This document shows, piece after piece, positions 1-64,000 of a stretch of DNA of 64,000 nt. The notes beneath the pieces were generated by a model, which saw nothing but the letters and a program-made list of their open reading frames with translations, did not search any database and was not told the origin of the DNA. Origin of the DNA: Longimicrobiales bacterium (GTDB lineage Bacteria; Gemmatimonadota; Gemmatimonadetes; Longimicrobiales; Gaopeijiaceae); contig CBDAON010000004.1 in assembly GCA_965198065.1 (NCBI GenBank), forward strand, positions 416,001 through 480,000. The letters are read 5' to 3'. The position numbers were made by a program, and so were the translations under genes. The stretch's first letter is position 1; each line of letters starts with the position of its first letter.

Positions 1-186
1 GATGGAGTAGGAGGGAAGCCCGTCGGGACCGAGGGTCCTCCGTGCTGGCGCGACGCGACGACTACAGCAAGGTTGGAGGTGAAGCCCGGCGTGCATCACA
101 GGTGCGATCGGCTCTCTTCCGGAGAAGAAGGTGGACCGTGTGGCCTCGCGCTCTGTCATCCCTACTAGTGGTAGCCATGGCCGTAG

Positions 187-1050
187 GTGTTGGGGAGGCC
201 GTGGGAAGCCTCCGAGATCCAGGAGCCCACATGTGGCGGCCCCTCGCCGGTGAGCATGGTCCAGTCGCCGGCCCCGGCTGCCCCCCTTCCTCCCGCGCCC
301 GGCACGCTTCTCAGCACCGATCGCGTCGGGTACCCGCAAGGATACCGGTCGTCGTTCAGCCAGTTCTACGTATTCGATCGGTTCGACGCCCGCAGCATTT
401 CCTTCGTCTGTGCCAACGAGATCGCTACGCGGGTTCAACCAGGTCAGCCGTATCCCTACGGCAGTATCCTGGTCTTCGAGTCCTGGCGACCGGTCGTTGA
501 CGCGAACGACAACCTCGTCATGGACGCTGACGGACACCTCATCCGATCTCAGCTCTCGGGGATCTTCGTGATGCGAAAGGAGCAAGGTTTCGGAACGGGG
601 TACGGCGACGCACGCTCGGGAGAGTGGGAGTACGTGTCGTTCCGTCCGGATGGAACGTACCAGAGTGCACCCGAAAACACGGCCAATTGCGCTGCTTGCC
701 ATGGTGCCGGAGCGGCTGCCGCGCGGGACCACGTCTTCCGAACGAACGTCCACCAGCTCCCGGGACAGTACGCTCGATCAGACGAGATACGCGAAGGCGA
801 GGTGGGGATCACGCGGATGGGATTTCGAGCTTCCAACCGTGCCATACCGGTCGGGACGACGGTGGTATGGAGAAATAGCACCATCGATCAGACGCCCCAC
901 GCGGTGACCGCGACCGGAGGGACGTTCAGCTCGGACGTGCTCGGCCCCGGTGAGACCTTCAGCCATACCTTCACGGCGCCGGGCCGCTACGAGTACAGGT
1001 GCGCCCTGCATCCGGATCAGATGCGCGGGGTCATCGAGGTAACAGATTGA
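187..1050 (+). CDS. Cytochrome P460/c'-beta family heme domain fused to a C-terminal type-1 copper cupredoxin
   Basis: P460-type layout (YPYGSILVFE...IFVMRK...GEWEYVSF...CAACH) followed by a cupredoxin (VGTTVVWRN..PHAVT..LGPGETFSHTF..YRCALHPDQMRG). A signal-peptide-like segment (RRRRWTVWPRALSSLLVVAMAVG) lies upstream in another frame, implying a frameshift at the G4 run 192-195. Confidence 0.8.
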   Translation: MLGRPWEASEIQEPTCGGPSPVSMVQSPAPAAPLPPAPGTLLSTDRVGYPQGYRSSFSQFYVFDRFDARSISFVCANEIATRVQPGQPYPYGSILVFESWRPVVDANDNLVMDADGHLIRSQLSGIFVMRKEQGFGTGYGDARSGEWEYVSFRPDGTYQSAPENTANCAACHGAGAAAARDHVFRTNVHQLPGQYARSDEIREGEVGITRMGFRASNRAIPVGTTVVWRNSTIDQTPHAVTATGGTFSSDVLGPGETFSHTFTAPGRYEYRCALHPDQMRGVIEVTD

Positions 1051-1174
1051 GATTCTCGGACGCGCTCTAGTCGTCCCGACCCTCTGGGGAGGCGCGTAAG
1101 CCACGAGGCTCCCCGACCGCCTCTCGCGAGAGCGACACAACCGGCCTGAGGAACGGGCCCCGACCGGCCGACGT

Positions 1175-2536
1175 GTGCCTCAGCCTTCCCTCTCCGAGAC
1201 CGAGACGCGGCTCCGGCGGGACGCGCTCTCGATCTTTCACCGAGCTCTTTCCGCCGCGGACCCCGAGGTCCTCGCCCGCAACGCATTGGTGGGGGTGCTG
1301 CTCTCGCAGCTGACCCCGCCGAAGGACGGACGACTCATCGTCCTTTCCGTTGGAAAGGCAGCGATCGCCATGGCCAGGGGCGCGACGGCGGTGCTCGGGG
1401 ACGCGGTCGCCGAGGGCGTTGCCGTGGCGCCGGCAGGGAGCGGAGGGCTGGCACCTACGGGGTTCAGGATCCACTTCGGCGGCCACCCCCTGCCGACCTC
1501 CGAAGGTGTGGCCGGGGCCATCGAGGTGAGGGACGTCGTGCGTGAGGCGAGCCCCCGGGACCGCATCCTTCTTCTCCTCTCTGGCGGCGGTTCAGCGCTC
1601 CTCACCCTCCCCCATCCGGGCATCTCTCTCGAAGACGTCCGGCTCGTCACCGAGCTACTTACGCTCGCCGGTGCGACGATCCGAGAGCTGAACGCGGTGC
1701 GGAAGCACGTTGAGTCGCTCAAGGGTGGCCGGCTGGCCTCGCTGGCTCACCCCGCTCCACTGACCGCCCTCGTTCTCTCGGACGTGGTGGGAGACCCTCT
1801 GGACGTCATCGCCTCTGGTCCGGTCTCCTTCGACCCGAGCACGTTTGCCGAGGCGATCACCGTGCTCGAGACCCGAGCTGTGTGGGAAAGCTTACCCAAC
1901 TCCGTCAGGACACACCTCGAGCGGGGAAGGAACGGTGGGGTCGAGGAGACGCCGAAGGAAGGAGCCACCGTCTTCAGCGGGGTGGACGTGAGGGTCGTCG
2001 GCAATGCGGCGCTGGCAGTCCGCAGCGCCGCGGAGGAGGCCAGACGCCTGGGCTATGACACCCGAGTGGAATCCACGGAAGTGATTGGGGAAGCTCGGGA
2101 CGTGGGCGCCGTCCTGGCAGCGAGCGCGCTCCGCCTGCGGGCGTCGAGCTCCCTACCGACCTGCCTGGTTTGCGCTGGGGAAACGACGGTAACGGTACGA
2201 GGAAGGGGCCTGGGAGGACGCAACCAGGAGGTCGCGCTCGGTGCTGCACGTCAGCTCGCAGGTGCGGAGGGGGTCCTGGTCTTCTCGGGCGGAACCGACG
2301 GTGTGGACGGCCCCACGGACGCGGCCGGTGCGATGGCGGCGGGGAGCACTGTCCCCCGCGCGCTCGCGATGGGGCTCGACCCCGACGACCACCTGGAGCG
2401 CAACGACGCCTACAGGTTCTTCGAGGCGTTGGGAGATCTGGTGAAGACCGGCCCCACCGGGACCAACGTCATGGACCTCATGCTGGCGATGGCTGCGGAC
2501 TCACCGCCGCCAAAGGTCGGGGTGGAAGAGGAGTAG
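1175..2536 (+). CDS. Glycerate 2-kinase (DUF4147/MOFRL, TtuD/GckA family)
   Basis: Motifs VGKAA, GGHPLP, LLSGGGSAL, LSDVVGD..DVIASGP, GETTV..GLGGRNQE, GTDGVDG, TGPTGTNVMD. Confidence 0.93.
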   Translation: MPQPSLSETETRLRRDALSIFHRALSAADPEVLARNALVGVLLSQLTPPKDGRLIVLSVGKAAIAMARGATAVLGDAVAEGVAVAPAGSGGLAPTGFRIHFGGHPLPTSEGVAGAIEVRDVVREASPRDRILLLLSGGGSALLTLPHPGISLEDVRLVTELLTLAGATIRELNAVRKHVESLKGGRLASLAHPAPLTALVLSDVVGDPLDVIASGPVSFDPSTFAEAITVLETRAVWESLPNSVRTHLERGRNGGVEETPKEGATVFSGVDVRVVGNAALAVRSAAEEARRLGYDTRVESTEVIGEARDVGAVLAASALRLRASSSLPTCLVCAGETTVTVRGRGLGGRNQEVALGAARQLAGAEGVLVFSGGTDGVDGPTDAAGAMAAGSTVPRALAMGLDPDDHLERNDAYRFFEALGDLVKTGPTGTNVMDLMLAMAADSPPPKVGVEEE

Positions 2537-2610
2537 CACCGTGAAGATTCCAGGATGGGGCTGGATGCGGGCGTTTCCCCTCGCATTTCGGCGGCGAACG
2601 CGATCCTGCG

Positions 2611-3039
2611 CTACCTGCGGAGAGGGCGGGTCACGTCGGTGGCCACGATCTCCTGTTCGGGACCGATTAGGAGGTCCACCCCGAGCTCTTCCTTCGGGAG
2701 TCTGCTACGTAGGCTGAAGTGCTCCGGATGTCTCACCCGGGCCACCTTCACTCCGACCCCGCTCCAGGCCGCTACCATGCAGGCGATGAGGTTCACCTCG
2801 TCCACCCCGGATACCGCCATCACGATGTCGGTCTCCGATATCCCGGCTTCCTGGAGAACCTGGAGGGAGGCTCCGTTTCCCTGGATCGCCAGCACATCCA
2901 GACTGTCCACCGCCCTCTGGACCTTGGCCGGGTCCGGGTCCACGAGGACCACCTCGTGGGGCTCGTCCGTCAACCGACGGGCCAGATAAAAGCTTACCGC
3001 ACCAGCACCGATAACGAGGATCCGCATAACCCACCCCAA
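2611..3039 (-). pseudogene. trkA: Truncated TrkA potassium-uptake NAD-binding subunit (first RCK_N domain only)
   Basis: MRILVIGAGAV...GNGAS..VLQEAGI...DEVNLIAC...ARVR; stops after ~140 aa at IGPEQE, while the long four-domain TrkA form is ~450 aa. Confidence 0.75.
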
Positions 3040-3212
3040 GCCTGAGCCCTGACTCGGGACTTCGCCAGGGACCTGGACGAGCCCCGGCGGAATCCGCGCC
3101 GAGAACGGAAGCTGACAGAGCGGCCCAAGGGCAGCAAGCGCTCACGGAGCTCTACCGATGGACCTTCGTCTTCACGGCCGACGAGTTGCAGGCTGAACGG
3201 GGCTAGCCTAGT

Positions 3213-4102
3213 ATGCGCGCCTCTTCTTTCCGGACGTTTCACGCTTCCCGACCGGAGGAAGACGGCCAATTCCTCACCGGCCGGACCGTCAGCTGGAGCA
3301 CGACCAATGCAGCGGTTGCGGCGATCAGCCCAAACGGCCGGCTCACCACGGGCGTGCCCGGCACGGCGACGATTCGGGCAGCGAGCGAAGGCCGCACGGG
3401 TACCCTCCCGCTCACGGTGGAGCCCTCGGACTGGTGCGAGTATCTGTTGCCTTACTCCATCGGAACGACCGTGTCCGGAAGGCTCGAGACCAGCGACTGC
3501 CAGCTGGGCGGCGATGATAGCTACGTCGATTATTACGCCATCGAGATCCCGTCCCCACAGGGGGGATGTCGTCCGATCAGGTGGACCCCTTTCTTCTCAT
3601 GAGTGACGCCTCGGACGACGGGCTCGGGTTCAACGACGACAGCGCGGGCTCGCTTAATGCAACGCTCCGCATGTTGCTCGCGTCGGGCAGCTACCAGCTC
3701 TGGGCGAACGCGGACGACGAGGAGACGGGAGACTACACGCTCCCGTCGCTGCCGGGCCCATCCAACGTGACCGGGTGCATAGACATCTGGATCATGGCCG
3801 GTCTGGAGGCGACGCAGAGCCTCACGGCCAACGACTGCCTCACGGACGGGTTCTATTCCGACCAGTACTGGATATTCCTCGCGGCGAACGCCAGAGTGAC
3901 GATCTCCATGGACTCCGGCGAGATGGACACCTATCTCCGGATCCTTAACATCTCCGGCAACGTTCTTCGGCAGGACGACGACAGCGGCCCCGGCACGAAT
4001 GCCCGCCTGGTGTTCAGCGCACCCTCCACGGGGGCGTACGTGATCGACGCGAGGACGTTCTCGACGCAGGTGCTCGGGAGCTACACGCTCACCGTCCAGT
4101 AG
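3213..4102 (+). pseudogene. Ig-like (Big_2) plus two pre-peptidase C-terminal (PPC) domains; N-terminally truncated, frameshift near 3560
   Basis: VSWSTTNAAVAAISPNG..GTATIRA (Big_2); DPFLL..FNDDS..NATL and DTYLRIL..QDDDSGPGTNARL..GAYVI..GSYTLTV (PPC). ORFs 3213-3602 and 3566-4102 change frame at the G6 run. Confidence 0.7.
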
Positions 4103-7100
4103 CGCGGGCGCCCCTCGGCCGAAGCCGCGATCTCGCGCGTCCACCAGACGGCGAGCGACGCGACCACGACGAGCCCTACCAGACTGCCGACCCTCACCCC
4201 GGGATACGCTCCAGCGAGGAGCCCCGCGAGGAAATCGGCTCCAATCAGCGTCGCAATGATGCCCGGGATCAGAGCGGGCGCACGCGCGCCGAGACGCGTC
4301 AGGCCGAAGACTACGGCCGCACCCAGGAGAGCCGTGGGAGCCCAAGTGAGAAGAGACTCCTGGAGCGGCTCGGGGACCAGGAGCAGCCCCGCCGCAAGGG
4401 TCGCTATGTACAACGCGGCGGACAACCAAGGACGTCCCCGCGACCTCAGCGCGAGCCCGCTAAGCAGGAGCAGCCCGGTGGTCACGAGGAGGTACGCGAA
4501 GGTGGCCTGGAACGCACCAGCCAGTGGCGGGACGAACGACACCGCCCCGCTGAATTCTGGCCATGTAGGCAGGCCCCCGGAGAGGAGCTCGCCGGCGGTC
4601 CCGAGCCCGAGGAGAACGGAGCCCACTGCTACGGCAGCCCCCGGGGCAGCGGGCCCTCCCGGCCTGTCTGCAAGCCACGTGTGGGCCAGCGCGGCCACGA
4701 GACCGATCGCCGCCGATCCGACGAGAACCGCGAGGGAGCCCCCGAATATCGCGATCCCCGCCTGAAGACCCCACGGTCGGGTCGGTGAAAACACTGCCGT
4801 GGTCGCCGGCCAGGAGTTCGCCTGCCCCAGCCCCAACGCCAGCAAAGCAAGGAGGGTCGCCTGGACGAGCGGCCGCGTCTCCAGCCGCCGTTTCGCCCAC
4901 GCCATCACTGCCAGCACGCCCGCGGCGACGAACCCGAGCAGGAGCACGAGCCCTGCGCCCGCCGTCACCAGCGTTCGGAGCGCCTCGCCGCCCCGCCGAG
5001 CGCGTTCCCACTCCTCGGGCACGCTCACCGAGCGACTCACATCCACCACCTCGTCGCCCGCCAGCTGCACCGTCAGCCGCGCCTCTCCGGCTACGCCCGC
5101 AAGCACCGAGGGGTCTTCGAATGTGAACTCCCAGTCAGTGCGCGCCGGGCGCGTCGTCTGAACGGCACCGACGTCTTCCAACGACCCCGCGTCAATCCCG
5201 AACCGATCCCGGATGACACGCAGCGCGGCGGCTCGGGCGTTCTCCTCCTCCAGGCGCGCCCCGGGGCGTGCCTCGGGCAGGACATGCTCGATGTGCAAGG
5301 GCTCGGGCGCCGCTCCGAGGGCGCCCCCGAGATGGACCCGAAACTCCTCGACCCGCTCCTCCGGGTCCGCCGCGAAGTCCACGGACCGCACCACCCAGCG
5401 GGGGCCGGCCAGATAGGTCCCGAGCAGACTCGCGTACACCTCCTCGCCGGCTTCCTCGAAGACGTACCGGTGGTCGTCCCCCCGGTTCGAAGGCACTGCG
5501 GCGAGGGCTCTCCACGACCCCACCGGATTGCCACGTTCCCCGAGCGCATCGAGGGCGACCGCGATGACCTCGCCCCTTGACTGCGTCAGTCGGGGCACGT
5601 CGCCCACGGACCTGACCACGCCGGCCCCCCACACGAGCGCACCGGCCGCGCCGAACAGGTACGCCACCCACCGGGGAAGTAGAAGGCTCCGCGCGCCGTG
5701 CCTCGCAACCGGTTCGCCCGCGGGAGCGATCGCTTCGGCGACGGGCGCGGCGACTTCTCCGGCAGAAGCGGCGGCCGCCTCGGACGGCTTCCCCTTCGCC
5801 TGCACCACCGGCTCCTCGACCGCGGTCGCCTCCACCGCGGGCGGCCCCCGGTCCTGCGGCTTCCAGGCCCGATTGTACGCCCACTCGGGCGCCTCGGCGC
5901 GGGCGCGCCCGCCGAGCCGCGCCCTGGCCACTATCACGAGCGGCACCACCCCCACCGCCACCACCATCGCGCGGTCGAAGAGGGTGCCGGGTGCCGCCGA
6001 GGCGAAGAGCGGAAGAGAGATCAGCGAGAGGTCGTACGCGAAGTGAGTGAGGATCGTCGGAACGAGACCGAAGTAGAGGTAGATCGCGCCCCAGAGAAAC
6101 GCGGGGAACGTGAGCTCGACGACACGCGCGTAGGCGGGCTGCTGCGGGTAGTTGGCGTGGGCTGCGGCGAAGACGATGGCCTGGAGCGCCACCGCACCCC
6201 AGATCCAGACGCTCTTCCTGCCGTAGCGCGCACCCAGGAGCGCCGCACACGCGATGGGGACCGCGCGGAACACGCTCTCCTCCCAGAACGCCGCAAAGAG
6301 CGAGATCGACACCGCCTGAAGCCAGGGCTGAAAGGTCGCGAGCAAGTCCGGCTGCACCAGCGCCTCGGCGGGTGACCACCATCCCTCGAGCAGCGACGTG
6401 CCCAAGTAGAAGAGCACCACGTACCCGAGCCCGATCCCCAGGAGCAGATACGCGGCCACGGTTCGCCCAAGAGCAGGCGTGGACGCCGCCACCTCGGAGG
6501 ACCAGAAGCGCCACTGCTGGAGGTGGCCGGGAAAGGCACGCCGGCCGAGTGATTCCCCCGCCAGGAAGAAGAACGCGAAGAGCGGCGTGCCCACCACTGC
6601 GACCACACCCGCCACAGCCAGCTGCTCGAGCAGAAAGGTCCGAACCGAGACGGCGGGGTCGTAGGCCATCCAGGCCAGCGGGAGGGCGTTGGCGATCCCA
6701 AGGCCGAGGAGAACCGCGGTGACCCCGCCCCAGAGCAGGGGCGTACGCCAGACGACCCAACCCTGCCTCATGAGCAGGGCCGTTCCCACGACCCCTCCCA
6801 GAAGCACGAAGACAAGGATGAACACCGACTGAGAGACGAGGGCGATGGCATCGTTGGCCGACCGCATGTCCAGATAGCGCTGGGAGAAGGCCTCTGGCAC
6901 GTAGACGAAGTGGGTAAGCTGGGAAGCCCGGTTCCCGGCGACCTCGATCCGAAGCCGGAAGCCGCCGTCACCGGGCGCGGCGTCGGTCCGCTCGAACACC
7001 AACGTGTGGTCCACCCGCCCGCCCGGCTGGGTCTCCTCCGACGACTCCAGGAGCTCGAAGGAGCCGAGATCCACCCCCCACTCCTCCGCCGTCCGCTCGG

Positions 7101-7554
7101 CCACGGCGCGCGCCTCTTCCTCCGAGAGGTTGCCCCCGCCGGGATCGTCCTCGGAGAGCTGGAGGCTGAATCCATACGCCTGGCCTGCGGGTGTGAAGCG
7201 CACGCGGCTCTCCTCTACCGCCCCCTCCGCGAACCGTCGAACGCTCCACACGTACGGGTGGTAGATGCCGCTCTCCGCGAGCTCCACGAAGGCGTCCCGT
7301 CCCCCTCCCTCCAGCTCGACGTACGTCTGCACCTCGGGATCGATCTGGCCGAACGTGGCGGCCGCTCGGGCTTCGGGCGGGTCCCACCCGTACCGGAGGG
7401 CAAGGGCCTCGGCCTCGGCAACGGCCGCATCGCGATCCATCGCGATGTCCAGCGTGATGATGGGGAACGCGGCCGGAAAGAGCCGGACCGCGGCGACGAA
7501 GCCCGCCACGCCGAGGACGGCGAAGACGATCCAGAAGGTCGGGCGACGCGTCAT
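4081..7554 (-). CDS. Large CPBP (type II CAAX/Abi) intramembrane metalloprotease with duplicated extracytoplasmic modules
   Basis: CPBP motifs FWEESVFR, FAAAHANY, HFAYD; many TM helices; likely start MTRRPTFW at 7554. Confidence 0.8.
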   Translation of the reverse strand: MTRRPTFWIVFAVLGVAGFVAAVRLFPAAFPIITLDIAMDRDAAVAEAEALALRYGWDPPEARAAATFGQIDPEVQTYVELEGGGRDAFVELAESGIYHPYVWSVRRFAEGAVEESRVRFTPAGQAYGFSLQLSEDDPGGGNLSEEEARAVAERTAEEWGVDLGSFELLESSEETQPGGRVDHTLVFERTDAAPGDGGFRLRIEVAGNRASQLTHFVYVPEAFSQRYLDMRSANDAIALVSQSVFILVFVLLGGVVGTALLMRQGWVVWRTPLLWGGVTAVLLGLGIANALPLAWMAYDPAVSVRTFLLEQLAVAGVVAVVGTPLFAFFFLAGESLGRRAFPGHLQQWRFWSSEVAASTPALGRTVAAYLLLGIGLGYVVLFYLGTSLLEGWWSPAEALVQPDLLATFQPWLQAVSISLFAAFWEESVFRAVPIACAALLGARYGRKSVWIWGAVALQAIVFAAAHANYPQQPAYARVVELTFPAFLWGAIYLYFGLVPTILTHFAYDLSLISLPLFASAAPGTLFDRAMVVAVGVVPLVIVARARLGGRARAEAPEWAYNRAWKPQDRGPPAVEATAVEEPVVQAKGKPSEAAAASAGEVAAPVAEAIAPAGEPVARHGARSLLLPRWVAYLFGAAGALVWGAGVVRSVGDVPRLTQSRGEVIAVALDALGERGNPVGSWRALAAVPSNRGDDHRYVFEEAGEEVYASLLGTYLAGPRWVVRSVDFAADPEERVEEFRVHLGGALGAAPEPLHIEHVLPEARPGARLEEENARAAALRVIRDRFGIDAGSLEDVGAVQTTRPARTDWEFTFEDPSVLAGVAGEARLTVQLAGDEVVDVSRSVSVPEEWERARRGGEALRTLVTAGAGLVLLLGFVAAGVLAVMAWAKRRLETRPLVQATLLALLALGLGQANSWPATTAVFSPTRPWGLQAGIAIFGGSLAVLVGSAAIGLVAALAHTWLADRPGGPAAPGAAVAVGSVLLGLGTAGELLSGGLPTWPEFSGAVSFVPPLAGAFQATFAYLLVTTGLLLLSGLALRSRGRPWLSAALYIATLAAGLLLVPEPLQESLLTWAPTALLGAAVVFGLTRLGARAPALIPGIIATLIGADFLAGLLAGAYPGVRVGSLVGLVVVASLAVWWTREIAASAEGRPRYWTVSV

Positions 7555-7936
7555 GGGCTGCCTCCCCGGGCGGTGGGGGCTCGCCGAGGAACCTACCGCG
7601 CCGTTCGGACTGTTCGCAAACCGAGTCTCCTTGCCGCGTTTTGCGAGAGAGGGCCGGGGGGATCCGACCCAGCGGACGGGCCTGCTCAACCGCTCCAAGC
7701 CCCTGCGCTCCAACCATTTCCACTCTCCCACACCCCTCTCTGGCACGGAGGCTGCAGAGGAGATGGGGCAGTACAGCAGAGCAGCGACCGGGTCCGCGAG
7801 GACCGTGTTACGCAGCCGGGCCGCCCCCGGGGGGTGGCTCTCGCTCGACGAGCACGGTCCTCGCTTTCGTTTTGGCCGCGCTCGCCCAGCCGGTCCTCTG
7901 CCTTCGAACGAGGGAACCCGAACGAGGTGGAGAACC

Positions 7937-9723
7937 ATGACGAAGACGACACGGCGACTGCGGAAGCTGGCGGTGGTGGTAACCCTCGTCCCTGCGGGCT
8001 GCGACGTGCCGAGCCCCACGAACCTGGTGGACGACGTGACGGAGGGTCCGGCCGGGTCCTTCGGCATCGTCCTTCAGGCAGCGTCGACCCCGAGCCCGGC
8101 CCCGATCCCGCAAGGACCGGCCCTGGCCACCATCTCCCTGGACGGCGTGGCGTCCATCACCCTGGAAGTCGGATCGGTCGAAGCGAAGCGGGAAGGCGGA
8201 GGATGGGTGACCGCCGGAGTGGTGAACGCCACGGTGGAACTCATCGACCTGCCCGAAGAGGGGCTCGAGCTCCTCGAAGGCTCCCTTCCCACGGGCAGCT
8301 ACGAGAAGCTTCGGCTCTTCCTCACCGCCGTGCCAACCATCACGCTGGAGGAAGACCTTCGGGTCGGCCCGATCACCCTCGAAGCCGGTGCGCATCCCCT
8401 CTTCATCCCGAGCGTGGAGCCGAACGGCCTTCGTCTTCACGCCGAGTTCGAGGTGGACGCGGACGGGGAGGTCCTGACCATCGTATTCGACGCCAGCGCC
8501 ACGGTCCGGAAGGTGACCGCCACGGGCTCCGGTGTCGTCGAGGTCTCCCCGGAGCTTCAGGTGAAGAGCCAGGACGGCGAATACGTCGGTGCGCTGGAGG
8601 TGGACGGCGAGGATCGGGACCCGGGGGAGGAGCCCGAGGTCGAGAGGGTGGCGGTGGGGGCCCGGTGACCGCGGTTGACCCCGATGAGGGCACCTTCACC
8701 GTGGCGAAGGGCGATGACGAAGTGCTGGTCGTGGTAGGCGAGGGAGCCGAGTTCGACGGCGACTTCGACGCCCTGAGCGGAGTCGCGGAGGCCCTCGAGG
8801 AAGGCCAGGCCGTGCGAGCCGAAGCCGCCGGCACGCTTCGAGACGACGGTGCCCTCGTGGCCGACGAGGTCCTGTTCGTGGTCGTGGAGGAGGATCCCGA
8901 GCCTGACGTCGAGGAGGTCGAACTGGGCGGCGATGTCACGGCCGTCAACCTGGAGGAGGGTGTCTTCACCCTGTTGAAGGGTGACGACGAGGTGACAGTG
9001 GTGGTGAACGACGCCACCGTCTTCCACGGGGAATTCGAGACCCTGGGCAGCGTTGCCGAAGCCCTCGAGGCGGGGCGCGCCGTGAGGGGTGAAGCGCTCG
9101 GCGTCCTCCAGGACGACGGCTCCGTGCTCGCAGCCGAGGTGGCGTTCGGAATCGTGGAGGAAGACCTCGGTGACAACGTCGACGAGGAAGAGCCGGAGGT
9201 CGAGAGGGTGGCAGTCGGGGGCCCGGTGACCGCGGTTGACCCCGATGAGGGCACCTTCACCGTGGCGAAGGGCGATGACGAAGTGCTGGTCGTGGTAGGC
9301 GAGGGAGCCGAGTTCGACGGCGACTTCGACGCCCTGAGCGGAGTCGCGGAGGCCCTCGAGGAAGGCCAGGCCGTGCGAGCCGAAGCCGCCGGCACGCTTC
9401 GAGACGACGGTGCCCTCGTGGCCGACGAGGTCCTGTTCGTGGTCGTGGAGGAGGATCCCGAGCCTGACGTCGAGGAGGTCGAACTGGGCGGCGATGTCAC
9501 GGCCGTCAACCTGGAGGAGGGTGTCTTCACCCTGTTGAAGGGTGACGACGAGGTGACAGTGGTGGTGAACGACGCCACCGTCTTCCACGGGGAATTCGAG
9601 ACCCTGGGCAGCGTTGCCGAAGCCCTCGAGGCGGGGCGCGCCGTGAGGGGTGAAGCGCTCGGCGTCCTCCAGGACGACGGCTCCGTGCTCGCAGCCGAGG
9701 TGGCGTTCGGAATCGTGGACTGA
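7937..9723 (+). CDS. Acidic lipoprotein, DUF4382-like N-terminal domain plus four DUF5666-like repeats; frameshift at G5 run 8656-8660
   Basis: Lipobox-like LVPAGC; LPTGSYEKLRL..LFIPS..GLRL..TIVFDA (DUF4382-like); repeats G.VTAV...G.FT.......V.V...A.F.G..L..G.AVR.E...L..DG...A.EV. One extra G restores the frame seen in the second repeat copy (GTCGGGGGCCCG). Confidence 0.75.
8660..9718 (+). repeat. Near-perfect intragenic tandem duplication, period 561 bp (187 codons)
   Basis: 8660-9157 matches 9221-9718, e.g. GTGGCGAAGGGCGATGACG at 8701 and 9262. Confidence 0.95.
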
Positions 9724-9806
9724 GGCAGACGCTGCCGCATGCCAGGGAGCGTGAACCCGCGCTCGACGAGGTTGCCCCTGAGGATCGGTGGCTGGATGTT
9801 GGCGAT

Positions 9807-10628
9807 GTGCCCGAGGGCACGAACGACAGGAATGCGCGTGAGCTAGCGTTTCCCACAGAGACCGTTCCGGTGAAACCGCGCCCCGATCCCGGACCCGAGC
9901 CCGACCATCCTGGCCCTCTCATGCACCGGCCCGGCGAGGACCGCCGGCCCCTGCGCCGCCCCTCGCCTACCGACTGGAAGGGAGCTCGGGACATCGACTC
10001 GCAAGAGCGCGTGCTGCGGATCCGCGCTCTTCAGGGGGCGATCCCGGGTGCGGTCCTGGGCTTCCTCCTCGGCCGGTTCGGCTCGATCCAGTGGGGGTGG
10101 GGCGGCGGGATCGTGCTGGCCGTCACGCTGCTCGGGGGGGTGGCTACCTACTCCGCGATCCTCTGGATCTTGCACTTGAGCGGTAGGGCGGCGAGCAAGA
10201 TCTATCACCCCTCCGGGTCTTCTACCCCGCGCCGGCGGGAGTACTCCCAGGCCGAGTCGTTTGCGGCCCGGGGCGACCCCGAGGCGGCGATCACGGCCTT
10301 CGAGCTCGCCATCGCCGAGGACGGCTCCGACCCGACTCCCTACCTGCGGATCGCCCGACTGTACCGCGACGAGCTGAAGCGCTTCGACAACGCGGCGGCC
10401 TGGTTCAAGCGGGCCCTTCGCGACGCCCGAATGCCTGCCGGGACCGCGACGCTTACACGCAGAGAGCTCCTCGAGCTCTACGAGGGGAAGATGGGCGATC
10501 CGGAGAAGGCCGCTCCCATGCTCGCGAGAATGGCCGAAGAACTGCGGGAGACCGAGGAAGGAGATTGGGCCCGGGAGGAGCTCGCCCGGATCAAGAGGCT
10601 CATCGCGGAACGGCCTGAGCTCGGCTGA
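9807..10628 (+). CDS. Membrane-anchored tetratricopeptide-repeat protein
   Basis: Two TM segments, then TPR-like helices (AITAFELAIAEDG...YLRIARLY...AAAWFKRAL); start uncertain. Confidence 0.65.
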   Translation: MPEGTNDRNARELAFPTETVPVKPRPDPGPEPDHPGPLMHRPGEDRRPLRRPSPTDWKGARDIDSQERVLRIRALQGAIPGAVLGFLLGRFGSIQWGWGGGIVLAVTLLGGVATYSAILWILHLSGRAASKIYHPSGSSTPRRREYSQAESFAARGDPEAAITAFELAIAEDGSDPTPYLRIARLYRDELKRFDNAAAWFKRALRDARMPAGTATLTRRELLELYEGKMGDPEKAAPMLARMAEELRETEEGDWAREELARIKRLIAERPELG

Positions 10629-10736
10629 AGGCGCAGGCGCCCGCCGCTCTGCACGCCAATCCACTTGCGTTCACGTGAGGCCTCGCTTCAGCTTCGAAAG
10701 GAATCCACGTAAAGACCACATCAACGGGGGTGCGTC

Positions 10737-11885
10737 ATGGCCCGGCTCGCGAGTCTTCTCGTCGGATCTTTGGTTCTCGCCGCCCTCCTCTTCCGGGCCG
10801 GGTCCACGACCTCGGAGGCCCGGGGGGTTCAGCGGATCCTCACCACCGGAGGACGGGCTCAGGTAGACGTCGAAACCTTTCTAGGCGACCTCGACACGGT
10901 CTGGGACATGATCTGGGCGCCGGACGGTTCGATGTGGTTCTCCGAGCGCGGAGGCCGAATCTCGCGCCTCGACCTCGCAGAGCGGACCCGCACGGTCTTG
11001 GGAGAGGTCCCGAACGTGCTGGAGAGAGGTGAGGCAGGACTCATAGGCATCGCTCTCCATCCGGACTTCCCGGACGTTCCGATGGTGTACGCCGCGCACT
11101 CGTACGACACGGGAGGCGGCATCGGAAATCGCCTGGTTCGCATGCGTTTCCAGAGTGGATCGCTCGGTGCTCCCGAGGTCCTGCTCGACGGGTTGGCCGG
11201 GCGGGGAAACCACGACGGCTCCCGTATCGTGTTCGGGCCGGACGGGTTCCTCTACATGACGATGGGAGACGCCGGGAACCGGCCCTTCTCACAGGACCTC
11301 ACGTCCCTCAACGGAAAGATTCTCAGAGTCACGGCGGAGGGGGCGCCGGCCCCGGGGAACCCGTTCGGCGACCACATCTGGAGCCTGGGCCACCGGAACC
11401 CGCAGGGTCTCGTCTTCCACCCGAACGGGAGGCTCTATTCCGCCGAGCACGGCGCGGGGGATGAAGACGAGCTGAACCTGATCGAGCCGGGCCGGAACTA
11501 TGGATGGCCCACCCTCGAAGGCTTCTGCACCACGCGGGAGGAGGAGGCGTATTGTGCGGCAAACGACGTGGTGGAGCCGCTCTACAGCTGGTCCCCGACC
11601 GTGGGCATTGCGGGCGCGGAGGTGTACGTCGGCGAAGCCATCGCGGGATGGGACGGAGACATCCTGGCCGTCTCGCTGCGCGGGGAGTCGCTGTATCACA
11701 TCACCCTCTCCGACGACGGTCGTCGAGCCATCTCGGCCGAGACGATACTGGACGGCGAGTACGGACGGCTGCGAGATGTCCTGGTGGGCCCGGCAGGCGA
11801 GATCTACGTCGCGACCAGCAACCGGGATGGGCGGGGCGACCCTGTGGCGAGCGACGACCGGATCCTGAGGCTCACCCTGCCGTAA
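10737..11885 (+). CDS. PQQ-dependent sugar dehydrogenase (GSDH/YliI family)
   Basis: GEAGLIGIALHPDF, NHDGSRIVFGPDGFLYMTMGD, GKILR, SLGHRNPQGL, DELNLIEPGRNYGWP, GRLRDV; N-terminal signal. Confidence 0.92.
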   Translation: MARLASLLVGSLVLAALLFRAGSTTSEARGVQRILTTGGRAQVDVETFLGDLDTVWDMIWAPDGSMWFSERGGRISRLDLAERTRTVLGEVPNVLERGEAGLIGIALHPDFPDVPMVYAAHSYDTGGGIGNRLVRMRFQSGSLGAPEVLLDGLAGRGNHDGSRIVFGPDGFLYMTMGDAGNRPFSQDLTSLNGKILRVTAEGAPAPGNPFGDHIWSLGHRNPQGLVFHPNGRLYSAEHGAGDEDELNLIEPGRNYGWPTLEGFCTTREEEAYCAANDVVEPLYSWSPTVGIAGAEVYVGEAIAGWDGDILAVSLRGESLYHITLSDDGRRAISAETILDGEYGRLRDVLVGPAGEIYVATSNRDGRGDPVASDDRILRLTLP

Positions 11886-11986
11886 GGCTTGCTCCGGCGC
11901 CCGGGCGTTGGGTCCGTCCTTCGCACGATCCCCGGAAGAGAGCGGGCTGAGTGATCTGCCGCGCGCTCGATGGCCTGGGAGCTGGA

Positions 11987-12097
11987 TCGGCGCGGGACGC
12001 GATCCATCTGGTCGTCATGGAGCGGCGCGGCGTGACTCGCATCCTGAGCTTCGACCCTGCGTTCGACGCCGTTCCGGGAATCGAGCGCGTGGCGTGA
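11987..12097 (+). pseudogene. C-terminal scrap of a VapC/PIN-domain toxin
   Basis: My translation: SARDAIHLVVMERRGVTRILSFDPAFDAVPGIERVA*, the typical PIN C-terminus (DA.H...ILSFD..FD). Not in the ORF track. Confidence 0.7.
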
Positions 12098-12573
12098 GCC
12101 ACGGGTCCGAAAGCCGTCGCCTCATGCCCCGCCCTCGGGTCCTGCCACCGGTCTATTTCCTCGGCTCCATCCTCCTCATGGGTCTGCTCGACGCCCTTGC
12201 CCCCCTGACGCAAGTCGTCCCTTCGCCGTGGAACCTCGGTGGGGCCGTCCTCATTGCTGGCGGGCTGTGGATGAACATCTGGGCCTCCGGGCACTTCGAT
12301 CGACTGAAGACGACGATCCTGCCCTTCGGAGAGCCTAGCCAGCTTACGACCGAAGGGCTGTTCCGCGTCACGCGTAATCCCATGTACCTCGGGGGCGTGG
12401 TGCTCCTGACCGGGTTGGCCATCTTGCTGGGAAGCCTCTCCCCATGGCTCATGATCCCGGTGTTCGTGTGGGTCATCTCCATCCAGTTCATCCGGGCGGA
12501 AGAGGAGATCCTGGAACGGCGCTTCGGACGACAGTACATCGAGTACACGGAGCGCGTGAAACGCTGGCTCTAG
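12094..12573 (+). CDS. Isoprenylcysteine carboxyl methyltransferase (ICMT/PEMT) family membrane protein
   Basis: LTTEGLFRVTRNPMYLG...IRAEEEILERRFGRQYIEYTERVKRWL; start is GTG 12094 (overlapping the vapC stop) or ATG 12124. Confidence 0.85.
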   Translation: MSHGSESRRLMPRPRVLPPVYFLGSILLMGLLDALAPLTQVVPSPWNLGGAVLIAGGLWMNIWASGHFDRLKTTILPFGEPSQLTTEGLFRVTRNPMYLGGVVLLTGLAILLGSLSPWLMIPVFVWVISIQFIRAEEEILERRFGRQYIEYTERVKRWL

Positions 12574-12617
12574 GGACATCGGTCTCGAGACGGGACCTTT
12601 TCCGGGACGTGCCCTTC

Positions 12618-12710
12618 TCAGAGCCCGCGGAGGAGCCCGACCTTGAGCGCGAACCGCACCAGCTCGGAGCGGTGGTTCTGTTGCAGCTTTTCCATGATCC
12701 GCGACCGGTA
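12618..12710 (-). pseudogene. C-terminal scrap of a LuxR/NarL-type HTH response regulator
   Basis: My translation: YRSRIMEKLQQNHRSELVRFALKVGLLRGL*. Confidence 0.65.
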
Positions 12711-12784
12711 GCGAAGGGAGAGCGAGACGGGTCCGGGCCTCCCCGGGCCCGTCCAAACATTTCCAGACTCCCCGGCCCCCGCCC

Positions 12785-13255
12785 TCAGTTGGCGATGGCG
12801 TCCGCCCCGGCCTGAGACACCCGCTCGTCGTCGACGGCGGCCACGCCGCTGGTCCCAATCGCTCCAATCAGCTGACCGCCGCGCAGGATCGGGACCCCGC
12901 CCGCGAACGGCGTGCCGTCGGGGACCTCCGGTACGGACCCGGCCTCGAGGCGCTGTCCGTAAACCGCGGTCGTGAGCCCCGTGGCCGCGACGGTGGCGGC
13001 CTTCCGCATGGCGACATCGTGGGTCCTGGGTGAAGCGCCATCCAGCCGCCGCACGTACACGGGCATTCCTTCGGCGTCCGCGACCACGATCGTCACGTTC
13101 CAGCCGTTTCGCCGCGCTTCGGCTTCGGCCGCGTCAATCGCGGTCCGCGCCAGCTCGTACGTGAGGGCCCCCGGAGCACCCTGCTGTGCAGCTCCGAAGG
13201 CTGGAAAGGCCAGCGTGCTTGCGAGGAGCAAGGTCGTCGCGATTCGCTTCGTCAT
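12785..13255 (-). CDS. Secreted GlcG/HbpS-family heme-binding protein
   Basis: Signal peptide; VTIVVADAEG...RLDGA...AMRKAAT...GGVPI..GQLIGAIGTSG...DERVSQAG. Confidence 0.85.
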   Translation of the reverse strand: MTKRIATTLLLASTLAFPAFGAAQQGAPGALTYELARTAIDAAEAEARRNGWNVTIVVADAEGMPVYVRRLDGASPRTHDVAMRKAATVAATGLTTAVYGQRLEAGSVPEVPDGTPFAGGVPILRGGQLIGAIGTSGVAAVDDERVSQAGADAIAN

Positions 13256-13488
13256 CAATGACTCCTTCAATGACTCCTGTGGAGAAGTGAGACTTCGGAA
13301 ACATGTCACCCGGGGGGCGCCTTCCGTTGAACGTCGGCTCGCCCGGCCACGTCCGCAACACCGGCCACATCAGGGCGGCTGCGTCTTCCGATTGGGGGGC
13401 GGCCGCTGGACGCCCTCCTCTCCGCATGATACCGTCCCGCGCGGGACATCCTTCTTCGATCACCCGGTGGCCATCGGAGCCCGGCGGC

Positions 13489-14283
13489 TTGTCCAGGCAG
13501 AACATCGTCGAGATGAGGAACGTCGCGGCGTGGCGGAGCCACACTCGCGTCTTCGCAGGGCTTTCCCTCGATCTCCCGCTAGGCTCGAGCACGGTGATCC
13601 TGGGACCCAACGGCTCTGGCAAGACCACGCTGCTCCGGCTCCTGTCGCGCGAGATTTTCCCGGAGCACCGCGAGGGGAGCGCGATGCGGCTCTTCGGGAG
13701 GGAGCGGTGGAACGTCTGGGAGCTCCGTACCCGGCTCGGCATCGTGTCGCACGATCTACAGACGGCCTATTTCTCGTACGCCACCGGCCGGGACGTCGCC
13801 CTCTCCGGTTATTACTCGACGCCCAGGGTCTGGCCCCATCATCGTTTCACCAATGCGCAGCTGGCGCGCGTGGAGGAGGTGCTGGATCACCTCGGCATCA
13901 CGTTCCTGAAGGAGAAACGCTACGGCGAGATGTCCACGGGCGAGCAGCGGCGCCTCCTGCTGGCGCGGGCGCTCATCCACGACCCCGAGGCGCTGGTCCT
14001 AGACGAGCCCACGAGCGGCCTTGATCTCCAGGCCTGCTTTCAGTACCTGGCGCTCGTCCGAAGGCTGATGCGGTCGGGGAAGACCGTCATCCTGGTCACC
14101 CACCACATCCACGAGATCCCGCCCGAGATCGAGCGTGTCGTGCTGCTCAAGGAGGGTCGGGTCGTAGGGGAAGGAAGAAAGGAGGAGCTGCTGACGAGCC
14201 GCCGGCTGAGCGAGCTCTTCGGGACGCCGGTCGACGTGGTGCAAGCGAACGGGTTTTACCAGGCCGTCCCCGGCCGATGCTGA
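13489..14283 (+). CDS. ABC transporter ATP-binding protein (ModF-like)
   Basis: Walker A GPNGSGKT, signature MSTGEQRR, Walker B LVLDEP, H-loop VTHH; TTG start after GGAG chosen. Confidence 0.88.
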   Translation: MSRQNIVEMRNVAAWRSHTRVFAGLSLDLPLGSSTVILGPNGSGKTTLLRLLSREIFPEHREGSAMRLFGRERWNVWELRTRLGIVSHDLQTAYFSYATGRDVALSGYYSTPRVWPHHRFTNAQLARVEEVLDHLGITFLKEKRYGEMSTGEQRRLLLARALIHDPEALVLDEPTSGLDLQACFQYLALVRRLMRSGKTVILVTHHIHEIPPEIERVVLLKEGRVVGEGRKEELLTSRRLSELFGTPVDVVQANGFYQAVPGRC

Positions 14284-15608
14284 GTCCGGAGCGCCCCACG
14301 CTGGTTCGCGCGGTCTCCCGTTGGCAGATCGTGGGCCTCTCCTTGAACGACGTGATCGGGAGCGGAGTCTATCTGCTCCCCGCCGCGGCCGCGGCGCTCA
14401 TGGGCCCGGCCAGCGTGTGGGCGGTCGTCCTGGCCGGCTGCGCGGTCGCGCTTCTCGTGCTCTGCTTCGCCGAAGCTTCCAGCTACTTCGACGAGCCTGG
14501 GGGCGGATACCTGTACGCGCGGGAAGCCTTTGGGGAGATGGTGGGCTTCGAAGTGGGCTGGATGACATGGCTCGCGCGCATCGCGTCCGTGGCTTCGCTC
14601 TCCGCGGGGTTTGCGCTCGCCACCAGCTTCCTCTGGCCTGCGGCGGCCAGCGGATGGCCGCGGGCCGTGGTGATCGCGGCCCCCTTGCTCATCCTCACCT
14701 GGATCAACGTCCTGGGAGTCAGGGCAGGCGCGCGGGTCGCGGTCGGCCTCGTGATCGTGAAGACGCTCCCCCTGCTCCTGTTCATCTCCGTGGGCATCTT
14801 CTCGGTGGACTGGCAGCGGGTGGCCGTGACCGAGATGCCCGATCCGGGAGTCCTGGGGGAAGCCGCGCTCCTCCTCCTCTTTGCCTATGCTGGCTTCGAG
14901 AACACGCCGGCGCCGGCCGGCGAGTACAGGAACCCGCAGCGCGACGTACCGTTCGCGCTCCTCGTAATGATTGGGACGATCACCGTCCTCTACACGCTGG
15001 TTCAGATCGTGGCCTTGGGCACCCTTCCCGCCCTGGCGGACTCCGCTTCCCCGCTCGCGGATTCAGCGGCGCTGTTCATCGGTGGATGGGCCGCGATCCT
15101 CATGACCGTCGGCGCGATGATCTCGATCGAGGGAAACGTCGGCAACACTACCCTCGTAGGCCCTCGGTATCTGTTTGCGTTAGCTCGGGACGGCTTCGGA
15201 CCGGCCGTGCTCGCTCGCGTGCACCCGGTCTACCGCACCCCCGCGGCGGCCATCGTGCTCCAATCCGCTATCGCGCTCATCCTCGCGCTTTCGGGATCGT
15301 TCGTCGGGCTGGCCATGCTGTCGATCGTCGCTCGCCTGGCCACGTACGTCGGCACCGCGGCAGCCGTTCCCATCCTCCGGAGGCGGTTCCCCGGACGGCC
15401 GGACGTGTTCCGGATCCCGGGCGGCTACGCCGTCCCCGGCGCCGCGCTCGCCCTCTCCTTCGTGTTCCTGGCAAGCGCGGAGCTGAACAATCTCGTGGCG
15501 GGCGGCGCGGCGCTCCTCGTGGGCCTCATCATCTACCGCGCACGGCGGACGCCGGTAGAATCGGTCGTCGGGCCTTCGGTTCCACCCGCCGAGCCACCCG
15601 GGCTCTGA
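14277..15608 (+). CDS. APC-family amino acid permease
   Basis: VIGSGVY, FAEASSYFDEPGGGYLY, FAYAGFE, HPVYRTP; about 12 TM helices. Confidence 0.92.
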   Translation: MLSPERPTLVRAVSRWQIVGLSLNDVIGSGVYLLPAAAAALMGPASVWAVVLAGCAVALLVLCFAEASSYFDEPGGGYLYAREAFGEMVGFEVGWMTWLARIASVASLSAGFALATSFLWPAAASGWPRAVVIAAPLLILTWINVLGVRAGARVAVGLVIVKTLPLLLFISVGIFSVDWQRVAVTEMPDPGVLGEAALLLLFAYAGFENTPAPAGEYRNPQRDVPFALLVMIGTITVLYTLVQIVALGTLPALADSASPLADSAALFIGGWAAILMTVGAMISIEGNVGNTTLVGPRYLFALARDGFGPAVLARVHPVYRTPAAAIVLQSAIALILALSGSFVGLAMLSIVARLATYVGTAAAVPILRRRFPGRPDVFRIPGGYAVPGAALALSFVFLASAELNNLVAGGAALLVGLIIYRARRTPVESVVGPSVPPAEPPGL

Positions 15609-16461
15609 CCCCGGTCCGGACCGCCGCGTGGATGACCACCGCGCGGTCTACCTCAGCGTGAAGTCGGGGTGCCTGGTCCGCCAGAGGCCGAAGGCCAGCA
15701 TATCGGCACGACGCTCGAACAGCTGGGATTTGTTCAGTTCATCACCCGGCCGGAGGCCCCGAGGCCGCGATCTCTTCCGGCTCGGCTGCGCCCCTCCCTC
15801 CACGTCTCGCGCCGCCCCTCGGAGCCCCGGCGGCCGCCCCTCGGAGCCCCGGACGGAGACCAGCCTCTTCAATAGGTCAAACCAGAACGGAGCCCCCAGG
15901 CTAGCCGCGGTCGCCGTAGAGAGCCAGCCGAGGATTCTCAAGATCGTCTCGAGCCCCCAGGGCCAGAGCTGGCCCAAAACCGTAGGTCCCCAGTGTCGGC
16001 GACTCCGGACCCCTGGGATGGAGGGAGGACAGCGATCCCCGCCCACCCCATCGGGATCCCCGCAGTGGAGAGCTCGCCCTGCATCCTCGCGACCGCCTCC
16101 GCGAACTCGGCGGTGGCCTGCTGAACGGTGGGGTCCTCGGACGCCTCCGGAAGCGCGTTCATGAGCTCGGCGGCGGCAACCGCGTCGGCGCGGAGGGCCG
16201 GACTGCGATACAGCTCGCTCGTGATTCGGAGGGCATCCACGTTGAAGATCGCAGCCAGACCAAGCCCCAGGAGGAGGAGCGCCTTCTGCGTGTGACGGCG
16301 GTACCAGCCGCTCACCTGGTCCATGCCGGAGTCGAACCACGCCTCGATCTCGGCCAGAAGCTCCTCCTCCCCGGAGCCGGCTTCCACGCGCCGCTCCGCC
16401 CGGTCGATGAGGTGGACGAACGTCTTCCCCACCGTCGAATCCCCGGGTCCTCTTCCCTGCC

Positions 16462-17903
16462 CCAGGAGTCAATCCCAAAGTTAGTTGAAACTGGAGCGGC
16501 CTCCGTCTCAGGCGACAGCATGTGAACGGCTCTCGGGAAGGGTGATCCCGAGGTCCTTCTGGATCGCGGCCCTGAGGAGCGGGAGGTGTCGGTACCCGAG
16601 CAACCTCCGGAGCCGTGACTAGATCTCCAGGAGCGTGGTCGCGAGCCATCGGTGCTTCTGGCTCGAGTTCTTCCAGTGGTCCACGCGTCCGCACCTCTGC
16701 TCGGCCAGGGCGTTCACGGACTCGAGCACGTTGGTGGTCTTGAGCGACTGGCCGACCAGGGGGAAGACTCCCAACCGGTGGAGGGTGAGGGTCTCCTCGA
16801 ACCCCTCATCGAGACTGGCCGCCGCGGACTGGTTCACCCCCGCGAGCTCCTGGCGCAGGGCCTTGAGGTCCTTGACGGCCTCTTCGTACGTGGGCCGCTG
16901 GTAGGCGCGCTGCAGACGCTGGCGCCAGCCCTTCTGCTCCGCTCTCGGCAGATACGAGATCACGTTCTTCCGCTTGTGCCACTGGCACCGCTGGATGAGC
17001 ACCTGTCCCTTGAAGACCGCCAGGACGCCGCTCCGGAGACCGCGGGCTCCATCGATCACCACGAGCGCTCCGGCCGACAGGTCGAGACCTCGGTCCTTCA
17101 GACTCCGAAGGAAGGATCGGATCACCACGGCGTTCTCCGTGTCGGTCTGGACGAACCCGAGGAAGACCTTGTCCCCCTTGGTCGTCACCCCGAGCGCGAC
17201 GACCATCTCGTCCTCGGCAAAGCTCTTGCCGTCCAGGACGAGTGCCACCCCACGTCGTAACCCGAGAGGTCCCGCTCCTGAAACTCCTTCAGCTTCGCGG
17301 CCGTGGCCTTCTTGAACTCCCGCGAGACCGTCGACTTCGACAGCCCGATGGCTCCAGGCACCGCCTCGACCGCTGCCTCGTAGTCCCGGCACGAGATCCC
17401 GAGCAGCACCTTCCGAAACAGCCCCTCGTCCATCTCGCCGGGCGAGCCATGCAGCTGCTCATACGCCGCCAGCCTCGACTCTCCGGCCGGGCCTCGCACC
17501 CGCGGTACTCGCACCGGATGCCGCTGGCCGCCCAACCGCACCGACCCTGGGTTATGCCCATGCCGGCAATGTCGATCGTCCTCGGTCTTCCTGGCGTGAC
17601 GTTGCCCCGCCAGTTGCTCCACTTCCTCCTCGAGCATCCGGCCCACCTCCGCCAGTCCCAGCGGAATCAGCTGCCGGATCAGCTCCACCCGAGGGTCCAG
17701 CTCCAGCGCCTCGATCTCCTCCCAACTCACCTCCCTCGGTTCCCCGAGCCGCCGGTCCTTCTTGCCCCCGCTCGACGAGCCTTGGCATCCTTCCCATCGG
17801 TGGCCTCCTTCCTCTCTTGTGATCCCGTGGTGTGGTCGCACACCCACGTTACCTGAGGTTGGAGGCCGCTTCAATTTCAACTAAAGATGGGACTCACTCC
17901 TGG
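16462..17903 (-). mobile_element. IS256-family insertion sequence with ~40-bp imperfect terminal inverted repeats
   Basis: Left end CCAGGAGTCAATCCCAAAGTTAGTTGAAACTGGAGCGGCCTCC versus reverse complement of right end CCAGGAGTGAGTCCCATCTTTAGTTGAAATTGAAGCGGCCTCC. Exact tips ambiguous by up to 7 bp; no TSD seen. Confidence 0.88.
16508..17797 (-). pseudogene. IS256 (mutator-type) transposase, inactivated
   Basis: RHGHNPGSVRLGG..VRVPRVR, LDG, VVIDG, IQRCQWHK..N, TTNVLES. Frameshifts near 17767 and 17250, in-frame TAG at 16619-16621. Confidence 0.88.
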
Positions 17904-18387
17904 ATGCCTCTTCGAAGGAGAGGGAGCGTGCGCGGATCGGCGCGATCCCTTCCTACCATCGCGCTCACCTCGTCGAGGAGCACCTCGCTGAACGTCGCGG
18001 TCGGCATGTAGCTGAGGCCCACCACGCTTCGGAGGGGTGCCTTTCCCCCGTCCGCCGCTTCGACGAACCGCTTCCCATCCCAGCGGCGAAAGGGACGGGA
18101 CACGTTGACGACGGCGTTCTTGAGCTTCCCCGGCTTCTCGGGAGAGAAGTCCCGATCACCGCGGTTCAGGGTCTGCACGAGGGGATGGCGAAACACCCTC
18201 TCCGCCAGCTCGGTGGACCCACCGTGGTAGAGCAGGTTCTCGATCCCCTCCTTCAGAAACTTCCCCCGGGAGTCCAGAAGCGAGGCGAGCAGCTCCTGCA
18301 CGGCCGTGATGAGAAGGCTGAACAGGATGAACACGAGAGACAGGCCGATCGCCGTCTCGAGCATGGGGAAGTCGAACATCCACCCTC

Positions 18388-19491
18388 CTATACGGGTTCG
18401 AGCTCCTCGTCGCCAATGATGAGGTTCAGCGCCCCGTACTCCTGAGAGATCCTGCGCTCCCGAAACTCGGGCGTGCGGCGGACCCACCGGAAGCTGGCCC
18501 CGATCCGCTTGAAGCGGACGAAGGCGCCGAGCTCCGCGTCTCCCACCACGCCCTCCTTCGAGACCGTGTGCGGATCGTCCCCGAACCACCCCCCGTCCAG
18601 GAAGATGTTGTGAGCGACGACGCGGGCGCCCACCGACGCGAAGCCGTAAGCCTCGAAGTCGCCTTGGCGAGCCATCATCGGAGCGACCGGCTGAATGCGG
18701 CTTGGACCGAAGTCGTCTCCCAGATTCCAGCCCAAACGCGCGGTCACGCCCCCACCGCCGTAGGTGAAGATGTTTCCCGCGACGACCGTCCACTCGGGGA
18801 TCACGTCGAACGCTCGGCGGTCGAACGCCGTCCACTGGATCGCCCGCTGCTTCCCCACGTACTGGAGCACGATGCCGGGCTCAGTTCGGATCTGGTGATC
18901 CCAGCCCTGGGGCTCGGGCGCCCCCGTGGCGACGTGCTCGTGCACAAAGGTCTGCGTCTCGTCCGAGAATGACAGATCTCCCGTGACCCCCACGTCCACC
19001 TCGAAGGTATGCTGCGTCGCTTTAAAGTCTCCGAGGTCCCCCACGTCGGGCCGGGACACGTGCAGCATCTTCCCCAGATAGAGCCATCCGCCGTATGGCC
19101 GGTCGTCCTCGATGAGGTCGGCAATCGTGATGTCCTGGGGGCTATAGAAGTTCTGCCCGATCACCCACCCACCCGACCACTCCCAGCAGAGGTCGGGGTC
19201 GATGTCACACGAGGGCTGGAACACGCGCCGGACCAGATCGTCCGGGAGCCACCAGTGGTTCTCGCCGGGGTCCAGCGACTCGACCGAAAAGACGATGCGG
19301 GACCCGTTCGTGTAGGACTGGTCCGTGTCGTAGAACGTGTCGTTCTCCCAGTAGAGCGACCAGAACGAGTTCTCCCCCCGCTCGAACGTCTGGGCCGCAA
19401 GCCCGGCGCTCCAGGTGGGAGCCGATGCGAGCCCCAGGAAACAGATCCCGAGGCACGCGGCGGTGCCTCGAGGAGCCGTCCACCTCGTCAT
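18388..19491 (-). CDS. Lipid A 3'-O-deacylase LpxR-family (DUF2219) outer-membrane beta-barrel
   Basis: Signal peptide; YWENDTF..DQSYTNG, GQNFYSP..DRPYGGWLYLG, QTFVH...PQGWDHQI, HNIFLDG, TPEF...YGAL. Confidence 0.85.
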   Translation of the reverse strand: MTRWTAPRGTAACLGICFLGLASAPTWSAGLAAQTFERGENSFWSLYWENDTFYDTDQSYTNGSRIVFSVESLDPGENHWWLPDDLVRRVFQPSCDIDPDLCWEWSGGWVIGQNFYSPQDITIADLIEDDRPYGGWLYLGKMLHVSRPDVGDLGDFKATQHTFEVDVGVTGDLSFSDETQTFVHEHVATGAPEPQGWDHQIRTEPGIVLQYVGKQRAIQWTAFDRRAFDVIPEWTVVAGNIFTYGGGGVTARLGWNLGDDFGPSRIQPVAPMMARQGDFEAYGFASVGARVVAHNIFLDGGWFGDDPHTVSKEGVVGDAELGAFVRFKRIGASFRWVRRTPEFRERRISQEYGALNLIIGDEELEPV

Positions 19492-19520
19492 CCCTTCCTC
19501 CTGTCTCGTAGGGCCCGACC

Positions 19521-20600
19521 TCAGGGGTTGAAGCCCAGGCGGAGGGCCCAGTAGTGGAAGCCGTCCATCGAACGGAACTGGCCATGCGGGTGGATCCCAC
19601 CATAGAAGCGGGCGCTGAACTCGACCTCGGACTGACCGAGCCCCCGCTGCCCGAAAAGCCATCCGAATCCTCCCGACCAGCTCGGCACCCGCTCGGGGGC
19701 TTCCGTGTCGAGACGGTCGCGCCAGTAGCGCTTTCCAGCCACGAAGAACCGCGCCTTGCGCCCCTCCACACCGATCAGAGGAGACCACCACTCGGCCCCT
19801 ACGCTGAAGTCCCACTGGTTCTGGTAACGGAGGGGAGCAATGGGGACCGGCTCCGATCCCCGATCGGCCGGGACACCGTGCCCCTCCGCCGTGTAGTCAA
19901 ACCTGAAGAGGCCCTCCTCACTCCCCATGTGGAACCGGGTCCCCACATACACGCGGCTGTACCACCCGATTTGGACGAACTCGGGGGCATTGTCGAGCCC
20001 GAGCTGCAGCTCGAGCGTCTCGACGCCCACGTTGTATCGGCGAAAGTCTCCCTTCGACGCGGCGTTGAACGTGTACTCGTCGCCCAGGTGCGTGCTCTCG
20101 TGCTTCCATCGCAGCCGCCCCGAAACGCGCTCCATCGGCCCCCATAGCCGGAACCGACTTCCGATACCGAACCCGAAGTCCGAGTTCACGATGTCCTGGT
20201 CACTCATGCGGAGGAGGGTGTGGACGCTCAGGTGGAAGTAGACGTCGATCCCGCTCGTGCACTCCTCCTCCCCGATCATCCAGGACACGATAGGAATGTC
20301 CCCGCCAAAACCCGCTTCCGCATGGAGGCGGCCCTTCTTCCCGTTGAACGGATTCCTCTCGACGGAATAGCCTGCCATCGGAACGCTGTCCGACAAGGGC
20401 ATGATCTGAGCGTAGATGGCGGGAGTGCGGATGTCCGCCCGGGGTGACTTGAAGTACTGGAAGTCGCGGAGCCAGAGACGCGGCTCAGTTCCGTCGCCCT
20501 CTTGAGGCTCGATGCACTGGGCCAGGGCGGCGGTCGGAAGGAGCAGGGGGAGGAGGACCGTGGACATGGCCCACCGGATCGGCCTCGGACGCGTCCTCAT
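19521..20600 (-). CDS. DUF1207-like outer-membrane protein
   Basis: Signal peptide; F.SP.AD.RTP, DIVNSDF, RLRWKHESTHLGDEY, YGG.HPHGQF, terminal LRLGF. Confidence 0.7.
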   Translation of the reverse strand: MRTRPRPIRWAMSTVLLPLLLPTAALAQCIEPQEGDGTEPRLWLRDFQYFKSPRADIRTPAIYAQIMPLSDSVPMAGYSVERNPFNGKKGRLHAEAGFGGDIPIVSWMIGEEECTSGIDVYFHLSVHTLLRMSDQDIVNSDFGFGIGSRFRLWGPMERVSGRLRWKHESTHLGDEYTFNAASKGDFRRYNVGVETLELQLGLDNAPEFVQIGWYSRVYVGTRFHMGSEEGLFRFDYTAEGHGVPADRGSEPVPIAPLRYQNQWDFSVGAEWWSPLIGVEGRKARFFVAGKRYWRDRLDTEAPERVPSWSGGFGWLFGQRGLGQSEVEFSARFYGGIHPHGQFRSMDGFHYWALRLGFNP

Positions 20601-20660
20601 CGGTTCTCTCGACTCATGGAGGGCTCTCGACTCCCGGGTTTGGCCCTGGACTCGCAGGCG

Positions 20661-22424
20661 CTATAGCGACGGGGGCAGATAGATGCGCCCCGGCTGATCG
20701 GCGGAGGTGTCCGCGGGGGGCGGCAGCCCCCGCTCCTCCCACGTGAGCATGATCCGGAATTGCGGGGTGAACTCCCCCACGAGCGGCCGTTGAATCGCAG
20801 GGTTCGTGTAGTGGCTCGTTCGCCAGAAGCCGAAGAAATCGAAGTCGAGTCCCCACGCTCCCAGGGGGGAGGGTAGGAGCTTCAGCCGGGCTCCGAGGGC
20901 ATGGACGTCGTGCCAGGAGTCCCAGTAGTCATCGTTCGATCCGCTCAGGGTGAAAAGGCGGTGGTACTGGTAGCTCAGGTCCAGGAGCCTCCGATGCGCT
21001 CCCTGGTCCCTCACGAGGGCCACTCCGAGCTTCCCCCGCACCCCGGGGCCCATGGTGAAATCGTATTCCCTCTCGCGCTCTTGATACCCGACGATCCCCG
21101 CCCTGTGCGCTTCCTCGGACTCGACGGCCGCGAGGACGGCCATGTCACCCCCGAGCTGGCTTCGCCAAAGGAATCCCCCCCGCTGGAAGCTCGAAAAGAG
21201 GGAAAGCCCCACGCTCTGCGCGCCGAAGCGAAACGCTTGGTTATGGAAGTAGTCGAGGTTGTGCACGACGAGGAGCTTGTGCACGCTCGGTTCCTGAGAC
21301 GTGTCCTCGGGCTGCACGGACGGCGTGTCGCCGTCCGTGGCGGCCGGTCCATCCACGTCCCAGAAGTAGAGGCTCCCCTCGATCTGCGCGCGTCCCACCA
21401 AGGGACCCTGGCCCCCCAGGTTGATCTCCGATGCCACCGAGAACAGCGCGAAGGGCTTGTGCTTGATCGTGTCGTCTAGCGCGAGAAGGTTACCCCACCG
21501 CCACCCCATTTCTAGGAAGACCCCCTTCTGCCGATCCTCCTCCTTCCCCTGCGATCGCCATCCCACCGCGGCGATGAGATCCGACTGCGTGGGCTGTTCC
21601 TCGTCGAGCTTCGGGCCCCGAGTGACGTTGATGGGCGTGAGGTGGCGGGTGAGGAGCCGATCGAAGAGCCGCGGGGGGTTCAGGATCCCGGCGGTAAGCT
21701 CCCTCCAAAGGCGGTCGAACCCGGTCGCCGTGTCGTCCAGAATCCACGACGAGGTCCGATAGGTGATCTCACCCAGCGCCGCCCCCCCCATCGTCGTGGT
21801 GATGAGGTCGTTCGTGGACATGAGCTGGCTCTCCCCACAACACTCCCAGGCCAGGCTGCCCAGGAACGTGTAGAAGACCGCCGACTCCCAGAACCGGAGG
21901 CCGCCCGCCCAGAAGGGAAATCCGTGATTGCGGAACGAGTTGTAGAACGCCGCACCGTGGTAAGGGTGAGCGATCTGGTTGTACATGAACGTGTTGTCAT
22001 CCCACTGAAATCCGGCCTCGATGTTGCTCCACCAGATCCGCGGGCTCGTCTGGGTGATGCGCGGGATCTTATTGGGGTTGAGCTCGTTGGTGACCCAAAC
22101 CGCGAAGCTCGACATCGTCCACCAGAACGACGCCCTCGCGAAGCCCCGGCGTGCGCCCCAGTAGGTGGAATCGCTCTCCTGTTGCAGTGACCTCCCTCCC
22201 AGGGCCAGGTCCGAGGGGCCCAGGAGGCTGCTGGCGAAAGCGGCTCTGTCGGGCGAATCCGCAAGGAACCGCGGGGTCGATCTCCGGAGTGCACGAGTGG
22301 GCACACCGCCCAGGAACATCCGCGCGGAGTCGGGCGCCCGTGGGGCAGCGATTTCGTCCCGGAGCTGGGCACCGGCGAGCGCAAGAAGGGCGCGAGTCGA
22401 CCTACGGGTACCAGAAGGCGCCAA
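20661..22424 (-). CDS. DUF3943-containing outer-membrane protein (true N-terminus uncertain)
   Basis: FQWDDNTFMYNQIAHPYHGAAFYNSFR...SLAWE..GE..MSTNDLITTTMGG.ALGE...RE...ILNP, followed by beta-strand-rich sequence. Confidence 0.75.
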   Translation of the reverse strand: MAPSGTRRSTRALLALAGAQLRDEIAAPRAPDSARMFLGGVPTRALRRSTPRFLADSPDRAAFASSLLGPSDLALGGRSLQQESDSTYWGARRGFARASFWWTMSSFAVWVTNELNPNKIPRITQTSPRIWWSNIEAGFQWDDNTFMYNQIAHPYHGAAFYNSFRNHGFPFWAGGLRFWESAVFYTFLGSLAWECCGESQLMSTNDLITTTMGGAALGEITYRTSSWILDDTATGFDRLWRELTAGILNPPRLFDRLLTRHLTPINVTRGPKLDEEQPTQSDLIAAVGWRSQGKEEDRQKGVFLEMGWRWGNLLALDDTIKHKPFALFSVASEINLGGQGPLVGRAQIEGSLYFWDVDGPAATDGDTPSVQPEDTSQEPSVHKLLVVHNLDYFHNQAFRFGAQSVGLSLFSSFQRGGFLWRSQLGGDMAVLAAVESEEAHRAGIVGYQEREREYDFTMGPGVRGKLGVALVRDQGAHRRLLDLSYQYHRLFTLSGSNDDYWDSWHDVHALGARLKLLPSPLGAWGLDFDFFGFWRTSHYTNPAIQRPLVGEFTPQFRIMLTWEERGLPPPADTSADQPGRIYLPPSL

Positions 22425-22986
22425 GATACAACCCCCGGGTGCTGGCCGAATTCACGGGTGGAGCCCCATCGAAGAGCTCCAGCGGCCAGGTTTGGAAGAT
22501 CCCGAAGTGGAACGAAGCGGTCCAGTTGAATCCCTGAAACCAGCCCCGGGGAAGCGGGCCCTCGAGCCCCCAGACGGACTCCACCCCCACACCGTCCGCC
22601 CGGAGCACCTGGTCTTCGACCGTCCTCTCTCCCTCCTCCGGCACGGGGCCCGCCTGCCCGACGTCCTCGGCCTTCTCGGACCGCAGGCGGACCAGGGCGA
22701 CCCGCTGCTCGGAGTAGGCCCGGATCCCCCGTCCGATCTCCCACGGGAAGCCGATCGCGACGTGGCCCCTCGCGCTGCTCAGGGTTCGGCCCGCCTAGAA
22801 CGGGTCCGAGAGGGCGTAGGAGACCCACCCGAACCCCGCCCCGAGGCGGATGCGGTTGATCCGATTCTCGTAACCGTAGACGGTGAACTCAGCCCTGGTA
22901 TGCCCGCTGAGAAGCGCACCGTACTCGCCGGATATGTCCGGCCAGGAGAAGCGCACCCGCCCAAGTGATCAGAGCCCTGCGCCTCA
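22402..22986 (-). pseudogene. Degraded small outer-membrane beta-barrel gene
   Basis: Pieced across frames: signal-like VRRRALITWAGALLLAG, then RIRLGAGFGWVSY, then VAIGFPWEIGRGIRAYSEQRVALVRL...GLYLGAFWYP*; several frameshifts and stops. Confidence 0.45.
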
Positions 22987-23116
22987 CAGGCTCACTCCCT
23001 CGTCGCACACTCCTCGCCCTCCCGACCACAGGACAGATTTCGCCGAACTGTGCTCGGCGATGGAGCGAACGGGCCTAATATGCCGTTATCTGCGCCGCGT
23101 GGGCCAGCCCTCTGGG

Positions 23117-25325
23117 CTAGTCCAGGAGCGCGGCGAAGCCAGGCTCGCCCCGAAGGGGCGCGACCAACGGTTCAACCCCCAGAAGCATGATCGCCTGTGA
23201 ACGCGCTTCCTTGGCCCTCAGCAGGCACTCGATCGCGCGGCCGTACTCTTCTGTTCCGAGGTACACGATCGCCAAGTACTCGTCGGGCACGTAGTGTCGC
23301 AGGCGCGCTTTTTTCAGAGCCACGGCCACCCGCCTCGCGTCCTCCAACCGCCCCGCCCTGGCGAGCGCGTGCCCCCTCAGGGCCTCGAGCATGAACATCT
23401 GATCGCCCACCCTCGACCGCACCTCGTCCAGGACGGCGAGGCCTTCCAGAGGTTGCCCGCACTGGACCTCGCACAGCGCGAGACCCAGGAAGGCCGGCAG
23501 AAACTGCTCCTTCGAGATCTCGATCGAGTGCCGGAACTGCTCGGCCGCCCGCTCGGGCTCCCCGAGGAAGCGGTAGATCCTGGCCAGGTTCCCGGCGAGG
23601 AAAGGCGCCCACGGGTCGAGCTCGAGGGCCAGGGCGGCTTGGCTGAGCGCCTCGTCCTCGCGGCCATCGATCACGAGAAGGGTGGAGTACCACTGTCGGG
23701 CGGGCGAGTAGGTGGACTCCAGCTCGATCGCCGTTCGAAACGCCTCCTCGGCCCCGGCGAAGTCTTGCTCATAGGACATGAGGGCGTTCCCGAGGGCCGC
23801 GTGCCCCTGCGCCAGATCGGGGTCCAGCTCCAGCGAGGTGCGGGCGGCCTCGAGCACCTTCGGATAGGCCTCGTCGGGAGGCATCACCCCGTAATCGAAG
23901 GCCCCCAGGAGGTTGTACGCATCCGAAATCGCGGCATGGGCCCGAGCGTAACGGGGATCCAGTCGGACGCACTCACCGAAGGTCTCGAGAGCTCCCTGGA
24001 GACCGTGGACCGTACGGCCGAACCAGGCGTGTCGCCCCTTCAGGTAGGCCACATACGCGGCCGGATCCGTCTGTGGCTCCAGCGTCACGGAGCGCCGCCC
24101 GGAAGGCGGGGGGGGCTTCTCCTCGGAGCGGGGTTTCTCCTGCGGCGGGACGGCCGACGGAACGCGGGTCCTCAGGGCATCGAGCACACAGGTGGCCACG
24201 TTCTCGTCCAGCTCGAAAGCGTCGCTCGTTTCCAGGGATCCGTTGAATTGATCCTGCCAGACGGGGGTCTCCAGCCGCGTGTCCAGGAGGCACACGGTCA
24301 CCCGGTAGCGGCTCCCCTTGAACTTCGCACTCCCTTCCACGAGGTGCGTGACCCCGAGCCGCTGCGCCACCTCCCCCACCTTCACGCCGGCCTCGCTCAG
24401 GGCGAACGCGGTCGTGCGCGGGGTGACTCGGAGGCCCTCGGCCGTTCCTAGGACGCTGATTATCTCTTCCGCAACGCCCTCGCAAAAGTACGCCTTCGAG
24501 CGGTCCTGGGAGAGGTCAAGTAAGGGGAGGACCGCGACCCCCTGATCCGCCCTCAGGACGCTCGCCTCACGGAACTCGTCCTCCCCATTCACCGGGACAC
24601 TGCCGTGCCCCTCCCTGAGCGCCTGCACCAGGGCTTTCGTGTCCTCCCGCGGCTCCGCATCGAGCTCGGCGGCCTCGAGGCGCCGACAGTAGGTCTCGTA
24701 GTGGTGGATCGCGCGGATCCGCAATACCCCTCTCGGCGAGCCGCTCTATGAGCTGGTGATTCGGCTCGTCCTCGAGCGGATCGGCAAGAGCCCAGCACCA
24801 GGCCGCCGCCAGGGCCGCATCGCCCTCCGAGCTGGCCGCGAGCCTGGACAGGTGGATCCTCTGCGCGTCGCGGTAGAGGCCATCCAGGGCGTACCGCTTC
24901 GTCTCCACCCACTCGTCGAATTGCCGGGGGAGGTCCTGAAGGTGGACCGTGTCCAGGAAGGGTCCCGAGTAGAGCGCGTCGGCGTCCTCGAACCGGCCCT
25001 GGGCGACCGCCTCCTCGAATTCCCGGGTGTCGGCCCGGAGGCGGTCCGTCGCGACGAGCCTGAGCGGCGGCCGGTCGATCGGGTCTCGCCCGATGTCCCT
25101 GGTGAGGACCCTGAGGGTCTCGCTGAGGTTGTGGAGCGCGCGTTTGGGATCGTACTCGGGCCAGATCAACGCCGCTGCGCGTTCCCGGGTTACGTCCCGC
25201 TAGACCGCTACGAGGGTGAGGAGCGCGCACCGCACCGGTTGCTCGGGCAGCTTGAGCTCCTGGACCTCGCCGGAGTCATCCCGCCATGCGCGGATTCCGC
25301 CCAGGGCCTTGAGGCGAATGGCCAT
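23117..25325 (-). pseudogene. SARP/BTAD transcriptional regulator with TolB-like and TPR sensor domains, interrupted
   Basis: MAIRLKALGG...ALLTLVAV*RDVTRE..ALIWPE...LYSGPFL..FDEWVE...ADPLEDE (BTAD); VAVLPL..YFCEGVAEEII..LRV (TolB-like); TPRs. TAG at 25200-25202 and frameshift near 24727. Confidence 0.8.
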
Positions 25326-25472
25326 CCAACCCCCAGCGTCCGGAGCCCTCTCCTGCGGAAGCAAGCTACTCCAGGGCCTCGTGGACGGGCAAGCAGCGAC
25401 CGGGAGGAAGGCCAACAGTGCCCCGGCCGAACGGGCTGTTCGGAGAAGAAGGAGCGGCCCGGGCCGCTGGGA

Positions 25473-26342
25473 CTACTGCTCCCCACCCAGCTCCGAGTAT
25501 ACGGCGCTGAGGAAGCGTCCCGGGTCGCCCCACTTCGCCTCGTACTGAGCCGCTGGGCGAGCCGCCTCGACCTGATCGTACGTCATGCCCCGCTCCACCA
25601 TCTCGGCCACACGGTCCCGCACGTCCAGGATCATGTCCCTGAACTCGATTACGTCCTCCCGGGTGGAGACCACCCCGTGCCCAGGGACGAGCAGCGTCTC
25701 GGGGGTCGACAGCCCGATCGCGACGGCGAGGGCCTCGATCGTGCCCTGGAGGGTGCCCCCGTTGTTGAGATCGATGATGGGGAAGGCAACCGTGCGGAAG
25801 AAGTCTCCCACGAAGATCACGTCGGACCCGCGGAAGTGGATGAAGCTGTCCCCGTCCGTATGCGCCGGCGGCACGGCGAAGATCGACGCCTCCTCCCCGT
25901 TCAGGTGGAGGGTCATGTCTCCGTCGTACGTGAGTACGGGGAGCGCGAGGGAGGGCCGCTGCCCCACCATACGGACGCGGACCTCGTCCCGCGCCAGGAT
26001 CGTCACGCCCATCCTACCGAAGTTCTCGTTCCCGCCGATGTGATCTCCGTGGACGTGCGTGTTGATCAGGAAGCGGATCTCACCCGAGGAGAGCTGCCGA
26101 ATGGCCGTTACGATCCGCTCCGTGAGCGGGGCGAACTGGTCGTCGATCATCACGACCCCGTCCTCTCCGATCGAGAGGCCGATGTTGCCGCCCTGTCCCT
26201 CGAGGTAGTAGATGCCTCCCCGGATCTGGTGCGCGACGATCTGGACGTTGTCCATGTTCTGCTGAGCCCACGCCTCGGGCGTGGAGAAGATCGCGAACGC
26301 TCCGAGAAGCGGAATCAGGCGGTGCAGCGGTAGGCTCCTCAT
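25473..26342 (-). CDS. Secreted MBL-fold metallo-hydrolase (cyclase-like)
   Basis: GGNIG..GEDG..MIDDQF, INTHVHGDHIGGN, AHTDGD, GD, VPGHG; signal peptide. Confidence 0.9.
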   Translation of the reverse strand: MRSLPLHRLIPLLGAFAIFSTPEAWAQQNMDNVQIVAHQIRGGIYYLEGQGGNIGLSIGEDGVVMIDDQFAPLTERIVTAIRQLSSGEIRFLINTHVHGDHIGGNENFGRMGVTILARDEVRVRMVGQRPSLALPVLTYDGDMTLHLNGEEASIFAVPPAHTDGDSFIHFRGSDVIFVGDFFRTVAFPIIDLNNGGTLQGTIEALAVAIGLSTPETLLVPGHGVVSTREDVIEFRDMILDVRDRVAEMVERGMTYDQVEAARPAAQYEAKWGDPGRFLSAVYSELGGEQ

Positions 26343-26637
26343 CTTGATCCTCCGTGCTCGGGAAACCCGGACGCGTCGGCAACCCTGTCGGCGATCGACC
26401 TGTACCCTGGGGGTGCTCCTCCGTAATACCTCATGATACGTCGCATCCCGCATGCGTGCGACCTTCCGGAGCCGATGAGCCCATCTAGCAGCGTCGGCCC
26501 TTGCAAGACTCCTACTTGACGCCTCATCGCTCGCTTGCCGGTCCAAAGATGCTCCGGTAGCTTCTCTTTCCCCTCGAAGTAGGCGCTGGACCCCTGCCCC
26601 CGAGACGTCGATCCATGATCGCGTCACTCGCTCATGA

Positions 26638-27000
<363 letters not shown>

Positions 27001-27003
27001 TCG

Positions 27004-27394
27004 TTACGGGCGGCTTCCCATCTGACTTCTGACCCACGTCAGGTTCGTCGCGAGCTCGTCACCGGGCCGGTACCGGAGGACTCTCTCGAACGCCGGGATC
27101 GAGGTCTCGAAGAGGCCGAGGCTGGCCAGGGACCATCCGAGGTTGTGATAGGCGTCGGCGGACGCGGTGTCGAGCTGGAGGACCCTTCTATAAAGCAGCG
27201 CCGCCTCGAGGTGCTCGCCCCGGTTCATGTAGCCGACGCCCAGGTTGTAGTACCCGATGGGAGTGCGGTCCTCAGGTTGGCTCGGGATGGGCACCTCTCC
27301 CACCGCGTACGCGCCCGCCACCGAATCGGCAGGTGAGCCGGCCAGCGTTCCGCTCACAACGCGTTCCAGCTCCGCCGCACGTTGGCTAATGAAA
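27004..27394 (-). pseudogene. C-terminal TPR fragment truncated by IS1595
   Basis: YYNLGVGY...AALLYRRVLQLD...AYHNLGWSL...FERVLRYRP; the upstream part runs into AT-richer IS sequence. Confidence 0.65.
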
Positions 27395-27430
27395 TCGCGC
27401 TTGTATACTTTACAAAGTAACCCCATGGCC

Positions 27431-27607
27431 TTAACTTGGTTCTATGAGACCCGCATCACCTTTCGTTTCAACGCTTTTCGACTCTTTGGCAAGCTCCGCG
27501 TCAACGGCTTTCATGACGCGCTTGCCGACGATCTTCTCCAAGAATTCGTGGTCGGGAAGCTCCAAGGCGTTGCGCGGTAACTTCCGTTTCTTGGGAGTCT
27601 GAGCCAT
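27431..27607 (-). CDS. 58-aa hypothetical protein divergent from the IS1595 transposase
   Basis: My translation: MAQTPKKRKLPRNALELPDHEFLEKIVGKRVMKAVDAELAKESKSVETKGDAGLIEPS*. Its ATG overlaps the transposase ATG. Confidence 0.45.
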   Translation of the reverse strand: MAQTPKKRKLPRNALELPDHEFLEKIVGKRVMKAVDAELAKESKSVETKGDAGLIEPS

Positions 27608-28496
27608 GGCTATGAACCTCGTAGAGTTGGTCGACCGCTATAACAGCGACGATACGTGCCGCGCTGCCTTGGAGCGCCTCCGCTGGCCCGCTGGCGTTGC
27701 CTGCCTCCGGTGCGGCGACATGGACGTGAACGACCTCGGGAAGCACAATCGTTGGGAGTGCCGTTCATGCCGCTACCAGTTCAGCGTCACGTCGGGCACC
27801 ATCATGCACGATTCCCACCTTCCGCTCCGCAAGTGGTTCATCGCCATCTACCTCATGTGCGAGTCCAAGAAGGGCATGAGCGCCAACCAGCTCAAGCGCA
27901 TCCTGGGCGTCTCCTACAAGACCGCTTGGTATCTCTGTCACCGCATCCGCGAAGCGATGGGCAACGACCCGCTGACCGGACCCATCTTGGTCGGGATCGT
28001 TGAAGTGGACGAAACCCTGATCGGCGGCAAGACCAAGGGCAGGGGCCGTGCCTACAAGGGCAACAAGACTTGGGTCGCGGGGGCCGTCCAGCGCGGCGGG
28101 AATGTCCGAATCGAGCGCATCCCCGACGTGACGCGGCGTACCCTCCATGACTTCATCGGCCGCGCCGTGAGAGACGAGGCCGAAGCCATCTACACGGATG
28201 ACCTCAAGTCCTACCTGGGCATCGGAGACGATGACACGCGCCATGAGACGGTGCGTCACTCCGCTGAGGAATGGGTCGTTGGCGACGTTCACACCAACAG
28301 CATCGAAGGCATGTGGAGCCTCTTCAAACGTTCCATCGTCGGGGCCTTCCACAAGATGAGCGTCAAGCATATGGACCGTTACCTGGAAGAGCTTGAGTGG
28401 CGGTTCAACAACCGCAACAACCCCCACATCTTCCGCGACACGCTAGCCCGGATCATGCACACCGACAACCTCACTTATCGGGAGCTGGTGGCCTAG
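27606..28496 (+). CDS. IS1595-family DDE transposase
   Basis: Zn ribbon RWP..VAC.RCG...WECRSCRYQFS..GTI, VEVDET, IYTDD, HTNSIEG.WS..KR...YL.E..WRFN. Confidence 0.95.
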   Translation: MAMNLVELVDRYNSDDTCRAALERLRWPAGVACLRCGDMDVNDLGKHNRWECRSCRYQFSVTSGTIMHDSHLPLRKWFIAIYLMCESKKGMSANQLKRILGVSYKTAWYLCHRIREAMGNDPLTGPILVGIVEVDETLIGGKTKGRGRAYKGNKTWVAGAVQRGGNVRIERIPDVTRRTLHDFIGRAVRDEAEAIYTDDLKSYLGIGDDDTRHETVRHSAEEWVVGDVHTNSIEGMWSLFKRSIVGAFHKMSVKHMDRYLEELEWRFNNRNNPHIFRDTLARIMHTDNLTYRELVA

Positions 28497-28526
28497 ATAT
28501 TCCTACCTTGATTTGTGTTTCCATGA

Positions 28527-28827
28527 TCAATCATCATCACTGCCTTTTTCAGGTAAAATGATGATTGTAACATCATCTTCCACGTCTGATTGTTTAGGCT
28601 TGTCGTAGATCTTCTCTCCGTTCAAGAGGTTGAATGTCCGCATAAGAAAGCATAAGTGCCCAGCGCGCTCATCATTAGAGAAGAGCACAATGCGACTGTC
28701 TGGACACGGGTTGTCTCTCACGGCATCTCCACTCAAGAGTATTTGGTCGGGCTTCTTAACTCTCCACGATATTCCAAATAGCTCCGTGATCTGCTTGGCT
28801 AGATGACAGTCATCAAGGGCGACAAAC
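28527..28827 (-). pseudogene. Lower-GC passenger gene fragment truncated by the IS3 end
   Basis: The first nine codons of ORF 28527-28853 lie inside the IS3 end; the remainder is AT-richer and has no recognised motif. Confidence 0.45.
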
Positions 28828-30035
28828 TGACCTGCCCCGAAGAGCGGTACCACAACCTATGTTAGTCCCAGCACCTGTGGAGGGCGGTGAAGGACGGGCA
28901 TCCTCAGGAACCAGGGCGACGGCTTAATCGCCTCAGGGGCCGGGGGAAAGCCGCCGCAGGCGCTGTGGGGTCGGACGGTATCGTACTCGCGCCTCCATTG
29001 CTCGACCAGCACGGCCGCCTCCGCCAACGAGCAGAAGATCTCCCCGTTCAACAGCTCGTCCCTGAGCTTGCCGTTGAAGCTCTCGTTGTAGCCGTTCTCC
29101 CACGGGCTGCCCGGCTCGATAAAGAGCGTCTCGACGCCCACGCGCCCCAACCACCGCCGCACGGGCTTCGCGGTGAACTCCGGTCCGTTGTCCGACCTCA
29201 GATACTCGGGAGGGCCCGTGTCGGACGAACAGATCGTCCAGCACCTCGAGCACGTCGTGCGAGCGGATCTTGCGAGCCACCACGATCGCCAGGCACTCCC
29301 TCGTGTGCTCGTCCAGCACTGTCAGCAGCTTCAGCGCACGCCCGTCGTGCGTCCTCGAGGCCACGAAGTCGTACGACCAGACGTGGCCCCGATACAGCGG
29401 CCTCAGCCGGATGCACGATCCGTCGTTGAGCCACAGCCGACCTCGCTTCGGCTGCCGCTCCGGGACCTTCAGCCCCTCCTGCCTCCAGATCCGCTCCACC
29501 CGCTTGTGCTTCACCCCCCAGCCCTCGATGCGGAGCGTGTCCGTGACGCGTCGCTAGCCGTAGCGGCCGAATCGACTCGCGAGTCGCACGATATCACCTC
29601 GGAGCGCCCCCTCGTCACTCGCCACTCTCCTCGCCCCGCGCTGGGTCGTGCGTGGCTGCCCGAGCACCCGGCACGCTCTCCTCTCCGACGCCCCGAGCTG
29701 CTGACGTACACGCACCACACAACGTCGTCGGCCCTCGGGGCTCAGAAGTTTCCCTTGGCCGCTTCCTCCACGATCAGCTTGTCCAGTGTCAAGTCCGCCA
29801 CTGCTCGCTTCAGGCGCCCGTTCTCGCGCTCGAGCTCCTTCAGGCGCCGTGCCTGGCTCACCTTCATCCCGCCGTACTCCCGCCTCCACCGGTAGTACGT
29901 CTGCTCGGTGATGCCGAGCTCCCCCCTGATCAGCTTCACGGATTTGCCGCCGGCCAGACCGACCTCTGCCTCCCTGACGTGACACCCGGAAGCTGAGCCA
30001 GCTATTCTCTGACTCCTCGGAGTAAGTGAGGAGTC

Positions 30036-30302
30036 ATGAGGAAGAGTAGGTTCACGGAAGAGCAGATCATCGGGATCCTACGGGAGGCGGAGGCGGGCGG
30101 AGCGACGAAAGAGGTATGCCGACGCCACGGGATCAGCCACGACACGTTCTATCGGTGGAAGAAGAAGTACGGGGGCCTTGAGGTCAGTGACGCGAGGCGG
30201 TTGAAGGCACTTGAGGACGAGAACCGACGGCTCAAGCGCATCGTGGCCGACCAGGCGCTGAACCTTCAGGTGCTGAAGGACCTGCTGGGAAACGAGTTGT
30301 GA
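30036..30302 (+). CDS. IS407-group transposase OrfA
   Basis: MRKSRFTEEQIIGILRE...CRRHGIS..TFYRWKKKYGG..RLKALEDENRRLK. Confidence 0.93.
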   Translation: MRKSRFTEEQIIGILREAEAGGATKEVCRRHGISHDTFYRWKKKYGGLEVSDARRLKALEDENRRLKRIVADQALNLQVLKDLLGNEL

Positions 30303-31144
30303 CGGCCGGGGAGCGGCGCCAGGTCGTCCGGAGGGTGCAAGCCGCCGAGAAGGCCTCGGAGCGTCGAGTGGTCCGTTGGACAGGCTTCCCGCGTTCAACG
30401 ATCCGGTACCGAAGCGAGCGCCCAGCTCAGGAGGGGTTACGTGCGAGGATCCGGGAGCTCGCGGGCGAGCGGCCTCGCTGGGGCTACCGACGCATCCACG
30501 TGCTTCTGCGCCGCGAGGGATGGCTGGTGAACCGGAAGCGGATCCACCGGCTCTACCGCGAGGAAGGGCTCGCGGTGCGGCGAAAGGGTCGGAGACGACG
30601 GAGCCAGGTACCACGACCGGTGCGTGACCCACTCGGCCATCCGAACGAGCGGTGGAGCGTGGACTTCATCATGGACACGCTGAGTACGGGCCGAGTGTTC
30701 CGGTGCCTCGCGGTGATCGACGAGTTCAGCCGCGAGTGCCTGGCACTCCACGTCGCTCACTCGATCCCTGCGGCGAGCGTGATCGAGGTGCTCGAGAGAC
30801 TTCGGGAGGAACGCGGCTTGCCGGAGCGCGTGATCTGCGACAACGGCTCCGAGTTCACGAGCCGTGCCTTCGACGCCTGGGCCTACTCCCGGGACCTCAA
30901 GATAGAATACATACAGCCGGGCAAGCCGATTCAGAACTGCTTCGTCGAGAGCTTCCTCGGGAGCTTCAGGGACGAGTGCCTGAACCTCCACTGGTTCCTC
31001 TCCCTACGGGATGCGAGGCACACGATCGAACGCTGGAGGCAGGACTACAATCGCGTCCGACCCCACAGCGCCCTGGGCGATCTCCCACCTGCGGACTTCG
31101 CCCTCAACCACCACATGGAGTCAGGGAATAAACGGATCAACTAA
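30299..31144 (+). CDS. IS407-group transposase OrfB (DDE integrase core)
   Basis: WGYRR, WSVDF, DEFSRE, DNGSEF, PGKP.QN..VESF..FRDECLN, YN..RPHSALG. Confidence 0.93.
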   Translation: MTAGERRQVVRRVQAAEKASERRVVRWTGFPRSTIRYRSERPAQEGLRARIRELAGERPRWGYRRIHVLLRREGWLVNRKRIHRLYREEGLAVRRKGRRRRSQVPRPVRDPLGHPNERWSVDFIMDTLSTGRVFRCLAVIDEFSRECLALHVAHSIPAASVIEVLERLREERGLPERVICDNGSEFTSRAFDAWAYSRDLKIEYIQPGKPIQNCFVESFLGSFRDECLNLHWFLSLRDARHTIERWRQDYNRVRPHSALGDLPPADFALNHHMESGNKRIN

Positions 31145-31434
31145 GGGTGTCACGTCATCCCGCACTGCAGTGATGATCTGCTCCGGAGTGTGTCGCTTCC
31201 TTCCCATCCTGACCTCCTCGCTGAAAAGCTTCGGACCAGGTCGATCCTAACATTGCACCTGGTCTCGTTTCAGCGGGTCAGGTCAGTCTGACTCCGGCCT
31301 TTTGTGGGCCCGTATGCTCCGGTTGGGTGACACCGTCCGCCGAATTCCCTTTCGGCGGACGGATGTGTTGAGAATAGCAGGGAAACTCGGCCCACCCATA
31401 CTTTGCGGCCAAATGGGGTCTTACAATCGTCGAG

Positions 31435-31795
31435 GTGGATACCGCGTCCGCGATCGGACGGCGTGCGTCGATGCGTAGCCTGGAGAAAGGCCCGGAAGCG
31501 GCGACCTCCCGCGTTGCCCTCCTGCTCTCGCTCATTGCTTTGGTGGTTCCTGTCGTCGGATCCGCCGTGGTTCCGGACCTCGTGGCCGGCGACGCAGGGC
31601 TTCTCCTCTGGATCCTGCCGATCGCGCCCGCCTTCGTCCTGTCGTACCACCACGGCTGGAAGGGCGCGTCGGTGGCCCTCGCCGCAGGCATGGCGGCGCT
31701 AGCCGTGACGCATGCGATCCTCACCTCGTCGGGAAGGGCAGTCCCTCCTACCGGGATCACACTCGCGCTCGTGGGCGTCCTACTCATGGTCGCGC
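31435..31795 (+). pseudogene. N-terminal membrane fragment of a probable sensor protein
   Basis: Four TM segments (LLWILPIAPAFVLSYHHGWKGASVALAAGMAAL), after which the ORF runs into the antisense of the neighbouring gene. Confidence 0.5.
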
Positions 31796-32809
31796 CCTCC
31801 TCGCCCTCGCAGTCGAACTCGAAGATGAAGGGCGCTCCGACGTTCGTGTCGGTACCGCAATCCAAGAAGTCAACGGTTACCGACGTGACCGTGCCGGCCC
31901 CAAACTGGATGGGAATCGCCGTGATGCCGAACTCGGAGGTATTGGAACCGCCGTACCAGATGAGGCCGTTCTCGTCGGTGAAACTGGCCACCGTGCCGTT
32001 TGCCTTCCTCGGGAGATCCGCCAGAACGTGGAATCCGCCGGTGTTGTTGAAGACGAGCGTCACAGTGTTGGACGCGCGGAGCGACGTCTCCCCGCCGCTC
32101 ACCAGCTGGGCGGAGACCGTATGCGATCCGTTGGCGTGTCTCACGAACGCGACGCCGGCCTCCTCGTCCACCGTGCCGCAGGCCGCGCCAGCCTCGCCGC
32201 TCGAGTAGCACCCGGAGTCGAAGGACAGCGTGATCCTCTGGATCGCCTGTGCGTCAGGACCGTCCCCTTCGGCGGCAGTGGCGACGCCGAGCGTCTGTGA
32301 CGCGACCGCCGTGTTGTCGACCAGAAGATCGACGCGCTCGAGGATTTCCGTGCCGCGCTCGATGTTCAGCGCCACGTCGACCTGGCCCTGGATGTTGCCG
32401 ATCGGCGCCGAGGCTCCGCCCTGGTTAATCGCCGCAATCGTCACCCTGGCCGCCGTGGTCACGACGGCGGGGACCGTCAGCGAAGCCGATACGGTGAACG
32501 TCTCGGACCCTTTCGTGACCACGGCCGTGACGAGGTAGCTGCCCGACGAGCTGCTGCTGGCGCTGCAGCCGTTCGTCGTGTCCTGCGCGGTGGCCGGCGC
32601 CTGGCTCACGGAGCACGTCCACGTCGCCGTCCCTGTGCCGCCAGTGACGTTGAGCGCAAAGTTCGCTGTTGCTCCCACCGCGACCGTCTGCGTGCCCGGC
32701 GCAAAAGCCGCGCTCAGCGGAGCCGCGCCGTCTCCGACGACGATCTCATCTCCGCTACCCCGAACGTCGGAAGCACGGCCACCAGAGCGGTGCGAAGAGG
32801 CTTGAACAT
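31790..32809 (-). pseudogene. N-terminal part of a large Ig-like surface lipoprotein
   Basis: MFKPLRTALVAVLPTFGVA then frameshift at the lipobox, GDEIVVGD...TQTVAVGATANF...VTIAAINQG..NIQGQVDVALNIE; coding character ends near 31790. Confidence 0.6.
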
Positions 32810-33132
32810 TCGTCCCTGAGCCTTAGTCGGGCCACGGTCTGGGTAGCCCGTAGAAACCGGTCGGCCATCGGCCGCCCCAACCTACCGACCCCGATCTCGA
32901 GTCGAGCTTCGCGCCCCTCCAGCTCGGGCTCCGGCATGCCGTAGCATACGGCACGTCGCCCCGCTGACCAATGGTCTAATAGGACACCGCCTGCCGCGTC
33001 AGACGGTCGGCATCTCCGTAAGGTTCGAGGGACCTTCCCGGATCTCCCACTCCTCCTTTCGTTCGTCGAAGTGCGCCCAGCCCCAGCCGTCCAGACGATC
33101 GTCCACGATGATGACGGGATTCAGCAGCTTGA

Positions 33133-33187
33133 TGCCGGGAGCGGGACTCGAACCCGAAAGGGATTGCTCCCAGAGGTTTTTTAGTCT
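33133..33187 (-). other. Degenerate 3' half of a tRNA-Leu-like gene: probable att remnant
   Basis: Minus strand reads AGACTAAAAAACCTCTGGGAGCAATCCCTTTCGGGTTCGAGTCCCGCTCCCGGCA: T-arm GGGTTCGAGTCCC, long variable arm GGGA-GCAA-TCCC, acceptor 3' strand. No D-arm or 5' half. Confidence 0.7.
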
Positions 33188-33564
33188 GAATCCGGCCTTT
33201 ATGGCCTTGTGTGCCCGAGTTGGGCAGCGTATCGGGAAGGCTACTCCTGCTTGGGCCCTTCCCCTCCCTATCGTGTGTCCCTGTATGCTCTAGTTACCCA
33301 GAGTATGGCGCGTTTGGCACACCACTGGCACACCAGATGGGAGGCACTTCGGACCACGAAGAAGACAGCCACAACCCGTCCGACTCGAAGTAGAGAAATA
33401 GGAATAGTCGCGGAGTGGAGGCAAGTTGACATGAATGGTGGGATCAACGGGAATGGCCGGCGCGGCGGCTGTCACTATGCAAGTCACCCCGTTTTGGCGC
33501 CCATAGGAACAGCAAGCGGTATTGTGATGTGGGAGGAGCCTCACATCCGAATGGTCAAATACAG

Positions 33565-33718
33565 TGAGTGGGTCCACTATGAGGGGATCCAGCTCGACGT
33601 CTTCGAACGTCTGCTCTCCGTGTTGCCCGAGTCCGGACGGCGTGTGTTTCCGGCGCCAGCGGGCGGCGATGTTCAGGCGCTCAGGCAGAGAGCACCCGAC
33701 ACGGCGGCGCAGGCATGA
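33565..33718 (+). pseudogene. C-terminal scrap of a YbdG-like mechanosensitive channel
   Basis: EWVHYEGIQLDVFERLLSVLPESGRRVFPAPAGGD resembles the YbdG C-terminus W..YE.IQ.DIF.H...EFGLR..Q.P.G.D; its stop overlaps the next ATG. Confidence 0.6.
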
Positions 33719-34797
33719 TGGAGTTCCTCACACAGACGCCCTGGGTCCAGCAGGTTGGCTTCGTCCTCGGTGGGCTTCTGCTCGGTATCCTCACGGAGCG
33801 ATTCCTGGTCGGCACCTTCCACGCCATCGCCAAGCGTACCCAATCGACCTGGGACGATCTCTTGATCCAAGCGGTCCACCGGATGCCACTGGTCTGGTGG
33901 ACCGCAGCCGGTGTCTGGGCCGCGATGCGCGTACGCGGGTTCGACGCCGTGGCGCAGGCCCGGATCAACCAGGCCGTGGGCATCGTGATCATCGGGTCGT
34001 TTACGGTGATCACGATGCGGCTGGCCTCAGGCGTGATCACCCGCTTCTCCGCGCGCAGCCAGGCGGGACTCCCATCGACGTCGCTCGTCAGTCACCTTGC
34101 CAACCTCGTCATCGGCACGATCGGGCTCTTCCTCATTCTGCAGAACCTGAGCATCGAGATCACGCCGCTCATCACGGCGCTCGGGATCGGCGGTCTGGCG
34201 GTCGCGCTCGCGCTTCAGGACACGCTCGGCAACCTGTTCGCCGGCGTCTCCATCATCGTTGCGGGCCAGGTCCGGACCAACGACTACATTCGGCTCGCGT
34301 CCGGTGAGGCAGGATTCGTCACGGACGTGAAGGCGCGCAACACGACGATCCGGACGTTTCCCCACGGCAACCTCGTGGTGATTCCCAACGCCGTCATGGC
34401 AGCGAACATCGTCACCAACTACAGCCTGCCCGAACTCAGTCTGTGGATCGAGGTGGCGGTCGGTGTCGCCTACGACAGCGACCTCGAGCACGTCGAACGG
34501 GTTGCGGTCGAGGTTAGCAGGCAGACTCTGAAGGAAGTCGAGGGGAGACCGCCCGAGACCGAACCCATGGTCCGCTATCGGGAGTTCGGGGACTCGAGCA
34601 TCAACTTCGACGTGCTCCTCCCGGTCTCGAAGTTTAGTCAGCAGTTCATTATCCGGCACGATTTCATCAAGAACCTGCACGCCCGGTTCAACCAGGAGGG
34701 AATCGAGATCCCGTTCCCGATCCGCACGGTTTACATGCGCAACGATGAGCCGGCGCCGCTGCAGTCCACACTACCGAGCCCCAGCCCGTTGCCCTGA
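33715..34797 (+). CDS. MscS-family small-conductance mechanosensitive channel
   Basis: LITALGIGGLAVALALQDTLGNLFAG, G.V.DV..R.T.IRT, IPN, VGVAYDSD, FGDSSINF, GIEIPFP. Confidence 0.93.
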   Translation: MMEFLTQTPWVQQVGFVLGGLLLGILTERFLVGTFHAIAKRTQSTWDDLLIQAVHRMPLVWWTAAGVWAAMRVRGFDAVAQARINQAVGIVIIGSFTVITMRLASGVITRFSARSQAGLPSTSLVSHLANLVIGTIGLFLILQNLSIEITPLITALGIGGLAVALALQDTLGNLFAGVSIIVAGQVRTNDYIRLASGEAGFVTDVKARNTTIRTFPHGNLVVIPNAVMAANIVTNYSLPELSLWIEVAVGVAYDSDLEHVERVAVEVSRQTLKEVEGRPPETEPMVRYREFGDSSINFDVLLPVSKFSQQFIIRHDFIKNLHARFNQEGIEIPFPIRTVYMRNDEPAPLQSTLPSPSPLP

Positions 34798-34913
34798 CCT
34801 GGGCGCAGTGGCTGGAACGGGAGATAGGAAGCACAACTCGATGTCCCTTGCCCTGAACAAGCCGAAGCTCGACAACCTCGCCGACGCACTACGACGAACT
34901 CGCGGATTCTAAG

Positions 34914-35369
34914 TGACCTGACCCGCTGAAACGAGACCAGGTGCAATGTTAGGATCGACCTGGTCCGAAGCTTTTCAGCGAGGAGGTCAGGATGGGAAGG
35001 AAGCGACACACTCCGGAGCAGATCATCACTGCAGTGCGGGAGGCAGAGGTCGGTCTGGCCGGCGGCAAATCCGTGAAGCTGATCAGGGGGGAGCTCGGCA
35101 TCACCGAGCAGACGTACTACCGGTGGAGGCGGGAGTACGGCGGGATGAAGGTGAGCCAGGCACGGCGCCTGAAGGAGCTCGAGCGCGAGAACGGGCGCCT
35201 GAAGCGAGCAGTGGCGGACTTGACACTGGACAAGCTGATCGTGGAGGAAGCGGCCAAGGGAAACTTCTGAGCCCCGAGCGCCGACGACGTTGTGTGGTGC
35301 GTGTACGTCAGCAGCTCGGGGCGTCGGAGAGGAGAGCGTGCCGGGTGCTCGGGCAGCCACGCACGACCC
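34914..35369 (+). mobile_element. 5' fragment of the same IS3 as 28828-31285 (left end, intact orfA 34992-35270)
   Basis: Near-identical to the reverse complement of the 29640-31285 copy minus its nested IS; truncated after GQPRTTQ. Confidence 0.92.
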
Positions 35370-35428
35370 AGGAATGGGCAGACTATCTGGACCGGTGTGC
35401 AGTATCGTCCAGCACTGTCCATAAGTAA
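35369..35428 (+). pseudogene. C-terminal scrap of a P4-type integrase
   Basis: QEWADYLD is the usual P4-integrase C-terminal motif (MQ.WADYLD). Confidence 0.55.
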
Positions 35429-35525
35429 CTGCTATAACAATAAGTTATGGACATGTCCTAGCGGATTCTTCCAACTTGACATCCATTGATATCCGCTTCC
35501 ATCCCATATATTATATGGGGATGGA
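35416..35525. other. AT-rich att-like/promoter region with two inverted repeats
   Basis: TGTCCATAA-N20-TTATGGACA (35416-35453) and TCCATCCCATATA-T-TATATGGGGATGGA (35498-35525), directly upstream of an integrase. Confidence 0.5.
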
Positions 35526-36351
35526 TTCTGTAACGAACAAGGCCACTCCGCCGCGGAAAACCAAGCCCAAGGGCCGCCATCCTGACAAGGCCCTGTCGGC
35601 CGCTTTCGTGCGCACCGCCCCGCCTGGAAGACACGCGGACGGCAACGGGTTGTACCTCTACGTGCAGCCGACGGGAACGCGGAGCTGGATTCAGCGGCTC
35701 GTGATCCGGGGCCGCAAGCGCGAGCTCGGGCTCGGCAGCGTCGCTCTGGTCTCGCTGGCCGAGGCCCGCGAGCAGGCGCTGGCCAACCGCAAGCTCGCCC
35801 GCACGGGCGGCGACCCGCTGGCTGAGAAGCGGCGCTCTGTTGGCATACCCACGTTCGCCGAAGCCGCTCGACGTGTGGTCGAGCAGAAGAGGGCCGGGTG
35901 GCGAAGTCGGGCGCAGGGCCGCGACTGGATCTTGACCTTCGAGCGGTACGCCTTCCCGCGCATCGGGAAGATGCCGGTCTCGGAGGTCACTAGCGCCGAC
36001 GTGCTGGAGATCCTCGCTCCCATCTGGCACACGAAGGCGGACACCGCCCGGCGGTTGCGGCAGCGCATCCGCGCGGTGTTGGAGTGGGCGGTGGCGATGG
36101 AGTTCCGGATCGACAACCCGTGCGACCGGATCGGCCCGGTCCTGGGTCCCCAGCGTGACGTCGTGCAGCACATGCGGGCGCTGCCGCATCGAGAGGTGGC
36201 CGCGGCCATCCAGACCGCGCGGGCATCAACGGTGCCGCTGGCCGTCCGGCTGGCGTTCGAGTTCCTGGTGCTGACGGCGGCACGATGGGGTGAGGTGCGG
36301 TGGGCCGAGTGGGCAGAAGCCGACAGGTTCACATCTGCTTGGGGTAATTGA
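35515..36351 (+). pseudogene. P4-type tyrosine integrase, truncated after the first catalytic Arg
   Basis: Arm-binding domain DGNGLYL.V..TG.RSW...LGLG...VSLAEARE, then FLVLTAARWGEVRWAEW; homology stops near 36328 with no HxxR or catalytic Tyr. Confidence 0.88.
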
Positions 36352-36404
36352 ACTTACGGACGTACCCAACCGGGTTCCCGCCGTTTGATTCCCGCTGATT
36401 GGTC

Positions 36405-37568
36405 TCAGGCGCGAACTCTGCGACGGCTCTCCAGAGCCTTCCTGAGCTGTGCCTCATCGGCCCGCTGGTAGCAGTGCAGCACCGTCTTGGCCTCCTTCCA
36501 ACCGCCGAGTTCGCAGAGCACCTTGAGCGGCTGGTCCATGAGGTCGGAGGCGAACTTCCGCCTTAGGGAGTGCCAGCCGCGGCCACGCTTGGATTCCAGC
36601 CCTGCGAGCGCTACGGCCTTCTCCCACCAGCGCTGCATCCACGAACAGCTCACGCACCTCGAGCGATCCCAAGGCGAGGGCAGCACGGGTGCGTCCCCGA
36701 TACCGGGATTCCTCTTTCGCGCCTCCTCCAGGGCAGCGAGCGCCTCGGCGGTCACCGGCGTCCGGTGCTCGTAGCCCGACTTGTCGTGCTCTGCGTGCCA
36801 CCGCACCACTCCGCATTCAAGGTCGACATCCGACCATCGAAGCTGACGGATGGCGCCGATGCGGTGTCCTGTCTCGTGTGCGAGGACCAGAGCAACGTGA
36901 AAGCGCCAGTCCATCTCCAGAGACACGTGGAGCAGGACCCGGTATTCTTCCTCGGTAAGCATCACCCGTGTCGGGTTCTTCTCCGTGGGCGTCTTCAGGC
37001 CCTTGAGCGGGTTCGAGCCGAGGAGCAGTTCGCCCCGCTCGTCCCTCGACTTCACGGCCCAGTTGAGGACCGCGAGCAGGAACTTCAAGTCCCGTTCGAT
37101 CATCCGGTCGGACACGGGTTTGCCGCTCGGGCCAACCCTGCCCGCGCGGCGCTCCCGGATGAACCGGTCCCAGTCGCGCTGGGAGAGCGTTGCGGGCTTC
37201 CGGTCCCTGCCGAAGCAACCGAGGAACATCCTCATCGCGGCCCTGTCGTGCAGCCGCGACTGCCCACGCTTGGTGGGCGTCACCTCTTCACCGTAGATGT
37301 CAAAAAGCGTCTCCAGGGTGAGCGGCTCGGACTCGGCTTCCGCCTTGCCCTCGATCTCCGGCCCGGCGAAGCCAGCGGCGAACTCGTCCGCCTGCCGCTT
37401 CGCCCGTCTCCAGTCGCGGTGCTTGAGCGACCTTGTGAGCCTGCGCCCGTTCTCGCGCCACTCGATCTGGAACAGGCCGGTCTTGGGATCGGGAAAGACC
37501 CGGACCCGGTTCCGGCCCCATTCGCCGGCGCCGTAGCTGCGCCGGATAGGTTTCGTGCGTGCCATCAT
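36405..37568 (-). CDS. Tyrosine recombinase/integrase of the ICE
   Basis: HETGHRIGAIRQLRWSDVD (R), HDK (K), WHSLRRKFAS (HxxR), LGGWK, HCYQ (Y). Confidence 0.92.
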   Translation of the reverse strand: MMARTKPIRRSYGAGEWGRNRVRVFPDPKTGLFQIEWRENGRRLTRSLKHRDWRRAKRQADEFAAGFAGPEIEGKAEAESEPLTLETLFDIYGEEVTPTKRGQSRLHDRAAMRMFLGCFGRDRKPATLSQRDWDRFIRERRAGRVGPSGKPVSDRMIERDLKFLLAVLNWAVKSRDERGELLLGSNPLKGLKTPTEKNPTRVMLTEEEYRVLLHVSLEMDWRFHVALVLAHETGHRIGAIRQLRWSDVDLECGVVRWHAEHDKSGYEHRTPVTAEALAALEEARKRNPGIGDAPVLPSPWDRSRCVSCSWMQRWWEKAVALAGLESKRGRGWHSLRRKFASDLMDQPLKVLCELGGWKEAKTVLHCYQRADEAQLRKALESRRRVRA

Positions 37569-37948
37569 TCGATTCCTTTTTCGATGATGGACTGCACGAT
37601 CTGCGCATTGGAAACTTGGCGCGGACGAAGCTCGTTGACCACTCGCGGCTCGGCTGGTGCCTTCCGTGGCAGGTGTCTGCGGGCGATCCTGGGCGCGCCG
37701 GGTCTTCCGGCGTTGGGGATCTTGCCGTCCCGCACAAGACGGCCGAGATGGTCAGCGGAGTAGCCGCTCTCCCTGGCTGCCTCCGTCAGCGAGAGGGTGG
37801 TCTCGTCCCTCTCCCGGAGCGTGGCCTCGAGCTCGGCCGCGCAGCTTTCGAGCGCGACGGCTGGCGTCTCGCCCCCGTACCGGCGGAGCGCCTTGGCCTG
37901 CGTCCGCCAGGTGGCTGGCAGGGTCTCGACGGATGCACGGCCGGTCAT
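37565..37948 (-). CDS. Excisionase-like HTH protein
   Basis: LSLTEAARESGYSADHLGRLVRDGKIP; stop overlaps the integrase start. Confidence 0.7.
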   Translation of the reverse strand: MTGRASVETLPATWRTQAKALRRYGGETPAVALESCAAELEATLRERDETTLSLTEAARESGYSADHLGRLVRDGKIPNAGRPGAPRIARRHLPRKAPAEPRVVNELRPRQVSNAQIVQSIIEKGIE

Positions 37949-37964
37949 GCGCGTCCGTCCGCGC

Positions 37965-38279
37965 TCAGTCCCAGTCACCTTCGGCGTCCCTGCGGAGCGC
38001 GTCGGTGAGGCCCGGGTCCCCGTCGCCGCGCCGTACAGACCGTTCGGCGAGATCGACGCGCCGCCCGAGGTCGGCGAGTCCGGCTGCACGAGCGACGGCG
38101 TAGATGGCGGCCGCAACGGCTGCGAGTGCGAGCCCGGCGTGCACTGCGATCAAGATGCCGTGGTTGGCGAGGATCACCGTCCAGAACGGCGCGAGGAATT
38201 CGAGGCGCGGACCGGCGAGCAGCACGGCAGACCCCGCGATCGCGGCGGTGAGTCCTGCACTGATTTTCCAAGGCTGCAT
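37965..38279 (-). CDS. Small membrane protein, unknown function
   Basis: 104 aa, 2-3 hydrophobic segments, in operon order with an upstream GGAG. Confidence 0.65.
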   Translation of the reverse strand: MQPWKISAGLTAAIAGSAVLLAGPRLEFLAPFWTVILANHGILIAVHAGLALAAVAAAIYAVARAAGLADLGRRVDLAERSVRRGDGDPGLTDALRRDAEGDWD

Positions 38280-38298
38280 GGCAGGCTACTCGTGGGAG

Positions 38299-39186
38299 TC
38301 AGAGTTCAAGCGCGGCCGGATCCCGGTCGGTCGGCCCTCGCAGGGAGGAGCGATCTCCGCCGTCGCCCACGCCGAGTGAGCGGAGCAGACGCGCGGCCGC
38401 CGGTCCGTTGGCGTGCATCCGGAACCCGGCGGCGGCCTTGGCGCGGACGGACCGTTCGCGGTAGTTGCCCGAGGCGACCTCGATGTTGACGCGTCCGGTG
38501 CGCCCCTCGGAGTCGGTGTACTCGATCTGCGCATCCGGGTAGAGCACGCGTCCCCGCGCATCGATCGGCAAGCCGAGCTCCTCGGCCACGCGGTGCCGCT
38601 CGGCGTCTGCGGCCCGCCGGCCGTCTTTCGCCCGCGCGGACTCACTGCGGCGCGCGACGGTGCTCCTGAGTTCGGTGTCGAGCCGGATGCGCCGCACGGT
38701 GGCACCCCAGTCGAGGAGGCGTTGCTGCTCCTTTCGGCAGGCGCGATAGACGGCGATGTCGTGCGCGGCCTCGGAGGGGCGGATGCGCGCGAACCGGATC
38801 TCCTGGCCGGGATCCATTCCCCGTTCGCCGGCCCGCAGCCGAGCCTCGGCCACGCCTTTCCGCGTGAGGGTCAGGACCTTGAACGGGTTGCCCTTGGGTC
38901 CGGTGGCCTGGGTCTCCTGGGCGAGCCCGTCGCGGACCCAAGCGTTCACGGCCCGCCGGGTGGTGTAGGGATGCCCGCCGAAGTGGGCCTCGGCGAGATC
39001 GCGGTACGATACGGCTCCGTAGACGCCGATGTCGGCAAGCGCACGGCCGCACCGTTCGGGGAAGGAGATGGACCCGCGGTCCCGGCTCGCGGCGTGTTCT
39101 CGGCGATGGCCGTTCCGCATGCGTTGGTTCGCGCGGCTGGGTGGCGCGGCGGGACGCGGGTCCGGTTCGATCGTGCGATCGAACAT
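38299..39186 (-). CDS. Winged-helix plus PD-(D/E)XK protein, Replic_Relax/MOBC-like relaxase candidate
   Basis: wHTH (LADIGVYGAVSYRDL...VLTLTRKG), AAHDIAVY, YPDAQIEY...VNIEVASGNY....RAK. Confidence 0.6.
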   Translation of the reverse strand: MFDRTIEPDPRPAAPPSRANQRMRNGHRREHAASRDRGSISFPERCGRALADIGVYGAVSYRDLAEAHFGGHPYTTRRAVNAWVRDGLAQETQATGPKGNPFKVLTLTRKGVAEARLRAGERGMDPGQEIRFARIRPSEAAHDIAVYRACRKEQQRLLDWGATVRRIRLDTELRSTVARRSESARAKDGRRAADAERHRVAEELGLPIDARGRVLYPDAQIEYTDSEGRTGRVNIEVASGNYRERSVRAKAAAGFRMHANGPAAARLLRSLGVGDGGDRSSLRGPTDRDPAALEL

Positions 39187-39208
39187 CTCCTGGGCTCCTC
39201 CCCGGTCG

Positions 39209-40237
39209 TCAGCGGCGAGGAGCGAAGCTCCGCTCCGGGATCGGGAGCGACGGCACGGGGTGGACGGCCCGGCCTGGCGCGGGTGCGCGGGTCGCGGCCA
39301 CGGGCGTGGGCTCCCGCTCGGCCTGGCGCTCACGGCTCCGCGTCAGCACGAAGTCGGAGATCTTCTGCGCGTCAGCCGCGGCGCGGCGGATCTCCCGGGG
39401 ATCCTCCTCGAGGGCGGCGACCCACCCCTCGACATAGGCGGCCCCGCGGCTCGGGTCGTGGCCGACGCCCACGCGCTCGCCCGTCATCATCGCGCTGATT
39501 TCCGCGCGGAGCTCCTCCTTCGCATAGGCCGGCGACCCGAACCCTTCGCCGATCCCTTGGGTGAGCGTTGGGCGGTTCATCCGTTCTGGATGGCCGGTGC
39601 TGTGCCCCAGCTCGTGCAGCGCCGTCTGGTAGTAGTGGTTCGCGGAGGGGAACTGTCCGCGCTCGGGGAGCACGATCTCGTCGCGGTTCAGGTTGTAGAA
39701 CGCCCGGTCCCCCGCCACGTGACGGACGGGGACCCCGCCGTCCTCGAGGACGCGTTCGGCCTGCTGGTGCACCTTCCAGAGCGGCTCGGCCGTGGGTGTG
39801 GGCCGGGCCGGGAGGCCGTCGGCCTGCTCGGCGTTGAAGACGGTGTACTGCCGGACGACGGGCGTGGGCATCCGCTCGTAGCGGTAGACGCGCTTGCCCT
39901 CGGCGTCCCTCCTGGGCCGTCCGCGCTCGTCGGTGACGGCGATCTTCCGGTGGTCCTGGAAGGAGAGGATGCGGGTGCCCTGCTCGCCCTTCCGGACCTG
40001 TCCGCCCCGGGCCTGGATCTGGCGGTAGGTTCCCCAGCGCACGTCGCCGTAGCCGCGCTCCTGCTGGACGGCGGCAAGGTGCAGGCTGTTCCCTCCGGCG
40101 TAGGAGCGTCCGGTATCGACGTTCGCGGGGAGCACGCGCTCGCCCGGCCCCCAGGGCTTCTGCCAGGGGGCCGTGCCCTGGCGGATCTGCTCGATGACCC
40201 GGTCGGCGAACTGGCGGTGATATTCGTCGTGTTTCAT
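39209..40237 (-). CDS. ardC: Antirestriction protein ArdC (ssDNA-binding domain plus zincin-like domain)
   Basis: GTAPWQKPW, TGRSYAGGN, WGTYRQIQARGGQVRKGE, YTVFNAEQ, ALHELGHSTGH..R..R, YAKEELRAE. Confidence 0.9.
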   Translation of the reverse strand: MKHDEYHRQFADRVIEQIRQGTAPWQKPWGPGERVLPANVDTGRSYAGGNSLHLAAVQQERGYGDVRWGTYRQIQARGGQVRKGEQGTRILSFQDHRKIAVTDERGRPRRDAEGKRVYRYERMPTPVVRQYTVFNAEQADGLPARPTPTAEPLWKVHQQAERVLEDGGVPVRHVAGDRAFYNLNRDEIVLPERGQFPSANHYYQTALHELGHSTGHPERMNRPTLTQGIGEGFGSPAYAKEELRAEISAMMTGERVGVGHDPSRGAAYVEGWVAALEEDPREIRRAAADAQKISDFVLTRSRERQAEREPTPVAATRAPAPGRAVHPVPSLPIPERSFAPRR

Positions 40238-40434
40238 AGCTCTTCCTCCTCGGGGCCGTGCGGATCCTCTCCGGCGTCGCGGATCTCGTCCTCGCTGCCC
40301 ACGTCCTCGGAGAAGAGGCCGTACTCTTCGGCCAGCGAGGCCGGCACCTCGAGGGCCTCGCCTCCGTCGCGCGCGAGTTCGCGGTCGAAGTCATCGAGCG
40401 TCTCGACGCGAACGATGTTCTCGTCGCCTTTCAT
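40234..40434 (-). CDS. Small, very acidic protein (66 aa)
   Basis: ATGA-type overlaps with both neighbours; D/E-rich. Confidence 0.65.
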   Translation of the reverse strand: MKGDENIVRVETLDDFDRELARDGGEALEVPASLAEEYGLFSEDVGSEDEIRDAGEDPHGPEEEEL

Positions 40435-41438
40435 GGGTTCACCTCCTCGGTGTGTGGGTGCTGTTCTTGCGGGGCTTCGTCGGCCCCGCTCCAGATCGGT
40501 TCGGCGATCCAGCGGCCCTTGGCCGCGTCGTAGCCGCGCACTTCGAGTGCCTCCTCGACGAACCGCCTGCCCCGTTGCCGGGCCGTGTGTAGCACAAGTG
40601 CGATCCCGTCGACGACGCCCCGGCAGGTGACCTCCCAGGGGAGCGCCCCTCCGGCTTGCATGGCACAGCTCGCGAGGCGCGAGAGCGCGGAGCGTGCGTT
40701 GTTGGCGTGGACGGTGGTGAGCGAGCCGCCGTGGCCGGTGTTGAGCGCCTGGAGCAGATCGGCGGCCTCGCCGCCTCGCACCTCGCCGACGACGATGTGA
40801 TCGGGCCGGTGGCGCAGCGCGTGCCGGACCAGGTCGCGGATCGATACGGGCGCGTCGGAGCCCGCCGCTCCGGCCTCGAAGCGCAGGCAGTTGGTCCGGT
40901 CGATCCTGAGCTCGAGCGTGTCCTCGATGGCGACGATCCGCTCCTCTTCTGGGAGCAGCTCGATCAGCGCGTTCAGCAGCGTGGTCTTGCCCGAGCCGGT
41001 GCCTCCGGAGACCAGGATGTTCCTGCGGGCCAAGAGGGCCGACCGGGCGGCCCCGAGGACCGTCTCCGGCAGCGAGCCCATGCGCACCAGGTCCTGAGCC
41101 GAGAACGCGCGGCCCCCGAACCGGCGTATCGTCATAGCCACGTGGGGGCTCGCGGGCGGCGTGCAGATGGCGACCCTCGAGCCGTCCTCGAGCCGCGCAT
41201 CGAGGACGGGCCGTGTGGCCGGATCGAGCCCGAGCGGCCGCGCGATGTGGATCGCCGCCCGATGGAGCGCGGCGGCGGTAAGCGCCGGCGCCTCGATGGG
41301 CTCGAGCTCGCCGCCGCGTTCGACCCAGACGTTGCCGGGGCCGTTGATCATCAGCTCGGAGACCTCCGGATCCTCGAGCACGGCCTCAAGTCCCGGCAGA
41401 AACGGCTTCAGATGCCCGATCCCGCTCGCGCGCTTCAC
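40431..41438 (-). CDS. virB11: VirB11/TrbB/CpaF-family traffic ATPase
   Basis: [58 protein letters not shown] start at 41438. Confidence 0.92.
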
Positions 41439-43471
41439 AGCCGGCCCTCCTCGCGAAGGCGCCAGTGGCCCGTGCCCCTCGGCAGGTAATGGGGCTTCAG
41501 ATAGACGCGCCGGGCCGGCAGGGACTTCGTGCCGTCGTAGGGCAGGCAGATCGCCTGATAGTTGGCGAGGAGGCTGAAGTCCCGGGGCGTGAAGACCGGC
41601 TCCCTCTGCTGACGGAACGACTTGCTCGCGCCGATCGTGCCGCGTCCGCCGCCTGCGCGCCCGGAGAGCAGCGAGAACTCGGGGCGTCCCGTGGTCTCGG
41701 TGAACGTGTAGGAGGGCTGCGTCTTCAGGACGCTCCCGCACATCTCGGACGCGATCCGCGCCGAGGACTCGTCGGAGAGCGAGAGGAAGATCCGGGTGCG
41801 GAGCGTCTGGACGAGCGTGCGCCAGGCCTCGCCCCCGGGCAGCACGGAGCGGAGCGAGGAGATCGACTGCGTGGCGACGATCGGGATGCAGCGGCACTGC
41901 CGGGTCAGCGCGAACGCCTTCTCGTCGCCCGACGGATCGTCCTGCCCGACGGTGGCGAACGCCTGGTACTCGTCGCAGATGAAGACGGCGGGCCGGAGGT
42001 AGCGGCCGGGCCGGCGGGCGGCCTCGGCGGGCCGCCGCAGGAGCGCCTGCATCCAGGCGTTCTTGAGGAGCACGCCGATGGCGCGGGCGAGCGCGGGGTT
42101 CGCGCCCGCGGGCATGTTCAGCGCGAGGACCCTTCCCTCGTCGATCAGCTCGGCTAGCGGCGGCAGCCTCCGCCGAAGGCCCGGCACGGGCCGGACGGAC
42201 TCGGCGTCCTCGTCCGGCGCGGCACCATACATATGTATGGATTCGTCCGGGTCCGGAGGCGGCGGGCAGAACACGCCGGCGACCTGCGGCTGGTCGAACA
42301 GCGACAGGAAGACACTGATCCCCTCGACGATCGAGGTGCGAAGCTTGGCATCGAGCGCCATCCAGTCATGCAGATACCACCGCTCGATGGCCTCGACCTG
42401 CGCGCCGAACTCGCTCCCCGCGCCGCCCCCGATCTCCTCCGTCTCGTACGCGACGCCGAGTTCGGCGAGTCGCGCTCTGAGTTCCGGGTCGAGCCGGCAG
42501 CTCACGTTCTCGGTGTCGGGCACCCGTTCCCAGGCCCAGTTCTTCAGTGTTTCCGGATGGCCGATCATATCGTCGTGGGAGATGACGGCGCGTACCGGAG
42601 AGAGCCGGGCCGCGAGCTCCCGGGCCTCGCGGATCTTCTCCGCGAAGAGCTCCGCGTCGACCGTGCAGCGGTAGATGTCCTGGAGCGTGACCCAGCCCCC
42701 CGGCAAGAGCCGGTACAGTTCGATGATCCAGCGCACGAGATTTGTATAGGCTTGCTGCCAGAACGGTTCTCGGCTCTTGCCGAAGAGCTGGTTGATGAGG
42801 GAGGCGACGCTGTAGGCGAGCGAGTAGGTGTCGAGCAGCGGATCGTCGAGCGGGTTCCACTGCAACGAGCCGTCGAGCCCGATCTCCAGGTAGTCGCCGC
42901 CGCGCCCGGCCTTCTCGAGGATCCCCCGCACTGCGTGGCAGAAGTCGCCCTTGACCTCGAGCACCAGGGCACTGGCCCGGCGCCCGGCCCGGTCGGCCTG
43001 CCAGGAGAGGAGCTGCTGGGCGAACGGATACATGCAGGCGGTGGTCTTGCCGGAGCCGACGGCGCCGACGATGAGGACGCCGGTGTAGAGCCCCGTCTCG
43101 GGGATGACGAGCCAGGAGGGCCGCTCGCTCTCGCGCGGGACGACGGGATGGTGGAGCTCGCCGATCACCAGCGATGGTGTCTCGTCCTCGGGCGAGGCTG
43201 GCCAGGGTGGCAACGTGCCCCGGCGCCCTCCTCCCGCTCGTGGCTGGAGCCATACTCGCCACACGGAGAGGCAGAGGCTCCCGGCGAGCACGACGGCGAT
43301 GGCGGGCGCCACGTAGTACCAGACGCGGATCGTGGAGTGGAGGCCCGGATCGTGGTAGGCGATCAGGTCTAGCACCGGGTCGCCGCCAGTGCCGGGGAAC
43401 GGTGCCCTGAGGGCGTGTCCGGCGGAGGCGCCCAGCGCAGTGCCGATGACGGCGAGCGTTGCTGGCCTCAT
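41435..43471 (-). CDS. Type IV coupling protein (VirD4/TraD-like)
   Basis: N-terminal TM; Walker A GAVGSGKT, LEVKGD, WNPL, Walker B FICDEYQ, IVATQSISSL. Confidence 0.85.
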   Translation of the reverse strand: MRPATLAVIGTALGASAGHALRAPFPGTGGDPVLDLIAYHDPGLHSTIRVWYYVAPAIAVVLAGSLCLSVWRVWLQPRAGGGRRGTLPPWPASPEDETPSLVIGELHHPVVPRESERPSWLVIPETGLYTGVLIVGAVGSGKTTACMYPFAQQLLSWQADRAGRRASALVLEVKGDFCHAVRGILEKAGRGGDYLEIGLDGSLQWNPLDDPLLDTYSLAYSVASLINQLFGKSREPFWQQAYTNLVRWIIELYRLLPGGWVTLQDIYRCTVDAELFAEKIREARELAARLSPVRAVISHDDMIGHPETLKNWAWERVPDTENVSCRLDPELRARLAELGVAYETEEIGGGAGSEFGAQVEAIERWYLHDWMALDAKLRTSIVEGISVFLSLFDQPQVAGVFCPPPPDPDESIHMYGAAPDEDAESVRPVPGLRRRLPPLAELIDEGRVLALNMPAGANPALARAIGVLLKNAWMQALLRRPAEAARRPGRYLRPAVFICDEYQAFATVGQDDPSGDEKAFALTRQCRCIPIVATQSISSLRSVLPGGEAWRTLVQTLRTRIFLSLSDESSARIASEMCGSVLKTQPSYTFTETTGRPEFSLLSGRAGGGRGTIGASKSFRQQREPVFTPRDFSLLANYQAICLPYDGTKSLPARRVYLKPHYLPRGTGHWRLREEGRL

Positions 43472-43481
43472 CGGTCTAACA

Positions 43482-43771
43482 CCCTTCCTGGAAGGATCGC
43501 TGGACGGGAGCGACCCCGCCGGGGAGGGTGGCATGGGCGTGCACATGCCACCTTCCCCGATGCCGTACTAGGCATCCCGAAGGGGGGGTCGCTCCCTCCA
43601 CGGCCGCACCCTCCGGAACGGCATCGCCGGTCCTGCGGCCGTGGTGCAACCGCAACGCCGCCAGCGATATGCGGAATCGGCGGCGCGCACATGGAAGCGG
43701 CGTTTTCGTGCACAAGCACCCCGATGTCGATGTGCACGCGCGGCACGCCACCGACGCCCGCCGTCCGGCGG
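43482..43771. other. Highly structured intergenic region; oriT, single-strand origin or ncRNA candidate
   Basis: Nested inverted repeats GGGAGCGACCCC/GGGGTCGCTCCC, CGGGGAGGGTGGCATG/CATGCCACCTTCCCCG, GATGCC/GGCATC, CCACGGCCGCA/TGCGGCCGTGG, CGTGCACA/TGTGCACG. Confidence 0.6.
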
Positions 43772-44707
43772 TCAAGATCCGCCCCCTGGAAGCCGGCTCG
43801 AACGCCATGTCGTGAACCCGTCGATCGCCGTTCCGGGCCGCGCGGACCGGAGCAGGTCCTTCAGCTCGACGATCCGCTTGAGGCAGGCCTGCAGGTCGCC
43901 ATACTCTTTGAGCACCCGGTCATCCTTCTTGCGGATGGCCTGCTCGATTCGGACGATCTCGCGGCGGGCCGCACTGTCGGGTTCCGGAGCGGCGGAGGGG
44001 CCGGATGCTGTAGATGTGTTGGTCCAGCCCTCGAGGATCGTCAGGGCCCGCTGCAGCTCCCTCACGGTGCGGACGACGGCCACGACCTCGATGGATCGGC
44101 CGCGCTCCCGCAGCGCTTCCCAGAGGCCGCGATGTGCCACGGCCCACGAGCGTAGCGCCGTCGTGGTATCGTGTCCGGGATCGACGTAGACGAACACGGC
44201 GCGCTCGGCTTCGAGCGCGACCGGCAGCTTGAGCGGGAAATAGCGCCGGGTGTTCCCGGCGGCTCCGCGGTAGAGCCGCGAGGGCAGGAGCCGGCGCTCG
44301 ATGCCGAGCGCCTCGAACGCGCCGACCTTCTCCATCTCGGTGGGCAGCCACGACAAGCCGGTGTGCTCGAGCACGTAGTCGAGCGAGAGCAGGCGGCGCA
44401 TGAGCACCTCCTCGGAGGCAGACCTGCGGTGGCGGATGTGCTCGGCGCCGAGCGCGCGGTAGGTCCGCCGGGCGAAGATCCGGCAGACCCTCAGGCCCCC
44501 AAGGATCTCCTCGTCCGCCAGCCGTTGGTCCGACATGGCGCGGACGAACCGGAGCGCCTTCCAGCGGTCGAGGCCGAGATGGGCCGAGAGCTGGGTGCGG
44601 GTGAACACGCCGCTGTGCAGGCAGACGAGCGCGATCCACTCGGCCTGGCGTCCCGTCCAGCCGAGCGGCTCGAGCGCCGCCTCGCGCCCCCGAAGATGGG
44701 CGATCAC
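43772..44707 (-). CDS. ICE hypothetical protein with N-terminal winged-helix-like region
   Basis: LGWTGRQAEWIALVCLHSGVFTRTQL...HIRHRR...RRLLSLDYVL...RYFPLKLPV; coupled to the virB8 stop. Confidence 0.7.
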   Translation of the reverse strand: MIAHLRGREAALEPLGWTGRQAEWIALVCLHSGVFTRTQLSAHLGLDRWKALRFVRAMSDQRLADEEILGGLRVCRIFARRTYRALGAEHIRHRRSASEEVLMRRLLSLDYVLEHTGLSWLPTEMEKVGAFEALGIERRLLPSRLYRGAAGNTRRYFPLKLPVALEAERAVFVYVDPGHDTTTALRSWAVAHRGLWEALRERGRSIEVVAVVRTVRELQRALTILEGWTNTSTASGPSAAPEPDSAARREIVRIEQAIRKKDDRVLKEYGDLQACLKRIVELKDLLRSARPGTAIDGFTTWRSSRLPGGGS

Positions 44708-45372
44708 CTCGAGTCGTCCGTGACCAGGGCCTGGTCGGCCTGGAGGTAGGTGATGAGGATGCCCATCGGGTTGTAGACGACGAGCTCGGAGGGGATGACG
44801 GTGAGGAAGGTGAACCGGAGCGTGAGCGACCAGCGCTCGCGGCGGATCTCCTGTTCGTCCCTGAGGTGCACGAGATCGAAGTCGGCGGTCGCGCCGTGGG
44901 GTGCCTCCGGTGCGGGGTGGATGCGGAGCACGACCTGCTCGACCTGGTGCTCGGTGTCGGAGGTGCCGGCCGCCATGGCGGCGACCTCGGCGCCGTCCCT
45001 CGTGAACGCGGCGTTCGCCAGCTCGGTCGACAGGAAGCGGAGGCTCCGGGTCCAGTGCTCCTCGACCGTGGCGTGGCGGCGCGAATAGAAGTCGGCGATG
45101 AACCGGTTAAGGAAGTATTTGGTCGTGGGATCGAGCGGATCCGCCTGCGCCGTGGCGGCCTCGTAGGCCACGGCCTCGGCACGGCCGACCTCGTCGACCC
45201 GCACGACGATCGGCCGGGGCGGCTCGACGGTCGCGACCCGGAGCAGGAGCACGCCGAGCGCGAGGCACGCGGCAGCGAGGACGATTGCAAGGGTCCTGAG
45301 CTTCCGGTTAGCCTCGACGGTCTCACCCCAGATCTCCGCGTACTCGCGGCCGGCATCGTGTTCTCGGTTCAT
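44704..45372 (-). CDS. virB8: VirB8/TrbF-family T4SS protein
   Basis: YAEIWG...single TM...PIVVRVDEVG...YFLNRFI...YNPMGILIT. Confidence 0.85.
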   Translation of the reverse strand: MNREHDAGREYAEIWGETVEANRKLRTLAIVLAAACLALGVLLLRVATVEPPRPIVVRVDEVGRAEAVAYEAATAQADPLDPTTKYFLNRFIADFYSRRHATVEEHWTRSLRFLSTELANAAFTRDGAEVAAMAAGTSDTEHQVEQVVLRIHPAPEAPHGATADFDLVHLRDEQEIRRERWSLTLRFTFLTVIPSELVVYNPMGILITYLQADQALVTDDSR

Positions 45373-45383
45373 GGATGTCTCCT

Positions 45384-46394
45384 TCAGCCTCCGGGGACTG
45401 GGGGGCGGGCCGGGTTCGCGGCAGCCGTGAGGCGCCCGCCGCCGCGGACCACGAGCGCCATCATGCCCGACCCGACGGATCCGGAGCCGGAGACGAGCAT
45501 CGCGGCGAGCTCGCCCACCTTCATGCCGGCCATCAGGCCGGAGACGACGAGCGGGAGGAGGACGACGACCCAGATCCCGAGCTCGGCGGGGTCGGAGGAG
45601 CCGGTGCCCATCAGGGCGCCGGTATAGGTCGTGACGTAGCCCATGCCCACGCCCATGAACACACGGAGGATGGCTCCGGCCACGACGCCGTAGAGCGTGT
45701 AGACCATGAGCGTGCGGAACCATCCCCAAAACAGGAACGCGAGCGGCTCGAATAGCAGCCAGGGGATGAAGACCGGGCCCAAGAGGATCACGATAGCGAG
45801 CGCCACCTGGGCCCAGATCACCTGCGCGTAGGTCAGGCAGAAGAGTGCGACCAGGCCGAGCACGAGCGGCACGCCCATCATCAGCGCGACGAGGGACGAG
45901 AAGAACACGCTCACGCCCTCGGTCACGACGGTCATCAGGCTCCCGCCCGACCATGCGGCGCCGAGCCGTGCGGCGAACGCCTGGACGAGCGCGGTCATCT
46001 CCGTATAGCCGACGGACACGACGTCGGAGATGAACAGGTTCTGGAGCCAGATCCCTCCGGCCGCGACCATGGCCGGAAAGGTGAAGCCCACGCCCGGGAT
46101 CGGGATGCTGTAGTAATGGAGCAGCGTCCGGGGGATCGCGATCCCGAGCACGACCCGCACGAGGGACCAGGGCTCGAAGGTTCCGCTGTACGCGATCTTG
46201 AGGCCGGTCCAGGCGACGACGATCGCCGCGAGACCGCCCCACAGCTGGTGGCCGAGCGTCAGCACGTCGGGCGCCGCGCCGCCGACCACCGTATCGAGCA
46301 CGACGTCCAGGAACCCCTTGAAGTCCTGGAGCTGATCCGCCGGGATCTGGGCCGGGACGTTCGGATCGATGGACTGGGGGGGAGGAAGCTGCAT
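45384..46394 (-). CDS. virB6: VirB6/TrbL-family T4SS protein
   Basis: Polytopic; LLGPVFIPWLLF..LAFLFWGWF; Gly/Ser-rich tail. Confidence 0.82.
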   Translation of the reverse strand: MQLPPPQSIDPNVPAQIPADQLQDFKGFLDVVLDTVVGGAAPDVLTLGHQLWGGLAAIVVAWTGLKIAYSGTFEPWSLVRVVLGIAIPRTLLHYYSIPIPGVGFTFPAMVAAGGIWLQNLFISDVVSVGYTEMTALVQAFAARLGAAWSGGSLMTVVTEGVSVFFSSLVALMMGVPLVLGLVALFCLTYAQVIWAQVALAIVILLGPVFIPWLLFEPLAFLFWGWFRTLMVYTLYGVVAGAILRVFMGVGMGYVTTYTGALMGTGSSDPAELGIWVVVLLPLVVSGLMAGMKVGELAAMLVSGSGSVGSGMMALVVRGGGRLTAAANPARPPVPGG

Positions 46395-46413
46395 GACGGT
46401 CGCTCCCCGGGGC

Positions 46414-47343
46414 CTAAACTTGGCCGCCCATGTAGAACGACGGGACCTTGAAGAGGAGCCCTTCCCGGAGCCGGTCGCGGTTCTGGAACGCGGCCGCCCG
46501 CATCGCATCCGCCATCGCGTTCGTACGGAGGCGCGCGTCCCTCCACTCGGCGAGCCGCTCGAGCCGGTCGATCTCGGCCTGCTGCATCCGGTTCGCCTGC
46601 TCGACGGCCTGATAGGCGAGCACCTGCGCCACGGCGGCGTTGATCCGGCCCTGCGTCAGCGCGGCCGCGACCTGCGCCTGCTGGAGTGCCGTATTCGACA
46701 GGTTCCCATTCGCGGTGAGCTCGTCGAACGAGCTCTGCGCGCTCTCGACGGTCGAGGCGAGCGAGGCCGCGGCGTCCATCATCGCGTAGTCGAGCACGCG
46801 CTGGCGGTCGGCGGCCTCCTTGGCCTGGCGGTAGTCCTCAACCGCGCGGGAGGATGCCTCGGCCGGGCGGTTACGGTAGAGCCCCAAGATGTCCGCCTCG
46901 CTCACCTGGTCGGCCACACCCTGGGCGCTACGCCAGCCGTCGGTGAACGAATCTCCGCTCCCCATGTCACGCACCGCGTCGACCAGCTCGCCGGCCGCTC
47001 CGGTGAACTCGGAGCCCCAGTCGAGGCCGTCGCCGACGAGGCCGATGGATCCGGCCGCCAGCTCCGCGAACGGTTCGATCAGCCCGTCCACCTCGCCCCG
47101 GGCAACCTCCTTCATGTAGTCGAGCTGCTCCTCGAGCTCGGTGAGCTGGCGGGTCATCGTCCGCATCTGGCGGATCTGGTTCGCGATCTGGGTTGCTTGG
47201 TTCACGATCATCTGGGCTCGCTGAATCGCGCCGCCGATGTCGAAGAAGGCGTTGGCCGGCCCTGCGCTCGCGAGCATCAGGATGGAGACCAAGAGGACGG
47301 TGGTAAGGCTGCGGTGACGCATGATGAGCTCCTTTGGTGTCAT
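46414..47343 (-). CDS. VirB5/TrbJ-like exported helical protein
   Basis: Signal peptide (AGPANA), Gln-rich helices QIANQIRQM, position just before virB6. Confidence 0.65.
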   Translation of the reverse strand: MTPKELIMRHRSLTTVLLVSILMLASAGPANAFFDIGGAIQRAQMIVNQATQIANQIRQMRTMTRQLTELEEQLDYMKEVARGEVDGLIEPFAELAAGSIGLVGDGLDWGSEFTGAAGELVDAVRDMGSGDSFTDGWRSAQGVADQVSEADILGLYRNRPAEASSRAVEDYRQAKEAADRQRVLDYAMMDAAASLASTVESAQSSFDELTANGNLSNTALQQAQVAAALTQGRINAAVAQVLAYQAVEQANRMQQAEIDRLERLAEWRDARLRTNAMADAMRAAAFQNRDRLREGLLFKVPSFYMGGQV

Positions 47344-48617
47344 TGCCGTGTCCCGGACCTGGGGACCAGGACATCGGACGTGAACCAGATGCGCAGGCGA
47401 TGGCCGGCGCGGATCGTGATCGTGGGTAGCCGGTTCAGGAACCGGTCGAGAACCGAGGTCGCGCTCTGGCCGAGGCCCTGGCCGATGCCAGCCCTCAGGC
47501 CGAACGGCGAACCACCGGCCAAGGCGAGTCCGCTCACGACACCGACGGCTCCGGCGGCCGCGAACGTGCTGAAGTAGTGGCGGTCGACTTGGTCCCGAAG
47601 CGCGCCCTCGCCCGCCTGGTTGAGGCCCGTGAACTCGAGGTCGATCCAGCTGCCGTCGGGCAGCAGCAACCGGTGAAACGCGACCGCGAGCCGGCTCTGG
47701 TCCGGGTCCTGAACGGCCTGGGCCGTGCCGACGACGCGTGCGCCGCGCGGGATCAGGACCCGCTGGCGGTCGGCCGAATAGAACGGGACCGAGACAGTCG
47801 CGAGCACCGGTCCGGGGAAATCGCCCGTGAGCTGAGTGAGGAGCACCCCTTCGAGGAACGAGCCCTCGTAGATCCGCTCCCAGCCCGGCAGGTCGGCAGG
47901 CCGGACGCTACGCCATGGCTCAGCCGTGCCGGGCGCTCGGAGGGAGGCCTGCGGCCCGGACGCGGGCGCCGCCGTAGCGGCGATGCCAGGGGACCCGAGG
48001 AGAAGCTGCTCCGCCGCCAGCTCGCCCTCGAGCGCCCCGAGCGACTGCTCGAAGGAGGCGAGAGCCGCTTGGACCGTGTTCTCGAGGACCGCCACACCCG
48101 CGTCGGCCGCATCGCCGGTGCCGGCTTCGGACGACTCCGCGGTCGCGTTCGGATCCCTGTACGACTGAGCCACGGGAAGGGCACGGAGCGAGCGGGTTCT
48201 TCGCTCCAACTCCTCCAGCCGAAGCGCCTCCCTAAGCTCCGACTCGGCCGCGCTCACGCCTGGGATCAAGGCTGCGGTGTTCGGCGTCTCCGACTCGGTC
48301 TGGAGCCGAGCCATCTCCTCGGCGGCCGCGGCCTGCCGGCGCTCGAGCTCGGCCCGCGCCCGGGCGGCGGCCTCCAGGGTCTGCCGCTCGGCCTCCTGGC
48401 GAATGCGGTCTTGGAGCGACCTCCCCATCCCGTCGTCGACGGCCCGGGCCTCGGGCAAGGCCCCGAGAGCGGTCGCATCTTCCTCGGGACCCGTCACCGC
48501 CCAGGAGAACAGGAGTCCGCCGACGAGCACCGCGATCAGCACCACGCCGGCCTTGGTGACGATCCCCCCCGGCAGCGCGCCTTCGGGCGGCCGGACCCAC
48601 TGCTTCCAGCGGCTCAT
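47340..48617 (-). CDS. virB10: VirB10/TrbI-family T4SS protein
   Basis: EGSFLEGVL.TQL.GD.PG, VLIP.GA..VG, RL..PDG, G.GAL.DQVD.H, PTITIRAG. Confidence 0.9.
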   Translation of the reverse strand: MSRWKQWVRPPEGALPGGIVTKAGVVLIAVLVGGLLFSWAVTGPEEDATALGALPEARAVDDGMGRSLQDRIRQEAERQTLEAAARARAELERRQAAAAEEMARLQTESETPNTAALIPGVSAAESELREALRLEELERRTRSLRALPVAQSYRDPNATAESSEAGTGDAADAGVAVLENTVQAALASFEQSLGALEGELAAEQLLLGSPGIAATAAPASGPQASLRAPGTAEPWRSVRPADLPGWERIYEGSFLEGVLLTQLTGDFPGPVLATVSVPFYSADRQRVLIPRGARVVGTAQAVQDPDQSRLAVAFHRLLLPDGSWIDLEFTGLNQAGEGALRDQVDRHYFSTFAAAGAVGVVSGLALAGGSPFGLRAGIGQGLGQSATSVLDRFLNRLPTITIRAGHRLRIWFTSDVLVPRSGTRQ

Positions 48618-49456
48618 CGGAGTCCTTCCCGTGGCGTGAACCGCCAAGCGGCCCGCTTGTCGCCGATCTGGAGCCACCCGTCGCCCAACACGTGTCGGGT
48701 GATGTAGAGGCCGTCCTCCGTCAGGTCGTAGGCCACGAGCGCCGGCTCGCCGTCCCGGAGCTCATAGAGGGCCGGCGACTCCTGGGCATGCGAGCGGAGG
48801 TAGGTGAACTGCCCGTCGTGCCACATCGCTTCGACCAGGAACGGCCGGTCGGCCGCGTCCCCGTCCAGGCGGTACTCGAACGCGAGACGCTCTGGATAGC
48901 CGGCTCGGAACGCTTCGATCTCCGATGCCGCGCGCGACTCGGCTTCTTCCTGGGTCCTCCTGGCCGCCTCCGCCGCCTCGGCGGCCATCTGCTGGTAGGC
49001 CGCGACCTCGCTCCGCGCGACGAACGCGGGACGGCCGCTGCCGCCGCTGGACACCCCCGTCTTCTCCGTGCCGGACTCGACACGGACGACCAGATGGGGT
49101 GGCCCGTCGCTCTGCTCAGCCACCAGGAACGAGTAAATCCGGCCGGACTCGCAGACGAGCGCGATGTTCGTCGCCGCATCTTGAGAGAGAGGCTTCAGGA
49201 ACGCGACGTTCGCCGCGCCGGTCAGGTGCCAGTACTCCGAGTCGCCGACCACGAAGTCGAGGATGTTCTCCCCGGCGGGGAGCACGATGACCGTCGTGTG
49301 ACGGACTTGGGTCCGCAGCCGGTGGATCCGATCCTCGCCCTCCTCCGGGACCGGCACTCGGAGGAAGGCGTCGTCGTCCTGCTGCGCGACGGCCCCGGCG
49401 GGGAGGGCAGCCAAGAGAAGCGCGGTTAGAACGAGGGGTGTAGTCGGGGATCGCAT
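48614..49456 (-). CDS. virB9: VirB9/TrbG-family T4SS protein
   Basis: Signal peptide; TTVIVLP.GE.I....GDS..W, FLKP...TN, MWHDGQFTY, PALY. Confidence 0.85.
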   Translation of the reverse strand: MRSPTTPLVLTALLLAALPAGAVAQQDDDAFLRVPVPEEGEDRIHRLRTQVRHTTVIVLPAGENILDFVVGDSEYWHLTGAANVAFLKPLSQDAATNIALVCESGRIYSFLVAEQSDGPPHLVVRVESGTEKTGVSSGGSGRPAFVARSEVAAYQQMAAEAAEAARRTQEEAESRAASEIEAFRAGYPERLAFEYRLDGDAADRPFLVEAMWHDGQFTYLRSHAQESPALYELRDGEPALVAYDLTEDGLYITRHVLGDGWLQIGDKRAAWRFTPREGLR

Positions 49457-49462
49457 GGCGTA

Positions 49463-51907
49463 TCAGCTCCTTGCGTTGGGGGTGGGGGTGGGATCGTCTC
49501 GGCTCGCGAGAACCTCGAGGGCCCGGCTCAGTCCATAACGGGAGACCGCCCGGGCCCTCTCCTCGGCGTCCAATGCGGACGAGGTGTAGAGCCAGTAGCT
49601 CTCCGGATCGACCTCGAGCCGGAGCACCGCCGCCCCGTCCGGACGGCGCAGATAGAGCTCGCGTTTGGGGATCAGGCCCCGGACCTGGGCCAGCTCCGAC
49701 TCGTTCAGCCGGAACAGCGCGCCGACCTCGTCGGGGAGCTCGGGGTTCGCGAGGAAGAGCTTGGTCGGGATCGACTCGAGGAGCGCCGCCGCGCCGGGCG
49801 TTGCCGTCACGTCCACGGCGGACTGGGTGGCGAGGATCAGCGCGGCGTTCTTCTTCCGCCACGTCTTCGCCGCCTCGGCCAGATAGCTAAGCACCGCCGG
49901 GTCCTGCAGGTAGCGCCAGGCTTCGTCCACGACCATCAGCTTCAGCCGCGCCGCCTCGGACGGGTCCTCCACCTCCAAGCGCATCCGCTCGAGCAGGTAG
50001 GAGAGCGCCGCGTCGCAGAGATCCGGATGCTCGACCGCCCCGGCGAGATCGATCACCTGCCAGTCGGCGAACTCGAGATCCGGTGCCCCGCCAGCAGGGT
50101 TATCGAAGTACGCGCCCCAGGCGCCGCCTTCGATCCAACGGCTCCAGGCCGGCCACATCGCCGAGGGGAGGGAGCCAGCCAATACGCTCAGCGTCCGCCG
50201 CTCCGGCTCGAACGCATACAGATCCTCGATCCGCGCCCGGATCTCGCTCGTGTCCGCCCCGCTCGCCTCCCAACCGCCGAGCTTCAAAAGCCGGAGCACC
50301 CAACCGGTCAGGAACTGGAAGGTCCTCGTAGTCGCCGGCAGCGCGAACGGCTGCAGCCGGAGCGTCGGCTCCGCCTCGCCTGGCGAGAGCTCCAGGTAGC
50401 GGCCCCCGAGGAACCGGGTCAGCCAACGGTAGGAGCCGCCCAAGTCCAGAATCAGGACCCGAGGGTCGTACCTGAGCGCCTCGACCAGCAGGAAGTTGAG
50501 CGTGAAGCTCTTGCCCGAGCCGGTCGCGCCGAGCATCAGCGTGTGCCCCACGTCGCCAGCGAACAGATCGTAGTGGTACGCCGTACGCCACGGGGTCTCG
50601 AGTACCGCGAGCGCTTCGCGACCGAGGTGACGGCTCTGCGGCGTCCCCCGGGGAGGCCCGAACAGCGGCGCGAGGCACGCGGCCACTCCGGCCGACACGA
50701 ACACCTTCCGTACCTGCCGCCCACGCGGTTGGGCCGGGAGCCGCGAGAACCAGACCGGGAGCTGGCCGTAGCCCTCCCGGATCACTTTCGCGTCGTGCGC
50801 GGCGAAGAGACGGCGGAGGTCGCCGTCCAGCCGCTCGATGCTTCCGAGCTCGCCGTGGAGCGCCACGGTCAGCGTGGCCTCGCCGTAGCTCACCCCGTCT
50901 GCTTCCAGCTCGACCAGCGCCTCGCCCAGCCGGTCGGACTCCGTCGCCGCGGCCGAGTCGACCATCGCGGCCGCCGTGCCCTCCGTCTCCTGCACGTGCG
51001 CCATCATCGAGTAGCGCTTGGCGAAGTAGTGCCGCTGCGCGCCCCGGATGCGGCGCCGGGCCGCTTCCACCGCCCAGGGACGCCACTCGAGCGAGACCGT
51101 CATCGCCGCGTCCAGGCAGTAGAGGTCCCGGAGCAGGTTCGCGTAGGCTTGGCCGGGCGGGGACAGAAGTGAGTAGAGGATCACGGGCTCGCCGTCGAGC
51201 CGCAGGTGGGAGCGCTCCGCCTCGAGCTCAGAGAGCGCGAGCCGCCAGTTCATCCCGCTCCCCGTCGCGCCGTCCCACACCGTGCCCGGCCGGTTGATCA
51301 GCTCGGAGAGGAGACGGGAAGCCTCGCTGGCCGGGAGCATCTCGATCGGTGTGTGCTCCCCGACGAGCGCCCGGCCCGCGTCGACCGTCGCGCGAAAGCG
51401 GGCGGCGGCGGCCTCGATCTCGGAACCGAGGTAGGTCGGCGCGCTCGCCCGGCGGCGCTTCCACCACTGCCTGAGCCGGGAAGCGCTTCCTGTTCTGGGC
51501 CCGTCTGCCACCGCCCGGAGACGGGGATCGTGCGACCAGACCAGGTAGGCCTCGAGCTGCTGCACACGGCCGGCCAGAAACGCACTCCGCTTCCGCTGGG
51601 AGACCGCTACGATGCCGGAGCCCTCGTGGGCCGCGGCCTCGGGTGAGACCGGCCGACGGAGCATATAGAAGTAGAGGCGCGTGTCAGCGTCCAAACCCGA
51701 GAGCAACCGCTGCCAGCGGCCCAGCACCCGGTCGATCTGTTCGGGTGAACGCCCATCGACCACCGCGGGCGCTAGCCGGCCGGCCGCGATCAACTCGCCC
51801 GAGCGGGTCAGGCAGGTACAGCCGTCCTCGAGCCAGCCCCAGTAGGGCAGCTCCTCCGCGAGCGAGCCGGCCGCCTCGTAGTCCCTGAGCTCCGCGGAGA
51901 TCCTCAC
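49463..51907 (-). CDS. virB4: VirB4/TrbE ATPase
   Basis: VGHTLMLGATGSGKS, ILDLGGSY, VVDEAW.YL, KTWRKKN...ATQS; GTG start at 51907. Confidence 0.93.
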   Translation of the reverse strand: MRISAELRDYEAAGSLAEELPYWGWLEDGCTCLTRSGELIAAGRLAPAVVDGRSPEQIDRVLGRWQRLLSGLDADTRLYFYMLRRPVSPEAAAHEGSGIVAVSQRKRSAFLAGRVQQLEAYLVWSHDPRLRAVADGPRTGSASRLRQWWKRRRASAPTYLGSEIEAAAARFRATVDAGRALVGEHTPIEMLPASEASRLLSELINRPGTVWDGATGSGMNWRLALSELEAERSHLRLDGEPVILYSLLSPPGQAYANLLRDLYCLDAAMTVSLEWRPWAVEAARRRIRGAQRHYFAKRYSMMAHVQETEGTAAAMVDSAAATESDRLGEALVELEADGVSYGEATLTVALHGELGSIERLDGDLRRLFAAHDAKVIREGYGQLPVWFSRLPAQPRGRQVRKVFVSAGVAACLAPLFGPPRGTPQSRHLGREALAVLETPWRTAYHYDLFAGDVGHTLMLGATGSGKSFTLNFLLVEALRYDPRVLILDLGGSYRWLTRFLGGRYLELSPGEAEPTLRLQPFALPATTRTFQFLTGWVLRLLKLGGWEASGADTSEIRARIEDLYAFEPERRTLSVLAGSLPSAMWPAWSRWIEGGAWGAYFDNPAGGAPDLEFADWQVIDLAGAVEHPDLCDAALSYLLERMRLEVEDPSEAARLKLMVVDEAWRYLQDPAVLSYLAEAAKTWRKKNAALILATQSAVDVTATPGAAALLESIPTKLFLANPELPDEVGALFRLNESELAQVRGLIPKRELYLRRPDGAAVLRLEVDPESYWLYTSSALDAEERARAVSRYGLSRALEVLASRDDPTPTPNARS

Positions 51908-52206
51908 CGCCCGCTCCGGATCACGAGATGCCAGGGCTCTTCGGCCCACTTGCCCGGGTCGAAACGCGACGAGTAGCGCGTCCCGGCCCGGAGCACACCC
52001 AGCATGTCCGGGTCTTTGCGGCCCGCGAGCCACCCGGCCCCAAAGCCGACCGCGAACACCACGCCGCCCGTCACGAGCGAAGCCGTCGCGTTCCACATCG
52101 CGAGCCCGAGCGTCGCGCTCAGCAGGAACCCCCTGCGCTCCACGCCCAGGATCGTGAGCGGACGGTTCAACGCCGGATAGCCGGCCCAGCGCCTCAGGCC
52201 CCGCAT
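51904..52206 (-). CDS. virB3: VirB3/TrbD-family protein
   Basis: ALNRPLTILGVER, two TM segments, RKDP; lies between the pilin and virB4. Confidence 0.85.
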   Translation of the reverse strand: MRGLRRWAGYPALNRPLTILGVERRGFLLSATLGLAMWNATASLVTGGVVFAVGFGAGWLAGRKDPDMLGVLRAGTRYSSRFDPGKWAEEPWHLVIRSGR

Positions 52207-52499
52207 CAGAACAGCCAGGCCAGGAAGTTGGCCGCGCCCATCGCCATCCCGAGACCGAAGATGATCCCGGCCAGCGTCCGCTTGCTCCCGCCCTCGCCGA
52301 ACGCGAACATCAGTCCGCCCACCACGATCGCGATCAGCGACAGCCCTCGTGCGATCGGGCCCGTGAACTGCGCCTGCAGCTCGTTCACCGCCTCCACCCA
52401 CGGGCTCGTCCCCTGCGCCCACAGCACCCCGGGGAACAGCAACCACAGCGTGAGCGTGGTCCAAGCCGCCGCTCGCGTTGTTCTCAAGAACGTCTGCAT
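52206..52499 (-). CDS. virB2: VirB2/TrbC conjugal pilin
   Basis: Leader ending WAQG.SPW, then FTGPIA.GLSLIAIVVGGLMFAFGEG. Confidence 0.9.
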   Translation of the reverse strand: MQTFLRTTRAAAWTTLTLWLLFPGVLWAQGTSPWVEAVNELQAQFTGPIARGLSLIAIVVGGLMFAFGEGGSKRTLAGIIFGLGMAMGAANFLAWLF

Positions 52500-52532
52500 C
52501 GTCTTCTCCCTCTTTTCCGTTGAATGCGCCGG

Positions 52533-52762
52533 TCACTCAGCGTCGCCGCGGCTCGCCGCGATCTGCTGCCGGATGATCCACTCGTCCACCTCCGACTCGA
52601 TCCAGTTGACCGCATGTGCGCCCAGTTGGACGGGTTTGGGGAAGGCCCCCTTGGCCGTCGCCGATAGATCGTGCTCCGCGACAGCCCCGTGCGGGCTTGC
52701 ACTTGTTGAAACCGAAGGATGCGCGCTGGCACGTCCCTGCCCGGCTCGACCGCTCGTGTCAT
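52533..52762 (-). pseudogene. AlpA-family regulator with a 1-nt frameshift near 52658
   Basis: ILRFQQVQARTGLSRSTIYR in one frame, GAFPKPVQLGAHAVNWIESEVDEWI in the other. Confidence 0.8.
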
Positions 52763-53028
52763 CGCCCCATCTCTCCTGCTGTCGAGGAAGAATCCCCGAG
52801 GCTCTCGCTGCCGGTTGAACTGCGAGCCCCGTGCGCAGCCCCGTCGTAGGCCTCCATGAACGCTAGAACCCGGTCCACGGTCGCCAGCCTCGGCGAACGG
52901 CCGCGCCGCAAGTCTCCGCAGAACTTCCGGTCGCCGATCGCCCGCTCACCGAAATCCGACGGCGTCAGTTGCGTGCGCCGAAGGAATTCCGCGATACGCT
53001 GCTCGAACTGCTCCGTCAGGCTCTCCAT
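52759..53028 (-). CDS. Cro-like small HTH regulator
   Basis: IAEFLRRTQLTPSDFGERAIGD..F..DLRRGRSPRLATVDRV..FM; divergent from a CI-like gene. Confidence 0.7.
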   Translation of the reverse strand: MESLTEQFEQRIAEFLRRTQLTPSDFGERAIGDRKFCGDLRRGRSPRLATVDRVLAFMEAYDGAAHGARSSTGSESLGDSSSTAGEMGR

Positions 53029-53076
53029 ACCAGTGCACCAAATACGGTGTTGGCAAATGACGCAAGACAGTAGGCA

Positions 53077-53352
53077 ATAGGGCATTTCCCACGTTCTTGC
53101 GGAGCAACGAGATGCGGAAACGGGGGTCCGGCGACGCTCCGCCAGCGGGGCCTCGAGCGGGTCCCAGAACACCCGCTCGACGCTGTGGAAGCCTTGGGTC
53201 TAGATGGATTCGGCCGTGTGGCGGCCCGCTGACCGGAAGCCCGGCCGGAGAGTGCTGCCAGGCGATCCGGGCTACGGGGTGATTCCTACGTTCGCCGTCC
53301 CCGAGTCGGGGTGTCCTGTTGTGCCGGCTACAGGTAGTAGGTAATATCCCAC
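53077..53352. promoter_or_regulatory. Three candidate operators, consensus GTAGG-N6-CCCAC
   Basis: ATAGGGCATTTCCCAC (53077-53092), reverse complement GTAGGAATCACCCCGT (53274-53289) and GTAGGTAATATCCCAC (53337-53352), all in the cro/cI divergent gap. Confidence 0.55.
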
Positions 53353-53355
53353 TAT

Positions 53356-54072
53356 ATGGGACGGGCAACGAGATACGACGACATGGCGATGGACCCGGTT
53401 CGCCAGCGGATCCTCGGGCTGATTGCGGAGAATCGCTCGAACCTGCGGATGGCCTCGCTCGCCATCGGACGAAACGCGGCCTACCTGCACCAGTTCATCC
53501 ACCGGGGCACGCCCCGTGTCCTGGCCGAGGACGACCGCGAGGCCTTGGCGAAGCACCTGGGCTGCAGCCCCGAAGAGATCAAGCACGGCCGGCCCCCGAA
53601 TGGGGAAGAGCGTCCACAGCCGCCCTCGGCCGACCCGCGCGCCGTTCCGAGGGGCTACAGCGCGGTGCCCGAGATCGACGTCCGTGCGGCGGCGGGTCCG
53701 GGGGCCTGGAACGACGAGATGGAGCAGACCAAGGCGACCTGGCTTCTCCCCGATCCCCTCATCCGGCATGAATTCCGGGCTAGACCGGAAGATCTGCGGA
53801 TGATCACCGTCGACGGGGACTCGATGGAGCCGCTCTTCTCGAGCGGCGACCGGATCCTGATCGATGTGAGCCGGCAGGTCCCGGTCCCCCCGGGCATCTT
53901 CGTGATCTGGGACGGAATGGGACTGGTCACCAAGCGGATCGAGCATGTGCCGCACTCCGAGCCGCCAAGGGTGGTGATCAAGTCGGCCAACCCGGAGTAC
54001 GACAGCTACGAATGCCTCGTCGATGAAATCCGCATCGTCGGACGCGCCGTCTGGGTCTCAAGGCGGCTGTGA
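53356..54072 (+). CDS. CI/LexA-like repressor with S24 autopeptidase domain
   Basis: N-terminal HTH (ASLAIGRNAAYLHQFI), Ala-Gly cleavage-type site AAAGPG, catalytic Ser in GDSMEP, Lys in VTKRI, IVGRAVW. Confidence 0.9.
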   Translation: MGRATRYDDMAMDPVRQRILGLIAENRSNLRMASLAIGRNAAYLHQFIHRGTPRVLAEDDREALAKHLGCSPEEIKHGRPPNGEERPQPPSADPRAVPRGYSAVPEIDVRAAAGPGAWNDEMEQTKATWLLPDPLIRHEFRARPEDLRMITVDGDSMEPLFSSGDRILIDVSRQVPVPPGIFVIWDGMGLVTKRIEHVPHSEPPRVVIKSANPEYDSYECLVDEIRIVGRAVWVSRRL

Positions 54073-54600
54073 GGTCAGCGAGGAACCCGGAGGTGGCTGA
54101 GGCAGCCGGCGCAACGCCAAGGAGGTTCTCAGCGCATGACGCTGGTAGCGTCGATACGAACGGCTGGTCTGTGGCGGCTTCCTTCCCACGTGGGTCCATC
54201 CTCCGCGCTCTGGGGGCTTATTCGACTCGGCCTACCGTCGCTCCGCAAAAGAGGGTCCATCCCCGCACATTCGCGGCAACCTTTCGGAGCCATCTGGAAG
54301 CTGTAGCCCCCGAAGAGCTCAACAACAACGGAATCCTGCCGTCCGAGAGGGTGCTTCGACGCGAACGGCGGTGGAGTGGTTCGAGGGGTTGCGCTGGCCC
54401 CGCACGTCAGCGCGGGCTGAAGCCGTGCGGACGCAATCCAACTGCCCCGGGATTTATCGGGATCGACGTAGCACGGATAATCAACGCCATGATCGGGAAC
54501 CCACATTTCAACGGGAAGAGGTATCATAGAGGGGAGGTGCCAAAAGCAAGGAACTTCCTTACAATAGGAGGCACACCAGACCCTGACGGAGGCGGTTTTC

Positions 54601-54819
54601 ATGATCATCAGCAAGCTAACTTCCAAGGCTCAGACTACTATCCCACAGCCGATCCGCGCAGCACTCGGGTTGCAGCCTGGGGACGGGTTGTTGTACGAGA
54701 TCATCGATGGCCAAGTAATTCTCACCAAGGCCCGGCGCGGGTCCACGGCGGACGACCCGTTCCGCACCTTCGAGGAATGGCGCTCAGAAGCAGATACCAA
54801 GGCCTATGCGGACCTTTGA
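54601..54819 (+). CDS. AbrB/MazE/PrlF-type antitoxin
   Basis: SKLTSKAQTTIPQPIRAALGLQPGD.L.Y; overlaps the toxin gene. Confidence 0.88.
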   Translation: MIISKLTSKAQTTIPQPIRAALGLQPGDGLLYEIIDGQVILTKARRGSTADDPFRTFEEWRSEADTKAYADL

Positions 54820-55147
54820 GCGAGGTGACGTTATCAAAGTGCCGTTTCCGTACACGGATCGCGCGACGCGTCAATCTCGACCTGCCTTGGTGGTATCGAC
54901 GGCTCGACTCAAGGATCTACACGGACTGTTGTGGGTCGTCATGATTACCAGCGCCGAGAACCGAGGTTGGCCCGACGATGTTCCGGTCACCAACCTAAAG
55001 ATGGCGGGCCTACCCTCCCCATCCCTCATCCGTAGCGCCAAGATAGCGACAATCGACGCGGCTGACGCCTCGAAGCTGGGGCAGGTGTCGGCGGCCCAGC
55101 TCAGACTGGTCACGGGAAAACTTATGCAGGGGATGGGGGCCGCGTGA
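54806..55147 (+). CDS. PemK/MazF-family toxin
   Basis: RGDVIKVPFPYTD....RPALVVS...MITS...AGLP.PS.IR.AKIATI. Confidence 0.9.
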   Translation: MRTFERGDVIKVPFPYTDRATRQSRPALVVSTARLKDLHGLLWVVMITSAENRGWPDDVPVTNLKMAGLPSPSLIRSAKIATIDAADASKLGQVSAAQLRLVTGKLMQGMGAA

Positions 55148-55299
55148 AGAGCGCCCTATCTGCTGTGCCGTGCCTCGGGTCGAGTTCAACAACGGGAGCG
55201 CCGCCACCGGCCCAGGGATGCTCGGAGATGTGACTGTCCAGCACCGCGCGCCGGGTTGCCGCGGCAACCCGTTCCACCGCTCCGATTGCTACCTGCGCG

Positions 55300-55405
55300 G
55301 ACCCTCAGCGGTCCGAAATGACGTCGTAGACGGACAGCAACGCCTGCGCACCGTTTGGGAGTTATGCCAAGGCAAATTCAAGCTCCCAAAGGACGCCGAC
55401 CCGCG
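55300..55405 (+). pseudogene. DUF262 (ParB-like, DGQQR) scrap
   Basis: DVVDGQQRLRTVW; boundaries approximate. Confidence 0.6.
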
Positions 55406-55408
55406 GCC

Positions 55409-55632
55409 TGTTCCACGGCTTCGACTTCGACAACACCATGCTGCATCGGCAGCATGAACATGCTGTTGCACGGTGTGGGGAACCCGGACATCCGGTACTG
55501 CGACTCGTTGGCGCAGGAGCACGGAGGCGAGGAAGAGAAGTACACGCTGGTGCTGGCGAACCCGCCTTTCGCCGGCAGCCTCGACTACGAAAATACCACC
55601 AAGGGCCTGCTCCAAATCGTCAAGACCAAGCG
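55409..55632 (+). pseudogene. Type I R-M methyltransferase (HsdM) internal scrap
   Basis: FHGFDFDNTM then frameshift, IGSMNMLLHGV.NPDI...DSL...YTLVLANPPFAGSLD (N6-adenine MTase NPPF motif). Confidence 0.8.
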
Positions 55633-55986
55633 ATACCCTGCACGGCTTCCTGCGACGTTGACATGGTGCCGTCCCTCGCGCTGGCGAGTGAGAACGGGTG
55701 GGTACAATTCGTAGCGGACACCGGTGTGGTCACTCATTGAGAGGAGGATTCAGAAGACAATCCGCCTCAGCTAGGAGCCTGCGCCGCAGAACGGTTTTAG
55801 CCCCTGTTTTGGACGGGCGTGATACCATATGCGGTAGTATGCAGATGCTTGACCCACTAGTTCTTGGGGATCAGGGGGGCAGAGTTTTCTGACGCGCAGG
55901 CTCCTAGCGCTACGCTAGCCGTGGTCCTCGGCACCAACACGAGGGTGGATGACGACAGATCGTTGGATTTCGGGATCCGTTGAGGG

Positions 55987-56586
55987 TTGCAGAGGAGGCT
56001 GATTTTGAAGAATCATGACACAAGAAGAACATGTCAGCGCGGCGCGGTGATCTTCACTGTGCTCGCCGCTGTTCTGGTACCGTATCCCTTGCTCGCCCAG
56101 GCTGTCGGAGACCGCGTTCGCTTCTCCTACGCAGGTGAATTGGTGACGGGCCGAATCAGCGTGGTGGGCGACGAACGGCTCGAACTTCAGGATCAGGCGC
56201 AACGCACGTTCGCTTTCGACCGCATACAACGTCTGGAGCGGAGCACCGGTGCCCAATCACGTTGGAAGAACGGTCTTCTCATCGGCGGCGGCGTGGGCAT
56301 TCTCGTGGGATCAGTTGTCGGCGAACTGTACGGCGCAACGTGCGAGGTGTTCATAGGTGCCAGCGACGAATGCGACGAAGTGGAGTCAGGAATCGGCATT
56401 CGCGCGATGGCCTTGTACGGTGGGACCTTGGGCGCCATTGGCGCGGGCGTCGGCTACTTGATCAAGCGTGAATCATGGGTGCCCGTCTCGCTTTCCGGGA
56501 ATGACATCGACATCAGCCCTGTCGCGGCGCTGCTTTCTGCAGAGGAGGGGCCGAGGTTGGCTCTGGGAGTCCGTGTCAGGTTCTGA
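55987..56586 (+). CDS. Exported hypothetical protein with glycine-zipper segments
   Basis: Signal (PLLAQ), GLLIGGGVGILVG and GTLGAIGAGVG, C-terminal LGVRVRF. Confidence 0.6.
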   Translation: MQRRLILKNHDTRRTCQRGAVIFTVLAAVLVPYPLLAQAVGDRVRFSYAGELVTGRISVVGDERLELQDQAQRTFAFDRIQRLERSTGAQSRWKNGLLIGGGVGILVGSVVGELYGATCEVFIGASDECDEVESGIGIRAMALYGGTLGAIGAGVGYLIKRESWVPVSLSGNDIDISPVAALLSAEEGPRLALGVRVRF

Positions 56587-56699
56587 AGGGACGCTTCCTC
56601 ACGCTCGCCAGCGGGACCCAGGTTTTCGACCTCTCCGTAGACTTCCTCGAGTCGGGCCAGCAACTCGTCTCCCACGCCCCGCAGATAGCGACTCAGCAA

Positions 56700-57620
56700 C
56701 CGCAACCGTGTGAGAAATTCCGGATCGTAGGCGACCCCCGCATCGGTCACAGCATGGGGTTGGGGCATGACACGTACGTTGCCAAACTCCCGGAAGTAGC
56801 GCACGAGCACAACAAACGCTTCGAGGTTGCTACAGCTCCAGCGCACCGACGACGAAGATCTCCGGGCCCCGGGGCCCGCCAACATCACGGTAAGCGTGCG
56901 GGAGGGTGCACCCTTCCCCATGCGGATCCCACTATCAGCCGAGGGAGGCGACCTGTCGGCGTCCGAGCTGGTGGTTGACGCAGGACGTGTGCTCGGCACG
57001 GACGTGATCGTGACACGGAATGAGGCTGGCGCTGGCGGCACGCAGGTTGCTGCGGGGCGGGCGCCACCGGCGCCCGAGGATATCCGGAGCATCGAGAGCG
57101 GGTCAGCCGAGCCGATCGCGCTGTTCCAACCGACAGCACCCACGGTGTCGTTCGTCTCCCGGTCAGAGTCCGCGCCGGAGGGCGGCACGGCGGTGCTGGA
57201 GGTTGCCCTCAGCACCCCCGCGAGCTCGGCGGTCGCCTTTGGGTACACGCTCGGCGTAGATGACGATCCCGAAAGAGACGATGCAGACGCGTCGGACCAT
57301 TCGCACGGTGGTGGGGGCACCATCGAGATTACCGCGGGGGCCAGCAGCGCTTCGATCGAGATTGCCATCACCGATGACGATGACATCGAGCCAGCGCGCG
57401 AAGTTGTTGCCGTTACGTTGGATCTGCCCGGAGAGGAGACCGGGTACGTTCGCGGCTACCCGCATGCCGCCCAAGTGACGATCGAGGAGGGCGTCTGCGA
57501 CCGTACTCCACGAATCCGGGACGAGATCGTCGGGCAAGCCGGTGCCGTCGGCTGCATCGAGATCGACGGACCTGCGTTGGCGCGTATCCGGACCCTGAAC
57601 CTTTCCGGCGGACAATGGAC
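56700..57620 (+). pseudogene. Mosaic remnant of a large surface protein (zinc-peptidase-like scrap, Calx-beta-like domain, LRR N-cap)
   Basis: IGHSMGLGH; VSF.....APEG...V.LS...IEIAITDDDDIEP..E.V.VTL; VTIEEGVCDRTPRIRDEIV...LARIRTLNLS, then abrupt loss of repeat character. Confidence 0.55.
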
Positions 57621-58017
57621 CAGCGATGGCGGAGGCAGAACGAGCGGCCACATAACGGTGGTGAGACAGGGTACGGAAGCGTTCCTGAAGCCCTGCGACC
57701 CGATAACCACGCCTGGTCCGGATGGGGCGTGGCAAGAAAGAGGAGCCCGACGACAGTTTCCGTCAAGCTCCCCGATCTGGCCGACACCTACGAGATCGAG
57801 GAGGGCGAGGTGTCAGATGCCAAAGACACAAAGACGGTACCCGCCGGAGCCCGGCCGGCTGATTCCTGACGGCGACGACATCCCGAGGGGACCCACTTTG
57901 GTGGTCGACAATTGGCGGTCGACAGCACCGGGGGTGTCGTCCGGGTGAGTCCCTTAATCGCGGGCGGACACCGCGTGACTTCCCAGACAGCCTTCCAGAT
58001 GGCGGGGCCGATGCAGT

Positions 58018-58668
58018 CTACTCAAAGATGTCCGAGAAGCTAATCGTCTCGGAAAAAGAGATGTCGTCATCGCAGACCTGACCTTCGGTCGTGAGGGTCA
58101 GCACCTCTGTGACGAAATTCAGAGAAGTGGCGAAGCCCATGTCGATGCCGCACAACCCGACTCGGTCGTCGGGTGTCTCCCAGCGGACACTGCCTATGGC
58201 CGTCCCCTGAACACTCAGGCCGGCGTTGATGTCTCCCAGCAGCTCAACGGTGAAGGTGATGTTCGGCGCTCCCGTCATCGTGAACTGGAAGCCGGTTCCT
58301 TCGTCGACCGCCACGCAGCCCCTGTGGACCGTGACCAGCGATACGATCACGCTCAGGACATCGTCGCTCTCCGTGTCTCCGGTAACGGTGCTTGAACCGC
58401 TCAAACCCATGGATCCCCCGAGTGCACAGGGCAGAGTGGCCGACACTTGCTCGGTGATGCTGAAAGGCGCTCGGGCGGGAGTGGCCGCCGGGGCGAGCGC
58501 AGAGGGCGCCTCATCATCCACGAACGACGTGATTTGAAAGACGAGGATATTGGCGAGTGCCGTCGATTCCGCCGCGCTCAGCGTATCGTTCATCCCGACC
58601 GGGTCGTCGTCGCTGCCGCAAGCGACTAGCGATATAGCCAACAGGACCGCGGCAAGACGTGATCGCAT
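58018..58668 (-). CDS. Hypothetical lipoprotein
   Basis: MRSRLAAVLLAISLVAC lipobox with upstream GGAG; beta-rich body with further Cys residues. Confidence 0.75.
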   Translation of the reverse strand: MRSRLAAVLLAISLVACGSDDDPVGMNDTLSAAESTALANILVFQITSFVDDEAPSALAPAATPARAPFSITEQVSATLPCALGGSMGLSGSSTVTGDTESDDVLSVIVSLVTVHRGCVAVDEGTGFQFTMTGAPNITFTVELLGDINAGLSVQGTAIGSVRWETPDDRVGLCGIDMGFATSLNFVTEVLTLTTEGQVCDDDISFSETISFSDIFE

Positions 58669-58881
58669 GTGAGACTCCGTTAAGAGAACCGCATACAGAC
58701 ATTCCGGAATGGAGATAACCGCATCCGGACTCCTGAACAATGAAGTGCCTCGGTCAGGCCGCCACCGCGAGCCTCCTCTTCTTCCTCCATGGCGCGGATC
58801 TGACACATTCTTCCCTCCGCCCTCCGCCGGCGCGACCCCGGAGTCGGCCGTGAAGCGCCCTCGCAGCGAGAGGCGCCGTTG

Positions 58882-60167
58882 TGACCTACCCCCCCAAGCG
58901 GTACCACCTAGAGTGTTAGTCCAAGCACCTCCTTTTGGCTGGGGGGTGGTCCAAGAAGCAGAGGTAGGTTGAGCAGCTTTGGGTCTGGCCGGATCGCTTC
59001 GGGGGCCGGGGGTCGATAACCCAGAGAGCTGTGCGGTCGATGCGTGTTGTATTCGCGCCGCCACTGCTCGATCAGCACCTTCGCCTCCTCCAGCGAATAG
59101 AAGATTTCGCGCTTTAGCAGCTCGTTTCGGAGCGTGCCGTTAAAGCTCTCATTGTAGCCGTTCTCCCACGGGCTGCCCGGCTCGATGAACAGCGTCTTCA
59201 CGCCTAGCTCACCGAGCCACTGCCGAACCACTCGGGCCGTGAACTCCGGACCGTTGTCGGAGCGAAGATTCGCCGGTGGACCGTGCTCGGCAAACAGCTC
59301 GCTCAGCGTCTGCAGAACATCGTCCGCCTGAAGCCTGCGAGTCACCACGATCGCCAGGCACTCCCGGCTGTACTCATCCAGCACCGTCAGCATCTTGAGC
59401 GGCCGTCCATCATGCGTCCGGTCCGCCACGAAGTCATACGCCCATACATGGTGTCGGTACAGGGGCCGCAGTCGGATACAAGAACCGTCGGTCAGCCACA
59501 GCCTTCCCTCGTTTCGGCTGCTTACTTGGCACCTTGAGCCCCTCCTGTCTCCAGATCCGCTCCACCCGCTTGTGGTTCACGGCCCAGCCCTCCGTCCTCA
59601 GCATCCCCGTCACCATCCGGTACCCGTAGCGCCCGAACCTGCGAGCCACCTTCACCACGTCCTGCCTCAGGGCCTCTTCGTCCTCCCTGCGCTTCGGTAT
59701 CCGACGCTGTGTCGAGCGTGACTGTCCCGAGCACCCGGCACGCTCTCCTCTCCGACGCCCCGAGCTACTGACGTACACGCACCACACAACGTCGTCGGCG
59801 CTCGGGGCTCAGAAGTTTCCCTCGGAGGCTTCCTTCAAGATCAGCTTGTCCAGCGTCAGCTCTGCCACCGCCCGCTTCAGCTGTTGGTTCTCCTTCTCGA
59901 GCTCCTTGAGACGCTTCGCCTGGCTCAGCTTCATTCCCCCGTACTCCCGCCGCCATCGGTAGTACGTTTGCTCGCTCACCCCCAGCTCTCGGTACACCTC
60001 TTTGGTCGTATTGCCGTTCGCCAGGGCCACCTCTGCCTTGCGTGGCCGGTTGATGATCTGTGCCGGACTCAGCCTCTTTGGTGCGGCCATTGTGCCCTCT
60101 CCTTTCGTGTCTTGACCCCGTCCAGATTCTAAAACTGGACTCGGTCTCGTTTTAGGGGGGTAGATCA
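58882..60167 (-). mobile_element. IS3-family element, full length but frameshifted in orfB
   Basis: Ends TGATCTACCCCCC (60167, minus strand) and TGACCTACCCCCC (58882); orfA ..LILKEASEGNF; orfB DEYSRE, DNGPEF, PGSPWENGYNESFNG; no TSD. Confidence 0.9.
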
Positions 60168-60171
60168 CCGA

Positions 60172-60220
60172 GGCGGTGGGACTAACACCACTGTAGGTGG
60201 TGCCGCTTTGGGGCAGGTCA
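60172..60220 (+). mobile_element. Orphan IS3 right-end scrap
   Basis: GGGACTAACACCACTGTAGGTGGTGCCGCTTTGGGGCAGGTCA resembles the right ends at 28828 and 61012 in the opposite orientation. Confidence 0.7.
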
Positions 60221-60317
60221 GAGCCAGGCAAAGCACCTTCTCCGGCGCCTGCACAAGCTCGGCCTCGAGATCCAGATCAAGCAGGCCGCACAGAAGTCCG
60301 AAGGGAGTTTCACAGGA

Positions 60318-60357
60318 AGACAAAGGCCCCCTGGCTTCCGCTAGGGGGCCTTTGTCT
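60318..60357 (-). terminator. Intrinsic-terminator-like hairpin downstream of 60391-60885
   Basis: AGACAAAGGCCCCCTGG...CTAGGGGGCCTTTGTCT, ~17-bp stem with short T-runs on both strands. Confidence 0.7.
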
Positions 60358-60390
60358 ATCTGACCCTCTCGGGTTTGTTCTCCGGTTAGG

Positions 60391-60885
60391 TCATTCGGTT
60401 TTCGCTCGTTGAAGTCTCACCGTATCTCTCCGGATGAGATCGCGATCCTCGTCGAGCAATTCCACAACGACAAACACGGAACTAGCGGATCCTGGTAGGC
60501 CGGCCATCTCATCAAGTGTAACGCTGACGAATGCTGGTTCTAGCTTGTAGGCTGATCCAGTAACAAAGTCGATGACTATTCCTGGGAGGCCGCCCCAGAG
60601 AAGATTCACCCACACCCATCCATTCGTGCCTCTGGTGAGGGCAAGTGTGCTCGTCTCGTATCCGTCTAGGGAGATCTCAAGTTGGTACTGATTGCGGCGC
60701 GGTAGGGATACCATAGCAGGAACCCCACCCGAAGCCATTTCGATGCCACCGGAAGAGACGACCGTATAGGTCGCTTGAGAAGGAGCCGCCGTCACTGACA
60801 CGACCTGCGCGCCCCCGCCACCGACGAGTGTGGCGCATCCGGCGACGAATGACAGCATTGCGATCGCGAGTAGAGTCCGTATCAC
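60391..60885 (-). CDS. Lipoprotein with PEGA-like domain
   Basis: Lipobox VAGC, ATLVGG..Q.VSV.A.P, SLDGYE, W.NLL.GG..GI.IDF.TG.AYKL.P. Confidence 0.7.
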   Translation of the reverse strand: MIRTLLAIAMLSFVAGCATLVGGGGAQVVSVTAAPSQATYTVVSSGGIEMASGGVPAMVSLPRRNQYQLEISLDGYETSTLALTRGTNGWVWVNLLWGGLPGIVIDFVTGSAYKLEPAFVSVTLDEMAGLPGSASSVFVVVELLDEDRDLIRRDTVRLQRAKTE

Positions 60886-61011
60886 TGAAAGGTCCTCTCG
60901 GGTAGGGGTACCTGCGAGTTGGCATGAACATTACGGCGGTAAAAAAGTGAGGATACCCCGCGAATCACAACCGTGCAACCCCCCGCGAGAATCGACTGCG
61001 TCGGCGCCATC

Positions 61012-61850
61012 TGACCTGCCCCCAAAAGCGGTACCACCTAGAGTGTTAGTCCAAGCACCTCCTTTTGGCTGGGGGGTGGTCCAAGAAGCAGAGGCAGGTT
61101 GAGCAGCTTTGGGTCTGGCCGGATCGCTTCGGGGGCCGGGGGTCGATAACTCAGAGAGCTGTGCGGTCGATACCGTTGTCGGAGCGAAGATTCGCCGGTG
61201 GACCGTGCTCGGCAAACAGCTCGCTCAGCGTCTGCAGAACATCGTCCGCCTGAAGCTTGCGAGTCACCACGATCGCCAGGCACTCCCGGCTGTACTCATC
61301 CAGCACCGTCAGCATCTTGAGCGGCCGTCCATCATGCGTCCGGTCCGCCACGAAGTCATATGCCCATACATGGTGTCGGTACAGGGGCCGCAGTCGGATA
61401 CAAGAACCGGCGGTCAGCCACAGCCTTCCTCGCTTCGGCTGCCGCTCCGGCACCTTCAGCCCCTCCTGCCTCCAGATCCACTCCACCCGCTTGTGGTTCA
61501 CCCCCCAGCCCTCGATCCGCAGCAGGTTCGTGATCTGGCGGTACCCGTAGCGGCCGAACCGGCTCGCTAACCGCACCACGTCCGAGCGAAGCGCCGCCTC
61601 GTCGGCCCGCACCTTCCGCCGACGATGCTGCGTCGACCGTGACTGGCCCAGCACCCGGCACGCATGCCGCTCACTCGCCCCGAGCCGCTGGCGCACATGC
61701 ACCACTGCCCTGCGTCTTCGCTCGGGGCTCAGAAGTTTCCCTTCGCCGCTTCCTCTTCGCCACCGCTCGCTTCAGCCGTGCATTCTCCTGCTCAAGCTCC
61801 TTCACGTGGCGTGCCTGGTCCCCTCGCCCACCGTCTTCCCGTTCGCTAGT
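61012..61850 (-). mobile_element. Degraded IS3 remnant with an internal deletion in orfB and truncated orfA
   Basis: Right end TGACCTGCCCCC at 61012; near-identical to 58882-59510 except for a ~230-bp deletion at ~61170 (SDNG joined to RPHSSL). Confidence 0.88.
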
Positions 61851-61855
61851 CACAT

Positions 61856-62495
61856 CACTCTAGGTACGGAAGTTCTGGGAATCGCACTTGCTACTGTTCT
61901 AAGCAATCGTGATAACGGTAGAGGTACTTATTATGGATTGTGACTATTGTGCCGATACGATCCTGAATGCCCCTAGCAATAGATAAAGTATCCCCTACCT
62001 TCTTACCAATTATGGCTCTAGAGATTTCATGATCTGGCGGAAGTTCAGGCTCCGCAAATGGTGGAGTACCATCTCGTAGCTCCTCGAGAATTATCCAATC
62101 CCTTGCTCAACATAGCACACCGCAACTCCACTTTCTACACGTTCTGGGGTTTCTAGAAGCGGCTCAGTCCCAAAAGGAGATAAAGCGATAAGGAACGCCC
62201 GGTGTCCGTCTGGATTGTTGAAATTGGCGCGAATCACCTGATAGGCGTACTCCACTGCGTACTCCGCATGGCCGATTTCTCTCGGAACCCGCACGGCGTC
62301 GGAAGCTATTTGCAGTATCACTCGATCTGGTGTGGGTACTCCTAAGGGATCTTGGTCTATCAAGTGGATCCGGTCGAGTTCCAATCCCATAATCGACCGT
62401 CTCAGCTTGAGTTCTTCATCACTCGGACATCGGTCAATCTCCTGATTTAGAACACTGATGGCAGCGTCGGTATCGTAGATCCTTAGCGTCAACTA
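61856..62495 (-). pseudogene. Internal fragment of a TPR-GreA/GreB-C(-PIN) type protein
   Basis: NFNNPDGHRAFL...PERVESGVAVCYVEQG then frameshift, WIILEE...PPDHEISRAIIGKKVGDT...TIVTIHNKYLYRY (my translation; GreA/B C-terminal-like); lower GC. Confidence 0.55.
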
Positions 62496-62496
62496 T

Positions 62497-64000
62497 CTAG
62501 CCCGTGTTGCACTTCAAAGTTGACGCTTGAGCAGCCTCCTCGTCCTCGCTGCGCAACGCACCCTCTGCGTCAACCGGCGCAGTTGACCACAAGTCTTCGA
62601 GTTGCTTCTTCGTCAGAATCTGAGCTGAGCGCATTCTCTCGCTCCCTGTCATATCCGCAACATCGATCTCGTTGAACCTATCTTGAAGCTTGCGCATGTG
62701 AGCGTAGCATCCGATGTCGATCGCGAAAGCCTGGTACGTTCCGGGAGACGATTTATGAGTCAGAGCGGCTCCGGCACTATGGATGATGCGATAGTCGAGC
62801 AGGCGATAGAGTAGTGCCCGAATCTGGTCCTCTTGCTGCATCATCTCCTCGGATACCATCATGATGTTGGTTCTCTTTTCGATGCAGAACTTCCGCAACA
62901 CATAGATCCCTCGAATTAACGTAGCCTGCTCATCACCTGCCGAGTCCTGCTTGAGTTCTTCGATCCGTCTTTCAAAATTCGAGCGACTCATGATTCGAAC
63001 GTCATCCTTGCCGATGCGGCCATCGCCCTGACTCGCACCTTGAAGGGCTTCAAGGAACAGTGACAGGCAATCTCTCGGAACGCCGCCCCCTGCCATTATC
63101 AGCCGATCGAACCCCGCACCCTTGAACAGCGAGTCAATGTCTCCAGAGTTGAGTCCCGCGAGTTTCGCAAACTCGCCGAAGATCTGACGATTTTGGCGCG
63201 CAGTCCTCCGGAAGTCGGTAAAGGCAAAGTCGATGTTAATGGGTTGATAGTCGTGCCGTTCTTGAGCTCCTATGGGTTGGCCGTCGCGGTCGGCGTAAAG
63301 AGTGCTTGAGTGCCGAAGGGTGGCGACCTTGAAATACAGCGGCAGATCCTTACAGAGTCGATGCAGGTAGTCCATCACGTCGGGTTGGTCAACGCGGGCG
63401 AGATGGTAGAAATCGTCGAGTTGGAGGAAGACTGCCTTCACGGTCTTGGAGAGACCAAAGAATTCTCGGATCTGCAGCTTCAACCGTGGGAGCCGCGTTT
63501 GGAGTTCGCCAAGCTTGTCAGTCCGTTGAGCATAACGGAGTTCTAGGGCTGTACTCTTGCCCGCGTGGCTGGTGGATTCACCGGCGAGCCTAAAGCCTTT
63601 CGAGGCAATAGAGCCACCGGCCTTGTCCCCCTCCTGCTCCGTCGCGATGTGCGACTCAACCACGTCAGCCTCTGATTCGTCATCTTGCTGACGGAGGTTC
63701 GCTAGATCAAGGCGAATCTCGGCGATGAGTTCACATGACCTCCTCTTCTTGCCAAACCATCCAGACAGGTTGCGCTCGAGCTCAGCGAAGAGAACATCCA
63801 GGACCTCGATGAGAACGTTTGGGAACGAGTGGTGTTTGAAATCCTCGCAGTTCAGGTAGACCGACTGAAGTCGCCTGGCAGCTCCTTTGCCGAGTGGTGA
63901 AGCAGCAGGGTCTTACCGCAGCCACGGCGGGCGAACACGGCGTGATTCTGGCGCGCACAGATGTCGCTCAGCGCGCGGGATACGTCGATGTACGGAACGG
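62497..64000 (-). CDS. P-loop ATPase (ORC/CDC6- or STAND-like), 5' end outside window, frameshift near 63870
   Basis: My translation of 63880-64000 gives NHAVFARRGCGKTLLL (Walker A); Walker B FLQLDDFY, FKVATL, AGGGVPRD; C-terminal winged-helix-like LYRLLDYRIIH...FAIDIGCY. Confidence 0.7.

Follow-up and report, generated by a model that had tools for sequence, protein, structure and literature searches.

On the basis of sequence, and with moderate confidence, we favour a two-protein MOBC-like relaxosome as the DNA-processing module of the ICE described here: protein B would bind iterons, and protein A would recognise a palindrome and nick the DNA. Gene content, fold relationships, conserved residues, the co-occurrence of A, B and the palindrome, and co-variation between iterons and recognition helix all support this arrangement. 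The window, meaning the whole stretch of DNA that was analysed, comprises 64,000 nt from Longimicrobiales bacterium GCA_965198065.1 (contig CBDAON010000004.1, 416,001-480,000, forward strand), a genome of 87.6% completeness. A Pfam scan of 30 window ORFs, with matches to A and B sought at E<=0.1, identified an ICE-type unit with integrase, MPF and coupling protein together on the chromosome. The element is an MPF-T-like ICE that also encodes VirD4, ArdC, Xis and Int; its layout is as follows.

36348..36400, minus strand: right end, conserved sequence past int, attR- or arm-site-like
36405..37568, minus strand: tyrosine integrase (PF00589, E 1e-16)
37565..37951, minus strand: excisionase-like HTH protein, named from position and a weak HTH_17 match (E 0.003, under the cut-off)
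37965..38279, minus strand: orf104, small hydrophobic protein, no Pfam match; adjoins the A gene in all three gene orders
38299..39186, minus strand: protein A, predicted nickase, with a winged helix (~40-123) and a probable Replic_Relax/MOBC-related nuclease domain
39209..40237, minus strand: ArdC, ssDNA-binding anti-restriction protein (PF08401, PF18818)
40234..40434, minus strand: orf66, small acidic ORF kept in synteny, no Pfam match
40431..41438, minus strand: VirB11 ATPase (PF00437, E 2e-45)
41435..43474, minus strand: VirD4-type coupling protein, uninterrupted in the window copy (PF10412, PF12696)
42751..42766, unstranded: vacant virD4 target site (16-bp repeat), occupied by a MOBP hitchhiker in another copy
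43482..43771, minus strand: predicted oriT, with an inverted repeat and four 6-bp iterons
43772..44707, minus strand: protein B, predicted oriT-specificity subunit, with a winged helix and a restriction-endonuclease-like domain that lacks a conserved triad
44704..45372, minus strand: VirB8 (PF04335)
45384..46394, minus strand: VirB6/TrbL (PF04610)
46414..47343, minus strand: VirB5/TrbJ-like, from position, signal-like N-terminus and conserved synteny; no Pfam match
47340..48617, minus strand: VirB10/TrbI (PF03743)
48614..49456, minus strand: VirB9 (CagX; PF03524)
49463..52096, minus strand: VirB4 ATPase (PF19044), start uncertain, with a VirB3-like ORF overlapping the 5′ end
52206..52499, minus strand: VirB2/TrbC pilin (PF04956)
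52484..54072, unstranded: control region, with a frameshifted AlpA-like gene and small ORFs on the minus strand (PF05930)
53356-54072, plus strand: divergent repressor-like gene in the control region, named from sequence alone

The right-end motif past int is present in six element copies of the source genome and in two copies touches the 3′ end of tRNA-Ile or tRNA-Ala; the window itself contains no tRNA genes. A left att repeat was sought and not found, likeness to other element copies ends near 52900, and no excised-circle junction was present among the joints listed from the reads of four runs; these reads carried no usable expression signal.

A preliminary description of this DNA held that the element has no canonical relaxase. 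This was borne out, with an H-hydrophobic-H motif in 0/18 element genes and a relaxase family match in 0/30 ORFs. TrwC, MobA_MobL and Mob_Pre had no match anywhere in the source genome, its four PF03432 matches all lie outside the window's element, and the MOBH/MOBT domains TraI_2 and Rep_trans were found in 0/5 genomes each, the source genome included. A canonical relaxase belonging to the element outside the window would have spoken against the original proposal, and canonical MOBP relaxases do lie 14 kb past the window and inside another ICE copy. However, the resemblance is in appearance only: the two annotated MOBP modules have their own integrase and a mobC-mobA-mobB layout, disrupt virD4, and belong to a separate element inserted in that gene. 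The hitchhiker insertion at G000:C4:2844905-2859261 lies within virD4 with a 16-bp repeat at both junctions. This recalls the Tn5252-family ICEs, where IMEs are described as inserting inside the coupling-protein gene traG/virD4 (PMC5704250), although the Gemmatimonadota hitchhikers, unlike those IMEs, carry tyrosine integrases and MOBP mobC-mobA-mobB modules.

The hitchhikers also invite another reading, in which A and B serve the excised element as replication initiator and regulator, or else repress virD4, the palindrome acts as origin or operator, and conjugative nicking is supplied in trans by hitchhiker HUH relaxases. MOBP relaxases are frequent in the Gemmatimonadota-type genomes tested (5/5), some within ICEs of the window's type; moreover, phage Replic_Relax members are annotated as nicking replication initiators, and the gap holding the palindrome lies immediately upstream of virD4. 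We nevertheless regard this as improbable, given that none of PF03432, PF08751, PF03389 and PF01076 has a match in 30 of the 41 genomes that carry B, including G404 with its five A and five B copies, that the annotated MOBP modules break virD4, and that three gene orders all place A, B and the palindrome within the transfer operon.

As regards the favoured two-protein relaxosome, A and B are real genes, with homologues, conserved gene order and AlphaFold models of pLDDT 88 for each full-length protein. Both ORFs are as originally described: A has 295 aa (AAHD 140-143, YPDAQIEY 216-223, NIEV 234-237, Y242, K250) and B has 311 aa (HIRHRR 90-95). With ~8000 candidates scored, we recovered 1170 homologues of A and 3476 of B at E<=0.001, and neither protein has a Pfam match at E<=0.1 or an NCBIfam match at E<=0.01. 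The winged helix reported for A was recovered as a MarR-type structure match (Z 10.4, rmsd 2.8, 78 residues). Its key residues are H142 D143, P217 D218, E222, E236, Y242 and K250, with five conserved acidic residues and strong conservation in the family (H142 80/80, D218 79/80, E236 77/80, Y242 77/80, K250 75/80). MOBC enzymes have a DEE metal-binding motif (PMC6736028); in A this triad (D...E-x-E) is incomplete, the third carboxylate position, 238, being A/V/T/G.

Alignment by hhalign of A with a 14-sequence Replic_Relax alignment gave a probability of 93.7 and placed H, PD, E and K in register. The local profile score came mostly from the winged helix and was still 55.8 with the C-terminus shuffled; the C-terminal domain alone scored 21.0 (best of 30 column shuffles, 12.2), and the C-terminal-only profile match was weak (probability 5, E 0.008). 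Six of 80 A family members match PF13814 at E<=0.1, one of 80 passes its curated cut-off, spanning 1-171 of 191 positions, and one of 80 weakly matches the NF041423 MobC; the window protein matches neither model. Kinship of A to Replic_Relax/MOBC, with an H-D...PD...E...K site in register, is supported at the sequence level, and the original suggestion that A is a divergent MOBC-like relaxase without the canonical ExE appears sound.

MOBC relaxases (pAD1 TraX, CloDF13 MobC; PF13814, NF041423) combine an N-terminal winged helix with a PD-(D/E)XK-type domain, a plan that A and B likely share, and like them are encoded alongside a VirD4 coupling protein. However, a MOBC relaxase is one protein, whereas the window element has two of paralogous fold. 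Moreover, the motif of A reads E-x-(A/V/T), followed by a Y at +6 and a K at +14, whereas that of CloDF13 MobC is E-x-E (E-V-E), followed by a K at +6 and a Y at +11, a K-x4-Y absent from A; B lacks the MOBC triad, and MOBC family HMMs leave the window A and B unscored. The matches listed from PDB structure searches with full-length A were all to the winged helix. Its top full-length structure matches were Bacillus phage proteins of 274-283 aa (best TM about 0.5), and phages related to these encode a MobC-like relaxase of that size. Such phage relaxases (0305phi8-36 orf200, SPO1 gp27.3) are near A in size and likely share its two-domain fold, although they are about 10% identical to A and are single genes beside an ATPase, and the structure matches of A may be other proteins.

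The preliminary description assigned a PD-(D/E)XK domain to one of two winged-helix proteins. The winged helices stand, being MarR/PadR-type in both by structure search (Z 8.6 for B), but the absence of an endonuclease fold from B does not: its C-terminal domain resembles SdaI endonuclease with a middling Z of 7.6 (rmsd 3.6, 117 residues), the sole match spanning that domain among the top 50. Therefore both proteins likely carry the fold, with a catalytic-looking site in A only. Foldseek on B returned nothing at E<=0.001, 0/40 family members match PF13814 or NF041423, and the A and B profiles are scarcely alignable (probability 3.8); the Replic_Relax profile score of B draws on both halves of the protein.

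B appears catalytically degenerate, with the PD aspartate retained in 11/40 members and the catalytic-E position on the core strand Y/F/H in 40/40. Could B nevertheless cut, or complete a composite site in which A supplies PD/E and B the missing carboxylate or nucleophile (Y83, R94, D110; D176)? B always adjoins the palindrome and virD4, where a relaxase usually sits, its fold is endonuclease-like, and at some B loci there is no neighbouring A. Moreover, Y83, R94 and D110 are each invariant (40/40), and D176, aligned with the carboxylate absent from A, is D in 29/40. However, D176 is mostly lost in the soil clade of B that keeps PD, and A has five conserved acidic residues, which together with the apparently degenerate site of B make this reading rather unlikely. 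Of the two roles originally offered for B, that of an oriT-binding partner fits the co-variation of its recognition helix with the iterons in 43482-43771, and that of a second nickase seems the less likely.

The predicted oriT, to which the virD4 gene is linked, holds inverted and direct repeats: arms at 43507-43516 and 43586-43595, and iterons at 43539, 43685, 43708 and 43732. A palindrome lies downstream of B at 61/69 loci (inside B, 1/69; shuffles, 0.15) and its arms show compensatory changes. No Rfam match was found in 36000-56000, and the arms are without G-T bias, which disfavours a structured RNA. The iterons vary with the recognition helix of B, whilst the helix of A and the palindrome core are constant. 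Across 29 elements, gap identity follows the B helix (rho 0.85) far more closely than the A helix (rho 0.34) or the abutting virD4 N-terminus (rho 0.16). B residues 241-305 correlate with the gap equally well (0.84), and since B adjoins the gap, linkage alone accounts for part of this co-variation. MOBC origins likewise combine an inverted repeat with separate short repeats. In CloDF13 a 14-bp inverted repeat surrounds what we take to be the nick site, and a 10-nt likeness between that region and some soil-type arms is likely chance. TraX is described as binding five direct repeats that lie 70-120 bp away from nic (PMC12857230). We discarded a candidate small ORF in the gap: one frame is mostly open in 33/35 sequences, but G+C-rich DNA readily yields such frames and conservation tracks the repeats, not codons.

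The preliminary description suggested examining whether the two genes occur together across genomes, and they largely do. In 401 Acidobacteriota genomes, scored at five candidates each, A was present in 37 genomes and B in 48; the 35 that have both (35/37 A-positive genomes) compare with about 4.4 expected. We located 57 copies of A, of which 30 directly adjoin B and 21 have it within 20 kb; in the window lineage the distance from A is about 4 kb to the predicted oriT and 4.6 kb to B. At five candidates per genome, 13/48 B genomes had no A match, six with substantial B matches, and five loci examined in such genomes had no virB4 within 20 kb. Three genomes in which searches for virD4 and virB4 homologues found none also hold A, B and the palindrome, placed next to integrases or serine recombinases as in mobilisable elements. 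A search of 72,556 plasmids turned up no relatives. An A-B fusion was absent among proteins of 887-2530 aa, which is weak evidence as about 520-890 aa falls outside that range.

We propose that B binds the four short, element-specific iterons of the predicted oriT (43482-43771) and so chooses the origin, and that A, meeting B there, would recognise the invariant palindrome and nick through a metal-dependent PD...E site, possibly with Y242 as nucleophile. The nicked strand would pass to VirD4 and move as ssDNA, with which ArdC in the element and the SSB, RepB′ primase and RHH-like small gene of its relatives fit. B and oriT would swap jointly as a cassette around a shared A, so specificity can change with the cutter unchanged. 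R64 NikA/NikB and pCF10 PcfF/PcfG are comparable in that an auxiliary protein is described as binding oriT repeats and recruiting the nickase (PMC12857230); however, the auxiliaries in those systems are small RHH proteins that work with HUH nickases, whereas B is a full-length winged-helix/endonuclease-fold protein. More tentatively, the pair may form a heteromeric nickase, a distinct relaxase subfamily of Acidobacteriota/Gemmatimonadota ICEs and IMEs in which B, a swappable paralogue without catalytic activity, reads an iteron code of 4-6 bp at oriT and a shared restriction-fold A cuts the invariant palindrome via a relocated Y242. If so, Y242 could make the covalent DNA-protein link not yet found in MOBC enzymes.

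Alternatively, the T4SS might export proteins or double-stranded DNA, with A and B as nucleases, secreted or accessory, that have no part in oriT processing. MOB-less T4SSs are reported as common and often repurposed (PMC3548315). The same account attributes such systems in some clades to unknown relaxases, and here the apparatus is accompanied by integrase, Xis, ArdC, SSB and RepB′ primase genes, with many diverged element copies per genome, so this alternative is very improbable.

The original proposal was that the two proteins may define an ICE type missed by standard relaxase profiles. The tested Pfam/NCBIfam relaxase profiles do miss A and B, and these ICEs and their T4SS-free hitchhikers would consequently count as MOB-less or as non-mobile. 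Because the module is linked to the described MOBC/Replic_Relax superfamily, however, it is a MOBC variant rather than a new type. No description of the two-protein module was found in the literature searched, chiefly the main texts of freely available papers. For restriction-fold relaxases, two accounts report no covalent intermediate and leave open how DNA is delivered (PMC12857230, PMC6736028). With a conserved tyrosine and a defined palindrome, the present system makes such delivery testable. Moreover, natural helix-iteron pairs may predict which elements can mobilise which others. The ICE family is widespread: it occurs in about 1 in 10 Acidobacteriota genomes sampled, and a Gemmatimonadota genome may hold as many as about ten copies of A.

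Both ORFs set out in the preliminary description of this DNA, A and B, are present with their motifs, and its claim of a T4SS-bearing ICE without an HUH relaxase agrees with the gene content. On the minus strand, Pfam identified a run of integrase, ArdC, VirB11, coupling protein, VirB8, VirB6, VirB10, VirB9, VirB4 and VirB2 genes, and an H-hydrophobic-H motif was found in 0/18 element genes. Beside such transfer genes, we regard a non-conjugative T4SS as very improbable. Neither A nor B had a Pfam match. The features discussed are:

37965-38279, minus strand: orf104, a small ORF
38299-39186, minus strand: A, 295 aa, predicted MOBC-like nickase
42751-42766: empty site of a MOBP hitchhiker (a separate integrase-bearing element) in the window's virD4
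43482-43771: the 290-bp gap between B and virD4, a predicted oriT
43507-43516 and 43586-43595: two 10-bp palindrome arms within the gap
43772-44707, minus strand: B, 311 aa, predicted oriT-specificity subunit
Contig C4 of the same genome, 2844905-2859261 and about 493500-506600, beyond the window: MOBP hitchhikers in or beside broken virD4

Three near-complete copies of the element occur in this genome (G000, 87.6% complete) alongside several fragments, and in two copies tRNA 3′ ends directly adjoin the region after int. The nearest relatives to have a name come from Longimicrobiales/Gemmatimonadota, together with some Acidobacteriota and a small number of other bins. Of 79 related loci, 56 reached 6.5 kb or more upstream of A; in these ardC lay beside A in 55, virB11 was kept in 46, the virD4 3′ end in 43 and B at its expected place in 28, absences being mostly due to insertions. 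Numerous multi-copy, IS-like segments lie on the flanks of the element, as do integrase fragments (window about 29000-31160, 34900-36300 and 58900-61700), in what is an IS-rich genome, which also carries a dense array of 18 tRNA genes (C4:1710874-1713237).

A canonical relaxase was sought in 41 of the 48 genomes encoding B, the 7 with only short fragments being dropped. PF03432 was matched in 8, PF08751 in 5, PF03389 in 5 and PF01076 in 0, and 30/41 genomes had none of the four; moreover, 0/116 unexplained neighbour ORFs scanned matched a relaxase family. Most of these genomes thus had no match to the four families, but PF03432 (MOBP-type) matches are common in the five Gemmatimonadota-type genomes tested and occur in 5/5, G000 included; the other families tested, and MOBT, were absent from these five. 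G000 has four such matches, two of them annotated, and each annotated module comprises mobC-mobA-mobB, a tyrosine integrase of its own and cargo of the restriction or helicase kind, and lies beside a broken virD4. The insertion at C4:2844905 repeats a 16-bp target at both junctions. Across related loci virD4 is broken in 12/43, at recurring positions (about aa 178, 234-246 and 500), and hitchhiker elements in coupling-protein genes are already known in streptococci, as stated in the available part of PMC5704250. Given their own integrase and cargo, the disruption of virD4 and this precedent, the MOBP genes are best read as passengers and not as the relaxase of the window's ICE. Weighing the MOBP matches together with the 30 genomes that have none, we find it doubtful that A and B serve replication or regulation with a relaxase supplied in trans.

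Across 80 aligned sequences of A, with identity down to about 24%, H142 is conserved in 80, D143 in 75, E172 in 75, P217 in 80, D218 in 79, E222 in 75, E236 in 77, Y242 in 77 and K250 in 75. Replic_Relax (PF13814), the MOBC relaxase family, matched 6 of these 80 at E<=0.1, one passing the curated cut-off, and ESM Atlas gives a Replic_Relax cluster for A at 0.90. Against an alignment of 14 Acidobacteriota sequences (the stronger 14 of 28 PF13814 matches), A scored a probability of 93.7; its H, PD, E and K are in register, and the position of the second carboxylate is taken by A238. This match is tempered by shuffle controls, in which the winged helix supplied almost all of the local score; the C-terminus nonetheless raised the global score (46.6 vs <=35.0 after shuffling) and by itself scored 21-22.6 vs <=12.2. 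With a confident AlphaFold model (pLDDT 88), PDB searches returned winged-helix matches only, whilst full-length matches in a viral structure library were Bacillus phage proteins of 274-283 aa (best TM 0.48/0.51). Related Bacillus phages, only presumptive counterparts of these matches, encode a MobC-like relaxase of similar size according to the available part of PMC3357382. In CloDF13 MobC, whose sequence comes from a record with a frameshift, K stands at +6 from E, where A has Y, and Y at +11, which A lacks; that Y242 is the nucleophile of A we infer only. The proposed divergent MOBC-like relaxase stands as to its predicted MOBC-like working, whilst membership fails on the HMM score and the D...E-x-E (DEE) triad, making the A/B module a variant of MOBC.

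AlphaFold models B (pLDDT 88) as a winged helix plus a C-terminal domain, for which the restriction enzyme SdaI was the sole match among the top 50 (a middling Z of 7.6; rmsd 3.6, 117 residues). Against the 14-sequence profile B reached a probability of 53-63, and its score dropped in 15/15 trials when either half was shuffled. A and B align poorly with each other. Among 40 B sequences the PD aspartate is kept in 11/40, the core E is Y, F or H in 40/40 and 29/40 retain the D that follows. From sequence and model, B appears to be a degenerate representative of the Replic_Relax-type fold; that B is nevertheless the cutter, or shares a composite site with A, seems unlikely.

The gap folds far better than its shuffles (z -5.6) and has no Rfam match. 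Its invariant parts in 35 close loci are the two arms, and 61/69 distinct loci, soil-type and T4SS-free ones included, have the core palindrome on the downstream side of B; within B it occurs in 1/69, and base shuffling gave 0.15. Arm positions not forced by the search were paired via differing base pairs in 52/52, 52/52 and 47/52, and G-T bias was absent. Outside the three main B-virD4 junctions G000 has eight more palindrome copies (C1:9970, C3:53324, C4:1265, 485037, 1347372, 1408026, 1723953 and 2545073). Two are identical and lie within insertions in virB4, and may therefore be oriT-only hitchhikers or remnants.

Four slots in the gap hold a short repeat, and across 29 elements its sequence tracks the first residues of B's recognition helix: HPEQ with TTCAC (14), HH(E/D)R with TGCGCA (5), HRRS with CCGGAC (3) and DR(W/F)(K/Q) with GTGC(A/G)C (3), besides two smaller classes and a few single-slot departures. 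The helix of A (GGHPYTTRRAV) is nearly constant. Gap identity follows B (rho 0.85 helix, 0.84 variable tail, 0.58 core) but only weakly A (0.39) and the N-terminus of the adjoining virD4 (0.16), and helix classes required 6 changes on the B tree, a quick one, vs 11 on the A and VirD4 trees; B and the gap therefore behave as a cassette over a common backbone. Linkage is part of this co-variation, whilst the steep fall at virD4 points to function. We consider it fairly probable that B would bind the iterons and so set specificity, that A would recognise the constant palindrome and nick there with its PD...E metal site, and that VirD4 would hand the single strand to the T4SS. Of the two roles earlier offered for B, oriT-binding partner is thus preferred to second nickase. 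The available parts of PMC12857230 and PMC6736028 offer parallels: TraX, which likewise includes a winged helix, contacts five repeats at a distance of 70-120 bp from its nick site, and relaxase-plus-auxiliary systems divide the labour similarly. No description of the two-protein module was found in the literature searched.

In one sample of 401 genomes, drawn from the phylum to which an Acidobacteriota bin belongs and with five candidates scored in each, A occurred in 37, B in 48 and both in 35, chance expectation being about 4.4. For 57 of 71 A matches, fragments dropped, B lay within 1.5 kb on the same strand in 30 and within 20 kb in 21, and 6 had no B. At loci L147, L150 and L151, A, B and the palindrome have a tyrosine integrase or serine recombinases as neighbours, and searches of these genomes with the window's VirD4 and VirB4 found no homologue; A and B are therefore separable from the mating apparatus. 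Their gene content is that expected of a mobilisable element, and these candidate IMEs are of a kind that relaxase profiles would miss.

Twenty 20-kb regions showed three gene orders: that of the window; ardC-A-orf104-virB2...virB8-B-virD4-virB11; and virB8-orf104-A-B-gap-small RHH-like gene (named by eye)-virD4-virB11, often accompanied by a RepB′ primase and SSB. The small, hydrophobic orf104, with a conserved charged C-terminal motif, adjoins A in all three and could be an A anchor or an entry exclusion protein. In soil-type elements (L142-L144, L156, L157) virB11 is followed by an RSF1010-like RepB′ primase, and in several of them virD4 is preceded by the small RHH-like gene; both are missing from the window's lineage. 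In L143 a NADAR-DarT toxin-antitoxin pair (3233-4640) lies as cargo beside the transfer region.
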